In this document: piece by piece, positions 1 to 64,000 of the stretch
Numbering within the stretch: position 1 is the first letter of the stretch
Layout of the letters: every line of letters begins with the position of its first letter
Origin: a virus
Lineage: Duplodnaviria; Heunggongvirae; Uroviricota; Caudoviricetes
IMG/VR virus record: IMGVR_UViG_2630968701_000002
Length of the DNA stretch: 64,000 bases
Reading direction: 5' to 3' (one strand)
Notes under the pieces: generated by a model
Told to the model about the DNA's origin: nothing
The model's input: the letters and a program-made list of their open reading frames with translations, nothing else
The model's database searches: none
Translations under genes and position numbers: made by a program

Positions 1-560
1 GAAATGAGCTTTTTAATCTTTCCATTTTCAATGTATACAAAATCTACGATATCTTCATCTTTTTCTTTTAAAGAAATCGGAATGTCTTCAAGTGTATCAT
101 CATTAAACCGGAAAAACATATTATAAACGGAATCTGTTACAGAGGTGGCATTGAATATAAAGTATGGATATTTTTTCTCATCTAATGCAGAAATATCTTT
201 TCGAATCTTATCATACCATTCAATTAGGTCCATATTATCTGGATGATAATATCTAACATCTTCCATAAAAAACTTTTGAATGCAATCAGCAATAAATGTT
301 TTATCTTTTGTAAAAAATATCTGTTGGTTTACAAGCAGCCACAAAACGCGATCTTCTGTTCTTTTAGATTTTGAAACATTGCGTTCTAATTTATCCAGAT
401 TCTTTGAAGTGAACAGTACTTTATATGTATCTTTTTCATTTAAATATTTTTCTCCAAGGATTTTGTAAATCTGTGGCAGAAACAACCAAGAATTTTTGTA
501 TTGTTTTAACTCCACTGCTGTAAAATCGGATTTAATGCCATATAGGTTGGTATAGCTCAT
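1..560 (-). CDS. hypothetical protein, 5' part only; the ORF continues beyond the window start
   Basis: Minus-strand open frame from ATG (reverse complement of cat at 558-560), with AGGAGA RBS about 8 nt upstream on the minus strand. No stop before position 1. The translation is protein-like (MSYTNLYGIKSDFTAVELKQYKNSW...). Confidence 0.45.
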   Translation of the reverse strand, partial: MSYTNLYGIKSDFTAVELKQYKNSWLFLPQIYKILGEKYLNEKDTYKVLFTSKNLDKLERNVSKSKRTEDRVLWLLVNQQIFFTKDKTFIADCIQKFFMEDVRYYHPDNMDLIEWYDKIRKDISALDEKKYPYFIFNATSVTDSVYNMFFRFNDDTLEDIPISLKEKDEDIVDFVYIENGKIKKLI

Positions 561-1116
561 TTCTTTTTCTCCTTTCTATCTTTTTCTTTTTGTTTTTCTT
601 CTTTGAATTTTGGTTTTTCTTTTTAGGTCTCTTTTTCGGTTTTTTCTTTTTGTTATGTTCTAGATTATCGTCAGAATTGGGATTATTCTTTCTTTTTTGT
701 AATTCTTCATGATATTCCAAATGGTCTTCATAAGAATCATGAAAAATACTGAAGTGGACAACGGCGATTAAAACAACTACTATTTCCAAATATCCAATGA
801 TTATGATGGAAGCTATCAAATCCATCGGATAAAAGCCTGCTTTCACTACACTTAACTGTAGTCCTATTACTTCACAGAGATAAAAAAAGAATTTAGTTTT
901 GTCCAAGCTTGCTTCCAAAATATAATGATCCTCTTGCAGTCGATTATAAACAGGATGATTCCATTTTTTACTTCCGCTAACACCAATCGAATTAAAGTAA
1001 CGGTCTATCTTTTTATCAGTCATGATATCATCTATTTTAATTATGATTTCACTAACGATAGAAAGAATGAATCCCACAATTCCCATGTACAAAAATATAA
1101 AATCCAAAGTATCCAT
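532..1116 (-). CDS. hypothetical membrane protein with Lys-rich C-terminal tail
   Basis: 194-aa ORF with hydrophobic N-terminal segments. The K-rich tail is encoded by a T-rich tract and could be over-extension. Confidence 0.4.
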   Translation of the reverse strand: MDTLDFIFLYMGIVGFILSIVSEIIIKIDDIMTDKKIDRYFNSIGVSGSKKWNHPVYNRLQEDHYILEASLDKTKFFFYLCEVIGLQLSVVKAGFYPMDLIASIIIIGYLEIVVVLIAVVHFSIFHDSYEDHLEYHEELQKRKNNPNSDDNLEHNKKKKPKKRPKKKNQNSKKKNKKKKIERRKRNELYQPIWH

Positions 1117-1145
1117 AGTTTATTTCCCCTTTCTCTTTCTTTTTT

Positions 1146-1514
1146 TCATTTTAAATATGAGAGTAAATCTTGTATTACATAACGCAGAGAACAGATATAA
1201 AATCCTATCATGAATGAAATTATTATAAATCTGCGATAAAATAAATTTGATTCATTAATATCGTTGATAACAAGCGGAGAGATAAATATAAAAAAACAAA
1301 TGCCGGATGAAATTCCATAAAATGATTTTAAATTCCATAAACAGTTTTTTAGTTTCTTATATCCCTCATTCATGCATTTTCTTACAATAGGATTTTTTGT
1401 TTTGGATAGATTATTTACCAGTATTTGACGTTCTCTATATTCTATAATTTCACATATGATCAAACAAATTGTAAAAGAAATCTGGATGAATTCAAAAATC
1501 AAGTATATTGACAT
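1146..1514 (-). CDS. hypothetical small membrane protein
   Basis: 122-aa ORF with hydrophobic stretches. Ends with TGA. A cassette motif (taaatatgaga) lies at 1151-1165. Confidence 0.45.
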   Translation of the reverse strand: MSIYLIFEFIQISFTICLIICEIIEYRERQILVNNLSKTKNPIVRKCMNEGYKKLKNCLWNLKSFYGISSGICFFIFISPLVINDINESNLFYRRFIIISFMIGFYICSLRYVIQDLLSYLK

Positions 1515-1637
1515 CTTTGTGTATTACTCCTTTTATTTTAAATATGAAAGAAAATCTAGAAAGAAAAAAATCACATATAAAAAAAAGAGGCCAGTTAAGG
1601 CCTCTTTCAAAAAAGTATGATATGTGTTTTGAATTAA

Positions 1638-1853
1638 CTAATATTCAAGATATTCAAGAAGTTCTTCTTCATCTGAAAACTCTTTACCTTCGATGTTAAA
1701 AACATCCCAGGTATTTGCACATCCCTTGCGACAATTACAGGTTAACCCATGATAATCTCCATTTGTTGTGTGTACGCTTACCATTGGGTAATTCCCGTTA
1801 TTGCAACCAGGATTTTCTAATTCTTCAATTATTACTGACTTTACTTTGATCAT
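1638..1853 (-). CDS. hypothetical small Cys-containing protein
   Basis: 71-aa ORF with RBS ggag upstream. Part of a tightly spaced operon from 3736 down to 1638. Confidence 0.4.
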   Translation of the reverse strand: MIKVKSVIIEELENPGCNNGNYPMVSVHTTNGDYHGLTCNCRKGCANTWDVFNIEGKEFSDEEELLEYLEY

Positions 1854-1870
1854 AGTTTTTCTCCTGTTTT

Positions 1871-2095
1871 TTAAATATAAACATCATCTTTTATTGGTGT
1901 TAATGAAATCTCCCATTCTTTTGGAAGGCTTTCAATGATCTCAAGAACGTACCATTCTTTTCCTGCTTCTTCAGCAGCAATCTTAAGATCATCGATCTTT
2001 TCTTGAATCATTTCCATTGTCACGTCATCATTTTTACAAATTAAAACTCCGCAACAATCCATTTCAGGTGTTACATTTAAGAAAAGTAGTCTCAT
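1871..2095 (-). CDS. hypothetical protein
   Basis: 74-aa acidic ORF with AGGAG RBS. Confidence 0.4.
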   Translation of the reverse strand: MRLLFLNVTPEMDCCGVLICKNDDVTMEMIQEKIDDLKIAAEEAGKEWYVLEIIESLPKEWEISLTPIKDDVYI

Positions 2096-2110
2096 AGTCT
2101 TTCTCCTTTT

Positions 2111-2425
2111 TTAAATTAAATCTATGTCTGTTACATCTTGGATCATATCTACTGTTTGCGCACTGTATTCTACACTATAAGTCTCGAAACAAGCATGAGC
2201 AGACAATTCTGTGATACTCTTAGATATATGATGTAAATTAACACTAATCTCATCAATATTTTCTGTAGATCTTGTACACATTTCATAAGACATTTCTTTT
2301 TCTTTTTCTATGCTGTTTAACAAATACCGTTTTGCTTCTTCTACCGTAGCTGTTAAGTGTAATAATGTGATACTATAGTCATATGTATTACTGATCGCAA
2401 CGATCCATTTATTTTTTTGATTCAT
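2111..2425 (-). CDS. hypothetical protein
   Basis: 104-aa ORF with RBS gggagaa. Confidence 0.4.
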   Translation of the reverse strand: MNQKNKWIVAISNTYDYSITLLHLTATVEEAKRYLLNSIEKEKEMSYEMCTRSTENIDEISVNLHHISKSITELSAHACFETYSVEYSAQTVDMIQDVTDIDLI

Positions 2426-2446
2426 ATGTTTTCTCCCTTTTAAAAT

Positions 2447-3004
2447 TTAATTCAAAAATTCTGTATAATCTTTATTATGAAATTTTGCGCTTTCATAATG
2501 AAAATTACAATCAGTAAGTAAATCTTCAATTTTCTTTCTGCATTTATTTGCTTTATGTAATTTTGCTAGTTCTGTCAGATCTCTTTTTGAAAATGACCAG
2601 TCTAGTGGTCCTGATAACTCAGATCCTCTTTTCACAGATTTTAATGCAGCTAAGAAATCATTTCTGATTTCAACATTTCTTTCCAATTTATCGAAATTCA
2701 GATAATCTTGCAGAATTTTATCTCCATATGGATTTGCTTTAATCGTAGAAATGATTTCATCTTTACTTTCAGGAAAACTTACCATAATTTCTGAAATGTC
2801 AGTCTGCAACCACATGGAAGCCTGGAATAATTCAGGCTCCGCATTTATTTCAAGCTCTGGAAAATATTTTTTGCAAAGATAAAGATCCAAATCTTTCATA
2901 TTCTGCAAAATTTCTTGCTTAACTTTACGCTCATGCTCTCTGCATTCAATTTCGCTTTCAAATGTTATCTCATCATCTGCGATATAAATCATCTTTGTTC
3001 TCAT
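2447..3004 (-). CDS. hypothetical protein, paralog of 17342-17968
   Basis: 185 aa. Shares the C-terminal motif LTELAKLHKANKCRKKIEDLLTDCNFHYESAKF with 17342-17968 (LCELAKLHKADCYRTQIEDLLTTDNYHELCARF). Confidence 0.5.
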   Translation of the reverse strand: MRTKMIYIADDEITFESEIECREHERKVKQEILQNMKDLDLYLCKKYFPELEINAEPELFQASMWLQTDISEIMVSFPESKDEIISTIKANPYGDKILQDYLNFDKLERNVEIRNDFLAALKSVKRGSELSGPLDWSFSKRDLTELAKLHKANKCRKKIEDLLTDCNFHYESAKFHNKDYTEFLN

Positions 3005-3019
3005 GATACAAAATCCTTT

Positions 3020-3511
3020 CTATTTTTCTTTCTTTTTCAGCCATTTCACCCATTTTAATTCCGTAAGATCAAACTGATACAATTCACTAGGTCGTTCTGT
3101 TTCATCGTCTATGTCAAGAAAATCAATGCACAGCAAGCAATCTGCAAAATTGCCTTGTTGTTTTGGCACGTCAAACGCAAATCTGATGCCATACAATTGA
3201 TCAACATATCCTGATTCATAGATCAAATCTTCTGCTTTTTTTAAAAAATACGGAAAATTCAAATCTGTGACTTTCTTAAATGGTTTCATTTGTGCATTGT
3301 TACATTTCAGATCTTCCTCTAATTTATAATTGAAAAGTCTCTCATTGTTTTTATCATAAATTGATAATGTACTAAGATGATACTTATTTACAAGGTGTCT
3401 TGCGAGACTCAGAATATCACTACTCATGACTGCTCCATCTTGAACAACCAGTCTCGTTTCGTTTTCAGTAATTTCTAATTTCCAACTGATCATAATTCTT
3501 CTCCTTCCCAA
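3020..3511 (-). CDS. hypothetical protein
   Basis: 163-aa ORF with RBS. Confidence 0.45.
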   Translation of the reverse strand: MGRRRIMISWKLEITENETRLVVQDGAVMSSDILSLARHLVNKYHLSTLSIYDKNNERLFNYKLEEDLKCNNAQMKPFKKVTDLNFPYFLKKAEDLIYESGYVDQLYGIRFAFDVPKQQGNFADCLLCIDFLDIDDETERPSELYQFDLTELKWVKWLKKKEK

Positions 3512-3736
3512 CTAAGCAGTTACAACCTGCCAGACATGCACATCTTCTCCATTGAGATATAGAATCGCATCTTCGTAATCACAATGTGATTGTTGCTGCC
3601 ATTCTGGATAAATCTCTTGAGAACACATTTTCTCGTATTCCAAATAAAGATTTCTACTAGCTTCTTCTACGCTGTCGTATTGTCCTACGACATCAATCGT
3701 GTATCCATCTGTATGGATTAATAATGCTTTCATCAT
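3512..3736 (-). CDS. hypothetical protein
   Basis: 74-aa ORF immediately upstream of 3020-3511, translationally coupled. Confidence 0.45.
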   Translation of the reverse strand: MMKALLIHTDGYTIDVVGQYDSVEEASRNLYLEYEKMCSQEIYPEWQQQSHCDYEDAILYLNGEDVHVWQVVTA

Positions 3737-3752
3737 ATTTTCTCCTTTTCTA

Positions 3753-4178
3753 CTATGGAAGTAATTCTTTGTTTGCTTTTTTGATTAGATCAATATATCG
3801 TATTGGATATCGATCTGTGAAATAACCTTTTACTTCAAGTAAATGTGCTACAATACGGTGCTCCATATCAACTTTAAATTCTTCAATCGTTACATCTGTA
3901 AACGAATCCTCAATATGTAATGAATGAGTACTACAGAAGTCATATGGATAATCTGGTTGATCTTTAAGACGATCACTATATCCATATCCTGTGTCAACGC
4001 CACCTACATATAGATCAAAATGAAGGAATGTATCAAAATCAATAATATCGAAGCATAATAAACCACATCAAACGTTTCCAATCCATCCCCCATCGTAATT
4101 ACTTTCTTTATAGGTCCGCTGTTTTTCTTTGAAGTTTTCAAATTCGTTCTCGTTTAAGTTCCATACAAAATCAAACAT
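3753..4178 (-). pseudogene. hypothetical protein gene interrupted by one in-frame TGA
   Basis: ATG at 4178 with AGGAGA RBS. The frame reads MFDFVWNLNENEF...GNV, then TGA (reverse complement of tca at 4068-4070), then continues in the same frame as ...FDIIDFDTFLHFDLYVGGVDTGYGYSDRLKDQPDYPYDF...KELLP to the stop at 3753-3755. Confidence 0.5.
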
Positions 4179-4201
4179 AATTTTTCTCCTTTATTTTTTG
4201 A

Positions 4202-4468
4202 CTAATTAAATTGTTTTAAATCAGAAATGGTTTCTCTGATCATTTCCTGAGCATAAGGATCCCTTTTTGCTCTTTCATCAAGATATTCAACTTCATATGT
4301 TGCAAGATCAATCTTAGCAATTACAGATCCTTCCTCATTAGGATTTTTTGTTTTCCAAGCATCAATGTAAACTTTATGATCTTCTTCATCAACAAAATTG
4401 TTTCTAATTTCTCTGTATTTTGATATCTGTTTCATATTTTTCTCCTTATTCATTTTTAACAAAATCAA
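4202..4468 (-). CDS. hypothetical protein
   Basis: 88-aa ORF. Confidence 0.45.
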   Translation of the reverse strand: MILLKMNKEKNMKQISKYREIRNNFVDEEDHKVYIDAWKTKNPNEEGSVIAKIDLATYEVEYLDERAKRDPYAQEMIRETISDLKQFN

Positions 4469-4709
4469 TATTTTCTTTTAAACACAAAGGGTTAGAATTC
4501 GCATAGTCTGTGATTCCCCAGCTATTAAGATATTCGCCATCTTTATCTATAAACAATGCGATATCTGAAAGAATGTCTTCTTCATCTGGAAGCTTCGTTT
4601 CATCATCGAGCATGGAAGATTCCTTTAACAGAATCTCCCGTGTTTCTTTACAATATTTGATAAAAGATATTACTTTCTCTTTTCCCTTTTTGGTTAATTG
4701 GTATTCCAT
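4446..4709 (-). CDS. hypothetical protein, member of paralog family (Y-x-LT-x-KG-E-K...EF...C..KR N-terminal motif)
   Basis: Begins MEYQLTKKGKEKVISFIKYCKETR, similar to the starts of 4721-5200, 5387-5902, 5890-6234 and 6231-6560. Confidence 0.5.
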   Translation of the reverse strand: MEYQLTKKGKEKVISFIKYCKETREILLKESSMLDDETKLPDEEDILSDIALFIDKDGEYLNSWGITDYANSNPLCLKENIDFVKNE

Positions 4710-4720
4710 AGTTAGTCTCC

Positions 4721-5200
4721 TTATAAAAGTTCACGTACTTGTGCGACCAAATCAAAATATTCCGTTCCATAAATCTTTGCATCATTTCCGTCATCATGAC
4801 GATGCCCCTCTTCCGTCGGATCATTGCATGGAATTTCGATATTTTTTTCATCTAAAAGATTTTCAAAAACATCAACGATATCTTCTGCAAGATGTTCTTT
4901 ATTGATCGCGTCATCGATAATTGACTGTTTCTCACATTTGATGAAATCAGCCTCATAGATCAAAGTAAGTTCTCCTCGGAAATGATCTGTAATAAGAACA
5001 GAATACGTGTGCTTCTTTAAATCTGAAGCATGAAAATAATTGATAGATAACAAAATATCCTTTGCACTGAGATTTCTTGCATTATCGATCAGATCATCGG
5101 TATCAATACCTTCCTCAACCATTCTCTTGCGTTTTTCAACGCAAGACTGAATGAAGTGTTCAACTTTTCTTTCTCCATTTTTTGTAAATACATAATTCAT
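4721..5200 (-). CDS. hypothetical protein, same paralog family
   Basis: Begins MNYVFTKNGERKVEHFIQSCVEKRKR. Confidence 0.5.
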   Translation of the reverse strand: MNYVFTKNGERKVEHFIQSCVEKRKRMVEEGIDTDDLIDNARNLSAKDILLSINYFHASDLKKHTYSVLITDHFRGELTLIYEADFIKCEKQSIIDDAINKEHLAEDIVDVFENLLDEKNIEIPCNDPTEEGHRHDDGNDAKIYGTEYFDLVAQVRELL

Positions 5201-5215
5201 AGTCTTTCTCCTTTA

Positions 5216-5371
5216 CTACCACTGAGATTCTTTGTCGAAAACCATAATGTCATCTTCTGTTAAACCTGTTTCTCCACAGATTTCGGACAATCTAACATTC
5301 ATTGCATCTTCGCCAATAATTTCTTCCCAGACTTGCTCCTTTTTAAAGGTATAACATAAAATAAATCTCAT
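5216..5371 (-). CDS. small hypothetical protein (51 aa)
   Basis: ATG with GGAGAA RBS. Translation MRFILCYTFKKEQVWEEIIGEDAMNVRLSEICGETGLTEDDIMVFDKESQW. Below the length cutoff of the ORF track. Confidence 0.3.
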   Translation of the reverse strand: MRFILCYTFKKEQVWEEIIGEDAMNVRLSEICGETGLTEDDIMVFDKESQW

Positions 5372-5386
5372 AATTTTTCTCCTTTA

Positions 5387-5902
5387 CTATTTCACAATAT
5401 TTCCATCATAATCTACTTTTGAATTTTCCATACCGGAATAGTTGTTCTCTACAATGTCCATCAGAACATAGTATAATGATGAGTTTTTTACTCCTTGAAT
5501 TTGCTCTTCCAGAGAATTCAACTCTTTTTTGTAAGAATCTGCAGAAGCATCAAAATCCATATCAAGCGACATATTGAAAAGAACATTTGCCATTCTTTTG
5601 CATTCAGGATCTTCACTAACAAACGGAATAGACTCAAAGTCTTCAATATCTTTTAATATGATCACGCCTGTATAATGATCGGTAATATGCCATTTACTGG
5701 AATAATATCTGTCGCCTATATTCCAAACGTTTGTTTCAAAATGGTTTCCAGAATTGATATCATATAAGATATCCTCTTCTCTTGGAAATATTGTCTTTTT
5801 TGCAGTATCCCTTCCAGTATTTAATAGAAATTCTCGTTTCCTTCGACACTCTTTAAGAAATTCACCAATTTTTTCTTTTCCTTTTTCTGTTAATTGATAC
5901 AT
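5387..5902 (-). CDS. hypothetical protein, same paralog family
   Basis: Begins MYQLTEKGKEKIGEFLKECRRKREFLL. Confidence 0.5.
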   Translation of the reverse strand: MYQLTEKGKEKIGEFLKECRRKREFLLNTGRDTAKKTIFPREEDILYDINSGNHFETNVWNIGDRYYSSKWHITDHYTGVIILKDIEDFESIPFVSEDPECKRMANVLFNMSLDMDFDASADSYKKELNSLEEQIQGVKNSSLYYVLMDIVENNYSGMENSKVDYDGNIVK

Positions 5903-6234
5903 GTTTTCTCCTTATCTTCTATGAAATCTGTTCCATATTTCAGTTCCAAAGAGACATATATACTATGCTTCTTAGAAAGGCACCAATCTCTCATGTAGTA
6001 CTTGTCTCCAACATACCAAACGTCTTCAAGAAATCTTTCTCCAGAATTGATTTCATCTAGAATTATTTCTCTTGTTGGTAATTCTACATGATCAACACAA
6101 TCAGTGTAATGCCCGCTTAATGCTCGATAGTATTCTGAAATCTTCTTATATCTTTTACGGCATTCCTCAACAAATTCAGAGACATTTTTTTCGCCTTCTT
6201 TTGTCAGTTGATACATATTTTCTCCTTTCATCAT
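5890..6234 (-). CDS. hypothetical protein, same paralog family
   Basis: Internal MYQLTKEGEKNVSEFVEECRKRY. Overlaps the downstream gene by 13 nt. Confidence 0.5.
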   Translation of the reverse strand: MMKGENMYQLTKEGEKNVSEFVEECRKRYKKISEYYRALSGHYTDCVDHVELPTREIILDEINSGERFLEDVWYVGDKYYMRDWCLSKKHSIYVSLELKYGTDFIEDKEKTCIN

Positions 6235-6560
6235 AAAAAACTATAAGCTTTCACAAAATGTTTTTTGTACAGTAATTTGATCTGCATACTGTGATCTTTT
6301 GTCACATTCCAATCGGAAACATATTCTGGATTTTCTCTGACGATGACCGTCTGATCGATATCTTTCAAAATAGCTTCTTTTGTTGGTAGTTTTACAGCAT
6401 CTGATTCAGCATTTAACAGTTCTTTCTGTTTGATCTGACATTTGTTTATAAATTCCTGTACAACTTTTTCTCCTTCTTCTGTAAATTCAAAATTATCATT
6501 GTATTCAGATTCAAAATCTACATCTTCAAAATCTTCAAAATTAATTTCTTCAAAATTCAT
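6231..6560 (-). CDS. hypothetical acidic protein, same family
   Basis: Contains FTEEGEKVVQEFINKCQIKQKELL. Start overlaps the upstream stop (ATGA). Confidence 0.5.
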   Translation of the reverse strand: MNFEEINFEDFEDVDFESEYNDNFEFTEEGEKVVQEFINKCQIKQKELLNAESDAVKLPTKEAILKDIDQTVIVRENPEYVSDWNVTKDHSMQIKLLYKKHFVKAYSFL

Positions 6561-6581
6561 ATTTAGTTCTCCTTTGCTCTA

Positions 6582-6662
6582 ATCGTCATTATTTGTTTAC
6601 GTATTAAGTATGAGAGATGAGAAAAAAGATAAAAAAAAGGAGAGCCAAACGGACTCTCTTAA
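6582..6662 (-). promoter_or_regulatory. conserved intergenic cassette (terminator hairpin + promoter boxes + AATGACGA leader), representative copy
   Basis: Plus-strand text tcgtcatt...taagtatgagagatgagaaaaaagataaaa...ggagagccaaacggactctc. The same module recurs throughout the window. Confidence 0.6.
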
Positions 6663-7513
6663 AGATTTTTTGCATGTTGTTTTACATCTCCTTTTCTTTC
6701 ATTATTTGTTTTCTGAAAATATTCAGATTCCACTTCAAACTCTATTTCTTTGGATAAATGATAATAATATTCACTTTGCAATTTATAAAATGCGACTTTT
6801 AGATCCTCGTCATAAAATTTACCATCCTGTCCATTTTGAATTTTCCGATAAGTAATATCTGGATGATGATACACGGTTGAGATATTTCCATCCATGCAAG
6901 AAAGTACCATATAAATTTCGCCACTTTTTTCTGCACGATATTTCACTGGATAACTATCGATATATCCATATGAATGCCAGTTGTAATCATCAGTAGTTTT
7001 CAATTTATCAACATCCCTTCGTGTATTTTCGTCTTTCTTACTATTAGCATACTGATTATGCGTAGATGTAATATTTTGATAAAGATCTTCTTCGGTACAA
7101 TTATCAGCTTCCACAATTACCAAAATTGCAGCTTTCATTGAACTTCGATAATCCAAAAGATCTTTATCTAAAGGGATATTAATCTGGTATCTATTTTCAA
7201 TATCACCATTGATTACAGTTTTCTGGAAAACAGCAACATCTAGTCTTTTTCTCTTAATACTTATCCATCCAGTGTTTTCTGCATACTCCATCAGATGATA
7301 TGGATTGATTTTATAAATATCATGACTTTTTGTTTTATAAATGTTATCAATAAGCATATCAATATCCTTCTTTGTATAATGATCAGAACGAAGCAGATTA
7401 TCCAATACTTGGATATCTGGAATACTAAGATTTGTGCAATCCGAGATAAACATTGGCGTCACAAGTCCATTTTTGAGCAATCGTTCTGCAATTTTTTCTA
7501 TATCTTGTATCAT
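6659..7513 (-). CDS. hypothetical protein
   Basis: 284-aa ORF. Confidence 0.5.
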   Translation of the reverse strand: MIQDIEKIAERLLKNGLVTPMFISDCTNLSIPDIQVLDNLLRSDHYTKKDIDMLIDNIYKTKSHDIYKINPYHLMEYAENTGWISIKRKRLDVAVFQKTVINGDIENRYQINIPLDKDLLDYRSSMKAAILVIVEADNCTEEDLYQNITSTHNQYANSKKDENTRRDVDKLKTTDDYNWHSYGYIDSYPVKYRAEKSGEIYMVLSCMDGNISTVYHHPDITYRKIQNGQDGKFYDEDLKVAFYKLQSEYYYHLSKEIEFEVESEYFQKTNNERKGDVKQHAKNL

Positions 7514-7544
7514 GGTTATATCCTGTGAAGCCTCACACGACTAA

Positions 7545-7800
7545 AGTCGCGTGCTTCCCCTTAAGTATGTATATACATACGTAGTCTCTTTAGGAGACGG
7601 GGACTTCATTTCTACAGATACAGCCAAAACTCAGAATTCTTATGACACGAAGGACATAAGCTCCGCATTCAGGCTAATTAACGTAGACCATGTGCAGGTG
7701 CTTCTCTTACTGCATGGAGGAACTTTTGCCTCCATGAGCAACCTCTCATTCTCAGGCAAGGATTTTAAGATCTCCCGGATAAAATACCGGGCTCCGATGT
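7545..7800 (-). ncRNA. candidate TnpB omega/right-end RNA overlapping the tnpB 3' end and the RE
   Basis: Established knowledge: the TnpB guide RNA derives from the 3' end of tnpB plus the RE. This stretch is GC-rich with hairpin-forming segments (cacgactaaagtcgcgtg). Confidence 0.4.
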
Positions 7801-8981
7801 TATAAGATGCGGAAAGATCGCAGTTGTAGACTTTTCCGTTCTGGAACTGGCAGACACTGTAAGATGAAAATCCTGCATGTTTTCCGCGCAGGACTCGTCC
7901 ACTTCCATCATAAGCCAGTCTGGAAGTGTTCCAGGCGCAGATCCGGGCAATATGCATTCCCAGACGATGCGCTTTATCCGTTACGACCCTCTGGACTTCC
8001 TGACTCTTCCACAGGTGCAGCCGCTGTTTTCTGGAACCGCGTTTCTTTCCTTTCTTTTCTAAATATTCAAAGACGATGGCGTCTGCGTTGTAAAGGACTG
8101 CGATATCCATGATAAACTTTGCAGTTTTGACAGAGATTTCATGATTGATCCCGTTCACTTTTGCCCATAACCTCGGCATCTTGCGGTTTCCATGCTGTTG
8201 TGCTTTCTTGATCCGGTTGATGCTGTGCGTCAGACAGTCTTGTTCCTTTGGAAGTTTTAAAAAATGCCTTCCAAGGATAGTGCCGTCACTACGCATCACA
8301 CTGATCGTTGCAGCAGCGTTGATTCCAAGATCGACCGCACAGATGATCCGGTCCGCAACGTCTGTATCACATAATTCGATATATTCTTTCATAGGAAAAT
8401 CCAGGAACCATTCATCTCCACGCTTCTGCAGGATCGGAGAACAATGTTTCCTTGCCTTGCATCTGCGTTCGATATAATCCATGTCAGATCTTCGGAGCTT
8501 GATCGTCAGCCAGTCCCAGGTGTTGCGGATATAGACTTTGATCCTTGCTTCATATTTTCCAATCTGCTGATACATATTTCCACGATACATACATGGATAA
8601 GAGTACCCAGCTTTTGGAAAGGAAGGCTTTCTTCCACGGATCTTTGGATCTTCTTCTTTCCAGTTTTTCAGATTACTTTTATAAGAAGAGACCTTGCCGA
8701 TCGCTTCATTGATCGCACTCCTTGCGAAGATAGCTTGGAAGTTTATAGAACTTCCGATCAAATGACTCATATGGCACTTCTGGGTTTTGCTTTGTCCTGT
8801 GACATAATCTCTCAACATAAATGACCGGGGAACATAAATAGTCTTCCTTGCGGATGTCTTCCCATTTCTGAAGACAAACCTGGATCATAAAATCGACAGC
8901 TTCCCGATACACAGATACTGTTTTTTTAAAGATATGATTGTAATTTTTAATTTTAGCACTGTATGTTGAAAATATCCGCAT
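7640..8981 (-). pseudogene. tnpB: tnpB (IS605 OrfB / RNA-guided nuclease), frameshifted copy
   Basis: Copy 2 is a single 446-aa ORF. Here the frame breaks near 8715, where ctccttgcgaag replaces copy 2's ctcctacgaag (a 1-nt indel), giving ORFs of 91 aa and 392 aa. RuvC-like motifs (AVDLG) and a C-terminal zinc finger (CQFQNGKVYNCDLSASYNIGARY) are present. Confidence 0.8.
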
Positions 8982-9147
8982 ATCGAACAGCTCCTTTCTT
9001 ATTTTTCCTCTTTCCTTAAATATGAGATTTATGAAAAAAAATATCTTTCATATATAAAAATCTTCTTCTTTGAAAGGAAACGTTACCTAACTCATGACTA
9101 AAGTCACGAGAGTGCGGTGACTGTTCTTCAAACTTATTTTTTTTTCA

Positions 9148-9222
9148 ATTTAAATATGAAGGATTTTAAAGAAACGGTTTTTCACATATAAAAAAAAGAG
9201 AGCCGAAGCTCTCCTTTTTTAT
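9148..9222 (-). promoter_or_regulatory. conserved intergenic cassette copy
   Basis: Plus-strand text ttaaatatgaaggattttaaagaaacggtttttcacatataaaaaaaagagagccgaagctctcc. Confidence 0.55.
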
Positions 9223-9695
9223 GAATCATATTCTTCCATCGCATCCAAAATATCATCAACATCATCAAATCCAGCGATCGGATAAGCAGTCTTTACATAA
9301 AACAGATTATTACGATCTCTGTGCAGCACTACAACAACGCTATGCACAGAAAAGATGTTTTTCCAATCTGTATGAAATGCAATTCCTTCTCCTGTGATAA
9401 GTTCAGAAGAAATGCTTAACTCAATATATGCTTCTACATCCTTTTTGATCCAGTTTTTGATTTCCTGATAATTTTCAGCAACCGTTCTTCTGATCCAATA
9501 TAATGCATTTTCTTTGGATAAGAATCTTGTTGCCATTTTAATATTACCAGGGGCAGGACGATGCATAGACAAGATTTTTGGAACTAATGCTTCTTTTGAA
9601 ATCGCATGTTCTTTAATTGCATGTCCTTTTGCTTCGTGGATATCGAAATATAATTCATTGTCATGGATCTGGTCGATCACTTCTTTCACAGTCAT
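9219..9695 (-). CDS. hypothetical protein
   Basis: 158-aa ORF. Confidence 0.45.
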   Translation of the reverse strand: MTVKEVIDQIHDNELYFDIHEAKGHAIKEHAISKEALVPKILSMHRPAPGNIKMATRFLSKENALYWIRRTVAENYQEIKNWIKKDVEAYIELSISSELITGEGIAFHTDWKNIFSVHSVVVVLHRDRNNLFYVKTAYPIAGFDDVDDILDAMEEYDS

Positions 9696-9779
9696 AAATA
9701 ACTCCTCTCTTCCTCATAAAAATAAGGATAAAAAAAAGAACCGGCCAGATATTCAAAGCCAGTTCAGTCCTAATATAAA

Positions 9780-10046
9780 TTACATGATGCAATAGCTTTT
9801 TTCTTTCCTTGTATGAAGAAATACAGCCATGTATGCATCATTTTCCGCCTCTTTTTGTGAAACATAAGTCATTCCTGTTTCTCGACTTTTCTTTTCACAT
9901 TCAGCACGGGAAACGTAGTCTTCAAACATTTCCTGTGTGATCGGCGATTCTAAAATATTTTCCTGAAATTTATAAGGAATCTTACAAAGAATCAGGACTT
10001 TTCTAAGATCATTTTTGATCTCTTTTCTGACTTCGAATGTATTCAT
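9780..10046 (-). CDS. hypothetical protein
   Basis: 88-aa ORF. Confidence 0.4.
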   Translation of the reverse strand: MNTFEVRKEIKNDLRKVLILCKIPYKFQENILESPITQEMFEDYVSRAECEKKSRETGMTYVSQKEAENDAYMAVFLHTRKEKSYCIM

Positions 10047-10143
10047 TTTGTTTTCTCCTTTCGTCAGATCATCTATATTTTAAATATGACTGTTTAGAAA
10101 TAGGATAACTGATGTTTTTGTTTCTAGCAAGTGGTTAGGCATA

Positions 10144-10872
10144 TTATCTCCCTGCCCAATCTACTTTAATATTGTATTCTTCGCAAAGCTCCTCAAATAC
10201 ATCTTCCATAACCAGAAATTTTCCCTGGCAAAAATCATTACTTGCCAGCCCAAGATTACTTTCGAATCCATTGACAAAAATATGTTCTAATGATCCATCG
10301 TAATCGATAATACATTTATTTCGAACATCTTCCAGAAATTCTTTTCCATCAAATAAATCTTCTTTTTCAATATCGCAGTTATTTGATTTTTGTACATCTT
10401 CTGGTTTTACATGATACAATTCTCCATTTTCTCCACAAGCAAAAAGAACTATTTTTTTTGTCTGATATATTATAGGAGTATCTAATTTCTCATTAACTGA
10501 ATTTTTCCAATGCGCTTTAATGTTATACTCTTCACAAAGTTCCGCAAAAAGATTTTCTGTAAGTAAAAAATTTCCCTGACTGAAATCGGAACTTATCAGT
10601 CCAAGATTGCTTTCATATCCATCTACAAAAATATGTGATAAAGTGCCATTATCATTTGTGATAAGCCTGTTTCGTACATTTTCCAAAAATTTTTTCCCAT
10701 CGATCAAATCTTTCTCATCTATGTCATGTGTATGAAACATTTCTTGAAAATCTTCTTTTTCGGAATTAGAGCTTAAATTTTTAGTTAGTGCTTTCATATC
10801 CCATTTCCTTGTATACAATTCTCCTTCTTTTCCATAGGCGAATAGGAGTAAGCCTTTTGATTTATATTTCAT
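10144..10872 (-). CDS. hypothetical protein with two internal ~120-aa repeats
   Basis: Repeat unit: LFA.G.EGELY...DLIDGK.FLE.VRN..I....G.L.HIFV.G.ESNLGL.S.DF.QG.FL..E..F.ELCEEYNIK. Confidence 0.5.
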   Translation of the reverse strand: MKYKSKGLLLFAYGKEGELYTRKWDMKALTKNLSSNSEKEDFQEMFHTHDIDEKDLIDGKKFLENVRNRLITNDNGTLSHIFVDGYESNLGLISSDFSQGNFLLTENLFAELCEEYNIKAHWKNSVNEKLDTPIIYQTKKIVLFACGENGELYHVKPEDVQKSNNCDIEKEDLFDGKEFLEDVRNKCIIDYDGSLEHIFVNGFESNLGLASNDFCQGKFLVMEDVFEELCEEYNIKVDWAGR

Positions 10873-11249
10873 ATGATTATCCTCTTACTTTTTGTCCAAT
10901 GAACTTTAATATCATGCTTTTTGCAAAGCTCTTCGAAACAATCTTCTGTAACCAAAAAATCACCCTGATAAAAATCATTATTAGCAATTCCAAGATTACT
11001 TTCAAAACCATCTACAAAGACATGTTCTAAGATTCCAGTACGATTTGTAATCCATTTTTTTCGAACATCATGCAAAAACTCTTTTCCATCAATTAGATCG
11101 TCTTCATTGATATCATAAGTATAAAGTTTTTGTATTTCCTCTGGTTTTCCACGAAATGTTATGGCCAGGTCTACAATATTCAATTGTTTTTGGTATAATT
11201 CTCCATTTTCGCCATGTGCGAACAAGAATATTCCTTCTGCTTTATACAT
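10869..11249 (-). CDS. hypothetical protein, a single copy of the same repeat domain
   Basis: MYKAEGIFLFAHGENGELY...FVDGFESNLGIANNDFYQGDFLV. Start overlaps the upstream stop (ATGA). Confidence 0.5.
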   Translation of the reverse strand: MYKAEGIFLFAHGENGELYQKQLNIVDLAITFRGKPEEIQKLYTYDINEDDLIDGKEFLHDVRKKWITNRTGILEHVFVDGFESNLGIANNDFYQGDFLVTEDCFEELCKKHDIKVHWTKSKRIII

Positions 11250-11269
11250 ATCGTTTCTCCTTACTTAAT

Positions 11270-11524
11270 TCATTCAGCTCGTTGCAATTCTAATAATTCT
11301 TCATCTGAAATTTCAATGATGTAATATCCTTTGTATTGCCTTCTTTGCTCGTAATCCATTTCGCATTTATTACAATAGTAATCCTCAGCTTCATCGATCA
11401 CAATGTATTTCCATTGAGTGTTTTCTCTTATATAGTATCGGAACCAATTTGGAATCCGAATACGAGATTCTTCATTATGTAAAATACACCATCGTTTGAA
11501 AGCACTTCTCATTGTATGTTTCAT
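11270..11524 (-). CDS. hypothetical protein
   Basis: 84-aa ORF. Confidence 0.4.
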   Translation of the reverse strand: MKHTMRSAFKRWCILHNEESRIRIPNWFRYYIRENTQWKYIVIDEAEDYYCNKCEMDYEQRRQYKGYYIIEISDEELLELQRAE

Positions 11525-11688
11525 TTCTTGTTTTCTTCTCCTTTTAATCTGCCATATACTTTATTTTCTCCTTTCTCATTATTTGTCATATTTTCAAAAT
11601 ATTTGATCCATTTCAGCAGTTTGTCATTTGCATTTTCTTTCTTAGGTCTTATGCTGCTTTTTCTGTTAGAACAGTTTCTAGGATTCAT
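11521..11688 (-). CDS. small hypothetical protein (55 aa)
   Basis: ATG at 11688 with AAGGAGG RBS. ATGA overlaps with both neighbours. Confidence 0.3.
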   Translation of the reverse strand: MNPRNCSNRKSSIRPKKENANDKLLKWIKYFENMTNNEKGENKVYGRLKGEENKK

Positions 11689-12284
11689 GAGATTTCGCCT
11701 CCTTTACAATATACCATCTGAATTTCAAAAGTTTTTGGGTCAATCTGACAGACATGAATTTTTCCATCCGCATATCTTAAGCAGCTTGCGGTTCCTCCCT
11801 TTTCTTTTTTATAATCTTTTGAAAACGGAAAAAATCCGATCACCATTTGGCTGTTATCTACCATCATCTCATTTCTGACCAACATGGCATCAATCTCTGC
11901 TTTTTCTTTTGTCATATCGAGATTTTGTGTTTCTGACACATTGATCACCTGATCAGCCAAAGCAAGCATTTTCTGATAGTCTTTCTGACCAAACATTCCG
12001 GTTTTCTTCCACAAACGTTCCTGTCCCTGAAAAGGAATGTATACAATATTTTGAATGTCGTATTCTTTTTTCAGACTGTTTACTGCCCAAAATGCCAACT
12101 GATCAAATCCCTGAGCTCCGCCTGTGATATAATTTTTAATCCCAAATTTTGCAAAACCACGAATTACTTCTTTTAGTTGATCTACGATCTTCTGATATTC
12201 CTCTTTCTTTGTGTATCCATATAATTTTGCAGGTCTTGGACCAGTAAAACAAATTGTATCAATATTTTCAAATATGTTATTCAT
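11685..12284 (-). CDS. YpsA/DUF1273-like SLOG-domain protein
   Basis: Motifs ICFTGPRP...ITGGAQGFDQLAFWAV...IPFQGQERLW. Start refined to MNNIFENI, with AGGAGA RBS. Confidence 0.5.
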   Translation of the reverse strand: MNNIFENIDTICFTGPRPAKLYGYTKKEEYQKIVDQLKEVIRGFAKFGIKNYITGGAQGFDQLAFWAVNSLKKEYDIQNIVYIPFQGQERLWKKTGMFGQKDYQKMLALADQVINVSETQNLDMTKEKAEIDAMLVRNEMMVDNSQMVIGFFPFSKDYKKEKGGTASCLRYADGKIHVCQIDPKTFEIQMVYCKGGEIS

Positions 12285-12399
12285 GCTGCATATCTCCTTT
12301 TCAAATTTTCTTTTAATATAAATATGAGAGAAATTTTCTTTTTCAAAAATCACATATAAGAAAATTGACAAAATCCTTTCAAAGCGATATTATATCTGT

Positions 12400-12470
12400 A
12401 TGAAAGCTCTTAAGAGCACTAAGTGATGGTGGCATTACTTTCGATAAAGAGATCTGATCATTTGTATCAG
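12400..12470 (+). ncRNA. candidate small plus-strand RNA (antisense orientation relative to all neighbours)
   Basis: Promoter TTGACA (12365-12370), 17-nt spacer, TATTAT (12388-12393). Hairpin agatctgat..atcaggtct followed by TTTTTTGG at 12439-12470. Contains only an 8-codon ORF. Confidence 0.3.
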
Positions 12471-12543
12471 GTCTTTTTTGGTTACAAAAAAAAGAGGCAG
12501 TTACGCCTCTTCTTTTGATATATAATTTTCTCATTATGAAATT

Positions 12544-13401
12544 TTATAATAAATCCTTTTTTGTTAAAACATAACACTCTTCTTTTGTGTCTTCCATTAT
12601 TCCATCTATTACAACATATCTTTCCTGTCTTGCAATCCTTTCTATATCTGTAGTATCAAGATCACAAAGATGAGCCTTTTTCTTTGAAAGACAGAATTGA
12701 TTCCCTTTGATAAAACGGATTCCTAATTCGTGTGCAATTTTTCTTAAATTACTAATTTCCATAGAATCAGTCAAGTCAATATGTGGAACACCAGAAGCAT
12801 TGCGATATAAACTAGTAAAAGCTGTTACATGATGTAATAGATTTCCGATGCTATAACCCACATGATATACCTCTTCGCAAGAATACTGATCAATTAATTT
12901 GACATCACTACATTTTGATGAGTATCGATCATACAACAGCTTAACCATATATCCCTCATTTAATAACCCCATCACCATATGATGGAATGGATAGTTTGAA
13001 GAAATTGAATTATGTTGTGTTTTTATCCAATTTTTGATTGCATCTTTTGGAGCGTCCGTTTCAAAAATGATAGATTCTTTCTCATCATTACCAGAATCTG
13101 AAAGATATACTTGAATAGCTCTTGGTTCTGCTTTCGCAATATTTTCTTCCATTACTTTTTTGCTCTCTAACAGATAATCTTCAAAATTTTTTTCTGTCAT
13201 AAAGAAAAATAATGATTTGAAATCATCCTTATTTTCTGCTTCTAAGTACAATCTTAAAAGTTCATCAGCGATTCCAGTTACTTGAAAATCACATTCTTCG
13301 ATAAGATCCGCTAAGATCGTATCTGCATCACGAAATCTTACGCCATCTGGTTGTTTTGTTGATAATTCCATTACTTCTTCTACTAATTTTGTTAGATCCA
13401 T
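12544..13401 (-). CDS. hypothetical protein (intact paralog of the split gene at 26363-27212)
   Basis: 285 aa, with motif DADTILADLIEECDFQVTGIADELLRLYLEAENKDDFKSLFF. Confidence 0.5.
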   Translation of the reverse strand: MDLTKLVEEVMELSTKQPDGVRFRDADTILADLIEECDFQVTGIADELLRLYLEAENKDDFKSLFFFMTEKNFEDYLLESKKVMEENIAKAEPRAIQVYLSDSGNDEKESIIFETDAPKDAIKNWIKTQHNSISSNYPFHHMVMGLLNEGYMVKLLYDRYSSKCSDVKLIDQYSCEEVYHVGYSIGNLLHHVTAFTSLYRNASGVPHIDLTDSMEISNLRKIAHELGIRFIKGNQFCLSKKKAHLCDLDTTDIERIARQERYVVIDGIMEDTKEECYVLTKKDLL

Positions 13402-13430
13402 AATTTTTCTCCTTTACTTTTTCTCTTAAT

Positions 13431-13516
13431 CGTCATTAAATTATATTTTAAATATGAGATATAAAGCAAAAGATAAATTTCATATATAAAAAAAGAGACC
13501 AAATGGTCTCTCTTTG
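13431..13516 (-). promoter_or_regulatory. conserved intergenic cassette copy
   Basis: Plus-strand text cgtcattaaattatattttaaatatgagatataaagcaaaagataaatttcatatataaaaaaagagaccaaatggtctc. Confidence 0.6.
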
Positions 13517-13539
13517 AATTAATATTTTTTTCTAAGAAT

Positions 13540-14475
13540 TCACTTATTTTTGCAAATTTTCTTATTTTTATATAAAAACTTATCATTCTCATACCAAGAT
13601 CCAGCAACAACGCCGCTACGATGTATGATGACAACATTAAGCCATGCTGGATATCTACCAGACACATGTTGGGCAAGATGATCTCCGACACATAATCTAA
13701 CAGGAATGTCTTTATACATCCCATTTATGTAATGATTTCTTCGGCGTATATCGGTATCTTCAGTAATATTAAGAGCTGTTTTTACCTTATTAAATACCTC
13801 TTCTGTCTCAGTATTACCCGGCAACAAACGATTAAGATACATTGGGGTTTTATATTTTACATACTCATCTATATCAAAATCTTTATCAACAGTCACTCGC
13901 AAACAAAGCTTATCCCCAGCAAAAAGTTTGAATTTTTCAATTGATATAATATCTGTATCAGTACAAAATAATTCTTTATTGATTTTATCATTTGCTGAAT
14001 TCCGATGTAGATTAATATACTTGATATGTGATACATCATATGAATTATCTATGTTTGCACCATTTGTATTCCATGTGATTTTTACATTTGGACAATACTT
14101 TTGTATAATATCTACCAGCTTATTGAATTTGTCAGATGGAAGGCTTCCACCTGTAATAGAGACTTCATTAAAATCATGCTTCTCTTTCAATACGTCTTTA
14201 CATGTTTCAAGAAAATCATCATAGTTTATAACATTCTTACGCAAATCTTTATCAATACAGTAAGGACAATTTGCAAAACACGATCCTGGAAGATTTATTA
14301 CGAGCGTTTTTGCAAAATCAAGGACAGGACGACCAAATAGATTACGAATGTGAGCTTCATATTCTGATTGATCAATGTCCAAAAGTGCTTGCTGATGGAT
14401 TTTATATTCAAGTTGTTCTAAATTAATTGTATCTGATTCCATAATGATTCTTTGTTGTGAATTCATTTTATTCAT
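13540..14475 (-). CDS. radical SAM domain protein
   Basis: CxxxCxxC cluster in PGSCFANCPYCIDKD, followed by a Gly-rich SITGGS motif. 311 aa with no obvious C-terminal SPASM Cys cluster. Confidence 0.55.
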   Translation of the reverse strand: MNKMNSQQRIIMESDTINLEQLEYKIHQQALLDIDQSEYEAHIRNLFGRPVLDFAKTLVINLPGSCFANCPYCIDKDLRKNVINYDDFLETCKDVLKEKHDFNEVSITGGSLPSDKFNKLVDIIQKYCPNVKITWNTNGANIDNSYDVSHIKYINLHRNSANDKINKELFCTDTDIISIEKFKLFAGDKLCLRVTVDKDFDIDEYVKYKTPMYLNRLLPGNTETEEVFNKVKTALNITEDTDIRRRNHYINGMYKDIPVRLCVGDHLAQHVSGRYPAWLNVVIIHRSGVVAGSWYENDKFLYKNKKICKNK

Positions 14476-14499
14476 AATTTTTCTCCTTATTTCTCAATT

Positions 14500-14586
14500 C
14501 GTCATTTTATTACATTGTAAGTATGAGATATAAAGAAAAAGATAAAATCCATATATAAGAAAAAGAGACCAAACGGTCTCCTTTTG
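14500..14586 (-). promoter_or_regulatory. conserved intergenic cassette copy
   Basis: Plus-strand text gtcattttattacattgtaagtatgagatataaagaaaaagataaaatccatatataagaaaaagagaccaaacggtctc. Confidence 0.6.
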
Positions 14587-14592
14587 AATTAA

Positions 14593-14824
14593 CAATTTTC
14601 TGTATTTTTAAAACCCACATTCTCGACAATTTAATTCCCTTTGCCATGATTCATTAATGAAATCATCATCAACTTCTGATTCATCTGGGTTATGATCATA
14701 TTCAAAATATAATCATCAATAGAATCGCCATTGTCATTGATTCTCTGAACTTTTGCATAATATGTAAGGAATTCTGCATCTTCTGTTTTTCAAATTACAT
14801 ATTTTACGATATACTGCGGGAATT
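14593..14824 (-). pseudogene. decayed gene remnant abutting the IscB-1 right end
   Basis: Protein-like segments in different frames (EDAEFLTYYAKVQRINDNGDSIDD / YFEYDHNPDESEVDDDFINESWQRELNCRECGF) with no start codon or RBS. Confidence 0.3.
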
Positions 14825-14872
14825 CTCGGCCATTCAATGACCGAGATGAAAGCAGGAGGCTCTTTTGAGCCA

Positions 14873-16285
14873 TCATCCCTTTCCAAGGGATCGTCTTGCT
14901 CCTATCGCCCAGTTCCCACAATGATGCAAAATCTTGAGTTTTGACAGACTGACCTGTTTGTATTTTGGAGATGTCCGGATATATTGGTCATTCTCATCTT
15001 TTACATAACAGGACTTATCAGTAAAGCCAGAGATCCATCCCTTCTTTCCATTCAACTCTACACGATCGAACAGACAGCCAGTGATCGATATCTTCTTCTT
15101 ATTCTTCCTTTTTGTAACAGTAACTGCTTTTGTGTTCTTATCATATCGTGAAGCTTTACGGTTTGGTTCCTTGCGTCCTTTTCTCGGAGTTTCCTCATGT
15201 AAAGAACGTTTCTTTCTTCGGACCTGCTGGATATAGATCACGGGTTCTTTATCCTTTACTGTCATGATCCCAGTCTTTACGATAGCGATCGCAGTCGCAT
15301 CATTTCCATGACTTTTTGGAAGTCTCAATCTCTCACGGTCTGCTTTTGTGATGTTTCCATAGGTAAACGTTGCTCCTGGGAATGCTTCTATCAGACGTTT
15401 CCGTAAGATGTTCATGAAGGTGGCATCTCTCAGTCCTCTGGTGAATTTCTTCTGCTTCTGCATCCACTGATAGAGAATGCCTCCCTGGTGATGGTTCTCT
15501 GTGTTATGGCAATCGCTGCACACCGTAGCCATATATTGTGGATCATCGGTCGCTCCATAACTCCGGTACAGGATATGGTGTACATGCAGTTTTCCGCCTT
15601 TCTTCCCACATACCTGACAAGTGTATCTGTCACGATTGAGAACATAAGCTCGGACATTTTCATAGTCATACTGTGGTCCTTTCTGGTACAGTTCTCCATG
15701 AATCTCAGGATCTTTTAATCTTGCCGGATCAAAACGGCCAAGCTCGATCGAAAGACGGTATCCCTCTGGAAGAAGATCCTGCAGCTTTTTGATCCACCGG
15801 ATATGATGATCTGTCTTTGACTGCAGCGATGGCGGAAGCCACCCTTTCGGCCGTTTGGATGTGAACGTGATCTCTTTTTTCTTCCAGTGCCTTCTCTTTC
15901 GGTCTGGAATCTCACAATAGACACGTTTGGCTTTTGGTCGCCATTTTGGATGACGGTATCTGGTCTTTCGATGACGTCTTCCTCTTCTTGAGGAAGCTCT
16001 TGACTGCATCAGTTTTCTTTTACTCATGGAATCTCTCAGACCGATCTCTTCTTTATGTAAGACTGCTCCATCTTCACGAACGACGGATACTCCGATATGC
16101 TGTGATCCAGTATCGATCCCTAGATAGCCGGATTGTGTCGTACTGCCTGTCTTATAATTCAGTTTTATGGTAAATGGGACCTTCCGATAAACAGAAGCTT
16201 TCCCATGTTTTAGCAATAAACGGGCTTTTCTCTCAGATGTAGGCATCAGCCGGCATCCGTTCAGCCCTACCACGAATACGCTCAT
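14873..16285 (-). CDS. iscB: IscB (OMEGA RNA-guided nuclease: PLMP + RuvC + HNH)
   Basis: Start MSVFVVGLNGCRLMPT (PLMP motif) with AGGAGG RBS. RuvC-I LGIDTGS. HNH CQVCGKKGGKLHVHHI...CSDCHNTENH. 471 aa. Confidence 0.8.
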   Translation of the reverse strand: MSVFVVGLNGCRLMPTSERKARLLLKHGKASVYRKVPFTIKLNYKTGSTTQSGYLGIDTGSQHIGVSVVREDGAVLHKEEIGLRDSMSKRKLMQSRASSRRGRRHRKTRYRHPKWRPKAKRVYCEIPDRKRRHWKKKEITFTSKRPKGWLPPSLQSKTDHHIRWIKKLQDLLPEGYRLSIELGRFDPARLKDPEIHGELYQKGPQYDYENVRAYVLNRDRYTCQVCGKKGGKLHVHHILYRSYGATDDPQYMATVCSDCHNTENHHQGGILYQWMQKQKKFTRGLRDATFMNILRKRLIEAFPGATFTYGNITKADRERLRLPKSHGNDATAIAIVKTGIMTVKDKEPVIYIQQVRRKKRSLHEETPRKGRKEPNRKASRYDKNTKAVTVTKRKNKKKISITGCLFDRVELNGKKGWISGFTDKSCYVKDENDQYIRTSPKYKQVSLSKLKILHHCGNWAIGARRSLGKG

Positions 16286-16590
16286 GGCTGGTCCTCCTTG
16301 TATTGTAATAGCAGGTACACAAAAGTCCTGCTCTCCCGGATGGGAGTGATCACCCTTCGACAATGTTCCAGATACTTCTTGCTTCAGGTCAGTGTTTTCT
16401 TCTCCTGAAAGACATCCGTTGCCTGAACCCTGTTCTCGGCTAGGGTACCACCGGGTCGGGTATTGATATCTGGGACGTAGCACTCAGTATCCAACAAAAA
16501 TGGATTCCCTTGCGCTGAGTCTAGTCAGCATGCCCTTTCGGGGACCATGAAATGACCTTGCACACTTCTTAGTATGTTCGGTTATTCAAT
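16286..16590 (-). ncRNA. candidate IscB omega RNA (5' of iscB)
   Basis: GC-rich, hairpin-rich 300-nt non-coding stretch between the element end and the iscB start, matching the known position of omega RNA. Confidence 0.45.
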
Positions 16591-17321
16591 GGCCGAGAAA
16601 CTGACCAATCTTTCCAATCAACTCCAATTTTCCTTAATTCTTCATGCGCAATCTTTTTCTCATCTTCTGTCAGATCATGATAATCTATTCCAATAGAAGA
16701 TAAAAGCATAATCGGACTCATGAATTTGATCATATCTTTCTTCTGAATTTTTTCTGAGATAATGCGTCGAAGAAGTTTATGATTGTTCTCCATATTTTTC
16801 AATGATTTTTCAAGATTTTCTTTGTACTTATTCGCCTGATCAACAATCTCTTGTGAATCTACATAGCAACGACAAACATCACATCGGTATGGAAACTGTA
16901 TTTTTAGCATCTGATACATTTCTTTAAATCTAGTTGATTCATACCATGTTGGAAGATAATGAAATTGTAAGATAAAATAATTCTCTAAGAAATATTTTTT
17001 TTGCACATATTCATCGCGAGTATATGACATTTCTTTCATTTCTTCGTCTGTAAAAAGCCCATCGTTTAATTCTTTGACATACAGAGTAAAAAGTTGATCA
17101 TCATCTGTAATATCATAATGTCCATATCGTTGATATTCATTTGCGTGATAAATATATCTTTTGTTTTTGAATACTAACATAGAATATCCTATATTTTGTC
17201 CAAGATTAATAAAAAAACATTCAAACCCTTTGATATTGATACTCTTTATTGCAGCTTCTTTGATTTGCTCATATGTTAACTGACAGGCATCCTTTGGATT
17301 CGTACATTCCAATATTTTCAT
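16569..17321 (-). CDS. hypothetical protein whose last ~10 codons run into the IscB-1 end hairpin
   Basis: 250-aa ORF. The C-terminal ...WSVSRPLNNRTY is encoded by ctcggccattgaataaccgaacatac, which is IS-end sequence. Confidence 0.45.
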   Translation of the reverse strand: MKILECTNPKDACQLTYEQIKEAAIKSINIKGFECFFINLGQNIGYSMLVFKNKRYIYHANEYQRYGHYDITDDDQLFTLYVKELNDGLFTDEEMKEMSYTRDEYVQKKYFLENYFILQFHYLPTWYESTRFKEMYQMLKIQFPYRCDVCRCYVDSQEIVDQANKYKENLEKSLKNMENNHKLLRRIISEKIQKKDMIKFMSPIMLLSSIGIDYHDLTEDEKKIAHEELRKIGVDWKDWSVSRPLNNRTY

Positions 17322-17341
17322 AACTTTTCTCCTTTTGAAAC

Positions 17342-17968
17342 TTAGTTTTGTTCTGCGTATATATAGTAATCTCCTTTTGCGAACCTAGCACATAGCTCAT
17401 GATAGTTATCTGTTGTCAATAAATCTTCAATTTGAGTGCGATAACAATCTGCTTTATGTAATTTTGCTAATTCGCATAAATCACTTGTCCAAAGTGTAAA
17501 TTCAAGTTTTTTAGCGATCTCATCACCCTCATATTTTGATAATACATCTGCAAAATTGTGACGTATTTCAGCTTTTCTTCTTGCTTTGTCAAAGTCAAAT
17601 TGACGCATAATCATATCTGAATGTTTCGATTTATGAATGATACCTTCCATTTCTGATTTTAGCCGATTTAATTTTCCAAAATTTTTTGAATAATTATCAT
17701 ACACTATCAATTCTACGTATTTCATGAAATCTAAGATTGAAAAATCGGATTCGTCCAAATCTTCATTGTAATATTTCTTGGCCAATTTTTTTGTTACATC
17801 AAAAAAAGCTATTTTTACATTTATAACTTTATTGTGGCTCAAATTCGACATACGCTCATGTAACAAGCAATCTGTTTGATTTCTAAATTCTGTACCATCG
17901 TCCGCACGATAAATGATTTCCATGAACTTTCTCCTTTTTTTAATTATAAATCCAATTGCATTTCCCAT
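17342..17968 (-). CDS. hypothetical protein (paralog of 2447-3004)
   Basis: 208-aa ORF. Confidence 0.5.
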   Translation of the reverse strand: MGNAIGFIIKKRRKFMEIIYRADDGTEFRNQTDCLLHERMSNLSHNKVINVKIAFFDVTKKLAKKYYNEDLDESDFSILDFMKYVELIVYDNYSKNFGKLNRLKSEMEGIIHKSKHSDMIMRQFDFDKARRKAEIRHNFADVLSKYEGDEIAKKLEFTLWTSDLCELAKLHKADCYRTQIEDLLTTDNYHELCARFAKGDYYIYAEQN

Positions 17969-18341
17969 TTTCTACAAGTCCATGGATACTGTAGCCATCT
18001 GAATAAATATCAATCTTAGATTGATCTTCCAAAAATGGGGTAAGTGTTTCAAACATCTCTTTCATAACTGTGTCCCATCCATAGCTAGCATCAAAATCAT
18101 TATGATATTTTTTCCAGCCAGAAACTTCTTCCATGCAATAAGGGCTTGATTTCCATCCAGCAAGGCAGTTTCTGATGAGATCATCCAGTTTTTCTGTCCC
18201 GACTCCAAAATCAGCAAACTCTTCAAAATTGTACTCTGTTTTGTCATCCTGCAGCATATGTAATCTTAATGCTTCTGCTGCCTTTTCTTCTGAATTATGT
18301 TTAACTTTAATTTTCAAACCAACACTATAACACTGTCCCAT
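17940..18341 (-). CDS. hypothetical protein
   Basis: 133-aa ORF. Confidence 0.45.
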   Translation of the reverse strand: MGQCYSVGLKIKVKHNSEEKAAEALRLHMLQDDKTEYNFEEFADFGVGTEKLDDLIRNCLAGWKSSPYCMEEVSGWKKYHNDFDASYGWDTVMKEMFETLTPFLEDQSKIDIYSDGYSIHGLVENGKCNWIYN

Positions 18342-18356
18342 AGTAATCTTTCTCCT

Positions 18357-19358
18357 TTATTTCTCAAATCGAATTTCCATATCTTTTGCTAATGCATATC
18401 CATACTCCTGATTTGCTCCTGGACTTGTCCTCCAATCTTTTAGCATATAAATGATGTCGCAGTCCTTTAATAATTGAAAAGATAATTCCATATAATCTTC
18501 ATAGGAAGCATCTTTTAATTTTGTTCCCTCATATGCAGGATTTACAACTTCATATCCCTGTTCTGAGAATTTTTTTTCTGCAGCTGCAAATCGTTCCAGA
18601 TAATCATCTGTCCCAGAAATTTTTCCAGAAATATAAATTTTTCGATTTTTTTTGCTGAAATCAACTGTATGTAAGATATCAAACAATTTTTTGATTTCTG
18701 GGCTACAGTCTGTAAACAAGTCCTTTGGAGACATTGCATACAGTCTTACATCTTTATCATACTTAGACTCATATTTTTCCAGATAGTTGACTCCATCTCG
18801 ATAAGTCAGGAAAAAGATCCCTGGATGTAGATACAATTCTTTGACAAAATATCTTAATTCTGCGTGATGGATTGTGTACCCCATAACCCATTCTACAATT
18901 GAAAGCATTCCATTTCTTTCGATTTTGTCTAATGATGCATCCCATACAATTTTTCCAAGATCATTTCTTCCATGGATCAGGACTCTATAATCATGGATCA
19001 GTTCAACCTGATATTTTTCTCCAAGATCATCACCTTTAATGATATTCTGAATTGCCTGATACAGCTGCTGTGGAGTTGCCATATGAACATCATCAATATA
19101 TAACTCCGCACCATCAGCAATCTGGTTTAAGATTTCTACCGTATCTGGATCATTTCTAAGATCCGTTTCAATATTATCAAGATATTTCTTGACTGGTTCT
19201 TGAATTACCCAAATACGAGGATCAGCCTGAGCCCATGTATGCTGCGTATTCATCTCCTTCTGCAGTTCCTGCAAAAAGTCTAATTCTTCATCTGTAATTC
19301 GATGTTTTTTGTAAGAATCAACATGATATGGATACTTTGTAAATTCTCTTTTTGACAT
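18357..19358 (-). CDS. hypothetical protein with C-terminal DUF4406 / nucleoside 2-deoxyribosyltransferase-like region
   Basis: C-terminal motif YISGKISGTDDY...MLKDWRTSPGANQEYGYA. Confidence 0.4.
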   Translation of the reverse strand: MSKREFTKYPYHVDSYKKHRITDEELDFLQELQKEMNTQHTWAQADPRIWVIQEPVKKYLDNIETDLRNDPDTVEILNQIADGAELYIDDVHMATPQQLYQAIQNIIKGDDLGEKYQVELIHDYRVLIHGRNDLGKIVWDASLDKIERNGMLSIVEWVMGYTIHHAELRYFVKELYLHPGIFFLTYRDGVNYLEKYESKYDKDVRLYAMSPKDLFTDCSPEIKKLFDILHTVDFSKKNRKIYISGKISGTDDYLERFAAAEKKFSEQGYEVVNPAYEGTKLKDASYEDYMELSFQLLKDCDIIYMLKDWRTSPGANQEYGYALAKDMEIRFEK

Positions 19359-19391
19359 AAAATTTTCTCCTTTTTTAAATAAAAACTTTGA

Positions 19392-19583
19392 TTACATAAC
19401 ATCAATGATCGCATGACCATATGCAAGTAGATATCCCGGAGTATTTTTCTGATAAAATTCAGAAGCTTCGGCCTCATATACATTTTGATATGATCTTAAG
19501 ATCTCTCCATTTCTAACATTACGAAAATGAATACCATTGATCTTTTCTTTTTTCAATTCGTGTAAAACAGCGCTTACACTCAT
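19392..19583 (-). CDS. hypothetical small protein
   Basis: 63-aa ORF with RBS. Confidence 0.35.
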   Translation of the reverse strand: MSVSAVLHELKKEKINGIHFRNVRNGEILRSYQNVYEAEASEFYQKNTPGYLLAYGHAIIDVM

Positions 19584-19620
19584 AATTTTTCTCCTTTCTT
19601 TTTCTTTCTTTTGCTCTATT

Positions 19621-19706
19621 CGTCATTGTATATTACGTTATAAATATGAAAGATGAAGTAAAAAATAAAAATCATATATAAAAAAGAGCTCCCGGAGGAA
19701 CTCTTT
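19621..19706 (-). promoter_or_regulatory. conserved intergenic cassette copy
   Basis: Plus-strand text cgtcattgtatattacgttataaatatgaaagatgaagtaaaaaataaaaatcatatataaaaaagagctcccggaggaactc. Confidence 0.6.
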
Positions 19707-19727
19707 GAAAGAAAACGAAATATTCAA

Positions 19728-20036
19728 TTATTCTTCGATTGTATCGATGTAGTAAAACTCTTTAATCTCAGGATATTCTTCCTGCTGCCATTCTTTTGAT
19801 GTATCATATGGTGTCACATGTTGATGGGAATCAATAATAGAACACTCATATCCTTCATCTTCTAAAACGCTGGGCCATATAGGAACATCTTCATAATCTC
19901 CATTTGTATAGATTTCACAGCTTTCTTTTTCAAGGGCTTTTAGACGTTTGGCAGGAGCATTTGTCTGTAAAATAATCAATTCTCCACCCATTCCAGATTC
20001 ATCAGATAATGCGATATAGCGTGTTTCTTGTTTCAT
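19728..20036 (-). CDS. hypothetical acidic protein
   Basis: 102-aa ORF. Confidence 0.45.
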   Translation of the reverse strand: MKQETRYIALSDESGMGGELIILQTNAPAKRLKALEKESCEIYTNGDYEDVPIWPSVLEDEGYECSIIDSHQHVTPYDTSKEWQQEEYPEIKEFYYIDTIEE

Positions 20037-20055
20037 AATTTTTCTCCTTTATATA

Positions 20056-21138
20056 TTATTTAACATTTTCACGTTCAATGATTTTCCAATTATAAGTATC
20101 TTCTTTTCCATTTTCATTACGACAATGCAGATTTGCATAATTATCCCCGATTTCAGATAATTCTTCATATCTTTTTTGTTCGTTTAAAGATAAATTAGAA
20201 TGATATTCCATTTCAAAATTATCATAATCTTCATGCATAGCCTCTCTTGCTTCTGAAATTGATTCAAAATGGGCTATACAAAGAATTCCAAATTCACAAG
20301 AAAAAATTAAGAGGTATTCTTTTTTCTTAGAATTTTCTGGGATTTCATTAGTACGTGAAATTTTCCATTGATAAGTTTTATTACGAGTATCTAATCTTGC
20401 GCTATAAGCGCCGCAGTAAGAATTTTCTCTTGATTTTCTTACAAACTGTTTTAGTCGTAAATTTTCGTATTCTTTTGTCATTGCAGCACGTGCATTTTCA
20501 TAGGTTTGAAATCTTTTTGTTGCAACATTAATCCCATCGGATCGTGTTACAAGATATTTTGAAGTACTAGCTTCGCCAGTTATTTTTTCAATAGAATGAT
20601 AGTCCATACATTCTGCTTCTCCATCACAAGCCCATAATTCATAATGGAACCCATACTCATCCTGCCATTCATTGAATAGATCTTCAATTTCTCGATTGCT
20701 AATATCTTTTCCAGCATAATATTCGTCCATAGATCTCATTAAATCCTGTAAAGAATATCCATGATCCATCATCCATTGCAGCTGATAGTTTTCATAAGAA
20801 ATGGTAGGATTTTCATTTGCTTCGTATAAAGGGATTTCTTTCTTCCCTTTTTCTTCATAGGCATCTTCATAATATACCATTTTCGGTTTATCAGAATCAG
20901 CATTTTCGATAAAAAAGCTTCCAAGATAATTTCCTGCTTCTTCTTTATTATCTGCCAGATAACAAATATCGAATCCTTCAAACTCTCGCATTGTGCATTC
21001 TGTAAGACGAATACTTCCTGCGCTCTTATGATCTGTGATCGTTACTGAATTTGACACAACATCTTTTACTTTATTCATAATATTTTCCATTTTTAATACA
21101 TCTTTGACTGTTAATTCCATAATTTTTCTCCTTCTCAT
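20056..21138 (-). CDS. hypothetical protein
   Basis: 360-aa ORF. Confidence 0.5.
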   Translation of the reverse strand: MRRRKIMELTVKDVLKMENIMNKVKDVVSNSVTITDHKSAGSIRLTECTMREFEGFDICYLADNKEEAGNYLGSFFIENADSDKPKMVYYEDAYEEKGKKEIPLYEANENPTISYENYQLQWMMDHGYSLQDLMRSMDEYYAGKDISNREIEDLFNEWQDEYGFHYELWACDGEAECMDYHSIEKITGEASTSKYLVTRSDGINVATKRFQTYENARAAMTKEYENLRLKQFVRKSRENSYCGAYSARLDTRNKTYQWKISRTNEIPENSKKKEYLLIFSCEFGILCIAHFESISEAREAMHEDYDNFEMEYHSNLSLNEQKRYEELSEIGDNYANLHCRNENGKEDTYNWKIIERENVK

Positions 21139-21335
21139 AAATTGATGATTTCTTCTCCAATTCTGATCTGATCCAAAAACAGATTGGATACAACAACCCT
21201 TAATTTTGTTGCTCCATACCCTCTTTTTTCAAGAGCTTCTTTTGCAGCATTTGCTTTTTCTTCTGAAGTGCACACTGCAAATACAGTTGGACACCAAGTC
21301 ACTTTATCAATTCCGTCTACAAAAAATAGTTTCAT
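21135..21335 (-). CDS. hypothetical small protein
   Basis: 66-aa ORF overlapping the next gene by 4 nt. Confidence 0.4.
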   Translation of the reverse strand: MKLFFVDGIDKVTWCPTVFAVCTSEEKANAAKEALEKRGYGATKLRVVVSNLFLDQIRIGEEIINL

Positions 21336-21434
21336 TTCCTTTCTCCTTTTCTCTCATCGTCATTTCATTACACCTTAAATATGAAAGATAAAAAAAAACG
21401 ATAAAAAAAGAAGCCGTAATCGGCTTCCTGAAAA

Positions 21435-22106
21435 TTATGATACTTGCTCAAGTGCATATACAAAAGATAATATTTCAGCATAAGATGTCTGTAATTTCTT
21501 GCATCGGTCTGTTCGAAATTCAATATAAGAGCAAAGACTCTCAACCGTACCATCTTCATAATCTGGATCGATCTCATAAGTCCCATTGTCAACTTCATGA
21601 AAGTTTTGATCATAAACAGAATAATCAATTTCCCTTTTTATATTCTCTGTTTTTTTACAAACAAGGATTTCCTGATACTGATTGACATAAATCTGAAAAT
21701 AAGGGTCAATGTCACGAAAAACTTTTGCATAAATATCAGTATTGACTGATTTTGTAAAGAAACTCCAAAATGCAGCATACTCTCTCATCATCGACCCAAT
21801 TACTTCAAAATCTAACAACTTATGATTATCGTAATCCTGTGTTGTCGCAATTTGATGTAAAAAAGAAAAATCTTCTTTGGATGTTACATGATAAACAGTC
21901 ATCCATGGATTTTCCTGATTCATGATTGTACAGCCTTCCCCTGCAATATTAAGATCAACGCGGAACATGTCTCCATTTTTCTTTTCATAAAAAAGGCTTG
22001 CAATGATCACTGGATAACCTGATTGCTGTTCTTTACTGTAAGAGATCAATTGATTATATGTTTCCTGAGTTTTAATCACTTTTGATGAATTCCATTGTAA
22101 TTCCAT
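21435..22106 (-). CDS. hypothetical protein
   Basis: 223-aa ORF. Confidence 0.5.
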   Translation of the reverse strand: MELQWNSSKVIKTQETYNQLISYSKEQQSGYPVIIASLFYEKKNGDMFRVDLNIAGEGCTIMNQENPWMTVYHVTSKEDFSFLHQIATTQDYDNHKLLDFEVIGSMMREYAAFWSFFTKSVNTDIYAKVFRDIDPYFQIYVNQYQEILVCKKTENIKREIDYSVYDQNFHEVDNGTYEIDPDYEDGTVESLCSYIEFRTDRCKKLQTSYAEILSFVYALEQVS

Positions 22107-22206
22107 AATTTTTCTTCCTTTCTCTTCATCGTCATTTTTTTATATATTCAAATATGACAGATGAGAAAAAAGATAAAAAAAGAGCCCGAAGGCTCCTTCT
22201 TTTGAA

Positions 22207-23253
22207 TTAGAATTTAACTTTTAATATAGGATCTTCGTTATGATCACCCCAAATATAAAAATTCTTTTCTCCGTTTGGCTTTTGTTCTGCAAGTATTCTT
22301 GCAGTTGGGAATCCGGATGATTCATCGTTTGCATAATATTCAATTTCCATTCCTGGGTATTCAGTATCAGGTGATTTTTGTGCCACCAATATTCCATCTG
22401 ACAAAGACACTTTCAATCTTTTTTCTTTCGGCTGATTTCTCTTTGGTGGATTATTTAATGTTGTGACATTCCATTCGATGAATGCTTGTTCTCCATTTTT
22501 GTATTGTTCAATACGAGCAAATGTTCCGTCTTCTGAGATCTTTGGAAACAGCCCATATTCATCATCTGCATCATCATATCCCATACCTAATTCTTCCCGT
22601 TCAACTTTTAACTCGTGCTTATATTCATTTTTTACAAATTCAATTGCTTCTGCTTCTGTGTCAAAAACATACAACGGATTTTCCGGATCAAAGCTGTAGT
22701 AAACAGAAACGAAATACTGAACGATGGGATCCTGAGATTTATCTTTGGCTTTAGGGGCAGCAGGTTCCTGTGTTTCATCTAAGAATGCTGCTGATGGTCC
22801 AAAAAATTTTTTTAATGCAGTTTCAACATCTACCTCATTGGATCTAACAAACCATCCGTTTTCAGTGATATCAAAATCTCCCTGATCATCCAAACATTTT
22901 TCTGGAATTTCGTCTTCAGAAATGAACACTCCGAATCGATTAACTCCAAAAGTTGTTAATGGATTTTGCTTTCGAATATGTGTCATAATCCTTGGATCAT
23001 CACAATGTTTCGCTGTATAAATATGAAATCCATGCTCTGGTGCTTTTGCTAACCATGTGATAATGCTATATGTGTTAAGATTTTTAAGATTTATCCCTTC
23101 AAAGAATGCACGATAGTTCCTTCGTGTAATATCAGCATGCAACTCTCCCATTAAAATTACCATTCCGCGTGGCAATCCTGCTTTTCTTCCTTTTGCAGTT
23201 ACTGCAAGAAAGTCACAACCACCATTTCCAGATTCTACATAACGATAACTCAT
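22207..23253 (-). CDS. hypothetical protein
   Basis: 348-aa ORF. Confidence 0.5.
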   Translation of the reverse strand: MSYRYVESGNGGCDFLAVTAKGRKAGLPRGMVILMGELHADITRRNYRAFFEGINLKNLNTYSIITWLAKAPEHGFHIYTAKHCDDPRIMTHIRKQNPLTTFGVNRFGVFISEDEIPEKCLDDQGDFDITENGWFVRSNEVDVETALKKFFGPSAAFLDETQEPAAPKAKDKSQDPIVQYFVSVYYSFDPENPLYVFDTEAEAIEFVKNEYKHELKVEREELGMGYDDADDEYGLFPKISEDGTFARIEQYKNGEQAFIEWNVTTLNNPPKRNQPKEKRLKVSLSDGILVAQKSPDTEYPGMEIEYYANDESSGFPTARILAEQKPNGEKNFYIWGDHNEDPILKVKF

Positions 23254-23371
23254 AATTTTTCTCCTTTTCTTTCTCTAAATCGTCAATTAGTTGTTACATG
23301 ATAAATATGAGAGATGAAAAAAAATATAAAATTCATATATAAAAAAGAGACCCGTAGGTCTCTCTTGAAAA

Positions 23372-23980
23372 TTATCTTAAATATTCTCCAAATATATTAT
23401 AAAATTTCTTAATCTCTTCTTCGTTCCCTGAAAGTTCAAGATATTCACCACTTGCAAATTCCGAAAACTCGAATAAGTTTTTTATTAAAATATCTTTGTT
23501 ATCTGAAGTGATTTGTAAAGTCTTGTTATACAACCGATCAGAAAATAAATCAACATAATATGATCCAGTTGCATCGATTGCCATTAATCCACTATCAATC
23601 TCGCTTAATTCGTCATCTGTAATCGTATACTTGATTTTCCCATTTTCAGATGATTTGCAAAGTAGATATTCATTATTTGAATTTTTGAATATACGATATT
23701 GTGACCCGTTCACATCATCAAAAACCTTTTCATCCAGATAAACATCCTTCGTTTTTGCAAAGATAATCTTTCTTAGATTAAGATATTCATTGATATCCGC
23801 AGATAGATGATCACATTGTTTTAGGATATTTGCCGTACCATATTCTTGACAACAATCATCAAATACCTTATCACGAGCCAATTTTAATTCATCAGCAACT
23901 TTCTCCAAGATCAGTAACATTTCGTCTGTAACGTCATCTTCATATTTTCTAATTTCTATAATATCCATAAATCCAATCAT
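23372..23980 (-). CDS. hypothetical protein
   Basis: 202-aa ORF. Confidence 0.5.
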   Translation of the reverse strand: MIGFMDIIEIRKYEDDVTDEMLLILEKVADELKLARDKVFDDCCQEYGTANILKQCDHLSADINEYLNLRKIIFAKTKDVYLDEKVFDDVNGSQYRIFKNSNNEYLLCKSSENGKIKYTITDDELSEIDSGLMAIDATGSYYVDLFSDRLYNKTLQITSDNKDILIKNLFEFSEFASGEYLELSGNEEEIKKFYNIFGEYLR

Positions 23981-24084
23981 TTAATTTTTCTCCTTTTCTC
24001 TCAATCGTCATTAAAATGTTTCAGTTTAAATATGAAAGATAGAAAAAAAATAAAAAAAGAGACCCGAAGGTCTCTCAAAAAAAA

Positions 24085-24720
24085 TTAGTAATTATCTGTT
24101 CTACGTTGTTTCAACAACTTTTTCTGTACATCTATTTTCGTTTTATAACGATATCGTTTTTCTACTTGTTCAGAAACATTTTGCACAGCTTCTGCCATTA
24201 ATTCATTGGTATCAGCATTTAGCATCTCTTCAAAGTAAAGGACAATCTCCTCAAAATTATCATCTGTCATCTTACCGAAAGTGTCTGTTGATGAAAAAAT
24301 TTCCATCATATACTTTCCTTCTTCAATTCGTTCCTGACGATGCAATTCATTAATTACTTCACTTGATAAGATAATTGATTGCCCATTTACAATTAACTTT
24401 CTTGACTCCATATTTTTTTGAATATCTTTCGCATTCTTTTCTTCAACTTGATTGCAACGCTCTTCTACTTTTTGAGTAATTTTCTGCACCGCAGCTTCCA
24501 TCATTTCAGAAATGTTGTCACTTGTTGTATTCAATGCATATATAAAATCATCAGCAATCATCGCAAAGTCATCATCTGTCATCTTATTATAAACATCATT
24601 TAAACCTAATGTCTTTACGATCAGTTTTCCTTTCTCTATGTATTCCTGATGACGTAATTTATTCAGTACTTCATCTGATAAAACAACAGTTTCTCCATTT
24701 ACAACTAATTTTCTAACCAT
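24085..24720 (-). CDS. hypothetical protein with internal tandem duplication (~95 aa x2)
   Basis: Start refined to MVRKLVV (AGGAGA RBS). Repeats LVVNGETVVLSDEVLNKLRHQEYIEKGK and LIVNGQSIILSSEVINELHRQERIEEGK. Confidence 0.5.
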   Translation of the reverse strand: MVRKLVVNGETVVLSDEVLNKLRHQEYIEKGKLIVKTLGLNDVYNKMTDDDFAMIADDFIYALNTTSDNISEMMEAAVQKITQKVEERCNQVEEKNAKDIQKNMESRKLIVNGQSIILSSEVINELHRQERIEEGKYMMEIFSSTDTFGKMTDDNFEEIVLYFEEMLNADTNELMAEAVQNVSEQVEKRYRYKTKIDVQKKLLKQRRTDNY

Positions 24721-24737
24721 ATCTTTTCTCCTATTCT

Positions 24738-24974
24738 TCAAACAACATAAAAATAACTTTTTTTGATTTCTGGAGCATGGCGATACTGTGCAACGCAATC
24801 AACTCCCATGAAATGTTTGTTCTTTTTCATTTCCTGTTTTTCTTCTTCTGTTAAAATTCGATCCATCATTACGCGAATAGCATTCTTTCTATTTTTTAGC
24901 AACACATCATTGAAATCAATCACATCGGCTTTAACTGAATCTGGCAATAAATCGATTAAAATTGTAATATTCAT
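24738..24974 (-). CDS. hypothetical small protein
   Basis: 78-aa ORF with AAGGAG RBS. Confidence 0.4.
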   Translation of the reverse strand: MNITILIDLLPDSVKADVIDFNDVLLKNRKNAIRVMMDRILTEEEKQEMKKNKHFMGVDCVAQYRHAPEIKKSYFYVV

Positions 24975-25048
24975 ATTTTTTCTCCTTTTTTAATAGAGCA
25001 ACCAACACCTCGTTAGAAGTGTCGATTGCTCTGATGAATAGTAGCTAT

Positions 25049-25549
25049 TTATTCCCCAATTGGAAAATCTTCTGGTAATCCTTCTGGAATATTCATTCCT
25101 GTTGGAATCTCCGGAATTGGATCTACCACAGGCATAGACATGGAATCCGTCATAGGATTTGGACTATAATCCGGAACATCAAATGAATTTGCAGGCTGAT
25201 ATGCATTTTGATTATTACGGACTTCTTCTGGGATCTTATCATCCGCAAAGTAATGTTCGTTCATTACAACATCTAATGCATAAACTTTTGTGCCGTCATC
25301 TTTTGTATAACTGTTTAGTTCCAGTTTTCCACATGCAACAATTTTCCTACCTTTTCTCAGGTATTTTTCTACAAATTTTCCACTTGAGCCAAAAGCAATG
25401 CAGTCAATAAAATCTGTCACCTGTTCTCCATTTTTTCCTGGTCTGCGATCAATAGCTAATGTATATCGAGCGATCGCTGTTCCGCCCTGTGAATATTTCA
25501 CCATTGGATCTTTTGTTAATCTTCCCATTAAAGTAACTTTGTTTAGCAT
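25049..25549 (-). CDS. ssb: single-stranded DNA-binding protein
   Basis: N-terminus MLNKVTLMGRLTKDPMVKYSQGGTAIARYTLAIDRR...DFIDCIAFG is a typical bacterial SSB OB-fold. The C-terminal tail is acidic and Gly/Pro-rich. Confidence 0.8.
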   Translation of the reverse strand: MLNKVTLMGRLTKDPMVKYSQGGTAIARYTLAIDRRPGKNGEQVTDFIDCIAFGSSGKFVEKYLRKGRKIVACGKLELNSYTKDDGTKVYALDVVMNEHYFADDKIPEEVRNNQNAYQPANSFDVPDYSPNPMTDSMSMPVVDPIPEIPTGMNIPEGLPEDFPIGE

Positions 25550-25597
25550 AATTTTTTCTCCTTTTCTTAGAAATAGTTTGCTTGTAAAATATATGAT

Positions 25598-26113
25598 TTA
25601 ATGATCATGGTCCACTGGCAATTGCCACCAGTCAATTCCAAAATGATCGATCATAATCTTTTCATCAAATCCAGCTCCATGAATATAATGCATGACAGCC
25701 ATTAGATAGCATAAAATACGATATCTTGTATGCTGATTCTTTTTGTCATAGTAATGCATGAAAATTTCACAAAACTCGTCATCTTCATATGCATACCAGA
25801 AAAAGAATTCTTTTTCTTTTTCTAAAAACGTATGACACACTGCATTTGCAATTCCATATTTCACATCAAATCTTCGAGTTTTCTTAAGAATTGCAGCAAG
25901 CATTTTAAAAATAAAAACACTGCTCATATGATCTTCTTTGTAAATTCTGATCGCTTTATCTGATGGACGGAATTGATGTACATTTGAAATATAGTTCACT
26001 AGCTTTTTTACTGCAGTTTCATCTACAACCTCGATTTCATAAAAATCTTCGGTGTAAAATCCACCGTTTTTCCCACATAGATCATCTACTAATTTTTTTT
26101 CTTTTGGATTCAT
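25598..26113 (-). CDS. hypothetical protein (same operon as ssb)
   Basis: 171-aa ORF with a 48-nt spacer to ssb and no cassette between them. Confidence 0.45.
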   Translation of the reverse strand: MNPKEKKLVDDLCGKNGGFYTEDFYEIEVVDETAVKKLVNYISNVHQFRPSDKAIRIYKEDHMSSVFIFKMLAAILKKTRRFDVKYGIANAVCHTFLEKEKEFFFWYAYEDDEFCEIFMHYYDKKNQHTRYRILCYLMAVMHYIHGAGFDEKIMIDHFGIDWWQLPVDHDH

Positions 26114-26195
26114 AAATTTTCTCCTTTACTTTTCTCTCTTCGTCATTTCTTGTTACGTATTAAATATGATAGATAAGAAAAAAAATAAAATCGAT

Positions 26196-26283
26196 ATATA
26201 AGATTCTTACATTTCAAAGGAAGCTCGCATTCATCCCAGCCAAACTTTCTTTATGGATGGGGTGTTCTGCTTAAGTCAATAAA
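26196..26283 (-). repeat. solo copy of the TnpB-B element left-end hairpin region (PATE-like fragment), nested between two cassettes
   Basis: About 88% identical to 62516-62600 (gattcttacatttcaaaggaagctcgcat.catccc.gcc.aactttc.tt.tgga.ggggt.ttctgctta..tcaataaa). Confidence 0.5.
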
Positions 26284-26362
26284 TATGAGAGATTTTTTTA
26301 ATTTTCGAAAATCATATAAAAAAAAGAGACTGGTTTTAGCCTCTTTTTCTGGAAATTATTTT

Positions 26363-27212
26363 TTAGTTTTTGCGAGAAAAGCCAAGTTTATTATCAAAAA
26401 TAAAGACTCTATAATTAAATCTGTATGCAATTTTCATTGCTTTCTTTACATCTGTAGAATCTTTTTTCGCCATATGAAATTCATTTAATGATACTTTAAA
26501 AATTCCTAATTTCTCCAAAATATTGATTGTGGAATTATGTGAAACTTCCTTAAATTCAACGATTTCTGATTTAGATAAATCACCATGAATATTCTCACAA
26601 AACAACTCTTTCAAAATTCCCTTGTGCTTGAATGCATTTTCCATGTCATAATTTTGTAATTGATAAACTTCTGTACATGGATATGAAATAGCTCTTTCTT
26701 TCGCTTGCTGATCAAAATGCTGATTATTTGACAAATATAAAACCTGTACAGTATGTCCCTCTAGTAAGAAATTTTGAAAGAACATTCCAATACTCCGTTC
26801 AGTTATCTTACAAAATCTTTCTAAATATTTTTTGATTTCTTCCTCTGGTGCGTCCGTTTTAAAAAATAGAAAATTTTCCATCATTCAAAATAACTTTAAC
26901 AACACGAGGAGTGCCATAATTAATATTTTTCTGCATAACATCTCTGCTTTTTGTCAGATATTCCTCAAATGTTTCATCTGCGATCAAGAAAAACAAAGAT
27001 TCAAAATCATCTTTATTCTCAACATCCAAATACATTTTTAAAAGCTCATCTGAAATTCTTGTTACTTGAAAATCAGATTTTCCCATGATATCAGCCAAGA
27101 CTGTATCAGCATCCTGAATGGCTCCCATTGGCTGGTTTTCTGATAATTTCAATACTTTTTTTGCCAATCTTACACAATTACTCATTTTTTTCTCCTTTTC
27201 TCTGTTCGTCAT
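26363..27212 (-). pseudogene. paralog of 12544-13401, split by a frameshift in a homopolymer
   Basis: 26859-27212 matches the N-terminal half and 26363-26884 the C-terminal half of the 285-aa paralog. The frames join if one base is removed from the run at 26861-26866. Confidence 0.5.
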
Positions 27213-27292
27213 TTCTTGTTATATATTAAATATGAGAGATGAGAGAAAAGATAAAATCCATATATAAGAAAAAGAGATCCGTAGATCTCTCC
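27205..27292 (-). promoter_or_regulatory. conserved intergenic cassette copy
   Basis: Plus-strand text ctgttcgtcatttcttgttatatattaaatatgagagatgagagaaaagataaaatccatatataagaaaaagagatccgtagatctc. Confidence 0.6.
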
Positions 27293-27300
27293 TCTTCTGG

Positions 27301-27582
27301 TCATTCAATGTATGATCCCAATTCGATATTTGCAGCTTGATTTAATTCCAATTCCAAAATTTCAATACTCATCTCTACTTCAATTAATGACGTTTTTGAA
27401 ATTTCTTTCTCATACAGTTGTTTTGCAGCTGATTTTCTAGCAATCTCAGCTTCTTTTTTCGTGCCATAAATTCCAAAAACATTTTCTCGACATCCGTAGC
27501 CCTCAAACCATGTGTCTCCATGTACCAAATATACTTTCATTATTCTTCTCCTTTTCTCTGTTCGTCTTTTGAAATGCTTCAA
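27301..27582 (-). CDS. hypothetical protein
   Basis: 93-aa ORF. Confidence 0.4.
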   Translation of the reverse strand: MKHFKRRTEKRRRIMKVYLVHGDTWFEGYGCRENVFGIYGTKKEAEIARKSAAKQLYEKEISKTSLIEVEMSIEILELELNQAANIELGSYIE

Positions 27583-27615
27583 TTTGAATATGAGAGATAG
27601 AAAATGATATAAAAA

Positions 27616-28764
27616 TCATTCATACATTTCAAATTCTCCACTGATATACATTTTTTCAAGATTGTGTTCTTCTTTTAATTCTCTTTGTGTTGAATTACAA
27701 AATGATGTTAATATCCCTTTACCAGATAAGATAAACAAGCAATCTGGCCTCATGAATTTGTTTGATAACAAATGTGTATTATGAGACGTTAAGATAATCT
27801 GACATTTTGGATATGTTTCTTTCAAGACAAGTAGCATTTTCTCTGTTGTTTCATAATGAAAAAAGGAATCAATTCCATCTAAGTAAAGAAAAGAAACATT
27901 TTCATCATTTGAAAGGATCCTGTAATATAATTCAGTCAGCATTAAGATTCCACTAGATGCGTTCTCAAGAAATGGGATCATCCGGTCATACACAAAATAT
28001 AAATTCCTTTGCCTGCTTAGCATCCTTTTTAATTTTAGTTTACATTCGATTCCCATTACATTTAAGAAATCCTCAAAATGCTGCAAATTGTGATTCTTTT
28101 CTAATAGCTGATAAAAATTTTGTTCTTCCACTGTATTAGACAATAAAGAAAATTCTCTGTAATCTGCAGTTATTCGACTCATTCCATTTACATAATCTGT
28201 CAGCTTTAATAAAACAGAATTCTCATCTAGTGCCATATGATCAAGCGTCCATTTTAAAAATGCAAATCTAGAACCAGGGATATCATCACAGCTTTTCACA
28301 TACTCCAAATAATATTCTGTATTTGCTGTTTCTGCATGAATATCATTCAAATGATCAAAATCATATTTCCCTTTTTCAAAATCACACTCAAAAATACTAA
28401 TTCCGTTGATTTCTAATTTTTCGTAATTTAATCCTCGATATTCTTTCAAATATTCATAGCACAGCTCTGTATCACCAAATTGAAACCGGTATTCAAAGAA
28501 CGCTGTCTTTTCATCCGAATCAGTATTCAAAAGAAATGGATCATATGGACATTCAAATGTCCCACATAATACATCTTTAATATCTAACAATGCTTTTCCA
28601 AGATGTGTTTTACCTGTTGCATTCCGCCCGCAGATCAGCATTTTACGAATGATTCCATCTGAAATGCAATTTGTCTGGAATGAGTAATCTCTGATATTTT
28701 CAAAATCTATGGTGATTTCATCTTTAAAGTTTTTATAATTTCTTAATGTAAATGCTTTTAACAT
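27616..28764 (-). CDS. ABC/AAA_21-type ATPase (SMC-like, OLD/AbiEii-type fold)
   Basis: Walker A ICGRNATGKTHLGKAL. Walker B/D-loop LYLDGIDSFF. ILTSHN near the C-terminus. Start refined to MLKAFTLRNYKNFKD (AAGGAG RBS). Confidence 0.6.
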   Translation of the reverse strand: MLKAFTLRNYKNFKDEITIDFENIRDYSFQTNCISDGIIRKMLICGRNATGKTHLGKALLDIKDVLCGTFECPYDPFLLNTDSDEKTAFFEYRFQFGDTELCYEYLKEYRGLNYEKLEINGISIFECDFEKGKYDFDHLNDIHAETANTEYYLEYVKSCDDIPGSRFAFLKWTLDHMALDENSVLLKLTDYVNGMSRITADYREFSLLSNTVEEQNFYQLLEKNHNLQHFEDFLNVMGIECKLKLKRMLSRQRNLYFVYDRMIPFLENASSGILMLTELYYRILSNDENVSFLYLDGIDSFFHYETTEKMLLVLKETYPKCQIILTSHNTHLLSNKFMRPDCLFILSGKGILTSFCNSTQRELKEEHNLEKMYISGEFEMYE

Positions 28765-28783
28765 ATGATTTGCTCCTTTTAAA

Positions 28784-29755
28784 TTAGTTCCAACGTGCAT
28801 CCGTGATGATCATTTGATTGTTGTTTGTCATCAAATATGAGATAGAAAAGTCTGGATACTGTTTATTCAAAACGCCTTCTCCAAATGTTCCATCTAATAC
28901 ATAATCCACATCAGCTTTTCCTATCCGGATTTCCTCATTGATCTCTGATTCCTGAATCACAAAATCTGGAAGATCTTCTTTTGTAACCTGTAAATTCTCA
29001 AGGATCCAATATTCAATATTGGAAATTCTGTTAAATCTCATTCCTACAATCTTGCGAAATACTTCATCGACATTTTCTTTTTTCAAAGTAGATTCCAAAG
29101 GATAGAATTGAAGAAATGCCTTACACATTGCAATCTCAAGATTAGCTTCCCAGTCTGGATCTTCAAAATCGATTTCATCATAAATGCAATGTTTATTAGG
29201 AATTGCTTTATTTTCTTTCACTTTATAAATCGTGCCATACCTTTTTTCAGCTTTTTTTGAAAGTATGTATTCTACTCCAATATCTCCAACCCGTAAACGT
29301 GCAGTATGAGAATCCATTCCTTCTCTTAAAGCCATTTCTTTTGTAAAAGCACACACAAAGTAATATTCTGGTCTGGTCATTAGATCAATGATTCCTTTTT
29401 CTTTTAATGGATACTTTTTCATGATCTCTAAATGAATGACTTCTCTTCTGTCAATTCTTTCTTCGCTATGCATTTCCTTGTCATATTCTGGGGTTAAATC
29501 ATAGAATATTTGAACATTCATAGATTGAAAAATGCCAAAGTCAAAGTTTCTGATAGATACTTCTAATGTTTCATCGTATCTATCCTTATCCCAAATAAAT
29601 GCGATTTTTTCATATTTCTTATTGTTAGATTCCAAATATCGTATGATTCTTTCGTGCTGATCAACAACATATGTAATCAATGATTCTAGATCATTATTAA
29701 ATGGAAGCATAATAGAACCATCTTTTTCGCTGCTGTAAATTCTTAAATAATACAT
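28784..29755 (-). CDS. hypothetical protein co-transcribed with the ATPase
   Basis: 323 aa. Its stop lies 19 nt upstream of the ATPase start. C-terminal motif PDFVIQESEINEEIRIGKADVDYVLDGTFG. Confidence 0.5.
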   Translation of the reverse strand: MYYLRIYSSEKDGSIMLPFNNDLESLITYVVDQHERIIRYLESNNKKYEKIAFIWDKDRYDETLEVSIRNFDFGIFQSMNVQIFYDLTPEYDKEMHSEERIDRREVIHLEIMKKYPLKEKGIIDLMTRPEYYFVCAFTKEMALREGMDSHTARLRVGDIGVEYILSKKAEKRYGTIYKVKENKAIPNKHCIYDEIDFEDPDWEANLEIAMCKAFLQFYPLESTLKKENVDEVFRKIVGMRFNRISNIEYWILENLQVTKEDLPDFVIQESEINEEIRIGKADVDYVLDGTFGEGVLNKQYPDFSISYLMTNNNQMIITDARWN

Positions 29756-29870
29756 AAATTTTTCTCCTTTTCTCTGTTCGTCATTTTTATTTACAGCTTA
29801 AATATGAGAGATGAGAAAAAAGATAAAAGAAAAAAGGACTTTACAGCCCTCTTCTCTCCTTTTGTATCAA

Positions 29871-30815
29871 TTAATCACAAAGCACAGACGTAACGATCAT
29901 TTGATCATTATTATCCAGTAGATACACGATAGAATAGTCATTGTATCCAGGAGTAACAATGTCTTTTCCTAATGTCATATTAAGAACGTAATCGACATTT
30001 GCTTTTCCTTCTCGGATTTCATCGTTAATGCTAGATTCTCCAATAGCAAAATCAGGAAGCTGATATTCTTTCAGATTTAATTCTTTAAAAATCCATTCTT
30101 TCATTTCTTCAATGGATGAAAATCTCATGCCAACGATCTTACTGGACATTCTCCAAATATCTTTTTCTTTTAAATGAAGATCTAAACGATGTAGACCAAT
30201 TAAAGCTTTACACATTGCAATCTCAAGATTGGTTTTCCATTCAGGATCGGTAGGATCAATTTCATAATGACAAAATTCATCATGATCTGTTTCAAAATCG
30301 TCACCTGCTTTATTCATATCCATCCGGTAAATTGCACTGTAGTTTTCACCGTTTTCAATAATGCAGAATTCAAATTCTACACCAATATCATTAAACCATA
30401 TATACGCAGCTCCTGGAAGAGTTACTTCTCCAGAAAGCATTTCCTCTGAAATATTACATTCAAATTCATATTCTGGGTCAGTCATAAGGTTTACAACATC
30501 GCTATTTCCTCTTTCATGGGACATATACCAACTGATCTCCCGATTCGCAACAAGCTTTTGATCTTTTTTTAAACCATAATTGATCACAATTTTATCGGTT
30601 GTCACACGCTCCTTAAAATTATGTTTTTGAAGATAATCCAGTAGAGAAGCATATGTCCATTTTGAAAAAACATTGCAAATTTCGTCTTTTTTCTCTGAGA
30701 AAAGTTTCAATCTGATCTCAAACTGATCGGCAACAAAATCAATGGCATCTTTTTTCTTTTCAAATGAAAAAGTGTGTTTGTTATACTGGCTACTTTGAAC
30801 GATTACATAATACAT
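29871..30815 (-). CDS. hypothetical protein, paralog of 28784-29755
   Basis: 314 aa. PDFAIGESSINDEIREGKANVDYVLNMTLG matches the paralog's C-terminus. Has its own cassette. Confidence 0.5.
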   Translation of the reverse strand: MYYVIVQSSQYNKHTFSFEKKKDAIDFVADQFEIRLKLFSEKKDEICNVFSKWTYASLLDYLQKHNFKERVTTDKIVINYGLKKDQKLVANREISWYMSHERGNSDVVNLMTDPEYEFECNISEEMLSGEVTLPGAAYIWFNDIGVEFEFCIIENGENYSAIYRMDMNKAGDDFETDHDEFCHYEIDPTDPEWKTNLEIAMCKALIGLHRLDLHLKEKDIWRMSSKIVGMRFSSIEEMKEWIFKELNLKEYQLPDFAIGESSINDEIREGKANVDYVLNMTLGKDIVTPGYNDYSIVYLLDNNDQMIVTSVLCD

Positions 30816-30922
30816 ATTGGTTCTCCTTTTCTCTATGTCGTCATTTCTATTTACATATTAGATATGAGAGATGGAAAGAAAAATAAAAAAAAGGAGACCA
30901 TTACGATCCCCTTGAAATTTAA

Positions 30923-31330
30923 CTATACAATTAATTCTAATTTTTCTCCAAATACGCCCCCATGAGGAAATTTGCCAAGTTCTTCATTCTGACTGATCCG
31001 GTACCAGTCTATTCGATCTTTGAAACACCTTGTTAGAAATTCTGAGAAATTCCCATGAAAATCATCCTCAAAATCGGATAAATCAGGTTCTGCAACTGTT
31101 CCAGAAATATATGTTGCTCCATGTCCATCTACAAATTTTTGAATATTTGTCAGATAAACAACATCGTCTCCATTGATTGTTTTTACAAGTTTCGCATAAA
31201 TTTCCAGCAGCTCTGCTTTCTTCGCATGAACAGGAAATTCGAAATGTAACAGATTTAACTCGACATCATCGCATGTATAATTATGCAATACAGTTTCAAA
31301 AATTTTTTCATACGTATTCACTAGATCCAT
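30923..31330 (-). CDS. hypothetical protein
   Basis: 135-aa ORF. Confidence 0.45.
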   Translation of the reverse strand: MDLVNTYEKIFETVLHNYTCDDVELNLLHFEFPVHAKKAELLEIYAKLVKTINGDDVVYLTNIQKFVDGHGATYISGTVAEPDLSDFEDDFHGNFSEFLTRCFKDRIDWYRISQNEELGKFPHGGVFGEKLELIV

Positions 31331-31920
31331 TATTTTTCTCCTCCTGCATACTCATATTCCATGAATTCTTTGACTTCTTCTTCCGTCATAAGTGTGGCAA
31401 TGTCCGATAATTCTTCAATATGCTCTTCTGTAATGCCGATCATCCTTTTTGAAATATATTTGTCTGGAATCATCCATTCTTTGTCGATATCCCATACCAT
31501 ATATTCTGAAGGATTACATAAAACATTATCGCTTGTTAACAATGCATATTTGATCATTCCGTTACGTTTCACGTCAATAAACGCTTTCCCGTCATTATTG
31601 TCCTGTCCATTGAACATGAAATCATTTAAAGGCATATGCCAGTCAAATTCTTCATATTCTTTTAAAATGTTAGATGCAATAGTGATATCATACATATCGA
31701 AATTTGTATCTAAAATACGAACAAGTTTTTTTCGATTCTGGGATAAATATTGTCCAGGATCGGAATTTGTTAATTCTAAATGAGCTTTGATCCAAGCGAT
31801 CGTATGATACACTCTGCTGATCATTCTTTCTCCATAATTCCAATTGAAATATCTTGCGACAATCTCTTTTTCTCCAAGTTCCTTTTCAAATCTTACGAAA
31901 ATCTGTGATCTCTGTCCCAT
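31330..31920 (-). CDS. hypothetical protein
   Basis: Start refined to MGQRSQIFVRF (GGAGAA RBS). Confidence 0.45.
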   Translation of the reverse strand: MGQRSQIFVRFEKELGEKEIVARYFNWNYGERMISRVYHTIAWIKAHLELTNSDPGQYLSQNRKKLVRILDTNFDMYDITIASNILKEYEEFDWHMPLNDFMFNGQDNNDGKAFIDVKRNGMIKYALLTSDNVLCNPSEYMVWDIDKEWMIPDKYISKRMIGITEEHIEELSDIATLMTEEEVKEFMEYEYAGGEK

Positions 31921-31936
31921 AATTTTTCTCCTTTTC

Positions 31937-32200
31937 TTAAATTTCAACAACTTCCCATGTCCAGCAGCAATCTGCTGCATGATCTGTCACAATTCCTTTC
32001 GTTTCATCGATATCAAAGTCTATGTCATCCATAGAATTCCCACTATTAGCGATTTCTTCATCATATGTGTTTTTTACATCCATTTCCATACATGCAAAAG
32101 CCTCATCCTGTGAATGAAATTGATAGACTCCAGCTAATTTTTTCTCATGAACCGCATAACAAATTACTAAAAACATATTTCTTTCTCCCTTACAATTCAA
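31937..32200 (-). CDS. hypothetical small protein
   Basis: 87-aa ORF. Confidence 0.4.
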   Translation of the reverse strand: MNCKGERNMFLVICYAVHEKKLAGVYQFHSQDEAFACMEMDVKNTYDEEIANSGNSMDDIDFDIDETKGIVTDHAADCCWTWEVVEI

Positions 32201-32459
32201 AACTTACAGCATTACACTCAGCAGCCTCTGCTTCTGTTAAAAATTCCCATACTTCTTCAGGAACCATTACTTTTGTGGCTGATGAAAGATCATCATGAAT
32301 ATAGATCTCTACTTCTTTATGGGTCCCCAAGCAGATCTGAATACATGGGATATTGGATTCCTGATTTAATACCTGACGATACAGCCAGGTTAATGCTTCT
32401 GCAGACATATCTGCTTCTTTTTCCGTGTCAACATGGTAAACTACTGATCTTGAAATCAT
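32190..32459 (-). CDS. hypothetical small protein
   Basis: 89-aa ORF. Confidence 0.4.
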   Translation of the reverse strand: MISRSVVYHVDTEKEADMSAEALTWLYRQVLNQESNIPCIQICLGTHKEVEIYIHDDLSSATKVMVPEEVWEFLTEAEAAECNAVSFEL

Positions 32460-32601
32460 AATTGTTCTCCTTTCTTTCTCTTTTCGTCATAATCTTTTAC
32501 ATAACAAATATGAGATTTTGGAAGAAAAATAAAAATAGCTAACCATTTTTATTGATGTGTTTGCATGTTGATTTTCAATTATAATATGATATAATGTAAG
32601 T

Positions 32602-32805
32602 GTATTGAAAAATACATGTCGGTTTCGTGATTAAAAGGAACTGTTGAGTTAAAAGAATAGAATAAAGTTTATCAAAAGAATTATTATTTGATAAATCGGT
32701 CAATCTGAAAAGATTTGTTGAGTTTATGTTCTTTGCTGCAAAGAATTAAAATATGGGCAGAATGAAAGAGAGGGTATATCATTTATTGATATACCCTCAG
32801 TTTTT
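32602..32805 (+). ncRNA. candidate ~200-nt plus-strand small RNA
   Basis: Near-consensus promoter TTGATT (32568-32573), 16-nt spacer, TATAAT (32590-32595). Perfect 12-bp hairpin gagggtatatca/tgatataccctc followed by AGTTTTTT (32769-32805). No ORF longer than 12 codons. Confidence 0.4.
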
Positions 32806-33121
32806 TGTTATAAGGTTCCGTCCTTAACAAATATTCATACTCATCACAAATATACCATTTTTGAATTTCTGGAATGCTTTTGAAGATCTTTGTTCGGATT
32901 TCCCTTTTCTTATCCTTTTGTACAGCAACTCGTCCTTTGTAGTATATAACTGCCATCTCTTTTCGATTTCGATTAGTTTCGATTGTGCTTTTATGCAATA
33001 GCAGACATTCAACATGAAAATATCTGATTCTTCCAGCCCAATCGACCAATTCCATCCAAATATTATCTTCTTTAATCCCAGAAATTTTTACTTCTTTTCT
33101 TACTTCTTGCATATCGCTCAT
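32783..33121 (-). CDS. hypothetical protein
   Basis: 112-aa ORF. Confidence 0.4.
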   Translation of the reverse strand: MSDMQEVRKEVKISGIKEDNIWMELVDWAGRIRYFHVECLLLHKSTIETNRNRKEMAVIYYKGRVAVQKDKKREIRTKIFKSIPEIQKWYICDEYEYLLRTEPYNKKLRVYQ

Positions 33122-33213
33122 TTATTTCACCTCAGATTTATTTTATCATGAACATATGTTCGCTGTAAAGAAAAAAACAGGAAGAAAACTTCCTGCTTTT
33201 GCAATTCAAAGAT

Positions 33214-33723
33214 TTATTTTTCTTTTTGGTACCATTTTTTCCCATAGATACTCATCATTTGCAGATCGCCCTCAAAATTCTTTGAAATATAATGCAAAAA
33301 ACTGTATAAGAAATACAAGATTTCTTCTTGCATGATTGATGTGTTTTTCATATATTCATGAAGAAAACAACTTCCAATACTGTCAACATCAACTTCATCA
33401 TTACAGTATTTCAAAAAGAAATTCGCATCCGATAGTCGAATCCATTTTGATTTTTCAACAGTGTGTGTTATTCGATCCTGTTTATATAAATCTAAACATG
33501 AGTCATATCGAATTGTATAAGCTGCAATATTACACAAGGAATCCATAACAATATCGTTTTTCTCTGCATATGATACGAAATCCATCGATGGTTTATAAAT
33601 TCCATGTTTCAGCATTTGGACAAAGAATATATGCAACATTTGTGCTCGCTCTATAATTGGCGTAGTATCTGCTTTCAAAATATTATATAAATCTTCTTCT
33701 AATTGTGTCATGATCGAAATCAC
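33214..33723 (-). CDS. hypothetical protein
   Basis: 169-aa ORF. Confidence 0.45.
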   Translation of the reverse strand: MISIMTQLEEDLYNILKADTTPIIERAQMLHIFFVQMLKHGIYKPSMDFVSYAEKNDIVMDSLCNIAAYTIRYDSCLDLYKQDRITHTVEKSKWIRLSDANFFLKYCNDEVDVDSIGSCFLHEYMKNTSIMQEEILYFLYSFLHYISKNFEGDLQMMSIYGKKWYQKEK

Positions 33724-33821
33724 CCTTTCTCAAATTCGTCATCTAGTTACGGATTAAATATGACAGATGAGAAAAAAGATAAAGATTACATATGAGAAAA
33801 AGAGACCTGCTTGTGCAAGTC

Positions 33822-34505
33822 TCATTCTTCTGTTGCGTAAACATAAGTACGATTTCCGTTTCTTTCATAGCTGCATGTTACGAAAGTATATAAATGCTTT
33901 TTGATCTTTCTGCTTGGAATCGTGCTTTTTGCAAGAATTCTTTGATAAAATCGTTGCTGGTCCTTTTGATTGCCAAAGTCAATAGGAACACTTGTTGCTG
34001 GTCCAGCATAAGCAGACACGACTTTTAATTTCCTTGTTTCGCCTGGCAGATATAAGATGATTCTACGATGCTTTTTTACAAAAGAATCCTCTCTGAATTT
34101 TACCAATTGAGCAAACATTGTCCCATTTCGCATATGATGCCCATAAATCACGCTATTATCTGAAGAAAAATCCTGATGACAATGACTATCTAAGAAGATG
34201 CATCCAGCGAAATTATAATTTTTCCGAAAGGTATGATGCATATATTCTTCATTATCTTTTCCTTGTACAACTGGATAATCGATATTCGTTCCAGGAACTT
34301 CAATCCATGCAACGATATCTGGATTGATCTTATGCAATCTTTCAAAATCAATACTTCTTTCTTTTTTCTTCTTCATTTTTTTGATCTTTTGGTATTCATG
34401 ATCGGCTTTCTGATATTCTACATGTAAATTCCAAGCTTTATAACCGAAAAATATGGCAACTATAAAGCATGCGATCATCCCGATCGTAGGGACTGTCTTT
34501 TTCAT
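33822..34505 (-). CDS. srtB: class B sortase
   Basis: N-terminal TM segment. INPDIVAWIEVPGTNIDYPVVQ. Catalytic His region. C-terminal TFVTCS (TLxTC-like) motif. Confidence 0.65.
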   Translation of the reverse strand: MKKTVPTIGMIACFIVAIFFGYKAWNLHVEYQKADHEYQKIKKMKKKKERSIDFERLHKINPDIVAWIEVPGTNIDYPVVQGKDNEEYMHHTFRKNYNFAGCIFLDSHCHQDFSSDNSVIYGHHMRNGTMFAQLVKFREDSFVKKHRRIILYLPGETRKLKVVSAYAGPATSVPIDFGNQKDQQRFYQRILAKSTIPSRKIKKHLYTFVTCSYERNGNRTYVYATEE

Positions 34506-34814
34506 TCAAAAGTACCTCCTCATATCAAATATGAGAGATATTATTTGAAAAATCGTTCTTTCATTTTTGCTTTCCAAAAGATCCACCTCATCTTTATCCG
34601 AAATTTTAAACTCGGCTCCCATTCTGCTTTGATCTCATTTTGTTCGATCTTTTTTATTTCATCTTCTATCCAAAGTTTTGCAGCTTTTTTCATTTCGTCA
34701 TTCATAATTTGTCTCCTTTTTTTTGTATATATTTTCCGTTACATTATACAAAGCATTCAAATTACAAAAAGGGGAAGAAAAAAATAAAATTTTTTCGAAA
34801 ATACGTTCTGATTG

Positions 34815-34844
34815 TTGACTTATAAAACCAAGATATAGTAATAT
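34815..34844 (+). promoter_or_regulatory. sigma-A-like promoter for the plus-strand gene 34979-35275
   Basis: TTGACT, 18-nt spacer, TAATAT. Confidence 0.4.
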
Positions 34845-34978
34845 AGTCATGTAGAGGTTTTATACTTCTTATAATATTACCATGTATCTTAATTTTTTGA
34901 AGCAGCTATGATCTCCCCATTTTGTAGCTGCTTTCAGTTTTATAGATACAATTTTTCAGAAAGGCATGGAGAAAATTT

Positions 34979-35275
34979 ATGAAGATCAAAATTGAAGGAG
35001 AAAAATTACTTTTTATTGACTTTCCATTTAAAACAAAAGAAGTAGGAATATCGTTTATCAATTCTGGTGTTGCTATTTATGATGAACCAATCAAAAATTT
35101 AGAAAATTGGCAGATGAATGTAAAAGTGGAAGATGGAGTTTGTGTAGATCAAAAGGCAGCAGATATGATGTTAGGATATTTTAATGGCATTACAGAAATG
35201 ACATTTACTCAGACACCAACTGGTTCTTATATTTGTCGCACGAAATCTACAACTCAAATAGATCAACTAAATTAG
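34979..35275 (+). CDS. hypothetical protein (one of very few plus-strand genes)
   Basis: 98-aa ORF with GGAGAA RBS, convergent with lexA. An imperfect hairpin/T-tract lies between them. Confidence 0.45.
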   Translation: MKIKIEGEKLLFIDFPFKTKEVGISFINSGVAIYDEPIKNLENWQMNVKVEDGVCVDQKAADMMLGYFNGITEMTFTQTPTGSYICRTKSTTQIDQLN

Positions 35276-35331
35276 TTTTTATAATTACACGAAAAAAGAG
35301 ATCCGCATCATTTTTGCGAGTCTCTTTTTCT

Positions 35332-35970
35332 TTAAAATGATCGATACGATCCAATAACTTTTCCTATTATTGATACTTCTGAAACAATGATTGGATCCAT
35401 AGTATCATTTTCTGGTTGTAAACGATAATATCCATTCTCTTTATAAAATCGTTTTACTGTTGCAGAATCTCCTAACAAAGCAACAACAATATCTCCATTT
35501 TCAGCAGTTGTTGTCTGTTCAACCAATACCATATCTCCATCAAAAATACCAGCCTTGATCATACTTTCTCCATGCACTCGAAGCATAAAATGAGGAACAT
35601 CATGACATCGAATTGCTGGGACTGGAAAATAATCTTCAACATTTTGCACTGCAAGAATCGGCTCTCCTGCTGTGACTGTTCCGATAATTGGAACAAAATC
35701 AACTTTATGCTCTAAATCTTTAATAACTTTTGCTTCATTTTCAATGTCATCAATTATTTCAATTGTTCTCGGTTTTGTTGGATCTTTCTTGATATATCCT
35801 TTTCTTTCCAAATTTTCAATATGAGCATGAACAGAAGATGGAGAGCTTAAACCAATTGCTTTCCCTATTTCTCTTACAGAAGGCGGATATCCTTGTTCTG
35901 CTACTTTTTCCCGGATAAAATCATATGCTCGTTGTTGCTGTTCTGTTAATTTTTCTCTTTGTTCTGGCAT
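35332..35970 (-). CDS. lexA: LexA repressor (S24 peptidase)
   Basis: HTH GYPPSVREIGKAIGLSSPSSVHAHIENLERKGYI. Catalytic Ser in VHGESM. Lys in TVKRF. Start refined to MPEQREKLT (GGAGG RBS). Confidence 0.9.
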   Translation of the reverse strand: MPEQREKLTEQQQRAYDFIREKVAEQGYPPSVREIGKAIGLSSPSSVHAHIENLERKGYIKKDPTKPRTIEIIDDIENEAKVIKDLEHKVDFVPIIGTVTAGEPILAVQNVEDYFPVPAIRCHDVPHFMLRVHGESMIKAGIFDGDMVLVEQTTTAENGDIVVALLGDSATVKRFYKENGYYRLQPENDTMDPIIVSEVSIIGKVIGSYRSF

Positions 35971-36020
35971 CTTCGATACCTCCGTAATTCTAATATTTTC
36001 TCCAAACTTCAAAAGACTCT

Positions 36021-36257
36021 CTACCCAACTTTGATCATATCATCAATTTCTACATCTGCCTGTGTTATGATATCTCCTGTCTCTTCATTATGAAACAAGA
36101 AAAATGCATGTCCACCATCTTCAGATACATTCAAGATCTGATATTTTGTAGGAAATGAAGCATCAAAAAGTGTTACCTGCACCTGATCTCCTTCTTTAAA
36201 AATGCCACACTCTGTATTATATTCTTTCTTTTCTCGATCAATATCATATACTCTCAT
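36021..36257 (-). CDS. hypothetical small protein in the lexA operon
   Basis: 78-aa ORF. Confidence 0.4.
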   Translation of the reverse strand: MRVYDIDREKKEYNTECGIFKEGDQVQVTLFDASFPTKYQILNVSEDGGHAFFLFHNEETGDIITQADVEIDDMIKVG

Positions 36258-36275
36258 TATTGTCCTCCTAATCTG

Positions 36276-36722
36276 TCATATAAGTTTTGAGCGGGAAAAC
36301 TCACAGGCTTGCCTGTGGGCATTAATAAGTGATATCTCATACAAATTTTTTATCATAATTCGTTTATTATCCATAAAGATGATTTCTTTTTTCTTTTGAT
36401 CGATCCATTTGACCTTTCCATTGTATACTTCATATATTCCTCCGGCTTTACGAAGATCTGAAACGAAATATGTGACATCTATCGTAGGATGATTTGATAT
36501 ATTTGCAAAGATCCATTGCAGATGCTGATCAATCTGCTCTTTTTGTGCTTCAGTCAGAATTCTTTTCGGTTCTACAATTCTCTGCACTTCTTCATATCTT
36601 TCCTTTTGTCCTTTCAATGCTGCAAATGGAGCAAACTGTGCTGCTCTACTTTGCATGGACATTTGCGGATGTCTTTTTGATACATGATGAGGCAGATCTA
36701 TGATATCGTCATATTTGCCCAT
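36276..36722 (-). CDS. hypothetical protein, first gene of the lexA operon (possibly YolD-like)
   Basis: Start refined to MGKYDD (GGAGGG RBS). Contains MSMQSRAAQFAPFAAL. Confidence 0.4.
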   Translation of the reverse strand: MGKYDDIIDLPHHVSKRHPQMSMQSRAAQFAPFAALKGQKERYEEVQRIVEPKRILTEAQKEQIDQHLQWIFANISNHPTIDVTYFVSDLRKAGGIYEVYNGKVKWIDQKKKEIIFMDNKRIMIKNLYEISLINAHRQACEFSRSKLI

Positions 36723-36736
36723 AAACTTCTCCCTCC

Positions 36737-36785
36737 CGAACATATATTCTATTTTGATTATAACATCTTCCCTCTTTAATTGCAA
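36737..36785 (-). promoter_or_regulatory. SOS-regulated promoter: TTGCAA-17-TATAAT with a Cheo-type LexA box over the transcription start
   Basis: Minus-strand reading: TTGCAA (36780-36785), 17-nt spacer, TATAAT (36757-36762), then AGAATATATGTTCG (36737-36750), compared with the Firmicutes consensus CGAACATATGTTCG. Confidence 0.55.
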
Positions 36786-37002
36786 ACGAAAAACTCTGGC
36801 AGTTTCTTCCACCAGAGTCTATTCTTTATAATTCAACATCTGAAATATCGATATCTTCAATTTCTACGTATCTTCATCTGTGCGATTTTCTTCGTTATCT
36901 GATCCGCTCCAGTAATTCACTGTCATTCCAACAATCTTGATATTTATTTGCAACATGATTGACTAGTTCTATAGGATAACATTTTTTCATAATATTTTTC
37001 TC

Positions 37003-37917
37003 CTAATGCACACATTTCCTACATGCTGTATATCCACGTTTGATTGCTTCAGATTTTGTGAACTTGCTTGGATTCCTCATATTACTACATGATTTTTTAT
37101 AATGATATTTTTTTCCAGTACGTGGAATCCAGACATACTTTACATTTTTATTTACCTTTGGAGCTTTTGTTGTTTTATACTTTTTCTTAGTTGATTTTGT
37201 TGTCTTTGTTACTTTCTGTCCACTGAGATGACTAGATCCATCCTTGTAGTTAATTACAATGCCATTCTGTACATTGAAAACAAATACGTTGAATTTAATA
37301 CCTTTTCCTTTGTCTTCAATGGATTGAGCTTCCATTTTAACGCCTCTGGCAAGCTTTTCCTTACCTTTGAATACAGGTGTTACTCGATACAACACATGAT
37401 TTCCTGTTTCTTTTACATAATCAGCAACCATATTTTCAAATGGCAACATCCCGTCCACATTTAATGCCCTTGTTCCTGTGATCAGGTTCTTCTTATTCGC
37501 ATTTTCTCCAGTTAACTGGTACCCAATTAGATGACAACGATTATAAAGATATTTTCCATTGACACAATCATATTTAACTGTATGCCATCCTGTTGGCTTG
37601 ATCATTCCAATTGCTCCTCTTTCCGTTGTTGGCATTAGATTCCTGCCAACATTGGCAATGGCTGTTGTACATCTTCCATACTTATCGAGCTTCCCATATT
37701 TTTCATAGGATTTTCTGTTCTTAAGTTGTGTTTTTGAAAACTTAGGTCTGTTTTTGTTCTGTGCTACATAAATCTTTCCTGTATATTTTGGAATTGTTGC
37801 AGCTTCGACTGTTACTGTTGTCTTAGAGTTGCTGATGATCGGACTGATATTCACACTAGTGATCATTGTGATTGATAATACAAATGTAAGCATTATCTTT
37901 TGAATTCGTTTTTTCAT
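37003..37917 (-). CDS. secreted DNA/RNA non-specific endonuclease (EndA/NucA-like)
   Basis: Signal peptide/TM at the N-terminus. Motif NRCHLIGYQLTGENANKKNLITGTRALN...MLPFENMV. Basic Cys-containing C-terminal tail. Confidence 0.55.
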   Translation of the reverse strand: MKKRIQKIMLTFVLSITMITSVNISPIISNSKTTVTVEAATIPKYTGKIYVAQNKNRPKFSKTQLKNRKSYEKYGKLDKYGRCTTAIANVGRNLMPTTERGAIGMIKPTGWHTVKYDCVNGKYLYNRCHLIGYQLTGENANKKNLITGTRALNVDGMLPFENMVADYVKETGNHVLYRVTPVFKGKEKLARGVKMEAQSIEDKGKGIKFNVFVFNVQNGIVINYKDGSSHLSGQKVTKTTKSTKKKYKTTKAPKVNKNVKYVWIPRTGKKYHYKKSCSNMRNPSKFTKSEAIKRGYTACRKCVH

Positions 37918-37981
37918 AGTTTTACACTTCCTTTCTTATGTACCATTATATATTATTTTTATATGTGAAGCCTCACACGAC

Positions 37982-38240
37982 TAAAGTCGCGTGCTTCCCC
38001 TTAAGTATGTATATATATACATAGTCTCTTTAGGAGACGGGGACTTCATTTCTACAGATACAGCCAAAACTCAGAATTCTTATGACACGAAGGACATAAG
38101 CTCCGCATTCAGGCTAATTAACGTAGACCATGTGCAGGTGCTTCTCTTACTGCATGGAGGAACTTTTGCCTCCATGAGCAACCTCTCATTCTCAGGCAAG
38201 GATTTTAAGATCTCCCGGATAAAATACCGGGCTCCGATGT
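37982..38240 (-). ncRNA. candidate TnpB omega/right-end RNA
   Basis: Same reasoning as for copy 1. Confidence 0.4.
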
Positions 38241-39420
38241 TATAAGATGCGGAAAGATCGCAGTTGTAGACTTTTCCGTTCTGGAACTGGCAGACACTGT
38301 AAGATGAAAATTCTGCCTGTTTTCCGCGCAGGACTCGTCCACTCCCATCATAAGCCAGTCTGGAAGTGTTCCAGGCACAGATCCGGGCGATATGCATTCC
38401 CAGACGATGTGCTTTATCCGTTACGATCCTCTGGACTTCCTGACTCTTCCACAGGTGCAGCCGCTGTTTTCTGGAACCGCGTTTCTTTCCTTTCTTTTCT
38501 AAATATTCAAAGACGATGGCGTCTGCGTTGTAAAGGGTTGCGACATCCATGATAAACTCTGCAGTTTTGACAGAGATTTCATGATTGATCCCGTTCACTT
38601 TTGCCCATAACCTCGGCATCTTGCGGTTTCCATGCTGCTGTGCTTTCTTGATCCGGTTGATGCTGTGCGTCAGACAGTCTTGTTCCTTTGGAAGTTTCAA
38701 GAAATGTCTTCCAAGGATAGTGCCGTCACTACGCATCACACTGACCGTTGCAGCAGAGTTGATCCCAAGATCGACCGCACAGATGATCCGGTCCGCAACG
38801 TCTGTATCACATAATTCGATATATTCTTTCATAGGAAAATCCAGGAACCATTCATCTCCACGCTTCTGCAGGATCGGAGAACAATGTTTCCTTGCCTTGC
38901 ATCTGCGTTCGATATAATCCATGTCAGATCTTCGGAGCTTGATCGTCAGCCAGTCCCAGGTGTTGCGGATATAGACTTTGATCCTTGCTTCATATTTTCC
39001 AGTCTGCTGATACATATTTCCACGATACATACATGGATAAGAGTACCCAGCTTTTGGAAAGGAAGGCTTTCTTCCACGGATCTTTGGATCTTCTTCTTTC
39101 CAGTTTTTCAGATTACTTTTATAAGAAGAAACCTTCCCGATCGCATCACTGATCGCACTCCTACGAAGATAGCTTGGAAGTTTATAGAACTTCCGATCAA
39201 ATGACTCATATGACACTTCTGGGTTTCGCTTTGTCCTGTGACATAATCTCTCAACATAAATGACCGGAGAACATAAATAGTCTTCCTTGCGGATGTCTTC
39301 CCATTTCTGAAGACAAACCTGGATCATAAAATCGACAGCTTCCCGATACACAGATACTGTTTTTTTAAAGATATGATTGTAATTTTTAATTTTAGCACTG
39401 TATGTTGAAAATATCCGCAT
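38080..39420 (-). CDS. tnpB: TnpB RNA-guided nuclease (IS605 OrfB)
   Basis: 446 aa with RuvC motifs and a zinc finger. Single ORF, unlike copy 1. Confidence 0.85.
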   Translation of the reverse strand: MRIFSTYSAKIKNYNHIFKKTVSVYREAVDFMIQVCLQKWEDIRKEDYLCSPVIYVERLCHRTKRNPEVSYESFDRKFYKLPSYLRRSAISDAIGKVSSYKSNLKNWKEEDPKIRGRKPSFPKAGYSYPCMYRGNMYQQTGKYEARIKVYIRNTWDWLTIKLRRSDMDYIERRCKARKHCSPILQKRGDEWFLDFPMKEYIELCDTDVADRIICAVDLGINSAATVSVMRSDGTILGRHFLKLPKEQDCLTHSINRIKKAQQHGNRKMPRLWAKVNGINHEISVKTAEFIMDVATLYNADAIVFEYLEKKGKKRGSRKQRLHLWKSQEVQRIVTDKAHRLGMHIARICAWNTSRLAYDGSGRVLRGKQAEFSSYSVCQFQNGKVYNCDLSASYNIGARYFIREILKSLPENERLLMEAKVPPCSKRSTCTWSTLISLNAELMSFVS

Positions 39421-39675
39421 ATCGAACAGCTCCTTTCTTATTTTTCCTCTTTCCTTAAATATGAGATTTATGAAAAAAGATATCTTTCATATATAAAAAT
39501 CTTCTTTAAAAGGAAGCGTTACCTAACTCATGACTAAAGTCACGAGAGTGCGGTAAATGCTCTTCAAAAAAGTATTTCTTGCATTTTCGAAAAATAGTGA
39601 TATACTTAATTCATGGATTAACATCCTGGAAGACATCCTTATTACATAATATACAAGTCTTCCTATATACTCCCC

Positions 39676-40254
39676 TTAAGGTCTGTGTTTTATCACGGAT
39701 CTTTTTATTTTTCTGATTTTTTGTTTTACTTGATGCCTTAAGATCTCTTTCATTTTTCTATAAAAATCACGTTCTAGCAGGTCTTGTTTCATGAGATTGC
39801 ATTCTTTACAACAACACTGTAGATTTTTTTCATAATTCGTTCCGCCTTTTGACAATGGGACAATATGATCAATTGTCATCTCATCGAATGGGATGAATCT
39901 TCCACAATACACACAACGTCCTTCTGATTGATTGTATACGCTCATCCGAGTTTCTTGAGGAAATACAATCCGCTTGCTCATGTCTTCACTTTGTATTTCT
40001 TTTGTTTGTTGAGATGGAATTGGAATAGGATCAGAAATTACTTCAGACTTTGACTCTGGTTTTGCCAATTCTTCTGCGATAAATCCACTCGTTTTCTTAG
40101 GAGCATGTGATTTTATTTTTTTAATTTTCGTTTTTGAACTAAAGATTGTTGCTTGACTCTTATCCGTTGTTTTGCTGATGCCACCTGATGGACTTTCAAC
40201 AATATAACTGGTTGTTCCTGATGCTGTCTTTTTTAATACATATCCTACAAACAT
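39676..40254 (-). CDS. HNH endonuclease
   Basis: CVYCGRFIPFDEMTIDHIVPLSKGGTNYEKNLQCCCKECNLMKQ. Confidence 0.75.
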   Translation of the reverse strand: MFVGYVLKKTASGTTSYIVESPSGGISKTTDKSQATIFSSKTKIKKIKSHAPKKTSGFIAEELAKPESKSEVISDPIPIPSQQTKEIQSEDMSKRIVFPQETRMSVYNQSEGRCVYCGRFIPFDEMTIDHIVPLSKGGTNYEKNLQCCCKECNLMKQDLLERDFYRKMKEILRHQVKQKIRKIKRSVIKHRP

Positions 40255-40381
40255 AATTTTTTCTCCTTTCTATAAAATTCTTCTTTATTATAAATATGAA
40301 AGATTTTCAGATTCTCAAAATTCATATATAAAAAAAGAAGCCTCGCACGGCTCCTTAAAAACTTTAAATTTTGTAATGTAA

Positions 40382-41212
40382 TTATTTAATCTTATCCAAT
40401 GTTTGTTGATCATCAATACCAACAAATTCAAAAATAAAATCATAACAATCAAATTTTATTACAACACTATCCCCAAGGATTGTATCAAATCCACAAGATT
40501 CATTTTCTAACTCTTTAAAATTATAATCTGCAATACTTTCTTTTAGATGATCTTCTAAATACTTTTTTATTAATTTCTTCATTTCATTGTATACATATTG
40601 TGAAATTCTGTTATTTAATTCATCTCCATAAGTACAAAGAATATATTCAGATTCTCCGAATTCAAATGTTGAAATATTATCTTCTTTATATTCTTTCTCC
40701 AAAAAAATGTGTATTGTTTGATTTAATGATATTTTTTCAGTGTTCACAAATTGCATTAGCATACTATGTATCATTTTCAAAATATCTTGCTTCATTTTCT
40801 TTTTATCTTTTGAAAAACATTCATTCACATAATTTACAATGTCTTTTGCATGAGCATCAATGTATTCATTATATTTTTGAACTCTTTCCATATTTTCTTT
40901 TATCCATTCTGCTTCCCAATCCCAAATCACAAAATCATCCATATATTTCTGAATGAATTGCTGATACTGCTGTTCCAGGAGTTTATCTTCTTCTTTGTTT
41001 TCACTGAATTTACATCGTTTCATTTGTCCGCGATATGGATCTCTCAAGTGGTAATAAATAGCAAGTCCATTTTTTGAAAAAAGAGCTCCTTCTACTGGAA
41101 TCTGATACCATCCATCTTCAATTAGCTTTTTTGAATATTTAAATGCAGTTTTCTTAGCTTTTCTCCGCTGATGATCTTGTTTTGCTTTTTTTACCTCTTT
41201 TAATATTAACAT
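40382..41212 (-). CDS. hypothetical protein
   Basis: 276-aa ORF. Confidence 0.45.
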   Translation of the reverse strand: MLILKEVKKAKQDHQRRKAKKTAFKYSKKLIEDGWYQIPVEGALFSKNGLAIYYHLRDPYRGQMKRCKFSENKEEDKLLEQQYQQFIQKYMDDFVIWDWEAEWIKENMERVQKYNEYIDAHAKDIVNYVNECFSKDKKKMKQDILKMIHSMLMQFVNTEKISLNQTIHIFLEKEYKEDNISTFEFGESEYILCTYGDELNNRISQYVYNEMKKLIKKYLEDHLKESIADYNFKELENESCGFDTILGDSVVIKFDCYDFIFEFVGIDDQQTLDKIK

Positions 41213-41214
41213 CC

Positions 41215-41430
41215 TTAATCTCCCTTTCTCTTAATATCATATCCCATATGAGTGTTTTTCTCAACATCAGCAATATATTTTTCTAATGCTTCATATTTTG
41301 AAATGATTTCTTCCAATTCATCAGTAGTTAACAATCGTGTTGCTTTTGTTTCTTCATCACGGAAAGTTAGTCGATTATGAGATTCCACCCAAACAGAAAT
41401 TCCAAATATGATGTCCCTGTATTTGTTCAT
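41215..41430 (-). CDS. hypothetical small protein
   Basis: 71-aa ORF. Confidence 0.35.
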   Translation of the reverse strand: MNKYRDIIFGISVWVESHNRLTFRDEETKATRLLTTDELEEIISKYEALEKYIADVEKNTHMGYDIKRKGD

Positions 41431-41541
41431 ATATTTTTCTATCTTAATTAATTTTTATAACTATATTGATTTTTTAATAGGTTTTATTACAATATTTCTC
41501 GATTATTTATAACATAATTACTTTAACAGATGTATTTTTAC

Positions 41542-42033
41542 TTAGTTTATTTTAAAAACAAACCCATGATCCTTATACCACTTTTTTACCTTTTCTCTTG
41601 TATTTTTGTCTGGCTTACAATCAATATTGATACTGAAAAGATTATCATAATGATCACTTAACAAGGTATATTCAATCTTTCCCATGTCAATTTCAGCAAG
41701 CCAAATTATATCATCACGTATATCTAATGCAAGATCAATATTTTCTCTAAACAAGATAGCAGTTTCGTTTTCTATATATTCGCTTAAAAATTGTATATGA
41801 TCCTTTTTGACAACATACATTTCCAGCTTTTGAAATAATGTGATGCTTCCTTTTCGGAAATCTATGTTTTCATCTTTAAAAATTACATTTAAACATTCGG
41901 CAGTTGTTCGTCGTGCTTGTTGTCTGGTAATTTCATGATATTTTCTATTTTCTTTAAAGCACAATTCATCACTTATTTCAAAAATTTTAACTGCTAATTC
42001 AAAATTCTTTTCAGATTTTAATTCTGTCAACAA
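41542..42033 (-). CDS. hypothetical protein
   Basis: 163-aa ORF. Confidence 0.45.
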   Translation of the reverse strand: MLTELKSEKNFELAVKIFEISDELCFKENRKYHEITRQQARRTTAECLNVIFKDENIDFRKGSITLFQKLEMYVVKKDHIQFLSEYIENETAILFRENIDLALDIRDDIIWLAEIDMGKIEYTLLSDHYDNLFSINIDCKPDKNTREKVKKWYKDHGFVFKIN

Positions 42034-42236
42034 ATCACTTCTTATTTTGTTAGCTCTTTTTTTCTAGTATATTTAACATCTTGCAGATTTTTTCATTTTT
42101 CATGTTTCTCATCCTTTCTTTTTAATAGATTATCAGTTACATTCCAATATGTTTCTATTAAAAAAATAAGCTGCAAGCTTCATATATTACACTCTATATT
42201 ACAGGAAAATTTATAATTCAACAAGCAATGATTATT

Positions 42237-42791
42237 TCAAATTACAGATTGAATGATCCCCAATTTTTCTCCACGAAGACAAGCAGCAGTTAAATTTACA
42301 TGGAAATATTCTGCGATCTTACGTGTTTTAATCTGATTTCCTTCTGAATACTGATTAGCAATTTTTCTGTATTCATCTTCTGGCATCATGAGCGCTAATG
42401 CGAAATCATATGCCATCCACTCTTTCTTTACATCTTCTGTACGAAAAGCATAATTTCTTTTGTATACTGTATCGTCTGTCCATTCGTTCCATAGTTTTCT
42501 ATTCGTCTGATAACCCATGGAAAGAAACAAATATCCAAGTTCTCTTGCAATCAACATTGTCCTATTAGGTGAGTTTTTCACACGATCATCCACCAAAATA
42601 ACAAATGCATCTTTATGCTTCTTAATATAGCAATTCTCCATTTTATGTTGTAATTCAGATGTATTAACAACTTTTCCACCAAGCTTTTCAACAACAGCGT
42701 CTATATCTGTGATAGGGATTTTGATGTCATACAGTTTAATGATATCCTCTGTCAGATGATTGATTAAGTCTTTCGTATTCATATTCAACAC
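42237..42791 (-). CDS. hypothetical protein, weakly ImmA/IrrE-like (degenerate)
   Basis: ARELGYLFL and ALALMMPEDEY resemble the DUF955 family, but the HExxH motif is not intact. Confidence 0.3.
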   Translation of the reverse strand: MLNMNTKDLINHLTEDIIKLYDIKIPITDIDAVVEKLGGKVVNTSELQHKMENCYIKKHKDAFVILVDDRVKNSPNRTMLIARELGYLFLSMGYQTNRKLWNEWTDDTVYKRNYAFRTEDVKKEWMAYDFALALMMPEDEYRKIANQYSEGNQIKTRKIAEYFHVNLTAACLRGEKLGIIQSVI

Positions 42792-42876
42792 TCCTTTTAT
42801 TTTAAATATGAGAGAATTTTAGGATGTTATTTTTCACATATCTCAGTATGTATCCCCTGTTACAAAAATCATTCTC

Positions 42877-43332
42877 TTACTCCCTTCCATGCACTTCTGC
42901 AAATTCAACATCTAAAATTTTATCTTTCTTTAGATAAACGGTACATAATATCTTACTTCCCTTACCGATTGCCTCATACTGTTCGGATGTGATTTGCACT
43001 ACTTCTAGCTTTTTGTAATCTCCGACTTTTACTTTTGCATAATAATTTGTAATTTTTCCGCTTGTTTGTATATACTTGTCTTCAACAGTTGTATACGTTT
43101 GTGTTTCAGATGTTCCAATTTTATCTTTTGCAGCTGGAATCTGAGCGATTAAAGTAATCGCAGCTGTGATGATGAAACCAACTATAATTAAAATAGTTAT
43201 TGCTTTATTCCAACACATCACACAAAACATAATCAGTAAGATAATTATTGGAACAATTATTTCAAGAATTAATTTTGTGTCCTCTGTCATTTCCTCACTC
43301 CTTCCTATGCGTTGTTGCCAATTCAACATCAA
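42877..43332 (-). CDS. membrane-anchored hypothetical protein (paralog trio)
   Basis: N-terminal TM segments. C-terminal motif YEAIGKGSKILCTVYLKKDKILDVEFA. Confidence 0.45.
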   Translation of the reverse strand: MMLNWQQRIGRSEEMTEDTKLILEIIVPIIILLIMFCVMCWNKAITILIIVGFIITAAITLIAQIPAAKDKIGTSETQTYTTVEDKYIQTSGKITNYYAKVKVGDYKKLEVVQITSEQYEAIGKGSKILCTVYLKKDKILDVEFAEVHGRE

Positions 43333-43768
43333 CGATTTTATCTTTCTTATAATAAATTGTACAAAGCACTTTGCTCCCTTTGCTGATCACCTGATATTGT
43401 TCATATGTAATCTGTATTTTCTCTGGCTTCTTCTGATCACCAATTTTCACTTCAATATAGTAATTTGTTACCAATACGCCTCCAGCCATATGTGTATCTG
43501 TATATTTATCTTCAACAATTGCATATGTTTGAGTTTCAGAGCTTTGTTTTTTATCAATAACCAATCCTATTTTTTCGCCTGAAACAATTAATAACATAAC
43601 TATGGTTGAAATCAAAATAAATCTTATATATTTGAATGCGAAATCTTCAAATCCACTCATAAGCTTTTCTCCTTTATTTCTTTGAATCATCATTTTTGAT
43701 ATGTATTTCAATGACTGTATGTTGGTTTCCCTTATGCAACAATCCATTGTTGTATAATAGAGAAGCAC
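43295..43768 (-). CDS. membrane-anchored hypothetical protein (paralog)
   Basis: C-terminal motif YQVISKGSKVLCTIYYKKDKIVDVELA. Confidence 0.45.
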   Translation of the reverse strand: MLLYYTTMDCCIRETNIQSLKYISKMMIQRNKGEKLMSGFEDFAFKYIRFILISTIVMLLIVSGEKIGLVIDKKQSSETQTYAIVEDKYTDTHMAGGVLVTNYYIEVKIGDQKKPEKIQITYEQYQVISKGSKVLCTIYYKKDKIVDVELATTHRKE

Positions 43769-43937
43769 TTATACATATCACTAATGTTGCACAGAAAGTC
43801 CAAAAAATACTGTTAAAATACCAACCATTTAAGTCATCTTTAAATATTATCGAAATGACAACCAAACCAATGATTATAATAATTGTACCAATTATTACAT
43901 ATGTCGTAGGTGTTATATTATGTAAAAAATTCATCAT
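43674..43937 (-). CDS. small membrane protein
   Basis: 87 aa with two hydrophobic segments. Confidence 0.35.
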   Translation of the reverse strand: MMNFLHNITPTTYVIIGTIIIIIGLVVISIIFKDDLNGWYFNSIFWTFCATLVICISASLLYNNGLLHKGNQHTVIEIHIKNDDSKK

Positions 43938-43975
43938 AAATCAATACCCTCCAATCCTTTGTTGATTGTGAACTA

Positions 43976-43998
43976 CTCGGTCATTGAATGGCCGAGGA
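43976..43998. repeat. solo palindromic hairpin identical to the IscB-1 end hairpin (inverted)
   Basis: ctcggtcattgaatggccgagg is the reverse complement of 14825-14845. Confidence 0.5.
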
Positions 43999-44013
43999 TT
44001 CCCGCTTTTTATC

Positions 44014-44139
44014 CTAAAATGGACGCATAAGAATATAAGCAGCAATTATAATTATTAGATTTGCACCAACAAAAGCTCCCACAAAAAAAGCAATACCAAC
44101 AACAATATAAAATATGGTTTCAAACACATCTTTAAACAT
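44014..44139 (-). CDS. small hydrophobic protein (41 aa)
   Basis: MFKDVFETIFYIVVGIAFFVGAFVGANLIIIIAAYILMRPF. Weak RBS. Confidence 0.25.
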   Translation of the reverse strand: MFKDVFETIFYIVVGIAFFVGAFVGANLIIIIAAYILMRPF

Positions 44140-44156
44140 TAGAATCAACTTCTTTC

Positions 44157-44591
44157 TTAATCTTCATCAATTTCAATATCATCAACTTTACCATTTCGAT
44201 ACGTAACAATACATTTTACTTTGCTTCCTTTTCCAATAGAATGATATTGTCTTTTTGACACTTCAACATCGTGCAAATCTGTATCATTTTTCCTGGAAAC
44301 TGTAAGGTAGTATTCCGTATCTGCAAATTGGATCAAAACCATTTCTGATGTGTCCAGTTCTGAAAATTTATCCTGAACAGTTACAGTTTCTCTTTTTTCA
44401 GTAATTGTATCTGTATGAGGTTTATCAGCGAAGCATAAACATGCGATTAATGCGATAATTGCAAGAAACATGAAAGCGTCATACATTTTTTCTCCTAATT
44501 CTTCCTTTTCTATTTTCATAATTGGTGTCTCCTTTTGTACTTTATTTTCTTTAATATAAATATGAGAGAAAATTTGTTTTTGGAAAATCAC
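44157..44591 (-). CDS. membrane-anchored hypothetical protein (third paralog)
   Basis: C-terminal motif YHSIGKGSKVKCIVTYRNGKVDDIEI. Confidence 0.45.
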   Translation of the reverse strand: MIFQKQIFSHIYIKENKVQKETPIMKIEKEELGEKMYDAFMFLAIIALIACLCFADKPHTDTITEKRETVTVQDKFSELDTSEMVLIQFADTEYYLTVSRKNDTDLHDVEVSKRQYHSIGKGSKVKCIVTYRNGKVDDIEIDED

Positions 44592-44684
44592 ATATAAAAA
44601 AGCACAAAAAAGAGGCCGATAAGACCTCTTTCATAAAACATTTGAATGTAAAAAAATATTAGGATGTTGGAGGGTGTTTCTCTT

Positions 44685-45566
44685 TTACAAGAAATCTGCA
44701 ATACATCGAAATACCGTTTCTTTACATGAATCATGCAAAATATCATGACGAAATCTAGGAATGATATTTTTTTTGATGTTTGCATTGGATTTTTTGTACT
44801 TTTCAATTACTTTATTTAATCCATTGGCTACCGGATCTTCTTCTCCTGCAAGAAAAAGAACATCTTTTTTATAACAAATATTTTGCTCCTCTTCCTGAAC
44901 ACTCATCATTCCATTCAAAAACTCAAGGAAAAATCTTGGAGTCATATCTGTGATGATCTTTTGATCTTTCAGATAATCTTCCTGAGCTTTTCCATCTTTT
45001 AACAACCAATCGATTCCACTTTTGGAATGTTTAAATTTGCGGTTGTAATTATCAAAAGCAAGTTTTTTTACAAGTTCTGATGGTTTATTATCCTTTTTGC
45101 AAAGTACACTGATCAGCCAATGGGCAAATTTTAACTCATTTCTTTTTGGCTGTCCTGTCCCAACATAGATTAATTTGTCTGCAGCCTCAGGATAAATACA
45201 TTGATGCGATCTCAGGATAAAAGATCCTAATGAGAATCCTAACATCACATATGGAATTTCTGGATATTGATGATGCATTTCACTTCGGAACAATTCAACA
45301 TCTTCAATCAGATTATTCCAATGATCGATATACAATCCATGAATTTCCTGATGAGCAGCTCTTCCATGACTTTCTAAATCGAATCCGCATACAAGATATC
45401 CTAAGTTTGTAAAATATGTTGCAAACTCATCATATCGATCAATGTATTCTGTCATCCCATGAATGAGTTGTAAAACTGCTACTGGTTTACCTTCTGGCAC
45501 CCAAACAGAACCATAGATTGTTCTACTCTCTTGATCATTTTTTAAAATTATTTTTTCTTTTTTCAT
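44685..45566 (-). CDS. alpha/beta hydrolase (lysophospholipase-like)
   Basis: LIHGMTEY...GFSLGSF nucleophile elbow (GxSxG). Confidence 0.7.
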   Translation of the reverse strand: MKKEKIILKNDQESRTIYGSVWVPEGKPVAVLQLIHGMTEYIDRYDEFATYFTNLGYLVCGFDLESHGRAAHQEIHGLYIDHWNNLIEDVELFRSEMHHQYPEIPYVMLGFSLGSFILRSHQCIYPEAADKLIYVGTGQPKRNELKFAHWLISVLCKKDNKPSELVKKLAFDNYNRKFKHSKSGIDWLLKDGKAQEDYLKDQKIITDMTPRFFLEFLNGMMSVQEEEQNICYKKDVLFLAGEEDPVANGLNKVIEKYKKSNANIKKNIIPRFRHDILHDSCKETVFRCIADFL

Positions 45567-45662
45567 TTGTTTTTCCTTTCTCTATTCGTCATTATTTACA
45601 TGACAAATATGAAAGATAGTAAAAATGATAATATTTACAAAAAAAAGACCCCGAAGGATCTT

Positions 45663-46760
45663 TTATTGCCTGGTTTCTTCTTCTACCCACTCAACAAACT
45701 GTTTTCCAAGATTTGTTAAACTTAGCCAGTATTCATATTGAGGAGTAAAATTTTTTGGAGCATGATCGTATAAAGCTGGGTGTTTATTATATTCATTGAG
45801 ATCTTCTTCATGTTTTTTCTTCTCTTTCAGATATGATTCATCTGTGAATTCACGTTTCTCAATCTGAAAGCACCTTTCATAAATGCTGCATTTTCTGAAA
45901 ATATCGCATAGTTCTGGCTCACATGTTTCACAGTACTGATGTCGTTTTAACTGATAATCGCAATTTGAAGTATTTTTTTCAAGAACAACAAAGTCTTTCA
46001 CGAGTCCATATTTTCGATCAGGTTGTGAACTAGTACCGATTTTAAGAGGATCCTTTACTTTTCTGCAATCCTCATACAGCCAACTGATATCTTCTGATTT
46101 CTTTTTTGATCTATCATAAAGAAGCTGGTGGAGTGTTAATACTATGTAATGTCTAGATTCTGAACAATAGGAATATGGTTGATTAGGATAAAGAATTCCA
46201 AAATCATATATGTCTTTCATAATACTTGGAAGGGTTCCTCCTCTAACATCTTTAACATCTCTGTTATCCATCCCTTTAAACATGAATTCAATTTTCTCCA
46301 TTATTTTCATTGTTGTGAAATATCCGCCATGACTCTCATAAAAATCGCTACTATATGGAATTTTTTGTGATTTATATTTGTTATGATACCAATATCCAAA
46401 GACATCCATTTCCTCAGCAGATAAAGTCATATTTTTTGCCGCTTCAATGATCTGTGGGTTCTCTTCAAATAGAAAATCCGGGAAATTATAGTTATTTAGC
46501 GGTTCAGTAACATTTTCTTCATTCTCTTCATCTATACATAGCACATTTCTATGAATCTGCAATACAATATCTTTTCTCTCTTTTTGTGTTGCATGATAAA
46601 AGTCTAAGAGTTTACACAGTTGTTCTTCTTTTATTTGAGAAGGAGTACGCTCCCAATTTTGAATGGTATTAGTTGCCACATCCATGTATTCTGCTACCTG
46701 TTCCTGTGTCTTACCTACATTTTTTCTTAATGCCTGTAGTATACTTTTGTTTTCACTCAT
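45663..46760 (-). CDS. XRE-family HTH domain protein
   Basis: N-terminus LRKNVGKTQEQVAEYMDVATNTIQNWER. Start refined to MSENKS (AGGAGA RBS). Confidence 0.55.
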   Translation of the reverse strand: MSENKSILQALRKNVGKTQEQVAEYMDVATNTIQNWERTPSQIKEEQLCKLLDFYHATQKERKDIVLQIHRNVLCIDEENEENVTEPLNNYNFPDFLFEENPQIIEAAKNMTLSAEEMDVFGYWYHNKYKSQKIPYSSDFYESHGGYFTTMKIMEKIEFMFKGMDNRDVKDVRGGTLPSIMKDIYDFGILYPNQPYSYCSESRHYIVLTLHQLLYDRSKKKSEDISWLYEDCRKVKDPLKIGTSSQPDRKYGLVKDFVVLEKNTSNCDYQLKRHQYCETCEPELCDIFRKCSIYERCFQIEKREFTDESYLKEKKKHEEDLNEYNKHPALYDHAPKNFTPQYEYWLSLTNLGKQFVEWVEEETRQ

Positions 46761-46774
46761 TTTTATTTCTCCTT

Positions 46775-47707
46775 TTACACAAAATCCCAAATGCTGTTAT
46801 CCGCAGTACTTTTAATTATTTGTGAAGCTCTATCTACTGTTCTTGGAGTTTCAATCGCTTTTGATTCATGTCTTTCCTTTTTTGGACTTTCCTTTTTTTG
46901 ATATTCTGTCCAGCCACTTACATGATCGCAATCTTTCATGTTCATTAATTGAAAGCAAAGTAACTCTGTAAGAATGTCATAACTGTCATTGAACGTAGGA
47001 ATTTTAACGAATAAAACAGTTGTCTGGTCTTTCATCTGATCTAATTCTAGATCATCAGTACTCGTTAATTGTTCAATCATAGGAAGATCAAAAATGGATA
47101 ATTTTGCAGCAAGAGATGCTAAGATACGTCTTTGGTCTTTCCAATGATTGACTTGAAATACTTTCCATTGCTTTACAGCAATATGATCCATACTCTTCTT
47201 TTCCAGATTAAAAAAAAGATCATCTAAATAATGGTAGGTATTCATATCTATATCATTCATCTGAGCATGCAGCATCTTCATAATAGAAGCAAAATTTTGT
47301 TCTTTCTTTGGGCGCTCCATTTTTATATAACAGAGTAAGGCTGTTAACAGCGCAATTTCTGCTCTAGTCATAAATGTTTCTTCATTATTATTTCCCAATT
47401 TATTGATCAGATATCTCGCATAAGACATTGCTTCTGCTTCATTCCTACAATAATACAGAGGATTGTAATGATTCTCTTCTTTCATCTGCACAAGATCAAG
47501 AACTTTTACTTTATATTCTTCTTTTTTAAAACCTGCAGCAGTATGTCTCATGATTTTCCCATTTGGATCATAAATAACAAAACTTTTGCCAATCTGCAAT
47601 ACCCTGTTTTTTTCTTTTATCATTTGTTCCATTGCATCTTCTGCAGAAACAGCTTCATTTGTTATTCCTGCAGCTAATATTTTTTTCATAAATTTTTCTT
47701 GATTCAT
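46775..47707 (-). CDS. hypothetical protein
   Basis: About 310-aa ORF. Confidence 0.45.
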   Translation of the reverse strand: MNQEKFMKKILAAGITNEAVSAEDAMEQMIKEKNRVLQIGKSFVIYDPNGKIMRHTAAGFKKEEYKVKVLDLVQMKEENHYNPLYYCRNEAEAMSYARYLINKLGNNNEETFMTRAEIALLTALLCYIKMERPKKEQNFASIMKMLHAQMNDIDMNTYHYLDDLFFNLEKKSMDHIAVKQWKVFQVNHWKDQRRILASLAAKLSIFDLPMIEQLTSTDDLELDQMKDQTTVLFVKIPTFNDSYDILTELLCFQLMNMKDCDHVSGWTEYQKKESPKKERHESKAIETPRTVDRASQIIKSTADNSIWDFV

Positions 47708-48015
47708 TTTTATCAATTCCTTTCTGTTTTTGTTTTTCTACTCAAATGATATCGAAACCCAGGCGAATTAACCACCATATATTAACATTTTTTCAAATTT
47801 ATTTTTAAACTGATTTTTGATGTTACACATAATTATTTTGTGTGTAATACCAATTTTTCTTTTTATTTATACATTCAGTTCAATTCATCCATTATATAAA
47901 GACATAAAAATATTTGGTATTGCCATTATTTTTTTTATGTTTCACTTTAAATATGAGAGATTTGAAAGAAAAAATATCCATACAAAAAAAAGGACCATCT
48001 CTGGTCCCTTAAAAA

Positions 48016-48879
48016 TTATTTCATCAGCTGCGAAATATCGATCATTGTATTTCCATCGCCTGAAACAGTTGGAAGCTTTCCATCCCATTTCTTCAGATAT
48101 TGCTGCACAAGAAGCTTATTGGTTAATCTCTTTTCCAAAATCTTATTAGACTCTGCTTCTGCTTTTGCATTAATGATCTTTGTTTCTGCATCTTTCTGAG
48201 CTTTTAGGCGATTCTGTTCTGCTGTTTCTACTCTTTTCTTTGCAACAGCTTCATCTGCAATTGCCTTTTCAATCTCACTGCCTGCGTTCATATCTTTGAT
48301 AGTTAATTGCACAAGCTCAACACCTTCAGACTTCAACATTTTAGACAATGTTTTGGTAGATAAGTCATAGATCTCATTCTTCTTTGACCCTAAGACATCG
48401 ATTACATTATACTGGGTTGCAACTGTTCCAATTGCTTTTTGAGCATAATTGCTAATGATATTCTTCTTTAAAGTATCAAGAGTCGTATAACGCTTATATA
48501 CTTTGAATGCATCTTTCTGGTTTACGCGAAATTTCACATTGACTTGTGCTGTCACAAACTGGGCATCCTTTGTTTGGATATTGACCTTTTTGATCGTTCG
48601 TTCTTCAACCGTTGTTGGGATACAGTAGATCTGATCCAATGGTGTTTTGAATGCGATTCCTTCATTTAATGTTTTTTCACTGGTTCCACTAAGGATACTC
48701 CAGCGAATTCCTACATTATTTGAAGGAACTTTTACAATACAAAATGACAACAAGAATGCAATAAAAGGAACAAGAATCCAAACCGCTTTTTTCGAGAGAT
48801 AAATACTTCTTTCCTCCCGGTCATATAATGTGATCCATGCGACCAATACTGTTAATGCAATCGTGATAATTTGAAACAT
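48016..48879 (-). CDS. SPFH/band-7 (prohibitin/flotillin-like) membrane protein
   Basis: N-terminal TM, then a band-7 core (...FVTAQVNVKFRV...) and a coiled-coil Ala/Glu-rich C-terminus. Confidence 0.7.
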   Translation of the reverse strand: MFQIITIALTVLVAWITLYDREERSIYLSKKAVWILVPFIAFLLSFCIVKVPSNNVGIRWSILSGTSEKTLNEGIAFKTPLDQIYCIPTTVEERTIKKVNIQTKDAQFVTAQVNVKFRVNQKDAFKVYKRYTTLDTLKKNIISNYAQKAIGTVATQYNVIDVLGSKKNEIYDLSTKTLSKMLKSEGVELVQLTIKDMNAGSEIEKAIADEAVAKKRVETAEQNRLKAQKDAETKIINAKAEAESNKILEKRLTNKLLVQQYLKKWDGKLPTVSGDGNTMIDISQLMK

Positions 48880-48983
48880 TCATTTTCTCCTTTCTTCATT
48901 TATTACAAATATGAGAGAAAATTTAAAAATAATTTTTCACATATAAAAAAGAGACCATTTCTGGTCCCTTAAAAATATTTTAT

Positions 48984-49150
48984 TTACTTATTTTCAATTT
49001 GTTTTATCCAACGATCACCAATTTCCGTTAGTAAGGTAATATACATTCTTTGTTCATGTATAGTTAATTTACCATTTTTCATTTTTTTTTCAAATTGTTT
49101 GTATTCCTCAACCAAGTCACTATCTGTTCTTCTTTTATAAATACTTTCCA
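48984..49150 (-). CDS. small hypothetical protein (55 aa)
   Basis: GGAGAT RBS. MESIYKRRTDSDLVEEYKQFEKKMKNGKLTIHEQRMYITLLTEIGDRWIKQIENK. Confidence 0.3.
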
Positions 49151-49259
49151 TTCTTATTATCTCCTCGTATAATATCTTTTAGATACATAAATACATGTAT
49201 CTAGTTACCAAATAAATATTGTTCAATAGGCTTAGCAAAGCCCATGATATAATTGTCCT

Positions 49260-49500
49260 AGTGTCAATCAGGTAATAGTTCTTTTTCTCCCTGTTGAACC
49301 AGTAATGGTTGCTTCATAAATAGTCTGTTCCCCTGACATGGAAGTTAGCTTCAAACCGGCTGGCTGTTTGCTTAAGTACATGGACTACCATCTAGCAGTG
49401 TGGTTTCGCATCTGTCCATCTTAAGCTGGATTCTTATATGCGAGGGTGTCGATGCTCCATGATCATGGGTTTTACCAAGCCGATTGAACACTTTAATCTA
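49260..49500 (+). ncRNA. candidate IS110 bridge RNA in the 5' non-coding leader
   Basis: About 250-nt structured, GC-rich, ORF-free segment immediately upstream of the transposase. Bridge RNAs of IS110-group elements are known to sit in this position. Confidence 0.35.
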
Positions 49501-49521
49501 CAACGAAAGAAGGTGATTACA

Positions 49522-50748
49522 ATGAACACACTTTACGTCGGTATTGATGTAAGCAGCAAATCCAATGTCATTTACTTAATGCTTCCAAATGGTGATAAGC
49601 ACAGTAATTTTTCTGTTGCAAACTCACACGAAGGTTCCACCCAGTTGGTAAAAAGAATTCTTTCTGCTTTAACTTCACATTCCCTTGACACGGTTCTAAT
49701 CGGTCTTGAAGCAACCTCTGTTTATGGAGACAATCTCGTGTACTTCTTAAGAGAAGATGCCACTCTGGCGCCGTTTAACAGAAAGATTCATGTCCTCAAT
49801 CCTAAGCAGGTCAAAAAGTTTCATGACGCTTATAATGACCTTCCAAAGAATGATTATGTGGACTCTTTTGTTATTGCCGACTGCCTGCGTTTCGGTAGAA
49901 TCAACAAAGAGGTATATATGGGAGACTATCGTTACAAAGCTCTCCAGAACCTCACTCGGGCACGTTTCTTCGCTGTTCAAAATCTGGTAAAAGAAAAGCA
50001 GCGATTTATGAATGTGCTGTTCAAGAAGTATTCTACGATGACGCAGGAGAAGGTCTTCAGCGATACCTTCAGCACTACCGCCCTTGCTGTCTACGATGAA
50101 TTTGAATCCGCAGAAGCACTGGCAAATATGGACTTACATGAGCTTACTGACTTTATCATTGAAAAAGGAAAGAATCGTTTTCCTGATCCTGATGCAGTAG
50201 CCAAAGCCATACAGAAAGCTGCCCGCAGTTCTTACCGTTTACCAAAAACGGTAAATGATTCTGTCAATCAGGTGCTTTCCATATCCATAACCTCCATGAA
50301 GGCATTGGAATCTCAAATAAAAGAGTTCGATAAAGCTATTAAAGCCCAAATGGAACTCTTGCCAAACGTATTGATATCCATTCCGGGTATCGGACCTGTT
50401 TATTCAGCCGGAATCATGGCTGAAATCGGCGATATCAATCGTTTTAACAGTCAGGCTGCTCTTGCTAAATATGCAGGACTTGCCTGGAAGCAACACCAGT
50501 CCGGTGGCTTCGAGTCCGAAGTTACACGGCTCATTCCATCCGGCAACCGATTTTTAAAGTACTATCTGTGTGAAGCTGCATTTTCTCTTGTAAGATGCGA
50601 CAAGGAATACAGCGACTTCTACCGCCTCAAATATAAAGAGGTAAACAGATGCCAACACAAACGTGCACTCGCATTAACTGCCCGTAAATTTGTGCGCTTA
50701 GTCTTTCGACTGCTGAAAGACAATCGCCTATACTGTCCAGCAAAGTAG
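49522..50748 (+). CDS. IS110-family transposase (DEDD)
   Basis: MNTLYVGIDVSSKS at the N-terminus. C-terminal IPGIGPVYSAGIMAEIGDINRFNSQAALAKYAGL. AAGGTG RBS. Confidence 0.85.
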   Translation: MNTLYVGIDVSSKSNVIYLMLPNGDKHSNFSVANSHEGSTQLVKRILSALTSHSLDTVLIGLEATSVYGDNLVYFLREDATLAPFNRKIHVLNPKQVKKFHDAYNDLPKNDYVDSFVIADCLRFGRINKEVYMGDYRYKALQNLTRARFFAVQNLVKEKQRFMNVLFKKYSTMTQEKVFSDTFSTTALAVYDEFESAEALANMDLHELTDFIIEKGKNRFPDPDAVAKAIQKAARSSYRLPKTVNDSVNQVLSISITSMKALESQIKEFDKAIKAQMELLPNVLISIPGIGPVYSAGIMAEIGDINRFNSQAALAKYAGLAWKQHQSGGFESEVTRLIPSGNRFLKYYLCEAAFSLVRCDKEYSDFYRLKYKEVNRCQHKRALALTARKFVRLVFRLLKDNRLYCPAK

Positions 50749-50912
50749 ATTCCATCTACTTGCTGATGAGCTACGCCCTGTTCATTTTTAAAAATTTGAA
50801 CGACAGGGCTTAGGTGGATGTTTTTTGTCTTCATGAGATATATACAAAAATATATGTTTTTTGTGTTATTTATCTCTTGACATCACACCGCTGGACTATT
50901 TCTGCAAAAATT

Positions 50913-51701
50913 TTAAAACTCATCCCATTCTTCATCAATGATCAATCCAAAAGCAGGATGATATTCTGCTTCGCATATGACGTGTTTTTCATAAATCCTA
51001 TATCCTTTTTGCAAAACATATTTTACTGGAAATGGGCATTCAAACATATCTAAATCGCCGTCTTCAATTGCTTCATTTAATTTACATTCCGGGATTGCCA
51101 TAATAGAGTGTCCACAGTCTGGAAAATAATAATTAAATTCTCTTAATTCTTCTGGCAAACCTTTGTAATTATCTTTTCGAACTCCTGAAAGCCCTTCAAC
51201 ACTTCTACGAATTGTGTTTGATTCAGCTTTTTCTTCTGACGCTTCATTGACTGAGTCATCATCAAAGATTGACCAAGCTAGTGTTCTACAGAAATCTCCG
51301 GACCAATCTGTAATTACAAAACAAAATGGAGTTGGGATATCCATTATGAATGGAAGCTTTGGATGACACTCTCCTAATTCTTTTCCAGTCAACTCTTTTT
51401 GAGCGTCATTAATCGCTTTCATAGCAAATGATAATCCAGTTTCGTCCTTACAACCTACTGTTGTCAACAACACAATATCTTCACCTTTAGCTTCTATCAT
51501 GACTGTTGCAGAATAAAAGGATCCATCGGCCACAATGTGCAATTTTGTTTCGTCCATGAATGGAACTGTGTAATTACATGAAATACCTCTTTCGAATTTA
51601 ATAAGCTCTCTTACTCGAATTCTTATTTCTTTTTCGACTTCATTCGAATATGATTTCCGCATATGCCCTGTCATCAGTGTATAATGATGTATATATTCCA
51701 T
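50913..51701 (-). CDS. hypothetical protein
   Basis: 262-aa ORF. Confidence 0.45.
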   Translation of the reverse strand: MEYIHHYTLMTGHMRKSYSNEVEKEIRIRVRELIKFERGISCNYTVPFMDETKLHIVADGSFYSATVMIEAKGEDIVLLTTVGCKDETGLSFAMKAINDAQKELTGKELGECHPKLPFIMDIPTPFCFVITDWSGDFCRTLAWSIFDDDSVNEASEEKAESNTIRRSVEGLSGVRKDNYKGLPEELREFNYYFPDCGHSIMAIPECKLNEAIEDGDLDMFECPFPVKYVLQKGYRIYEKHVICEAEYHPAFGLIIDEEWDEF

Positions 51702-52249
51702 TATTTATCTACCTTAACCCTTCTCATTTCTCGCTGTTCTTTTTTATATTGTTCAATAGCTTCAAGTGCATCTTCAGTATAGCAGAAGTCAAATTTTTTG
51801 GCAAAATTATTTACTGATCGATAATGAGCAACAGGTATTTCTACGCATCCCTTTTCACGATTATATCGGCTATTTATAATTTTTCTGGATGCATTGTAAA
51901 TTTCGTTGTTTCTTCCACTCCAGTGTAATGCCAGAACTTTATTTTTGGAATCATATTCAATCCATCTTGTTCTTTCTTTTTCATAATCACCTGTAATTGC
52001 TTTTTCTGTAATTTCAGCATCGTGAATACAAATTGCATATCCATTTCTTAATAATTCATGGCCAATTTCAGCTGCTCGATCAGGATATTTTCCAGTTTCT
52101 TCATTCAAACGACGATACCAGCAGCAATCATCTTCATTCCATCTATAGCCTTTTGTCTTAGCCAAATCGATGAAATCCTGATTCTTCAGATAAAACAGAC
52201 ATATTTTATCAAGTTTCTTAACGATTTCTACAACGCCTTTATACTGCAA
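51701..52249 (-). CDS. hypothetical protein
   Basis: 182-aa ORF. Confidence 0.45.
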   Translation of the reverse strand: MQYKGVVEIVKKLDKICLFYLKNQDFIDLAKTKGYRWNEDDCCWYRRLNEETGKYPDRAAEIGHELLRNGYAICIHDAEITEKAITGDYEKERTRWIEYDSKNKVLALHWSGRNNEIYNASRKIINSRYNREKGCVEIPVAHYRSVNNFAKKFDFCYTEDALEAIEQYKKEQREMRRVKVDK

Positions 52250-52710
52250 ATCTTCTGGGGCAACAGCATCAATATCAATAATTCTTTCTCTGCGTTCCTT
52301 TTCTTTTTAGTTCGTTCATATTTAGTTAAAAACTCTCTTTTGCTGTTGAATCGATCTAAATCTAACCAGAAAGAAGCTACTGTTTCGTTTTCAATCATTT
52401 CCTGTGCCGTCCTATTATTTTCAAATTCATTATAAAAATCCAATCGAATTGTATTTGCCCATGCCACTTGCTTTTCTGATCCTGTTAGTTCTGGGAATCC
52501 ATATTCTTTTGACAGCACCTCAGAGTTTTTATTTTCTTCTACAATCTGTTGTTCTCTTTCTTTTTTCGCACATTGTGGACATAGATGAGAAAAAGCATAA
52601 TCTATTTTTCGTTGCCTATCACGCATTTTTCCAATCACATTTACTACGCCATCGTGTCCACAAGCATAGGTTCCTTCATATTTTGCCATATTCAGATTCT
52701 TCCTTTCCAA
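52228..52710 (-). CDS. hypothetical protein with zinc-ribbon-like Cys pairs
   Basis: YACGHDG...HLCPQCAKKE. Confidence 0.4.
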   Translation of the reverse strand: MERKNLNMAKYEGTYACGHDGVVNVIGKMRDRQRKIDYAFSHLCPQCAKKEREQQIVEENKNSEVLSKEYGFPELTGSEKQVAWANTIRLDFYNEFENNRTAQEMIENETVASFWLDLDRFNSKREFLTKYERTKKKRNAEKELLILMLLPQKICSIKAL

Positions 52711-52930
52711 AATGTCTTTCAGCGATTTCTACAAAAAACTGTTTTTCAACAATATCCATAATCATAATGAAATCTAAGTATCCGTCCGGATAAAGTTCGC
52801 TTTTATACATTCTAGCATATTTTACGAAACTTTCGCATCTTTTCCCAGTTTTCTTTGATTCGGTATAATCCTGCCATATGAGGTTTAAGTCATCCTCACT
52901 CACTTTGTCAAAAAGCCTATATATGTTCAT
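52676..52930 (-). CDS. hypothetical small protein
   Basis: 84-aa ORF. Confidence 0.4.
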   Translation of the reverse strand: MNIYRLFDKVSEDDLNLIWQDYTESKKTGKRCESFVKYARMYKSELYPDGYLDFIMIMDIVEKQFFVEIAERHFGKEESEYGKI

Positions 52931-53053
52931 GACTATATCACACCTTTCTTAGTAATATCTTCTTACTACAAATATGAAAGAAATCCAAGAAACAAAAAAT
53001 CACATATAAAAAAAGAAGCTCATTCATGAGCTCCCAATATATTATTCCATTCT

Positions 53054-53545
53054 TTACAATAACCTTTTTTCTTTTAAAGTATACAACGCTTCTTTACATC
53101 CATATTTCTGAACCCATGTTTTTAAAACAAGATTAGAAAGATCGATCTGCGCAACATAAATATCGTTCTTTAGAATCATAAGGTCGTGCACAAAATAATC
53201 TCCAACCCATCCATTTAACAAGGATTCATCCACATCCAAAATACAAGGAGTGATTTCATAATCAAATCCCGTGATATATAGTTTGCGGTCATCTTTTAAA
53301 AGTGACTTTAATGATTTCATAACATTTTTTACTAAATGATTCTTTTCTTTATCTTCTGAAAGTATTGTATTTGAAGAGGAATTTAATCTGCGATCTTTGA
53401 TTTTTTCTAATCTTCTCGCAATTTCAATTTCCTGCTGTAATTCTTCTAAGCGACTTGCTGCTTCTCCACAAATACAAGCCTGTTCTCCTAATTTCGATGA
53501 CTTTTCCAAAATTCTTAATTCTTTGATCAGTTCTTTTGTTTCCAT
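53054..53545 (-). CDS. hypothetical protein
   Basis: 163-aa ORF. Confidence 0.45.
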   Translation of the reverse strand: METKELIKELRILEKSSKLGEQACICGEAASRLEELQQEIEIARRLEKIKDRRLNSSSNTILSEDKEKNHLVKNVMKSLKSLLKDDRKLYITGFDYEITPCILDVDESLLNGWVGDYFVHDLMILKNDIYVAQIDLSNLVLKTWVQKYGCKEALYTLKEKRLL

Positions 53546-53546
53546 C

Positions 53547-53945
53547 TTACTCTACCTCCTCAATTTTGATCTTGTCATTATATAATTGTTTTCCTGTAGC
53601 GGATAACACAAATCTGTTTTTCTTGATATTAGCCAGAATCCTGTCATATTCTCTCAACACATTTTTTAGATAGTTCCCGAATTCTTTCTTTGCTTTATTA
53701 ATGTCATCTTCTGTACTATAAAAATACAGCACGTCCCCATCCAAAAACAAAGAATTATCTCGTTCCCACTCTTTCTGTTTGTTTAGTACTTTTTCCATTT
53801 CATTTTTCGCAAGATTATTAGAATCATTGTATTCAAAACAATTACTAGAAGAAGCATTTAATTTATAAGAAGTCCTGCCATCCGTTACTTCATATTTTTT
53901 CACTTTAATCTTGCCAACAACAAGCTTATATTCATATAAATTCAT
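53547..53945 (-). CDS. hypothetical protein
   Basis: 132-aa ORF. Confidence 0.45.
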   Translation of the reverse strand: MNLYEYKLVVGKIKVKKYEVTDGRTSYKLNASSSNCFEYNDSNNLAKNEMEKVLNKQKEWERDNSLFLDGDVLYFYSTEDDINKAKKEFGNYLKNVLREYDRILANIKKNRFVLSATGKQLYNDKIKIEEVE

Positions 53946-53954
53946 AAAAACACC

Positions 53955-54692
53955 TCACTCTTTTTGATCTTTTCGAAAAATCAAACCATAAATTTTAATT
54001 TCATCCATGAAATTTGAATAACCAAGATCCTCACAACACATAGATACTTCACAATACCCACAAGTATTTTCATGAATTTGATCATACAGTTCTTCTTTTT
54101 CTTCTTCAGAAGCATTTCCAGATCTTACTTTTTCGTATTCTGTTTGATCAATCCAACATGTATCTCCAGAAGCACAAGCTGATATTTTCAACATGCATTT
54201 TCCAACCTTATGTTCTACAAGCATATCAATAATCTGTTTCCATTGATCATCAGTTAATTCCATTGTTTTGTATTCTGTATTGTCATATTCAGCAACTTCT
54301 TGTGAGGTATTGTTGAATTCCGTCTCTGCTAAATCTTTGTATAAAGCATTTAAGTTCCGCATTCGAGCAACAAATCCATCAAATTCATAAATTTGTTCTT
54401 TTGTCAAGAACGTCAATTCGTTTAAAAATGGATAATGTATTGCAGCTCCATTTTCTTTGATTAAGCCTCTTCGGATTTCTATGTATAAAGCTTCTCTTAT
54501 TTTCATGTCATCGATAGAAAGCAAAAACGTTTCTCTCAGTAATATCTTATCTTCTAATGACATTTCCTTGATTTGATCAATAGTTAATGTATCCAAATTC
54601 TCATGAATTCTTTTTCGATGCTGTTCTTCCATCTGATACAACTTATCAAGTTTTTCTTTTTCTTCTAATAACGTATTTAATAGGTTATTCAT
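53955..54692 (-). CDS. hypothetical protein with Cys-rich C-terminus
   Basis: CMLKISACASGDTCW...CGYCEVSMCCEDLGY. Confidence 0.45.
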   Translation of the reverse strand: MNNLLNTLLEEKEKLDKLYQMEEQHRKRIHENLDTLTIDQIKEMSLEDKILLRETFLLSIDDMKIREALYIEIRRGLIKENGAAIHYPFLNELTFLTKEQIYEFDGFVARMRNLNALYKDLAETEFNNTSQEVAEYDNTEYKTMELTDDQWKQIIDMLVEHKVGKCMLKISACASGDTCWIDQTEYEKVRSGNASEEEKEELYDQIHENTCGYCEVSMCCEDLGYSNFMDEIKIYGLIFRKDQKE

Positions 54693-54768
54693 AGGTTTTC
54701 TCCTTTATTTATTAATACTGCGTTCGGAGACTCGTGACTTTAGTCGTGAGAGGAGAACGCAGAGATTT

Positions 54769-56292
54769 TTATGACACAAAGACCAGACCCTGATTGTGAA
54801 CAACGATCTTGCATTTCTTTGCAGGGAAATCCTTGTCTCTCATTCCAACCGCCTGAAGATATTGTCCATTGCTATGCTGTCCACGCATGACATATCGAAC
54901 GCCTTGATAATAAAAGACAGCTCCTGGCATGAGACGATCCAGACGATTGTAACGCCGGATACTTTTCTTGACTTTTAACTGACTGATCATTTTTCTGGTC
55001 TGTTCTTCTCCATATCTCTCAACCTGTCGTTTTCTCCATCCCTGAAGAGAATCGTCCTTTTGTCCTTCCGCTTTTTTGCGGTTCTTGGCAATTTTCTTTC
55101 CTTCATGATAGTATGCACGAGAGGTCTGAGCTTTGATCCGGCTGCGATCCTGTCTGCGGAATTGCAGGATCTCATGCACATGATCGAACTCTGGGGCTTT
55201 CTCTGGGACATGCTGTAAAGCAAGAACTGCGATACACCAGGCATCGACCTCATGCAGCTGCTCTTCTTTTGTCTTATGATATCCAAGGGATCTTCGGACC
55301 ATGGAGGTATCTCGTCCAGAACAGTAATGAACATGTTCCTTCCCGAATTCCTGTTCCAGTCGTTTGCAGATAAATGGAATCGCCTGATTTAAGACACTGA
55401 CCGCTGCATAACGTTTGTTCAGCCCAGCTTTCTTTTTCTTCAGACGGTCCTCAAATCTTGCATCTTTATGGACTCTCTCATGACATTTGCAGCATAATCC
55501 TGCGATGTTTCCGATCGTGTTGGACCCTTGCATACTCCGTGGTACGATATGATGCCGGTGCTCGATCGGACTGTTACACATTAAACAGTGCCCATCCTGC
55601 AGATCTTCAATGGCTACGTTCAAGTCATCATAACCCTTTAACGGTCCATTCTGGAAATCGACACCACTGATGCTCGGATCTTCCAGAGATAGAAAAGCGA
55701 ACCGGTTGATCTCGATCGCGACATCGGTGATCGGCAGGAATTTCTGCATTTTATGGATCAGATTGATGTGTGTCCGCACCAGATGTTCCGCACTTGGTGT
55801 CAGCCATCCATCTTCTCGTTTTCGATTGCAAAACTTGGCTTCTGTGTTCTTGATCACATTGCATCGTACTCGTTTATCTTTTCCATACATCGGAAGTTTT
55901 CGCATCAGGAATCCAGTCTTGATCATCGTATGACATTTCTTGGCTAGTCGCTGTCTTGCCTTTCGTTCTCCATTTCTGGAAGCTCTGCGATGCTGCTTTC
56001 GTTTTTCCATCAGTTTAACGATCTCTTTATTTCTCGTTTGCACAACCGCTGCGGATAATAGTTCTCCACTCAGAGATACCACGGCCATTCCAATATTAGA
56101 ACGTCCAGGATCTTCTGCGATCGTGACTGGCTGCAAGACTGGTTTGTTTTCATAAGTTAACTGTATCGTAAAAGGGATCTGCCGGAAGACGCGTGCTCTT
56201 CCTGCCTGTAACAGTTTTTCGACATGTCTCTTTCGTTTTGTAGGCATCTGTGGATCTCCATCCATGCCTAAGACATAAATATATTCTGACAT
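54769..56292 (-). CDS. iscB: IscB (OMEGA RNA-guided nuclease)
   Basis: Start MSEYIYVLGMDGDPQMPT (PLMP-type) with GGAGG RBS. RuvC-I EDPGRSNIGMAVV. HNH CLMCNSPIEHRHHIVP...CCKCHERVH. 507 aa. Confidence 0.8.
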   Translation of the reverse strand: MSEYIYVLGMDGDPQMPTKRKRHVEKLLQAGRARVFRQIPFTIQLTYENKPVLQPVTIAEDPGRSNIGMAVVSLSGELLSAAVVQTRNKEIVKLMEKRKQHRRASRNGERKARQRLAKKCHTMIKTGFLMRKLPMYGKDKRVRCNVIKNTEAKFCNRKREDGWLTPSAEHLVRTHINLIHKMQKFLPITDVAIEINRFAFLSLEDPSISGVDFQNGPLKGYDDLNVAIEDLQDGHCLMCNSPIEHRHHIVPRSMQGSNTIGNIAGLCCKCHERVHKDARFEDRLKKKKAGLNKRYAAVSVLNQAIPFICKRLEQEFGKEHVHYCSGRDTSMVRRSLGYHKTKEEQLHEVDAWCIAVLALQHVPEKAPEFDHVHEILQFRRQDRSRIKAQTSRAYYHEGKKIAKNRKKAEGQKDDSLQGWRKRQVERYGEEQTRKMISQLKVKKSIRRYNRLDRLMPGAVFYYQGVRYVMRGQHSNGQYLQAVGMRDKDFPAKKCKIVVHNQGLVFVS

Positions 56293-56520
56293 CCTTGATG
56301 CCTCCTTTCTTTTTTTTGGTGTCATGTAGTCTCTCAGGGATCAACGGGATCCCCGCCTCGGTGGTAAGCCTGTACATGACGAATTTTTGGTCTTCTTAAA
56401 CTTGGTGTCAGCTTGACAAGGTCTGGAACTAGAGAATCCCAGAGTGTCCACTTTCCAAAGAAGATCGCTGACATCTTGTTTCTGCTCATTAACGCACTAA
56501 CTAATTCACAAAACTTCTGC
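56293..56520 (-). ncRNA. candidate IscB-2 omega RNA
   Basis: GC-rich, structured 230-nt non-coding region between the element end and the iscB start. Confidence 0.4.
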
Positions 56521-56543
56521 AAGCTCGTGACTTTAGTCATGAG

Positions 56544-56969
56544 TTAATTGACTTCATCCATGTCATGCAGCAATTGGTCATACTGTTCTTTTATGTAACA
56601 AAACTCTCTTTTGTAATAATCAAGTTCTTTTTTCATTTTTTTTACTTTATCGGGCGTTAATTTTGTCTGTCTATACAGTAATAGCTCATTTAATGCCATT
56701 ATTGTTACTTTATTCAAATAAGTATTATCAGCAGCTCTGTATCTATCTAGTGCATTTTTGATAGCATCATCATTAAGATTCACGTCTAATAGTTCTGCAT
56801 CCTTATTTGAGATATCGTACTGAGTAACGCCCAGCATTCTTGCAATTCCTGTTACGGTTTCTTTATATGCTAATAATTCTTGTAAACATTTTTCTGTCTG
56901 TAGACTGTCTTCATATTCTTTGTAATATTCAATCAGCTCTTCAATTTTTTCTTTCGGTGTTTCTGTCAT
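56544..56969 (-). CDS. hypothetical protein
   Basis: 141-aa ORF. The IS end follows its stop directly. Confidence 0.45.
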   Translation of the reverse strand: MTETPKEKIEELIEYYKEYEDSLQTEKCLQELLAYKETVTGIARMLGVTQYDISNKDAELLDVNLNDDAIKNALDRYRAADNTYLNKVTIMALNELLLYRQTKLTPDKVKKMKKELDYYKREFCYIKEQYDQLLHDMDEVN

Positions 56970-57144
56970 TTCTCCATTCTCCTTCTATCCCAAGATGAAA
57001 CATTTACATTTTCTTCTTTATTTAAATATGCGAGATTTTTCAAAAGATATTTTTCATATATAAGATTTTAAATGATAGAACTGGCTGATATTAACAAAAA
57101 AAAACAGACTAGCGATTGAACAACTAATCTGTTTTTGGTATTTT

Positions 57145-57822
57145 TCAATCATTGTCTTTTAAGATTGCCAAGAGATCAACAAAAAGATTGATCAGATCCA
57201 AATAGATATCTGCACCAAAAATAATCGCATTTGCTACCGTATGAGATACACGCTGCGCAGCTACAAAATCATGTCCGATATATAAAGAAAATACGATCGC
57301 TGAAATCCATGTTACAATTCCAGAATTTAAGTCTGCAAAAAAGCATACAATATACGCAATGATAATGCCTAACAATGCAACAAAAAGCATTCTTCCAATT
57401 CCCAGAAAAAATTTAGGAAAAATAGAGCTAAGAACGACCATGCAAACAGTAATAATCGTTGTAATGATCAATGTTTCTAATACAATATCAGATTTTCCAA
57501 CATAATCATTTAAGGTTGTAGATAATGTTGCACCACACGGAATTATCAACATATTGTAGCCTATGAATTTCAAAATTATCGACTTACAAAATGTCAATAC
57601 AGCAATCCCTATAATTGCGATAATCAGATATCCAATTAACAATACTTTTACTGGAGTCTTTGCTACATAATCTCCGAAAAACGCACATGTAATAAGATTT
57701 ATCAACAAGCCATATAGTACAATGGCTCCGATCAGCAAATTATATGTTCCCTCATTTAGATATATATTTTCTAATTTTGAACTAAATTTTATATCCATTT
57801 TTCTACCGCTTTTTATTTTCAT
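57145..57822 (-). CDS. multi-pass membrane protein
   Basis: 225 aa with about 5-6 hydrophobic helices. Confidence 0.45.
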   Translation of the reverse strand: MKIKSGRKMDIKFSSKLENIYLNEGTYNLLIGAIVLYGLLINLITCAFFGDYVAKTPVKVLLIGYLIIAIIGIAVLTFCKSIILKFIGYNMLIIPCGATLSTTLNDYVGKSDIVLETLIITTIITVCMVVLSSIFPKFFLGIGRMLFVALLGIIIAYIVCFFADLNSGIVTWISAIVFSLYIGHDFVAAQRVSHTVANAIIFGADIYLDLINLFVDLLAILKDND

Positions 57823-58273
57823 TCCTGATATCTCCTATATTATCTTTCTCACGTTCTCCTGCAATTTTCATGGCCAATGCATTTTGCAGCACTTTTGAAC
57901 AGCTAATTCCATATTTTTTAACCTCATCGTCCATCCAAGCAGGAATTGTACAGTCTTTTCTAACAGACTTATTTTTCAACCGGATTAGATAAGATTCCGT
58001 ATTAATATCAACATAGATCATGATTCCCTTTAAATCACCATCACCATATTCTTTAAAAACCTCGATGAACCCTTCTTCATAAGTCATTGGAATAGGAATT
58101 TCTTTTTTATCCAATTCCAGATCTGCCACTTTTAAAGAAATTGCATCTCTTGCCATTTGAATCGCATCATATAGATCAGTTCCTTCTGTATGGATTTCAA
58201 GTCCTGGGACATACACCAAGAATCCATTTCCTTTTGTATCTTCTGTTAGAAAAACAGGGTATGCTTCTTTCAT
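57803..58273 (-). CDS. hicB: HicB-like antitoxin-fold protein
   Basis: MKEAYPVFLTEDTKGNGFLVYVPGLEIHTEGTDLYDAIQMARDAISLKV is a UPF0150/HicB-like N-terminus. RHH-like C-terminus (SKVLQNALAMKI). Confidence 0.45.
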   Translation of the reverse strand: MKEAYPVFLTEDTKGNGFLVYVPGLEIHTEGTDLYDAIQMARDAISLKVADLELDKKEIPIPMTYEEGFIEVFKEYGDGDLKGIMIYVDINTESYLIRLKNKSVRKDCTIPAWMDDEVKKYGISCSKVLQNALAMKIAGEREKDNIGDIRNENKKR

Positions 58274-58326
58274 TTTTTCTTTCCTTTCGCGTTCGTTTAA
58301 TATAAATATGATGGATTTTACAATTT

Positions 58327-58749
58327 TTATTTCTCACATATAAAATTCTTCTTCTGCTCATCTGACAATACTTCATTCACAAACATGAAATCACTCAAAA
58401 AATCCCGAATTTTTATTTTTACTTTCATGGACGTATTCGAATCTTTTTCTTTGTCGAATACTCTATCAAGAAAATCATTATGTATGTTTGGATGTGCAAA
58501 GTATTGCTCATCGCAATGAAGAAGATTACAAATTAATGCCATATCAAATTTATCAATCTTCTCATATGGGATTTTATTATTGATGATATTTCTGATCAGG
58601 CATTCATCCATAAAAGTCATCTCTGCCAAAGTAGCAGCATTGATTTCTAACATATCCATTCTTCTCTTCAATGTATTTCCAATATATCTCATATGAATAA
58701 CCTCCTTGTTGTTACAAATATGATAGATTTTATGAGAAAGAAAAATCAC
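58327..58749 (-). CDS. hypothetical protein
   Basis: 140-aa ORF. Confidence 0.4.
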   Translation of the reverse strand: MIFLSHKIYHICNNKEVIHMRYIGNTLKRRMDMLEINAATLAEMTFMDECLIRNIINNKIPYEKIDKFDMALICNLLHCDEQYFAHPNIHNDFLDRVFDKEKDSNTSMKVKIKIRDFLSDFMFVNEVLSDEQKKNFICEK

Positions 58750-58898
58750 ATATAAAAAAGAGAGAAGGTATTACTCTCCTCTCAGTTCCTGTTCCTTTTT
58801 TCTTCTGAAATTACGTATTTTTCGTACAAATGTTTATTTGCATAAAACAAATCTAACATTTGATAAATCTGTTCTAAGGATGTTATTTTCTGAGGCAT

Positions 58899-59795
58899 TT
58901 AGATCACTTCCTTGCTTACCTTTTGAATCAACTTTTCCACAAGAAAATCCATTGTCTCAGATTGTGTATGATTACCCTTTGTATATTCGATTAGCTCCTG
59001 ATCCATTTCCATAAGATCAATGCTTTCTACAAATTTTTCAATCATTTTAAGCTCTTCATTCTCATTGAATTTTGTAAATTCCACTTTGTTACGAAATCTT
59101 CGTTTTAATGCTTTATCAAGAATGTCTTCTCTGTTTGTTGCAGCAATTACAATCTGTCCATGTACAAGATTATCCAGACATTGCATCAGAGATATGACAA
59201 TTCGTCCCATTTCTGCATCTGGGCCGGAATTATGTTGCCTAGCTTGTCCTATACAATCAATCTCATCCAACATCAATACACATTTCATTCCTTTGCAATA
59301 ATCGAAAATTCTTGATAAATTTTGTGCCGTTTTTCCCATATATGAATCAATCAGATTAGAAAAGTTCAAATATGCATATGGAAGCCCCAATTTATATGCA
59401 ACATATCTTGCAAATTCAGTTTTTCCTGTTCCAGGAACCCCATATAGAAGCGTACTATTATGATAGGAAATGCCATATTCCATTAGTCTATCTGATACTT
59501 TTGTTCCTACAAGAATCTGATCATACAGTTTCTGTTGTTTTTCTCCAACATAATATCGATCTTCACGAAATCCGGAAACATCTTCTAATGACATATAGGC
59601 TTGAAGATTTGGAGGAAGTTCCATAAATGTTGAGTTTCCATTTTCTAAAAGTTTTTGATAGTAATTAAGATTCGCTGCGTTCTTTTTTGTTGTATCATTT
59701 TTGCAGCATACGATCGCTGCATTTTTCGCATCCTGTATTTTATTTTTCGCCAAACATTCAATAACTGAAAGCATGTTATTATCTAATCCTGCCAT
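58899..59795 (-). CDS. AAA+ ATPase
   Basis: Walker A LLYGVPGTGKTEFA. Walker B VLMLDEIDCIG. Sensor IAATNRED. Confidence 0.7.
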   Translation of the reverse strand: MAGLDNNMLSVIECLAKNKIQDAKNAAIVCCKNDTTKKNAANLNYYQKLLENGNSTFMELPPNLQAYMSLEDVSGFREDRYYVGEKQQKLYDQILVGTKVSDRLMEYGISYHNSTLLYGVPGTGKTEFARYVAYKLGLPYAYLNFSNLIDSYMGKTAQNLSRIFDYCKGMKCVLMLDEIDCIGQARQHNSGPDAEMGRIVISLMQCLDNLVHGQIVIAATNREDILDKALKRRFRNKVEFTKFNENEELKMIEKFVESIDLMEMDQELIEYTKGNHTQSETMDFLVEKLIQKVSKEVI

Positions 59796-59879
59796 ATATT
59801 TTCCTTTCTTCGAATATAGTTTTCATCTTCAATATAAATATGAAAGAATTCAAACAAAATTATTTTCACATATAAGATT

Positions 59880-60353
59880 TCATGGCAGATAGCAGAATGA
59901 TTGTGGGGCTCTTTTAATCCCAAAATCGCTTAATTCTTTTGGAATATCGAATTTGATCACATTTTTCAATTGGTAAGCAACTGCAGTATCTCGCTTTCGA
60001 AAATACTGATCATAAAACTTTTTGTTTATTCCAGGATATTCTTTGGTCTTTTCCCAGATCACTTCTGGTGTATCCACAAGAACTTTTTCAACTTCTGCTT
60101 CTCCCACAATTTTCATGATTGGAGCTGTCTCATATATCAGTATTTTGCTAATTGGAATTCTGTTTGGCTGTTTTCGATATTCGAACTTTTTGGTTCCATT
60201 GAAAATCTTTTCTACATATTCCGGACGAATTGAAAACAATGCTGTTTTTGCATTGACTGATTCTCTTGCTGGTTCAACAATTGATTTGACTTCTTCGTTG
60301 GATAATTCTTTATTCAGCAAACTGGTATTTTTAATTTTTTCTTGCAAAATCAT
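59880..60353 (-). CDS. ASCH (PUA-like) domain protein
   Basis: FSIRPEYVEKIFNGTKKFEYRK...ILIYETAP pattern, typical of the ASCH beta-barrel. Confidence 0.4.
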   Translation of the reverse strand: MILQEKIKNTSLLNKELSNEEVKSIVEPARESVNAKTALFSIRPEYVEKIFNGTKKFEYRKQPNRIPISKILIYETAPIMKIVGEAEVEKVLVDTPEVIWEKTKEYPGINKKFYDQYFRKRDTAVAYQLKNVIKFDIPKELSDFGIKRAPQSFCYLP

Positions 60354-60658
60354 TTTATACTCTTCCCTTTCATTAGATTTTGTAATTCTTCTTTAGAACA
60401 TATATTATGAATATGATCACACTCAATTTTAATGATATTACCATCAGAATCTATTATTGAAAAAGAATTTTCTTCTTCGTTGATCTCAATTATGATACCA
60501 GATATCCAATGAGTTGGCTCCTCTCTATCTAATACAACTTTACAGTAATCTCCGATACGAAGATTGTATTCAAAATCAGAATCTGAATAATAGTCAATCA
60601 CTTTTTCAGGATTAAGGTCACCTGGGTTTGTCAGATATACATTAACTTCGCCAATCAT
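60350..60658 (-). CDS. hypothetical protein co-transcribed with the ASCH protein
   Basis: 102 aa. 4-nt overlap with the downstream start. Confidence 0.4.
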   Translation of the reverse strand: MIGEVNVYLTNPGDLNPEKVIDYYSDSDFEYNLRIGDYCKVVLDREEPTHWISGIIIEINEEENSFSIIDSDGNIIKIECDHIHNICSKEELQNLMKGKSIK

Positions 60659-60974
60659 CGCTTTCTCTTCCTTCCTTTCTCTTCCTTCAAATCTTTTATA
60701 TTTACATTTTTTAGATTTATTAAGGCATTGATCAATGATGCATTAACAATCTGGCATCCTTCTCTTTTCCGCTAACATGCATTTCGATAGTCTTTATCAC
60801 GTTATATGCAACATACAGAAAAAATATTATTCCGCAGATTGCACAAAATGTTGAGATTATGGGATGATACTGTATGACCTGCAGAAAACTTGCTTGGGGT
60901 GGTATTGGATGGAAAGGATGTGTTTCTTCATATCCTATTGGTTCATGAACTACCACTCCCATGCGGTACATAAT

Positions 60975-61100
60975 CCCTATGGAAGGGGTTTCCAGTAGTC
61001 GTGACAGTTACCCATCTCTGACGAAATATTTCGAAAAAAAAACACCTCGCTGTCCGTACCAACTGAGGCTGGCTCACGCAACCCCTATCTCTTTTACGAG
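60975..61100 (-). ncRNA. candidate TnpB-B omega/right-end RNA
   Basis: GC-rich structured segment directly downstream of the tnpB stop. Confidence 0.35.
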
Positions 61101-62443
61101 AATACTTGTATAACTTTGATATTCTGCAAGAAAGAAAAGTCCGTGATCTTTGAGAAAGTCTCTGGAAATTTCTTTCTTAAGATATTTCCTGCGCCGATCA
61201 GATCTGCATTGAATAGGTTCCCTTCCTTATTCTGATAGAGTCCACGTTTGACTCTTGTTCCGGAAAACTTTGCCTTTTCATCATCCACTCCATACGTTGG
61301 AATATGATCTCCTGCAGTCAGATCCGCTTTTGACGTATAGCTTTCTTCCTGACTGATCACTTCGATCCCGACACGCTCTGCCTTGTACTCGATCATCTTT
61401 CGCAGCTGATAGAATGGCATCTGGACAAAGGACTGTGTATTTTTTCCAAGCTCAATACTCTGTTTCCATTGCTCATTGACTCCGATCACGATCGTAGTGA
61501 TCCCGTGAGACATACATTCCTGAACGATCCTGGAACTGATCTTGTGCATCGCATCGTGGAAGAACAGATCTCTCTTCTGATGCAATCTTCGCATCTGTTT
61601 TGTGTTCAACAATCCCATTTTTGCTGCTTCTTTCGGGTCATGTCCTTTCATTGCGATCGACCGAAGCCTTGCAAGCTGTTTGTTGTACCACTGGTTCTTT
61701 TCTTTGAGCACACCGCCTTTGTACAGCCAGCAATCTCCCTTGCTGCTCACGATGGCTGCGATGTTCTCAACACCAAGATCAATGGCACAGACCCCGGATC
61801 CCTTCACTTTTTCTTCCGGATCTGGGCATTCAAACGTGCAGGCCAATAACAGATCTCCGTAATATGGTTTTACTTTGACTTCCTTTAATCGTCCTTCCGG
61901 TCGATACGGCAGATGGATCGTTTCGTTTGTAAGAGCGAACCGCAGGATATCTCCTTCTTTGATCTTGCAGCCCTGATTGGAAAAAGTGATCGTGGAGATC
62001 GAACGCTTCTTCTTATAGTGTGGCATTTTCGGTTTTCCCAGATACTTTTCCGGATGCTTCTTATATTTTCTCAAAGAAGCTAACCAGCTGCGAAAATCAT
62101 GGACCGCTGCTTTCTGACATTCTTCTGCCGTCTGGGATGGAAGCCCTGCAAAGAAATCAGGATTATCCATCACACGCATCATCCGTTCCAGAAACTTATA
62201 ACTCAGAACAGATTTCGGACGTTTCAGGTGTGGACACAGTTCTAATGTTTCTTCGATCTCACGCTGTACTTCCAGCTCATTCTCTGTCGGATGCTCTTTC
62301 TTCCGAGAAGTAAAGTTCTGTCGGATCCGGAACAATGTCGCATTATAGAGATTGTTTGATAAGTGCATATGATGATCCAGATATTCATATAATCCGGGAT
62401 CTTTCTTCTGTTTTAATACAGTTCTTAACACTCGATATATCAT
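61094..62443 (-). CDS. tnpB: TnpB-like RNA-guided nuclease lacking the zinc-finger cysteines
   Basis: RuvC-I CAIDLGVENIA. RuvC-III NADLIGAGNI. The position normally CxxC...CxxC reads SYTSKADLTAGDHIPTYG. 449 aa. Confidence 0.7.
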   Translation of the reverse strand: MIYRVLRTVLKQKKDPGLYEYLDHHMHLSNNLYNATLFRIRQNFTSRKKEHPTENELEVQREIEETLELCPHLKRPKSVLSYKFLERMMRVMDNPDFFAGLPSQTAEECQKAAVHDFRSWLASLRKYKKHPEKYLGKPKMPHYKKKRSISTITFSNQGCKIKEGDILRFALTNETIHLPYRPEGRLKEVKVKPYYGDLLLACTFECPDPEEKVKGSGVCAIDLGVENIAAIVSSKGDCWLYKGGVLKEKNQWYNKQLARLRSIAMKGHDPKEAAKMGLLNTKQMRRLHQKRDLFFHDAMHKISSRIVQECMSHGITTIVIGVNEQWKQSIELGKNTQSFVQMPFYQLRKMIEYKAERVGIEVISQEESYTSKADLTAGDHIPTYGVDDEKAKFSGTRVKRGLYQNKEGNLFNADLIGAGNILRKKFPETFSKITDFSFLQNIKVIQVFS

Positions 62444-62604
62444 TCCCCGTCATTCCTCCTTTCTTAAGTCTTACATCTTAAATATGATAGATTTTCTGAA
62501 AGATATTTTTCATATATAAGATTCTTACATTTCAAAGGAAGCTCGCATCCATCCCCGCCCAACTTTCATTGTGGACGGGGTATTCTGCTTAGATCAATAA
62601 AAAC

Positions 62605-63600
62605 TCAAATATTTTTCTTTTCTTCATCTTGTAAATCGCCCTCTTTTCTTATGCTTCTCAATTCCTTTCCTATGAAAAACAACAGAATCAAAATAAGAAT
62701 AATCGCCATTACAATTCCGCTTTTGTCCCATTGACCAATCCAAAGCCCTGTTACAACATATTGTAATATAATAATCAAAACGTTCTCATCTTCAGCTCCT
62801 GCAAACAATACTAATAGTGTAGAAAATAAAAATGAGACCATATAAACCAGAAAATATCCATTAGGATAACAGGGCTGTAATTTTGCAGAGAACAATAAGA
62901 ACCTGTCTTTTGTATTTGTAAGTTTTTCTTTTGGTGTTTGATAGAAAGCAAAATCTTTATATAAGCGATCATATTTTGTAGATTTTATGAGACTTTTTCC
63001 ACAAACTGATCCATTCCCAAGCTCATTGGAAAACTTAAAATCAGTAATTGATTTTTTATTTTTCAAACCATAAATTGCAAGATTGTTATATTTTTTTGCA
63101 ACATCATCTAAGGAGTATGTTAAAAATACTTTCTTATGACTCTTTTGAACCACAAGACTTTTCACTGTTTTTAATTCTTGATCCGAAAATTTTTTTGGCA
63201 TCAAAAAGATTTTGTTTCCAGTAAACATAGCTGTTAATTTTCCATGATTGGAACGATAACTGATTTGACATTTTGGTTTGTATACAAAAAAAATATCTGC
63301 ACCTTTAATGTATTTATTATAGCTCTTTTCATTCGTTTCAAATTTCATATGATTTTTATCATTATAATAGTATTTCAACTGTCCTATATCTTTTTTTATG
63401 ACAAAATATTTTATATTACACTCATATTTTTGATATGAATTTTGAACGACTTTTAATTGACCCTCTGTAATTTCTTTGCCATAAAAATTACGGTCCGTTT
63501 CTATCTTATTTTGTCTCAGATTGATACAGAACATCGTAATGATTGGAATCAAAGAAATGATAACTCCAGTATATACAATTATTTTCATTATCTTTTTCAT
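62605..63600 (-). CDS. membrane protein (N- and C-terminal TM helices)
   Basis: 331-aa ORF. Confidence 0.45.
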   Translation of the reverse strand: MKKIMKIIVYTGVIISLIPIITMFCINLRQNKIETDRNFYGKEITEGQLKVVQNSYQKYECNIKYFVIKKDIGQLKYYYNDKNHMKFETNEKSYNKYIKGADIFFVYKPKCQISYRSNHGKLTAMFTGNKIFLMPKKFSDQELKTVKSLVVQKSHKKVFLTYSLDDVAKKYNNLAIYGLKNKKSITDFKFSNELGNGSVCGKSLIKSTKYDRLYKDFAFYQTPKEKLTNTKDRFLLFSAKLQPCYPNGYFLVYMVSFLFSTLLVLFAGAEDENVLIIILQYVVTGLWIGQWDKSGIVMAIILILILLFFIGKELRSIRKEGDLQDEEKKNI

Positions 63601-63628
63601 AATTAGACTCCTTTTTTTACGTATACTC

Positions 63629-64000
63629 CTACATTGTAAGTATAAGGATGACTATAAAAAATATAATTTCAAAACTGCATAATGTAATTAAGTATCCATC
63701 TGAATGATATGTTTTGACAATGTAATTCAAAAATTTAAGTTTTAAATCCATTTTCGCATCAGTGTCTTTCACATAATCCTCGGCGTCTGGGTACAAAGAG
63801 TCGTATTTTCCAGCTTTTACAAAAGTTTTTCCATATACATAGGCATTGATATTTAAATTTTTATCAGAATAAGTATAACCCGAACATACTCTCTGCCCTT
63901 TGAAATCTTTTAATTCACATTCCTGATCATCATATTCAGGATCATATTTCAAGTTATCCTGATTTTCGTCATTGATAAAAACTTTATCTTGTGTTTCTTT
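63629..64000 (-). CDS. hypothetical protein, 3' part only (frame open to the window end; the listed start is TTG, not ATG)
   Basis: The frame stays open from 63952 to 64000 with no stop. AGGATAA lies only 4 nt before the TTG. Confidence 0.35.
   Translation of the reverse strand, partial: KETQDKVFINDENQDNLKYDPEYDDQECELKDFKGQRVCSGYTYSDKNLNINAYVYGKTFVKAGKYDSLYPDAEDYVKDTDAKMDLKLKFLNYIVKTYHSDGYLITLCSFEIIFFIVILILTM

What the first reader, a model, noticed from the sequence alone, without database searches (positions are those of the whole stretch)
54721..56543. Second, distinct IscB element that shares end hairpins with the TnpB-A elements
IscB-2 (507 aa) is only distantly related to IscB-1. Its element termini carry cgtgactttagtcRtgag hairpins that are reverse complements of the TnpB-A element ends (7545 and 9098). 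This indicates that both element types are mobilised by the same absent TnpA in trans, a nice example of IS200/605 module exchange. The hairpins sit on the opposite strand relative to the nuclease gene compared with the TnpB-A copies. The element abuts the stop codon of 56544-56969. It also lies only 28 nt upstream of the start of 53955-54692, so the usual cassette of that gene is missing.
Basis: seen in the sequence. Interest (0 to 1): 0.55.

Follow-up and report, generated by a model that had tools for sequence, protein, structure and literature searches.

The report
IscB transposon sharing family-wide end hairpins
This is an ordinary, intact, non-autonomous IS200/IS605-type transposon carrying an IscB RNA-guided nuclease and its guide RNA; its end hairpins do match those of two TnpB transposons in the window, but that hairpin is common to a very large, already described transposon family.

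Summary
The 18-nt hairpin CGTGACTTTAGTCRTGAG occurs six times in the window (0.02 expected): at both ends of the IscB-2 element on the + strand and at both ends of two TnpB-A copies on the - strand. Nine independent insertion sites and one empty site move the element boundaries to 54713-56552 (1840 bp). It lies 3' of a TTTAT target motif and ends in TTGAC. It supplies the last two codons and the stop codon of the upstream host gene.

IscB-2 is a full-length relative of the structurally solved OgeuIscB and OrufIscB. It has a covariation-supported guide RNA that starts at the right end. No Y1 transposase (TnpA) gene is in the window, but TnpA genes lie next to the identical hairpin in many Bacillota genomes, Lachnospiraceae included.

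In each element the 4-nt DNA "guides" beside the hairpins match that element's own target and end motifs. Mobilisation in trans by one TnpA type is therefore well supported, though inferred. The "module exchange" reading is not supported, because the hairpin is shared family-wide. The opposite-strand arrangement is the canonical IscB layout (Meers et al. 2023). Ordinary; low interest.

The parts
54708..54712 (+). Target/transposon-adjacent motif TTTAT (host DNA, not part of the element). Read on the iscB strand it is ATAAA, the IscB TAM.
   Evidence: Eight other independent insertion sites of copies that are at least 86% identical have TTCAT at this position, and the window has TTTAT. The empty site L136 has ATAAA immediately after the guide-matching sequence.
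54713..54765 (+). Left end (LE). It starts TAATACTGCG. Outer stem: 54718-54724 pairs with 54756-62. DNA guide GAGA: 54727-54730. Hairpin CTCGTGAC-TTTA-GTCGTGAG: 54731-54750.
   Evidence: Conserved across independent copies up to ...TATTA, immediately before the TAM. The GA.A guide matches the TTCAT-type TAM under the family-wide covariation rule.
54769..56292 (-). iscB gene, 507 aa, intact.
   Evidence: Pfam RRXRR and HNH. Full-length match to OgeuIscB (7xht, 8e-111) and a match to OrufIscB (9nvu, 2e-128). D61, E194, H247, H248, H347 and D350 are invariant in a 30-sequence alignment. 100% identical copies occur in L217, L218 and L226.
56293..56552 (-). Omega RNA scaffold. Its 5' end is at 56552 (GUCAAUUAAC...) and it runs to the iscB ribosome-binding site.
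   Evidence: Full-length but sub-threshold Rfam HEARO match at 56364-56552, 19 bits against a gathering score of 83. In a 16-sequence alignment of 49 pairs, 95% of cells are paired against 30-43% in slid controls, and 13 pairs show compensatory changes against 1-4 in controls.
56520..56552 (+). Right end (RE). DNA guide CAAG: 56520-56523. Hairpin CTCGTGAC-TTTA-GTCATGAG: 56524-56543. End motif (TEM) TTGAC: 56548-56552, where the element ends.
   Evidence: All independent copies begin GTCAATTAAC on the iscB strand and their flanks diverge immediately outside it. The CA.G guide pairs with TTGAC under the family rule, 6 of 7 cases.
56553..56568 (-). Predicted 16-nt guide of the omega RNA (GCAUGACAUGGAUGAA). 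It is host sequence, the 3' end of the 141-aa gene.
   Evidence: It lies immediately 5' of the scaffold. The identical sequence followed by ATAAAT is present in the empty allele L136. The 16-nt length is taken from published IscB work, not measured here.
7525..9126 (-). TnpB-A copy 1. TAM TTGAA at 9127-9131 (-). LE hairpin 9089-9108. RE hairpin 7532-7551. TEM TTCAC ends at 7525. The ORF is frameshifted (392 aa).
37965..39562 (-). TnpB-A copy 2 (446-aa ORF). TAM TTGAA at 39563-39567 (-). Same hairpins as copy 1.
   Evidence: 97.6% identical to copy 1.

Best explanation
Window 54713-56552 is a non-autonomous IS200/IS605-family (OMEGA) element of the OgeuIscB/OrufIscB clade. Its TnpA-active "top" strand is the window + strand.

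Proposed mechanism.
- A Y1 transposase (TnpA) encoded elsewhere binds the two subterminal hairpins.
- It cuts after the target motif TTTAT (between 54712 and 54713) and after the end motif TTGAC (between 56552 and 56553). Each cut site is read by a 4-nt DNA guide just 5' of the hairpin (GAGA on the left, CAAG on the right).
- The element leaves as a single-stranded circle and re-inserts 3' of TTYAT.
- iscB lies on the other strand, so the omega RNA begins at the right end and takes its guide from the flanking host gene. Transcription must read in from the upstream host gene; a promoter-like cassette lies at about 57.04-57.10 kb.
- The IscB-omega RNA complex should then cut the empty allele (guide match followed by ATRAA) and restore the element by recombination.

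The two TnpB-A copies carry the same hairpin, so the same TnpA type can serve them, although their DNA guides direct them to a different motif (TTGAA).

Shown here: anatomy, boundaries, target motif, conservation, covariation, absence of tnpA from the window, and existence of cognate TnpA genes elsewhere. Inferred: actual excision, in-trans mobilisation, RNA production and cleavage.
For: - Hairpins: 6 matches against 0.02 expected.
- IscB identity and intact catalytic residues.
- Boundaries and TAM from 9 independent sites plus the empty site L136.
- Hairpin pair kept at both ends down to about 47% aa identity, with compensatory changes.
- TAM/TEM covary with the DNA guide over 208 non-redundant ends: TTGAA with CA.T 26/27, TTGAT with CA.A 47/51, TTTAT with AA.A 33/35, TTCAC with GA.G 15/17, TTGAC with CA.G 6/7. 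All four window ends obey the rule.
- Y1_Tnp genes (Pfam 1e-42) lie next to the identical hairpin.
- L090 is an autonomous LE-tnpA-tnpB element whose TnpB is 43% identical to TnpB-A.
- Omega RNA covariation.
- Near-identical copies (93-100% aa) sit at several different sites, and both occupied and empty alleles are present in public metagenomes.
- Published precedent: one TnpA excises several IscB and TnpB families with shared ends; GstIscB TAM is TTCAT and the TEM is TTCAC.
- OgeuIscB TAM is NWRRNA, compatible with ATRAA.
Against: - No tnpA is in the 64 kb, and none lies within 1-4 kb of any of about 100 IscB-2-clade loci. The source of transposase for this replicon is therefore unknown.
- The window copy sits at TTTAT, whereas 8 of 9 sites use TTCAT. 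That implies a G-T mismatch with the GAGA guide and possibly a weaker IscB TAM.
- The occupied and empty alleles differ by an 11-nt indel in the flank, so scarless insertion cannot be shown exactly.
- The Rfam HEARO score is far below threshold (19 against 83 bits).
- Some relatives (L001, L129) have decayed hairpins, and a frameshifted iscB occurs at the same site in other samples, so decay after insertion is common.
Confidence: 0.85

Rival explanations
1. Recent module exchange. IscB-2 and TnpB-A swapped or copied ends from one another, so the shared hairpin reflects a specific recombination between these two elements.
For: The IscB-2 RE and the TnpB-A LE share 23 identical nt (CTCGTGACTTTAGTCATGAGTTA). 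Contig L240 joins the LE side of TnpB-A to the IscB-2 omega RNA exactly through this repeat.
Against:
- Sequence outside the hairpin, the DNA guides, the TAM (TTYAT versus TTGAA) and the TEM (TTGAC versus TTCAC) all differ.
- IscB-2 relatives down to 47% identity already carry this hairpin.
- L240 has 1.09x coverage and its junction is the 23-nt repeat, which is the signature of an assembly chimera.
Confidence: 0.07
2. Immobile relic. The element is fixed at this site and no longer transposes. The hairpins persist only because one is part of the omega RNA and the other acts as an RNA stem-loop downstream of iscB.
For: The same insertion is found in many samples (L003, L127, L128, L217, L218, L226). 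No tnpA is nearby. Frameshifted iscB alleles exist at this site. L001 and L129 have degenerate hairpins.
Against: - Copies of 93-96% aa identity sit at at least six other sites, each with its own guide and a TTCAT motif.
- The LE hairpin and its DNA guide are not part of the omega RNA, yet they are conserved and matched to the TAM.
- An empty allele coexists in public data.
Confidence: 0.06
3. The repeats are not transposon ends but a dispersed regulatory or REP-like hairpin of this replicon that happens to flank nuclease genes.
For: They are short, palindromic, and occur six times in the window.
Against: All six copies sit exactly at the ends of nuclease-gene islands of about 45% GC in a backbone of about 31% GC. 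Homology among independent copies stops 9-20 nt outside them. The same hairpin lies next to Y1 transposase genes elsewhere.
Confidence: 0.02

Closest known systems
ISGst5 (GstIscB) and the ISGst1-5 families of Geobacillus stearothermophilus (Meers et al. 2023, bioRxiv 10.1101/2023.03.14.532601 / Nature)
   Same: - Non-autonomous IscB and TnpB elements with similar LE and RE that one TnpA excises in trans.
- The IscB omega RNA scaffold derives from the RE, with the guide 5' outside the boundary.
- Co-orientation with the upstream gene.
- IscB TAM is TTCAT; a TEM of TTCAC is seen here in TnpB-A.
- TAM and TEM covary with subterminal DNA guides.
   Different: - Different host (human-gut Bacillota mobile element rather than Geobacillus).
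- The IscB-2 TEM is TTGAC.
- The window copy sits at TTTAT.
- I could not compare the ISGst hairpin sequence itself, because it is not in the text I could read.
- No activity data for this element.
OgeuIscB and OrufIscB (solved structures 7xht, 7utn, 8csz; 9nvu)
   Same: Full-length sequence relatives (E 1e-110 to 1e-128) with the same domain order and conserved catalytic residues. The OgeuIscB TAM NWRRNA is compatible with ATRAA(A). Both come from human gut metagenomes.
   Different: By eye, roughly 45-60% identical in the printed alignments (not computed). The omega RNA differs enough that Rfam HEARO scores only 19 bits.
IS608 (H. pylori) and ISDra2 (D. radiodurans), the reference IS200/IS605 elements
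   Same: Y1 TnpA acting on subterminal hairpins of one strand, insertion 3' of a 4-5-nt motif without terminal inverted repeats, and cleavage sites read by DNA guides 5' of the hairpin foot. ISDra2 uses TTGAT, the commonest TAM among ends that carry this hairpin.
   Different: Those elements are autonomous (tnpA plus tnpB). This one has iscB on the opposite strand and no tnpA.
HEARO RNA (Rfam RF02033)
   Same: The alignment spans the whole model (1-211). An outer helix encloses a first hairpin with a UAAA loop, which is the transposon-end hairpin, directly upstream of an HNH-nuclease ORF.
   Different: 19.2 bits against a gathering score of 83, so by Rfam's criterion it is not a member.

Membership tests
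IS200/IS605-family IscB (OMEGA) element | IscB protein: N-terminal RRXRR/PLMP region, split RuvC with inserted HNH, catalytic residues present | tested here: met
   Pfam RRXRR 1e-40 and HNH 5e-7. OgeuIscB 8e-111 over residues 3-504. D61, E194, H247, H248 and D350 invariant.
IS200/IS605-family IscB (OMEGA) element | Structured omega RNA immediately upstream of iscB, beginning at the transposon end, with the guide outside it | tested here: met
   Conserved about 260-nt region starting exactly at the boundary. 49 pairs, 95% of cells paired, 13 compensatory pairs against 1-4 in slid controls. Flanks diverge immediately 5' of it.
IS200/IS605-family IscB (OMEGA) element | Subterminal imperfect hairpins at both ends on the same strand, no terminal inverted repeats | tested here: met
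   Hairpins at 54731-54750 and 56524-56543, both on the + strand. Conserved in relatives.
IS200/IS605-family IscB (OMEGA) element | Insertion 3' of a specific short motif (TAM), no target duplication, and the nuclease TAM is the same motif | tested here: met
   TTCAT at 8 sites and TTTAT at 1 of 9 independent sites. The empty site has the motif at the junction. No duplication is seen. An 11-nt flank indel prevents an exact scarless comparison.
IS200/IS605-family IscB (OMEGA) element | Cleavage motifs complementary to DNA guides 5' of each hairpin | tested here: met
   GAGA with TTYAT and CAAG with TTGAC fit the rule derived from 208 ends.
IS200/IS605-family IscB (OMEGA) element | Mobilised by a Y1 (HUH) TnpA, in cis or in trans | not testable with these tools
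   No tnpA in the window. Y1_Tnp genes lie beside the identical hairpin in 33 other loci. Activity needs an experiment.
Rfam HEARO (RF02033) | Score at or above the curated gathering threshold | tested here: not met
   19.2 bits against 83, E 0.34 on a 2.1-kb search. No hit at the gathering threshold on the whole window.
ISGst-type family group (Meers et al.) | Same hairpin and end sequences as ISGst1-5 | not tested
Only the TAM and TEM motifs (TTCAT, TTTAT, TTCAC) and the presence of the hairpin in Anoxybacillus point that way.

The most novel reading that the evidence does not exclude
The identical hairpin shared by the RE of IscB-2 and the LE of TnpB-A may act as a real joining point. TnpA strand transfer or homologous recombination there would create composite elements with divergent iscB and tnpB around one central hairpin, as in contig L240. 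It would also produce flank deletions that end at TAM motifs, as in L221. That would be a concrete route by which OMEGA nuclease modules are reshuffled between transposon ends.
Probability: 0.08. Interest if true: 0.5.

Novelty: new member of a known kind. Interest (0 to 1): 0.2.

Why it matters
It matters little beyond annotation. The element is a clean, intact natural example of a gut IscB transposon from the OgeuIscB/OrufIscB clade. Its ends, TAM (ATRAA), guide and empty target site are all defined, and it sits beside TnpB elements that use the same transposase hairpin. That could serve as a ready test set for in-trans mobilisation or for TAM studies. The principle itself, that one TnpA serves several IscB and TnpB families through shared ends while target choice is encoded in DNA guides, has already been shown experimentally.

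Tried and rejected
- Megablast of the region against phage and plasmid records found nothing.
- Single-protein pattern scans of the viral and genome collections found no relatives. Alignment-based scans were needed.
- Rfam at gathering threshold found nothing in the whole window.
- My first boundary reading, LE starting at CTGCG (54718), was rejected once eight further sites showed conserved TAATA followed by TTCAT.
- Most of the roughly 42%-identical IscB loci in viral contigs use other hairpins, so they gave no information on these ends.
- The promoter/terminator scan of 54500-57200 gave no more sites than shuffled sequence.
- L240 as evidence of a true IscB-TnpB composite was rejected as probably an assembly chimera: 1.09x coverage and a junction that is the 23-nt repeat.
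- The ISGst hairpin sequence could not be found in the paper text.
- Pfam on the 567-aa ORF of the neighbouring insertion in L130 gave no hit.

Full report
**1. Observation**

The window is AT-rich (about 31% GC) and almost all genes lie on the - strand. It contains islands of about 45% GC. One island holds ORF 54769-56325(-). Counted from the start codon used by homologues (56292), the protein is 507 aa. It matches Pfam RRXRR (1e-40) and HNH (5e-7) and is 29% identical to IscB-1 at 14873-16483.

The motif CGTGACTTTAGTCRTGAG occurs six times (0.02 expected; 0 of 100 shuffles reached 6). It flanks the IscB-2 island on the + strand (54733, 56526). It also flanks two 97.6%-identical TnpB-A copies on the - strand (7534/9091 and 37974/39527).

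IscB-1 and a third TnpB element (61094-62443) use other hairpins. An IS110-family gene lies at 49438-50748.

**2. True boundaries**

Protein searches showed that IscB-2 belongs to a large human-gut clade. I fetched contigs for close relatives and 80 further loci from metagenomes.

- Copies that are 86-96% identical sit in nine unrelated contexts.
- On the iscB strand every copy begins GTCAATTAAC, and the flank diverges immediately 5' of it.
- At the other end homology runs through ...GAACGCAG TATTA and is followed by ATGAA (8 sites) or ATAAA (the window).
- In + strand terms the element is 54713-56552. It is preceded by TTTAT (54708-54712) and ends in TTGAC.

An uninterrupted relative of the host locus (L136) reads ...CATGGATGAA|ATAAATCCC.... 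The motif sits exactly at the junction, and the host protein ends DEINPY* there, against DEVN* in the window. So the last two codons and the stop codon of ORF 56544-56969 come from the element. The occupied and empty alleles also differ by an 11-nt indel in the flank, so a perfectly scarless comparison is not possible.

In L136 the 245-aa gene starts 16 nt after the upstream gene. It never had its own promoter cassette.

**3. The hairpin is a family trait**

Almost all hits are recognisable IS ends.

- Left ends have TTGAT, TTGAA or TTTAT about 19 nt upstream of the hairpin.
- Right ends have TTCAN or TTGAC about 5-9 nt downstream.

Hosts include Paenibacillus, Anoxybacillus, Clostridioides difficile, Lachnospiraceae, Butyrivibrio, Holdemanella, Pectinatus, Synergistales and others.

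Y1 transposase genes (Pfam Y1_Tnp, 1e-42) lie immediately to the right of the hairpin on the same strand in 28 cases. In total, 13 viral and 20 genome loci carry one, several Lachnospiraceae among them. L090 is a complete LE-tnpA-tnpB element whose TnpB is 43% identical to TnpB-A. None of ten TnpA queries finds anything in the window (best E 0.15). No IscB-2-clade locus has tnpA within its flanks.

Within the IscB-2 clade both hairpins persist down to about 47% protein identity, with compensatory stem changes such as CTCCTGAC..GTCAGGAG. TnpB-A relatives of 62-72% identity also keep them.

**4. The ends look functional**

Over 208 non-redundant ends, the 4 nt that precede the two-base hairpin foot covary with the cleavage motif.

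| Motif | DNA guide | Cases |
|---|---|---|
| TTGAA | CA.T | 26/27 |
| TTGAT | CA.A | 47/51 |
| TTTAT | AA.A | 33/35 |
| TTCAA | GA.T | 21/22 |
| TTCAC | GA.G | 15/17 |
| TTCAG | GA.C | 8/8 |
| TTGAC | CA.G | 6/7 |

This is the DNA-guide rule known from IS608 and ISGst. The four ends in the window fit it.

| End | DNA guide | Motif |
|---|---|---|
| IscB-2 LE | GAGA | TTCAT family (TTTAT here, one G-T mismatch) |
| IscB-2 RE | CAAG | TTGAC |
| TnpB-A LE | CACT | TTGAA |
| TnpB-A RE | GAAG | TTCAC |

So the two element types share the protein-binding hairpin but carry different, internally coherent target specifications.

**5. Nuclease and RNA**

IscB-2 aligns over its full length with OgeuIscB (7xht, 7utn; about 1e-110) and also matches OrufIscB (9nvu; 2e-128). 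The catalytic residues are invariant in a 30-sequence alignment.

The upstream 260 nt give a full-length but sub-threshold HEARO match (19 bits against 83). Sixteen diverse homologues support a structure of 49 pairs. In it 95% of cells are paired against 30-43% in slid controls, and 13 pairs show compensatory changes against 1-4 in controls. The first stem-loop of the RNA is the right-end hairpin.

The 16 nt 5' of the scaffold (GCAUGACAUGGAUGAA) match the empty allele, where they are followed by ATAAAT. ATRAA(A) is compatible with the NWRRNA TAM published for OgeuIscB and equals the TTCAT reported for GstIscB.

No promoter signal above chance lies inside the element. A promoter-like cassette repeated elsewhere in the window lies upstream of the host gene at about 57.04-57.10 kb. 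This fits read-in transcription as described by Meers et al..

**6. Comparison with what is known**

Meers et al. showed the following in G. stearothermophilus.

- Several IscB and TnpB families share LE and RE.
- A single TnpA excises them.
- The IscB omega RNA scaffold derives from the RE, with an external 5' guide.
- IscB elements are co-oriented with upstream genes.
- TAM and TEM covary with DNA guides.
- TnpA and the nuclease read the same TAM.

Everything seen here is an instance of that picture. The "opposite strand" point is the canonical layout, and it held without exception in my sample (9 IscB, 20 TnpB).

The "module exchange" idea has only two things in its favour: the 23-nt identity between the IscB-2 RE and the TnpB-A LE, and contig L240. 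L240 joins the two elements through that repeat, but at 1.09x coverage it is most simply an assembly chimera.

**7. Verdict**

Shared in-trans mobilisation is well supported by inference. The element-specific exchange and the "missing cassette" are not supported. This is a new member of a known kind, an intact and recently mobile gut IscB element. Interest is low.

Noticed in passing
window 57042-57100 (-), 9036-9062 (-), 39475-39501 (-), 62499-62516 (-): A promoter-like cassette (CTTATATATGAAAAATATCTTT..AAAATCT..CATATTTAA) lies upstream of the host 141-aa gene. The same cassette lies inside TnpB-A copies 1 and 2 and inside TnpB-B, upstream of tnpB. IscB-2 has none. It is unclear why IS-borne tnpB genes carry the same cassette as backbone genes.
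   Followed up: partly
L130:3200-5100 (also L131, L135): In relatives that lack IscB-2, a different insertion sits after GTTAT about 30 nt into the homologue of the 245-aa gene. It starts with the hairpin CCCAGTGGCTTGCCTCTGGG, carries the same promoter-like cassette, and has a 567-aa ORF with no Pfam hit.
   Followed up: partly
L221 compared with window 56555-56636: L221 has the same left-end junction as the window, but 82 nt of host gene next to the right end are missing. The deletion ends exactly at an ATGAA (TTCAT) motif. This suggests a second insertion site followed by inter-copy recombination, or a TnpA-mediated adjacent deletion.
   Followed up: partly
L226 compared with window 50902-54705: A contig with a 100%-identical IscB-2 lacks 3.8 kb (seven small genes). 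There the end of the IS110-family element abuts 7 nt beyond the IscB-2 TAM.
   Followed up: partly
L240:1-2487: The left-end side of TnpB-A is joined to the IscB-2 omega RNA through the shared 23-nt TAACTCATGACTAAAGTCACGAG. Coverage is 1.09x, so this is probably an assembly chimera, but a real recombinant is not excluded.
   Followed up: partly
L003:4001-5504 (also L004-L006): At the same insertion site in other samples, iscB is split by a frameshift into 434 aa and 53 aa (10 contigs). Inactivated alleles therefore circulate alongside the intact one.
   Followed up: no
window 14700-16800 and 60900-62600: IscB-1 and TnpB-B are separate IS200/605-type elements with other hairpins: CTCGGCC-ATTGAAT-GGCCGAG for IscB-1, and CCCCGTCCACAATGAAAGTTGGGCGGGG with a TTGAT motif for TnpB-B. 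At least three transposase-recognition classes therefore coexist in 64 kb.
   Followed up: partly
window 7640-8818 compared with 38080-39420: The ORF of TnpB-A copy 1 is 392 aa against 446 aa in copy 2, a 5' frameshift. Copy 1 is probably inactive as a nuclease, yet its ends are intact.
   Followed up: no
whole window: All five OMEGA nuclease genes are on the - strand like the backbone genes, even though the IscB and TnpB elements then have opposite TnpA top strands. Orientation therefore seems set by transcription rather than by replication strand. The only + strand gene of at least 200 aa is the IS110 transposase.
   Followed up: no
window 46775-47716, 27616-28800; L003:7343-9305: The backbone encodes a T4SS coupling-protein-like ORF and an AbiEii-like AAA ATPase. 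A close relative (L003) has JetA and JetB where the window has small ORFs at 52-53 kb. The replicon looks like a conjugative element or plasmid of gut Lachnospiraceae rather than a phage.
   Followed up: no

What the first reader, a model, noticed from the sequence alone, without database searches (positions are those of the whole stretch)
60975..62603. A third TnpB family lacking zinc-finger cysteines, with a solo copy of its left end elsewhere
The 449-aa TnpB at 61094-62443 retains RuvC-I (AIDLG) and RuvC-III (NADLIGAGN) but has no cysteines where the CxxC...CxxC zinc finger normally sits. Its left-end hairpin region (62516-62600) recurs at 26196-26283 with about 88% identity, wedged between two regulatory cassettes. 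This is either a miniature (PATE-like) derivative or a footprint of a deleted element. Differences between the two copies fall in the potential stem CATCCC/GGGGTG.
Basis: seen in the sequence. Interest (0 to 1): 0.55.

Follow-up and report, generated by a model that had tools for sequence, protein, structure and literature searches.

The report
Zinc-finger-less TnpB transposon plus relic end
This is an ordinary small, non-autonomous IS200/IS605-type jumping gene of the gut bacterium Anaerostipes hadrus, whose RNA-guided nuclease belongs to a large, already reported branch without the usual zinc finger; the second "left end" elsewhere in the window is the leftover of another copy that lost its gene by deletion.

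Summary
A 449-aa TnpB is encoded at 61094-62443 (-). It keeps the RuvC residues D222, E366/E367 and D414 and has no cysteine after residue 311. Its left end recurs at 26203-26283 with 89% identity.

Flank comparison and empty sites correct the boundaries to 60945-62596 (1652 bp). The element inserts exactly 3' of TTTAT, makes no target duplication and ends in ...GTAGTTCAT. The left and right ends carry matching imperfect hairpins. A 161-nt structured guide-RNA scaffold (61105-60945) is supported by covariation.

The missing zinc finger is a property of the whole clade, not a defect. It is absent in all 61 homologues aligned and in relatives down to about 35% identity. dN/dS is 0.06. Loss of the finger in large TnpB branches was reported in 2023.

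The solo copy is not a PATE. It has no right end and its hairpin is weakened. Another genome carries the left end plus the start of tnpB at the same site. The relic joins the neighbouring gene's own promoter-like cassette at a 9-nt overlap.

The less expected point is that the inner left end carries a copy of a promoter-like cassette that the host island repeats 18 times. Solo left ends in other contigs also break inside that cassette.

Verdict: a new member of a known kind, of modest interest.

The parts
60945..62596 (-). Complete non-autonomous IS200/IS605 (IS1341-type, TnpB-only) element, 1652 bp, TGATCTAAG...GTAGTTCAT
   Evidence: The same element lies in at least 10 different left flanks and 11 right flanks. 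Empty sites fix both ends to the base.
62597..62601 (-). Target/TAM TTTAT immediately 5' of the left end
   Evidence: Empty-site sequences TTTAT|flank were found for five insertions, one of them TCTAT. Two of the empty sites are in this window, at about 11121-11245 and 47250-47369.
62553..62580 (-). Left-end subterminal imperfect hairpin CCCCGTCCA-N10-TGGGCGGGG with a T.G position, 16 nt from the cleavage site
   Evidence: Single-stranded DNA fold of -9.1 kcal/mol. The variant with T:A folds at -11.4 (z -3.95). The homologous hairpin CCACGTCCAT/ATGGGCGTGG in an autonomous relative shows a compensatory change.
62480..62518 (-). Promoter-like cassette inside the left end (TATATATG-N-TCTATCATATTTA), a copy of the host island's repeated cassette
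   Evidence: The pattern has 18 hits in the window, all on the - strand, with 0 expected. The cassette is carried with the element at all insertion sites. A sigma-70-like match lies at 62513-62484. Promoter function is inferred, not shown.
61094..62443 (-). tnpB, 449 aa, RuvC D222/E366-E367/D414, zinc-free TNB domain
60945..61105 (-). Conserved structured omega-RNA (reRNA) scaffold, starting at the last codons of tnpB and ending at the right end
   Evidence: Six helices with 94% of cells paired. 14 pairs change on both sides against 4.7 in shuffles (0/500). Slid controls give 5 or fewer.
60953..60988 (-). Right-end subterminal hairpin CCCCTTCCAT-N16-ATGGGAGTGG, 8 nt from the cleavage site; also the last omega-RNA stem
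   Evidence: It resembles the left-end hairpin, with G:C changed to T:A and the same T.G position. This is helix 6.
60929..60944 (-). Predicted guide-encoding flank GAACCAATAGGATATG. It lies outside the element and would be read through into the omega-RNA.
   Evidence: Position inferred by analogy with characterised TnpB elements. The flank differs at every insertion site.
26203..26278 (-). Solo left-end relic: the outer 76 nt of a left end with a weakened hairpin
   Evidence: 89% identity to the resident left end. Hairpin fold of -5.2 kcal/mol, z -0.27. L036 carries the left end plus the first ~270 nt of tnpB at the same flank.
26279..26283 (-). TAM TTTAT of the relic, formed by the end of an upstream host cassette box (TCTCTCATATTTA, 26280-26292)
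26194..26202 (-). Deletion junction CTTATATAT, shared by the left-end cassette and the native cassette of the downstream gene
   Evidence: L067 shows the gene at 25598-26113 with the identical cassette and no left end.

Best explanation
The region holds a 1652-bp non-autonomous IS200/IS605-family (IS1341-type) transposon of Anaerostipes hadrus at 60945-62596.

Transposition. A Y1 transposase supplied in trans would excise and insert it as single-stranded DNA. It would recognise the matching imperfect hairpins near both ends and insert exactly 3' of TTTAT. This mechanism is inferred; only the exact insertion 3' of TTTAT is shown.

Nuclease and guide RNA. The element encodes a TnpB nuclease with an intact RuvC site and a zinc-free TNB domain. 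It also encodes a structured omega-RNA that ends at the right end and would read into the flank as a guide. By analogy with characterised TnpB elements, the complex would cut TTTAT-flanked empty donor sites to restore the element by homologous repair. The zinc-free state is the normal, selected condition of a large Firmicutes clade.

Promoter-like cassette. The inner left end carries a copy of the promoter-like cassette that the host island uses in front of most of its genes. This probably drives tnpB and omega-RNA expression (inferred).

Solo copy. The copy at 26203-26283 is the remnant of a different, older insertion of the same element family into the TTTAT of a host cassette. Its tnpB, right end and whatever followed were later deleted. 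The deletion joined the left-end cassette to the native cassette of the gene at 25598-26113, with a 9-nt overlap (CTTATATAT) at the junction.
For: Identity
- Pfam and NCBIfam matches.
- AlphaFold model with pLDDT 89.2, whose best structural matches are Cas12f and TnpB ternary complexes.

Mobility and ends
- Identical or near-identical copies lie in at least 10 left flanks and 11 right flanks.
- Empty sites read TTTAT|flank with no duplication, two of them inside this window.
- The right-end terminus TTCAT is conserved down to 35% protein identity.

Function under selection
- D222, E366, E367 and D414 are invariant in 61 homologues.
- dN/dS is 0.063 against an 85%-identical homologue.
- The omega-RNA helices show covariation.

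Zinc finger
- There are 0-2 cysteines between RuvC-II and RuvC-III in all 61 homologues, never two CxxC pairs. A vestigial single Cys sits at the position aligned with the third ligand of AsCas12f.
- Finegoldia, Bacillus and Alkalihalophilus relatives show the same state.
- The loss in large branches is published.

Transposase
- Relatives carry a divergent Y1_Tnp gene.
- Metagenome contig L016, which also holds an F copy (host not confirmed), has a TnpA+TnpB element with a homologous left-end hairpin.

Solo relic
- L036 has the left end followed by the start of tnpB at the same flank.
- L067 has the downstream gene with its own identical cassette and no left end.
- No right-end copy exists elsewhere in the window.
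- The relic's hairpin is weakened.
- Several other solo left ends in other contigs (L013, L014, L017, L019, L023, L044) all break inside the same cassette.
Against: - No TnpA gene is in the window, so current mobility is not shown for this genome.
- No empty site was found for the window's own copy: all 25 contigs read carry it.
- L036 is only 1.5 kb and ends inside tnpB, so a complete element at the relic site is inferred.
- The overlap at the deletion junction is only 9 nt, so the mechanism is not resolved between short-homology recombination and replication slippage or illegitimate joining.
- Flank shuffling among metagenome contigs may be assembly chimerism.
- The promoter role of the cassette and nuclease activity without zinc are untested.
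- In the window copy the fifth residue of the NADXN motif is Ile, not Asn.
Confidence: 0.85

Rival explanations
1. The solo copy is a miniature, still mobile PATE-like derivative of the element.
For: Miniature derivatives of this element do exist. L032 is a 358-bp element: left end plus the last ~60 nt of tnpB plus the full omega-RNA and right end, formed across a 10-nt repeat CTTAAGAAAG. L019 and L033 show one solo-left-end arrangement behind two different left flanks.
Against: The window copy has no right end, and no right-end-like sequence lies anywhere else in the window. Its hairpin is degraded. It sits at one fixed site in all contigs that carry it. Its inner side is the native cassette of the next gene.
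Confidence: 0.04
2. The 85-nt repeat is a host regulatory element unrelated to transposon ends, and the element merely sits next to one.
For: The inner part of the similarity (62471-62523) is a host-wide cassette. Both copies lie directly upstream of - strand genes.
Against: The outer 76 nt plus hairpin travels with tnpB to at least 10 unrelated sites. It begins at exactly the base where empty sites are interrupted. Its hairpin matches the right-end hairpin and the left end of a TnpA-carrying relative. It occurs only twice in the window.
Confidence: 0.02
3. The TnpB is a decaying or domesticated, non-nuclease protein: loss of the zinc finger signals loss of DNA cleavage, as in nuclease-dead TnpB-like regulators.
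For: The zinc finger is absent. The insertion next to the 331-aa gene is fixed in all 25 contigs read. No TnpA is in the window. NADLN is NADLI in this copy.
Against: The catalytic D/E/D residues are invariant and dN/dS is 0.06. Many recent insertion sites carry near-identical copies. A guide-adjacent omega-RNA is conserved with covariation. Known dead derivatives lose RuvC residues, not only the finger (PMC10691335).
Confidence: 0.07

Closest known systems
IS1341-type (TnpB-only, 'IS605B') non-autonomous members of the IS200/IS605 family, e.g. those catalogued in A. hadrus PEL 85 by Kapitonov et al. 2016 (PMC4810608)
   Same: A single tnpB gene. Subterminal imperfect hairpins at both ends. 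Insertion 3' of a short specific target without duplication. Dependence on a Y1 TnpA in trans. Same host species.
   Different: The target here is TTTAT|, whereas the A. hadrus elements listed there use GT|AA. The left end carries a host-type promoter-like cassette. I could not check whether this exact element has an ISfinder name.
ISDra2 / ISFba1 TnpB-omegaRNA nucleases and Cas12f (solved structures 8exa, 8h1j, 8iaz, 8j12)
   Same: Overall fold (Foldseek E 1e-10 to 1e-15, TM about 0.6). RuvC triad. TNB domain between RuvC-II and RuvC-III. Omega-RNA overlapping the 3' end of the gene and ending at the right end. 5' TAM equal to the transposon target. NAD motif in RuvC-III as in Cas12f.
   Different: There are no CxxC...CxxC ligands. 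The first knuckle is replaced by a longer loop (residues ~368-395) and the second by RGLYxxxxG. Sequence identity is only 12-17%.
TnpB branches that have lost or mutated the C4 zinc finger (Altae-Tran et al. 2023, PNAS, PMC10691335)
   Same: A TnpB lacking the C4 finger but predicted active. The NADXN-type RuvC-III motif of the 'Derived' major clade.
   Different: The paper names RIIIr-4, where the RuvC-III Asp is changed to His, as the major finger-less clade. This protein keeps Asp, so it must belong to one of the other 'large branches' shown only in that paper's supplement, which I could not read.
PATEs (palindrome-associated transposable elements)
   Same: L032 (358 bp; left end + omega-RNA + right end, no ORF) is a PATE-like derivative of this element.
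   Different: The window's solo copy has only a left end, so it cannot be excised by the left end/right end mechanism.

Membership tests
IS200/IS605 family, TnpB-only (IS1341-type) | Encodes a TnpB (OrfB_IS605) protein with a RuvC D-E-D site | tested here: met
IS200/IS605 family, TnpB-only (IS1341-type) | Insertion 3' of a specific 4-5 nt target, without target-site duplication and without terminal inverted repeats | tested here: met
   Empty against occupied sites: TTTAT|element|flank, in five sites
IS200/IS605 family, TnpB-only (IS1341-type) | Similar subterminal imperfect hairpins at the left and right ends | tested here: met
   Left end CCCCGTCCA/TGGGCGGGG and right end CCCCTTCCAT/ATGGGAG(G/T)GG, with the same T.G position. 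The DNA fold of the window's own right end is weak (C.T mismatch, z -0.03), but the stem pairs as RNA and in sister copies.
IS200/IS605 family, TnpB-only (IS1341-type) | Mobilised by a Y1 (HUH) TnpA, in cis or in trans | tested here: inconclusive
   No TnpA is in the window. Relatives at 39-52% identity have an adjacent Y1_Tnp gene. A TnpA element with a homologous left end lies on contig L016, which also holds an F copy.
TnpB/omega-RNA RNA-guided nucleases | Conserved structured RNA overlapping the 3' end of tnpB and ending at the right end next to a variable flank (the guide) | tested here: met
   No Rfam family matches.
TnpB/omega-RNA RNA-guided nucleases | TAM-dependent RNA-guided DNA cleavage | not testable with these tools
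   Needs biochemistry or a plasmid-interference assay
Canonical TnpB with C4 zinc finger in the TNB domain | CxxC...CxxC between RuvC-II and RuvC-III | tested here: not met
   No Cys after residue 311. 0-2 Cys in this segment in 61 homologues. Alignment to AsCas12f places non-ligand residues at the Cys positions.
'Derived' TnpB major clade (PMC10691335) | NADXN motif in RuvC-III | tested here: met
   The family consensus is NADLNGAGNI. The window copy reads NADLIGAGNI.
PATE (for the solo copy at 26203-26283) | Both a left end and a right end flanking a short non-coding core | tested here: not met
   No right-end homology anywhere else in the window. The inner side is the native cassette of the next gene.

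The most novel reading that the evidence does not exclude
The transposon has taken a copy of its host island's own promoter-like cassette into its left end. This would give tnpB and the omega-RNA the same expression signal as the island's genes. It also makes every IS copy a recombination partner for the dozens of same-strand cassettes, so that the IS repeatedly causes deletions or swaps of gene modules and leaves solo left ends as scars. On this reading the element is adapted to one mobile island and helps drive that island's modular turnover.
Probability: 0.4. Interest if true: 0.45.

Novelty: new member of a known kind. Interest (0 to 1): 0.3.

Why it matters
For genome annotation, it gives base-exact ends, the TAM (TTTAT), the omega-RNA scaffold and the guide position for an abundant TnpB element of a common human gut butyrate producer. 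The 90%-identity cluster has 1570 members.

For TnpB biology, it gives a well-sampled, clearly mobile and strongly constrained example showing that the C4 zinc finger is dispensable in a whole Firmicutes clade. This clade is a natural test set for what the finger does, and a possible source of compact nucleases that may not need zinc.

For genome dynamics, it shows how solo ends of IS200/IS605 elements arise, and that an IS-borne copy of a host cassette marks the break points.

None of this overturns current understanding.

Tried and rejected
- Rfam at gathering threshold on the whole window gave no family, so the omega-RNA is not a catalogued one.
- Megablast of the element against phages and of the island against plasmids gave no match.
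- The left-end 26-mer gave 0 hits in genome contigs and in viral contigs. Only the metagenome scan was productive.
- The search for related loci in genome contigs gave only three distant or partial relatives.
- My first alignment of the two copies used the wrong relative orientation and was redone.
- A search for an empty site of the window's own insertion failed. All contigs read carry the element.
- I looked for a TnpA in the window by tblastn with two family TnpAs and found none.
- I considered an IStron (group I intron at the left end). I rejected it because the left end is only ~150 nt and has no intron match.
- I considered that the ORF starting at ATG 60971 inside the right end is a real gene. 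I judged it spurious because the same ATG opens unrelated ORFs at other sites.
- dS against the 72%-identical homologue was saturated, so only the 85% pair gave a usable dN/dS.

Full report
**Observation**

The ORF 61094..62443 on the minus strand encodes 449 aa. It matches Pfam OrfB_IS605 (68.5 bits) and Cas12f1-like_TNB (39.2 bits), and NCBIfam guided_TnpB (169.8 bits, cut-off 100). It has AIDLG (D222), QEESYTS (E366/E367) and NADLIGAGN (D414). Its eight cysteines all lie at or before residue 311, so the TNB segment has none.

The left-end repeat is real. 62519-62601 against 26201-26283 gives 74/83 identical bases in the same orientation. No other copy of this outer segment is in the window.

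**Source**

The exact protein and its neighbours are annotated in Anaerostipes hadrus. The window matches GCA_000876135.1, contig JYFK01000001.1. The window is about 31% GC. The IS-type ORFs stand out at about 45% GC.

**Exact anatomy of the element**

The identical protein occurs in several genomic contexts. A metagenome scan with a left-end 26-mer gave 34 further loci. Alignment of flanks shows that the common sequence starts at TTTATTGATC... and ends at ...GTAGTTCAT.

Empty sites settle the boundaries.
- The L010/L020 insertion site is unoccupied in this window, reading ...AAAAACTTTAT|ACTTATGATATC... at about 11121-11245.
- The right flank of L004 is unoccupied at 47250-47369 and is preceded by TTTAT.
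- Three more empty sites in other loci are preceded by TTTAT, TTTAT and TCTAT.

So the element is TGATC...TTCAT, window 62596 down to 60945 (1652 bp). It inserts exactly 3' of TTTAT and makes no duplication.

The two ends carry matching hairpins.
- The left end has CCCCGTCCA-N10-TGGGCGGGG, 16 nt from the cleavage site (single-stranded DNA fold -9.1 kcal/mol). A natural variant with T:A in place of T.G folds at -11.4, z -3.95.
- The right end has the related hairpin CCCCTTCCAT-N16-ATGGGAG(G/T)GG, 8 nt from its cleavage site.
- Both cleavage sites are TTYAT.

This is the standard IS200/IS605 layout (established knowledge; summarised in PMC4810608).

**Guide RNA**

From the last codons of tnpB to the right end (61105-60945) the sequence is conserved in relatives down to 47% protein identity. 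All of them end in TTCAT or TTCAC.

On 11 distinct sequences, a six-helix structure has 94% of cells paired. 14 pairs change on both sides, against 4.7 in shuffles (0/500). Slid controls give at most 5.

The flank after the right end differs at every site, as expected for a read-through guide. No Rfam family matches.

**The zinc finger**

The finger is missing across the family.
- Sixteen, then 61, homologues (46-85% identity) all lack CxxC...CxxC. They have 0-2 cysteines between RuvC-II and RuvC-III.
- D222, E366, E367 and D414 are invariant in these sequences.
- Many keep one cysteine at RGLY-C or RGLYR-C. This aligns with the third ligand of AsCas12f and is most simply a vestige.
- Relatives on Finegoldia magna, Bacillus cereus and Alkalihalophilus plasmids (35-40% identity) show the same zinc-free segment.

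Selection is strong: dN/dS against an 85%-identical homologue is 0.063.

An AlphaFold model built on the 61-sequence alignment has mean pLDDT 89.2. The TNB blocks score 82-95 and form short strands at 396-399, 402-404 and 410-412 after a long loop. Its best structural matches are Cas12f and TnpB ternary complexes.

Loss or mutation of the C4 finger in 'some large TnpB branches' is already stated in Altae-Tran et al. 2023. That paper also defines the NADXN 'Derived' clade, to which this motif points. The trait is therefore real and selected, but not new.

**Transposase**

No Y1 transposase is in the window. Relatives at 39-52% identity have a divergent Y1_Tnp gene next to tnpB. Contig L016, which also carries an identical F copy, holds a TnpA plus a 457-aa TnpB element. 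That element's left-end hairpin (CCACGTCCAT/ATGGGCGTGG) and right-end terminus are homologous to those here, including a compensatory pair and the same T.G position. Mobilisation in trans is the likely mode. This is inferred.

**The cassette**

The inner left end (62480-62518) is one of 18 strict copies of TATATRTG-N-CATATTT in the window. All 18 are on the minus strand, against 0 expected by chance. About 32 copies of the box TCTnTCATATTTA are also present. The copies inspected typically lie between a terminator hairpin and the ribosome-binding site of a small gene. The cassette travels with the element to all its sites. I read it as the promoter for tnpB, by position only.

**The solo copy**

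Its structure, in the minus-strand reading direction, is:
1. terminator (26319-26350);
2. a complete host cassette ending in ...CATATTTAT;
3. the outer 76 nt of a left end (26278-26203);
4. a second cassette;
5. the gene at 25598-26113.

Five lines of evidence explain it.
- L036 has the same left flank followed by the left end and the first ~270 nt of tnpB.
- L067 has the downstream gene behind the identical second cassette with no left end. So that cassette is native to the gene, and the junction is the shared CTTATATAT at 26194-26202.
- No right-end sequence exists elsewhere in the window.
- The relic's hairpin folds at only -5.2 kcal/mol (z -0.27), in a shifted register. Its 5' arm, CCCCATCCA, matches the L036 variant and not the resident copy. 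The relic therefore derives from a separate insertion.
- Other solo left ends (L013/24/37, L014, L017, L019/33, L023/38/40, L044) are fused to different cassettes, always with the break inside the cassette. L044 shares its site with full copies L025/L035.

The relic is thus a deletion scar, not a PATE. A true miniature does exist elsewhere: L032 is 358 bp, formed across a 10-nt repeat, and keeps both ends and the whole omega-RNA.

**Limits**

- Mobility, promoter use and zinc-free cleavage are not shown experimentally.
- L036 is short and ends inside tnpB.
- The junction overlap is only 9 nt.
- Flank shuffling among contigs may be an assembly artefact.
- The window's own insertion is present in all 25 contigs read, so no empty site confirms its TAM/guide pair directly.

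**Verdict**

This is a well-formed, probably active, non-autonomous IS200/IS605 element with a TnpB from a known zinc-finger-less lineage, plus a decayed solo left end. It is a new member of a known kind. The host-type cassette inside the left end, and its link to repeated deletions, is the only less expected feature.

Noticed in passing
window 1-64000, e.g. 13450-13488, 27228-27266, 57024-57062: The whole window is a one-strand, 31% GC island built of modules: a terminator hairpin, a cassette TATATRTG-N22-TCTnTCATATTTA, often a conserved 5' leader (GTAAcAAGAAATGACGAAcAGAGAAAAGGAG), then a small ORF. There are 18 strict cassettes, all on the minus strand. Module content differs between strains (L067 lacks the 273-aa gene module). 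The island also holds T4SS coupling-protein fragments, SSB and ASCH genes, so it may be part of a conjugative element.
   Followed up: partly
window 38080-39420 and 7640-8818 (-): A second TnpB family is present as one full copy and one N-terminally truncated copy, 97% identical. It matches OrfB_IS605 only weakly. It also lacks CxxC...CxxC and has no obvious RuvC-II glutamate (ICAWNTSR). In L015/L041 the element studied here is inserted inside this family's gene, at TCGATTTTAT|GATCC.
   Followed up: partly
window 14873-16483, 54769-56325 (-) and 49438-50748 (+): Two IscB-like ORFs (RRXRR + HNH, about 30% identical to each other) and an IS110-family transposase. Each is a GC-rich patch in the AT-rich island.
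   Followed up: no
window 60732-60971 (-): An ATG inside the right end (60971) opens an ORF that runs out of the element: 79 aa here and 92-105 aa at other insertion sites. Gene callers annotate it. It is probably spurious, but it is a systematic annotation artefact of this element.
   Followed up: partly
L005, L016, L027, L028 compared with window 60900-62650: Left and right flanks of element copies are combined differently in different metagenome contigs. This reflects either recombination between copies or assembly chimeras at the 1.65-kb repeat.
   Followed up: no
window 61094-61105 and relatives L050, L075, L016: In relatives the TnpB C-terminus ...IPVKGIGA is encoded by the first omega-RNA hairpin (GTATTCCCGTnAAAGGGATAG). 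In the window's subfamily a stop codon sits in the loop of that hairpin, which shortens the protein while keeping the RNA stem.
   Followed up: partly
L019 and L033 (metagenome loci): One solo-left-end arrangement (left end plus a different cassette plus about 100 nt) is found behind two different left flanks. L019 shares its site with the miniature L032. Whether this unit moved or the contigs are chimeric is not resolved.
   Followed up: partly
window 26363-26884 (-): The gene upstream of the relic is 173 aa here but 273-282 aa in most members of its protein cluster, so it is probably truncated in this strain.
   Followed up: no
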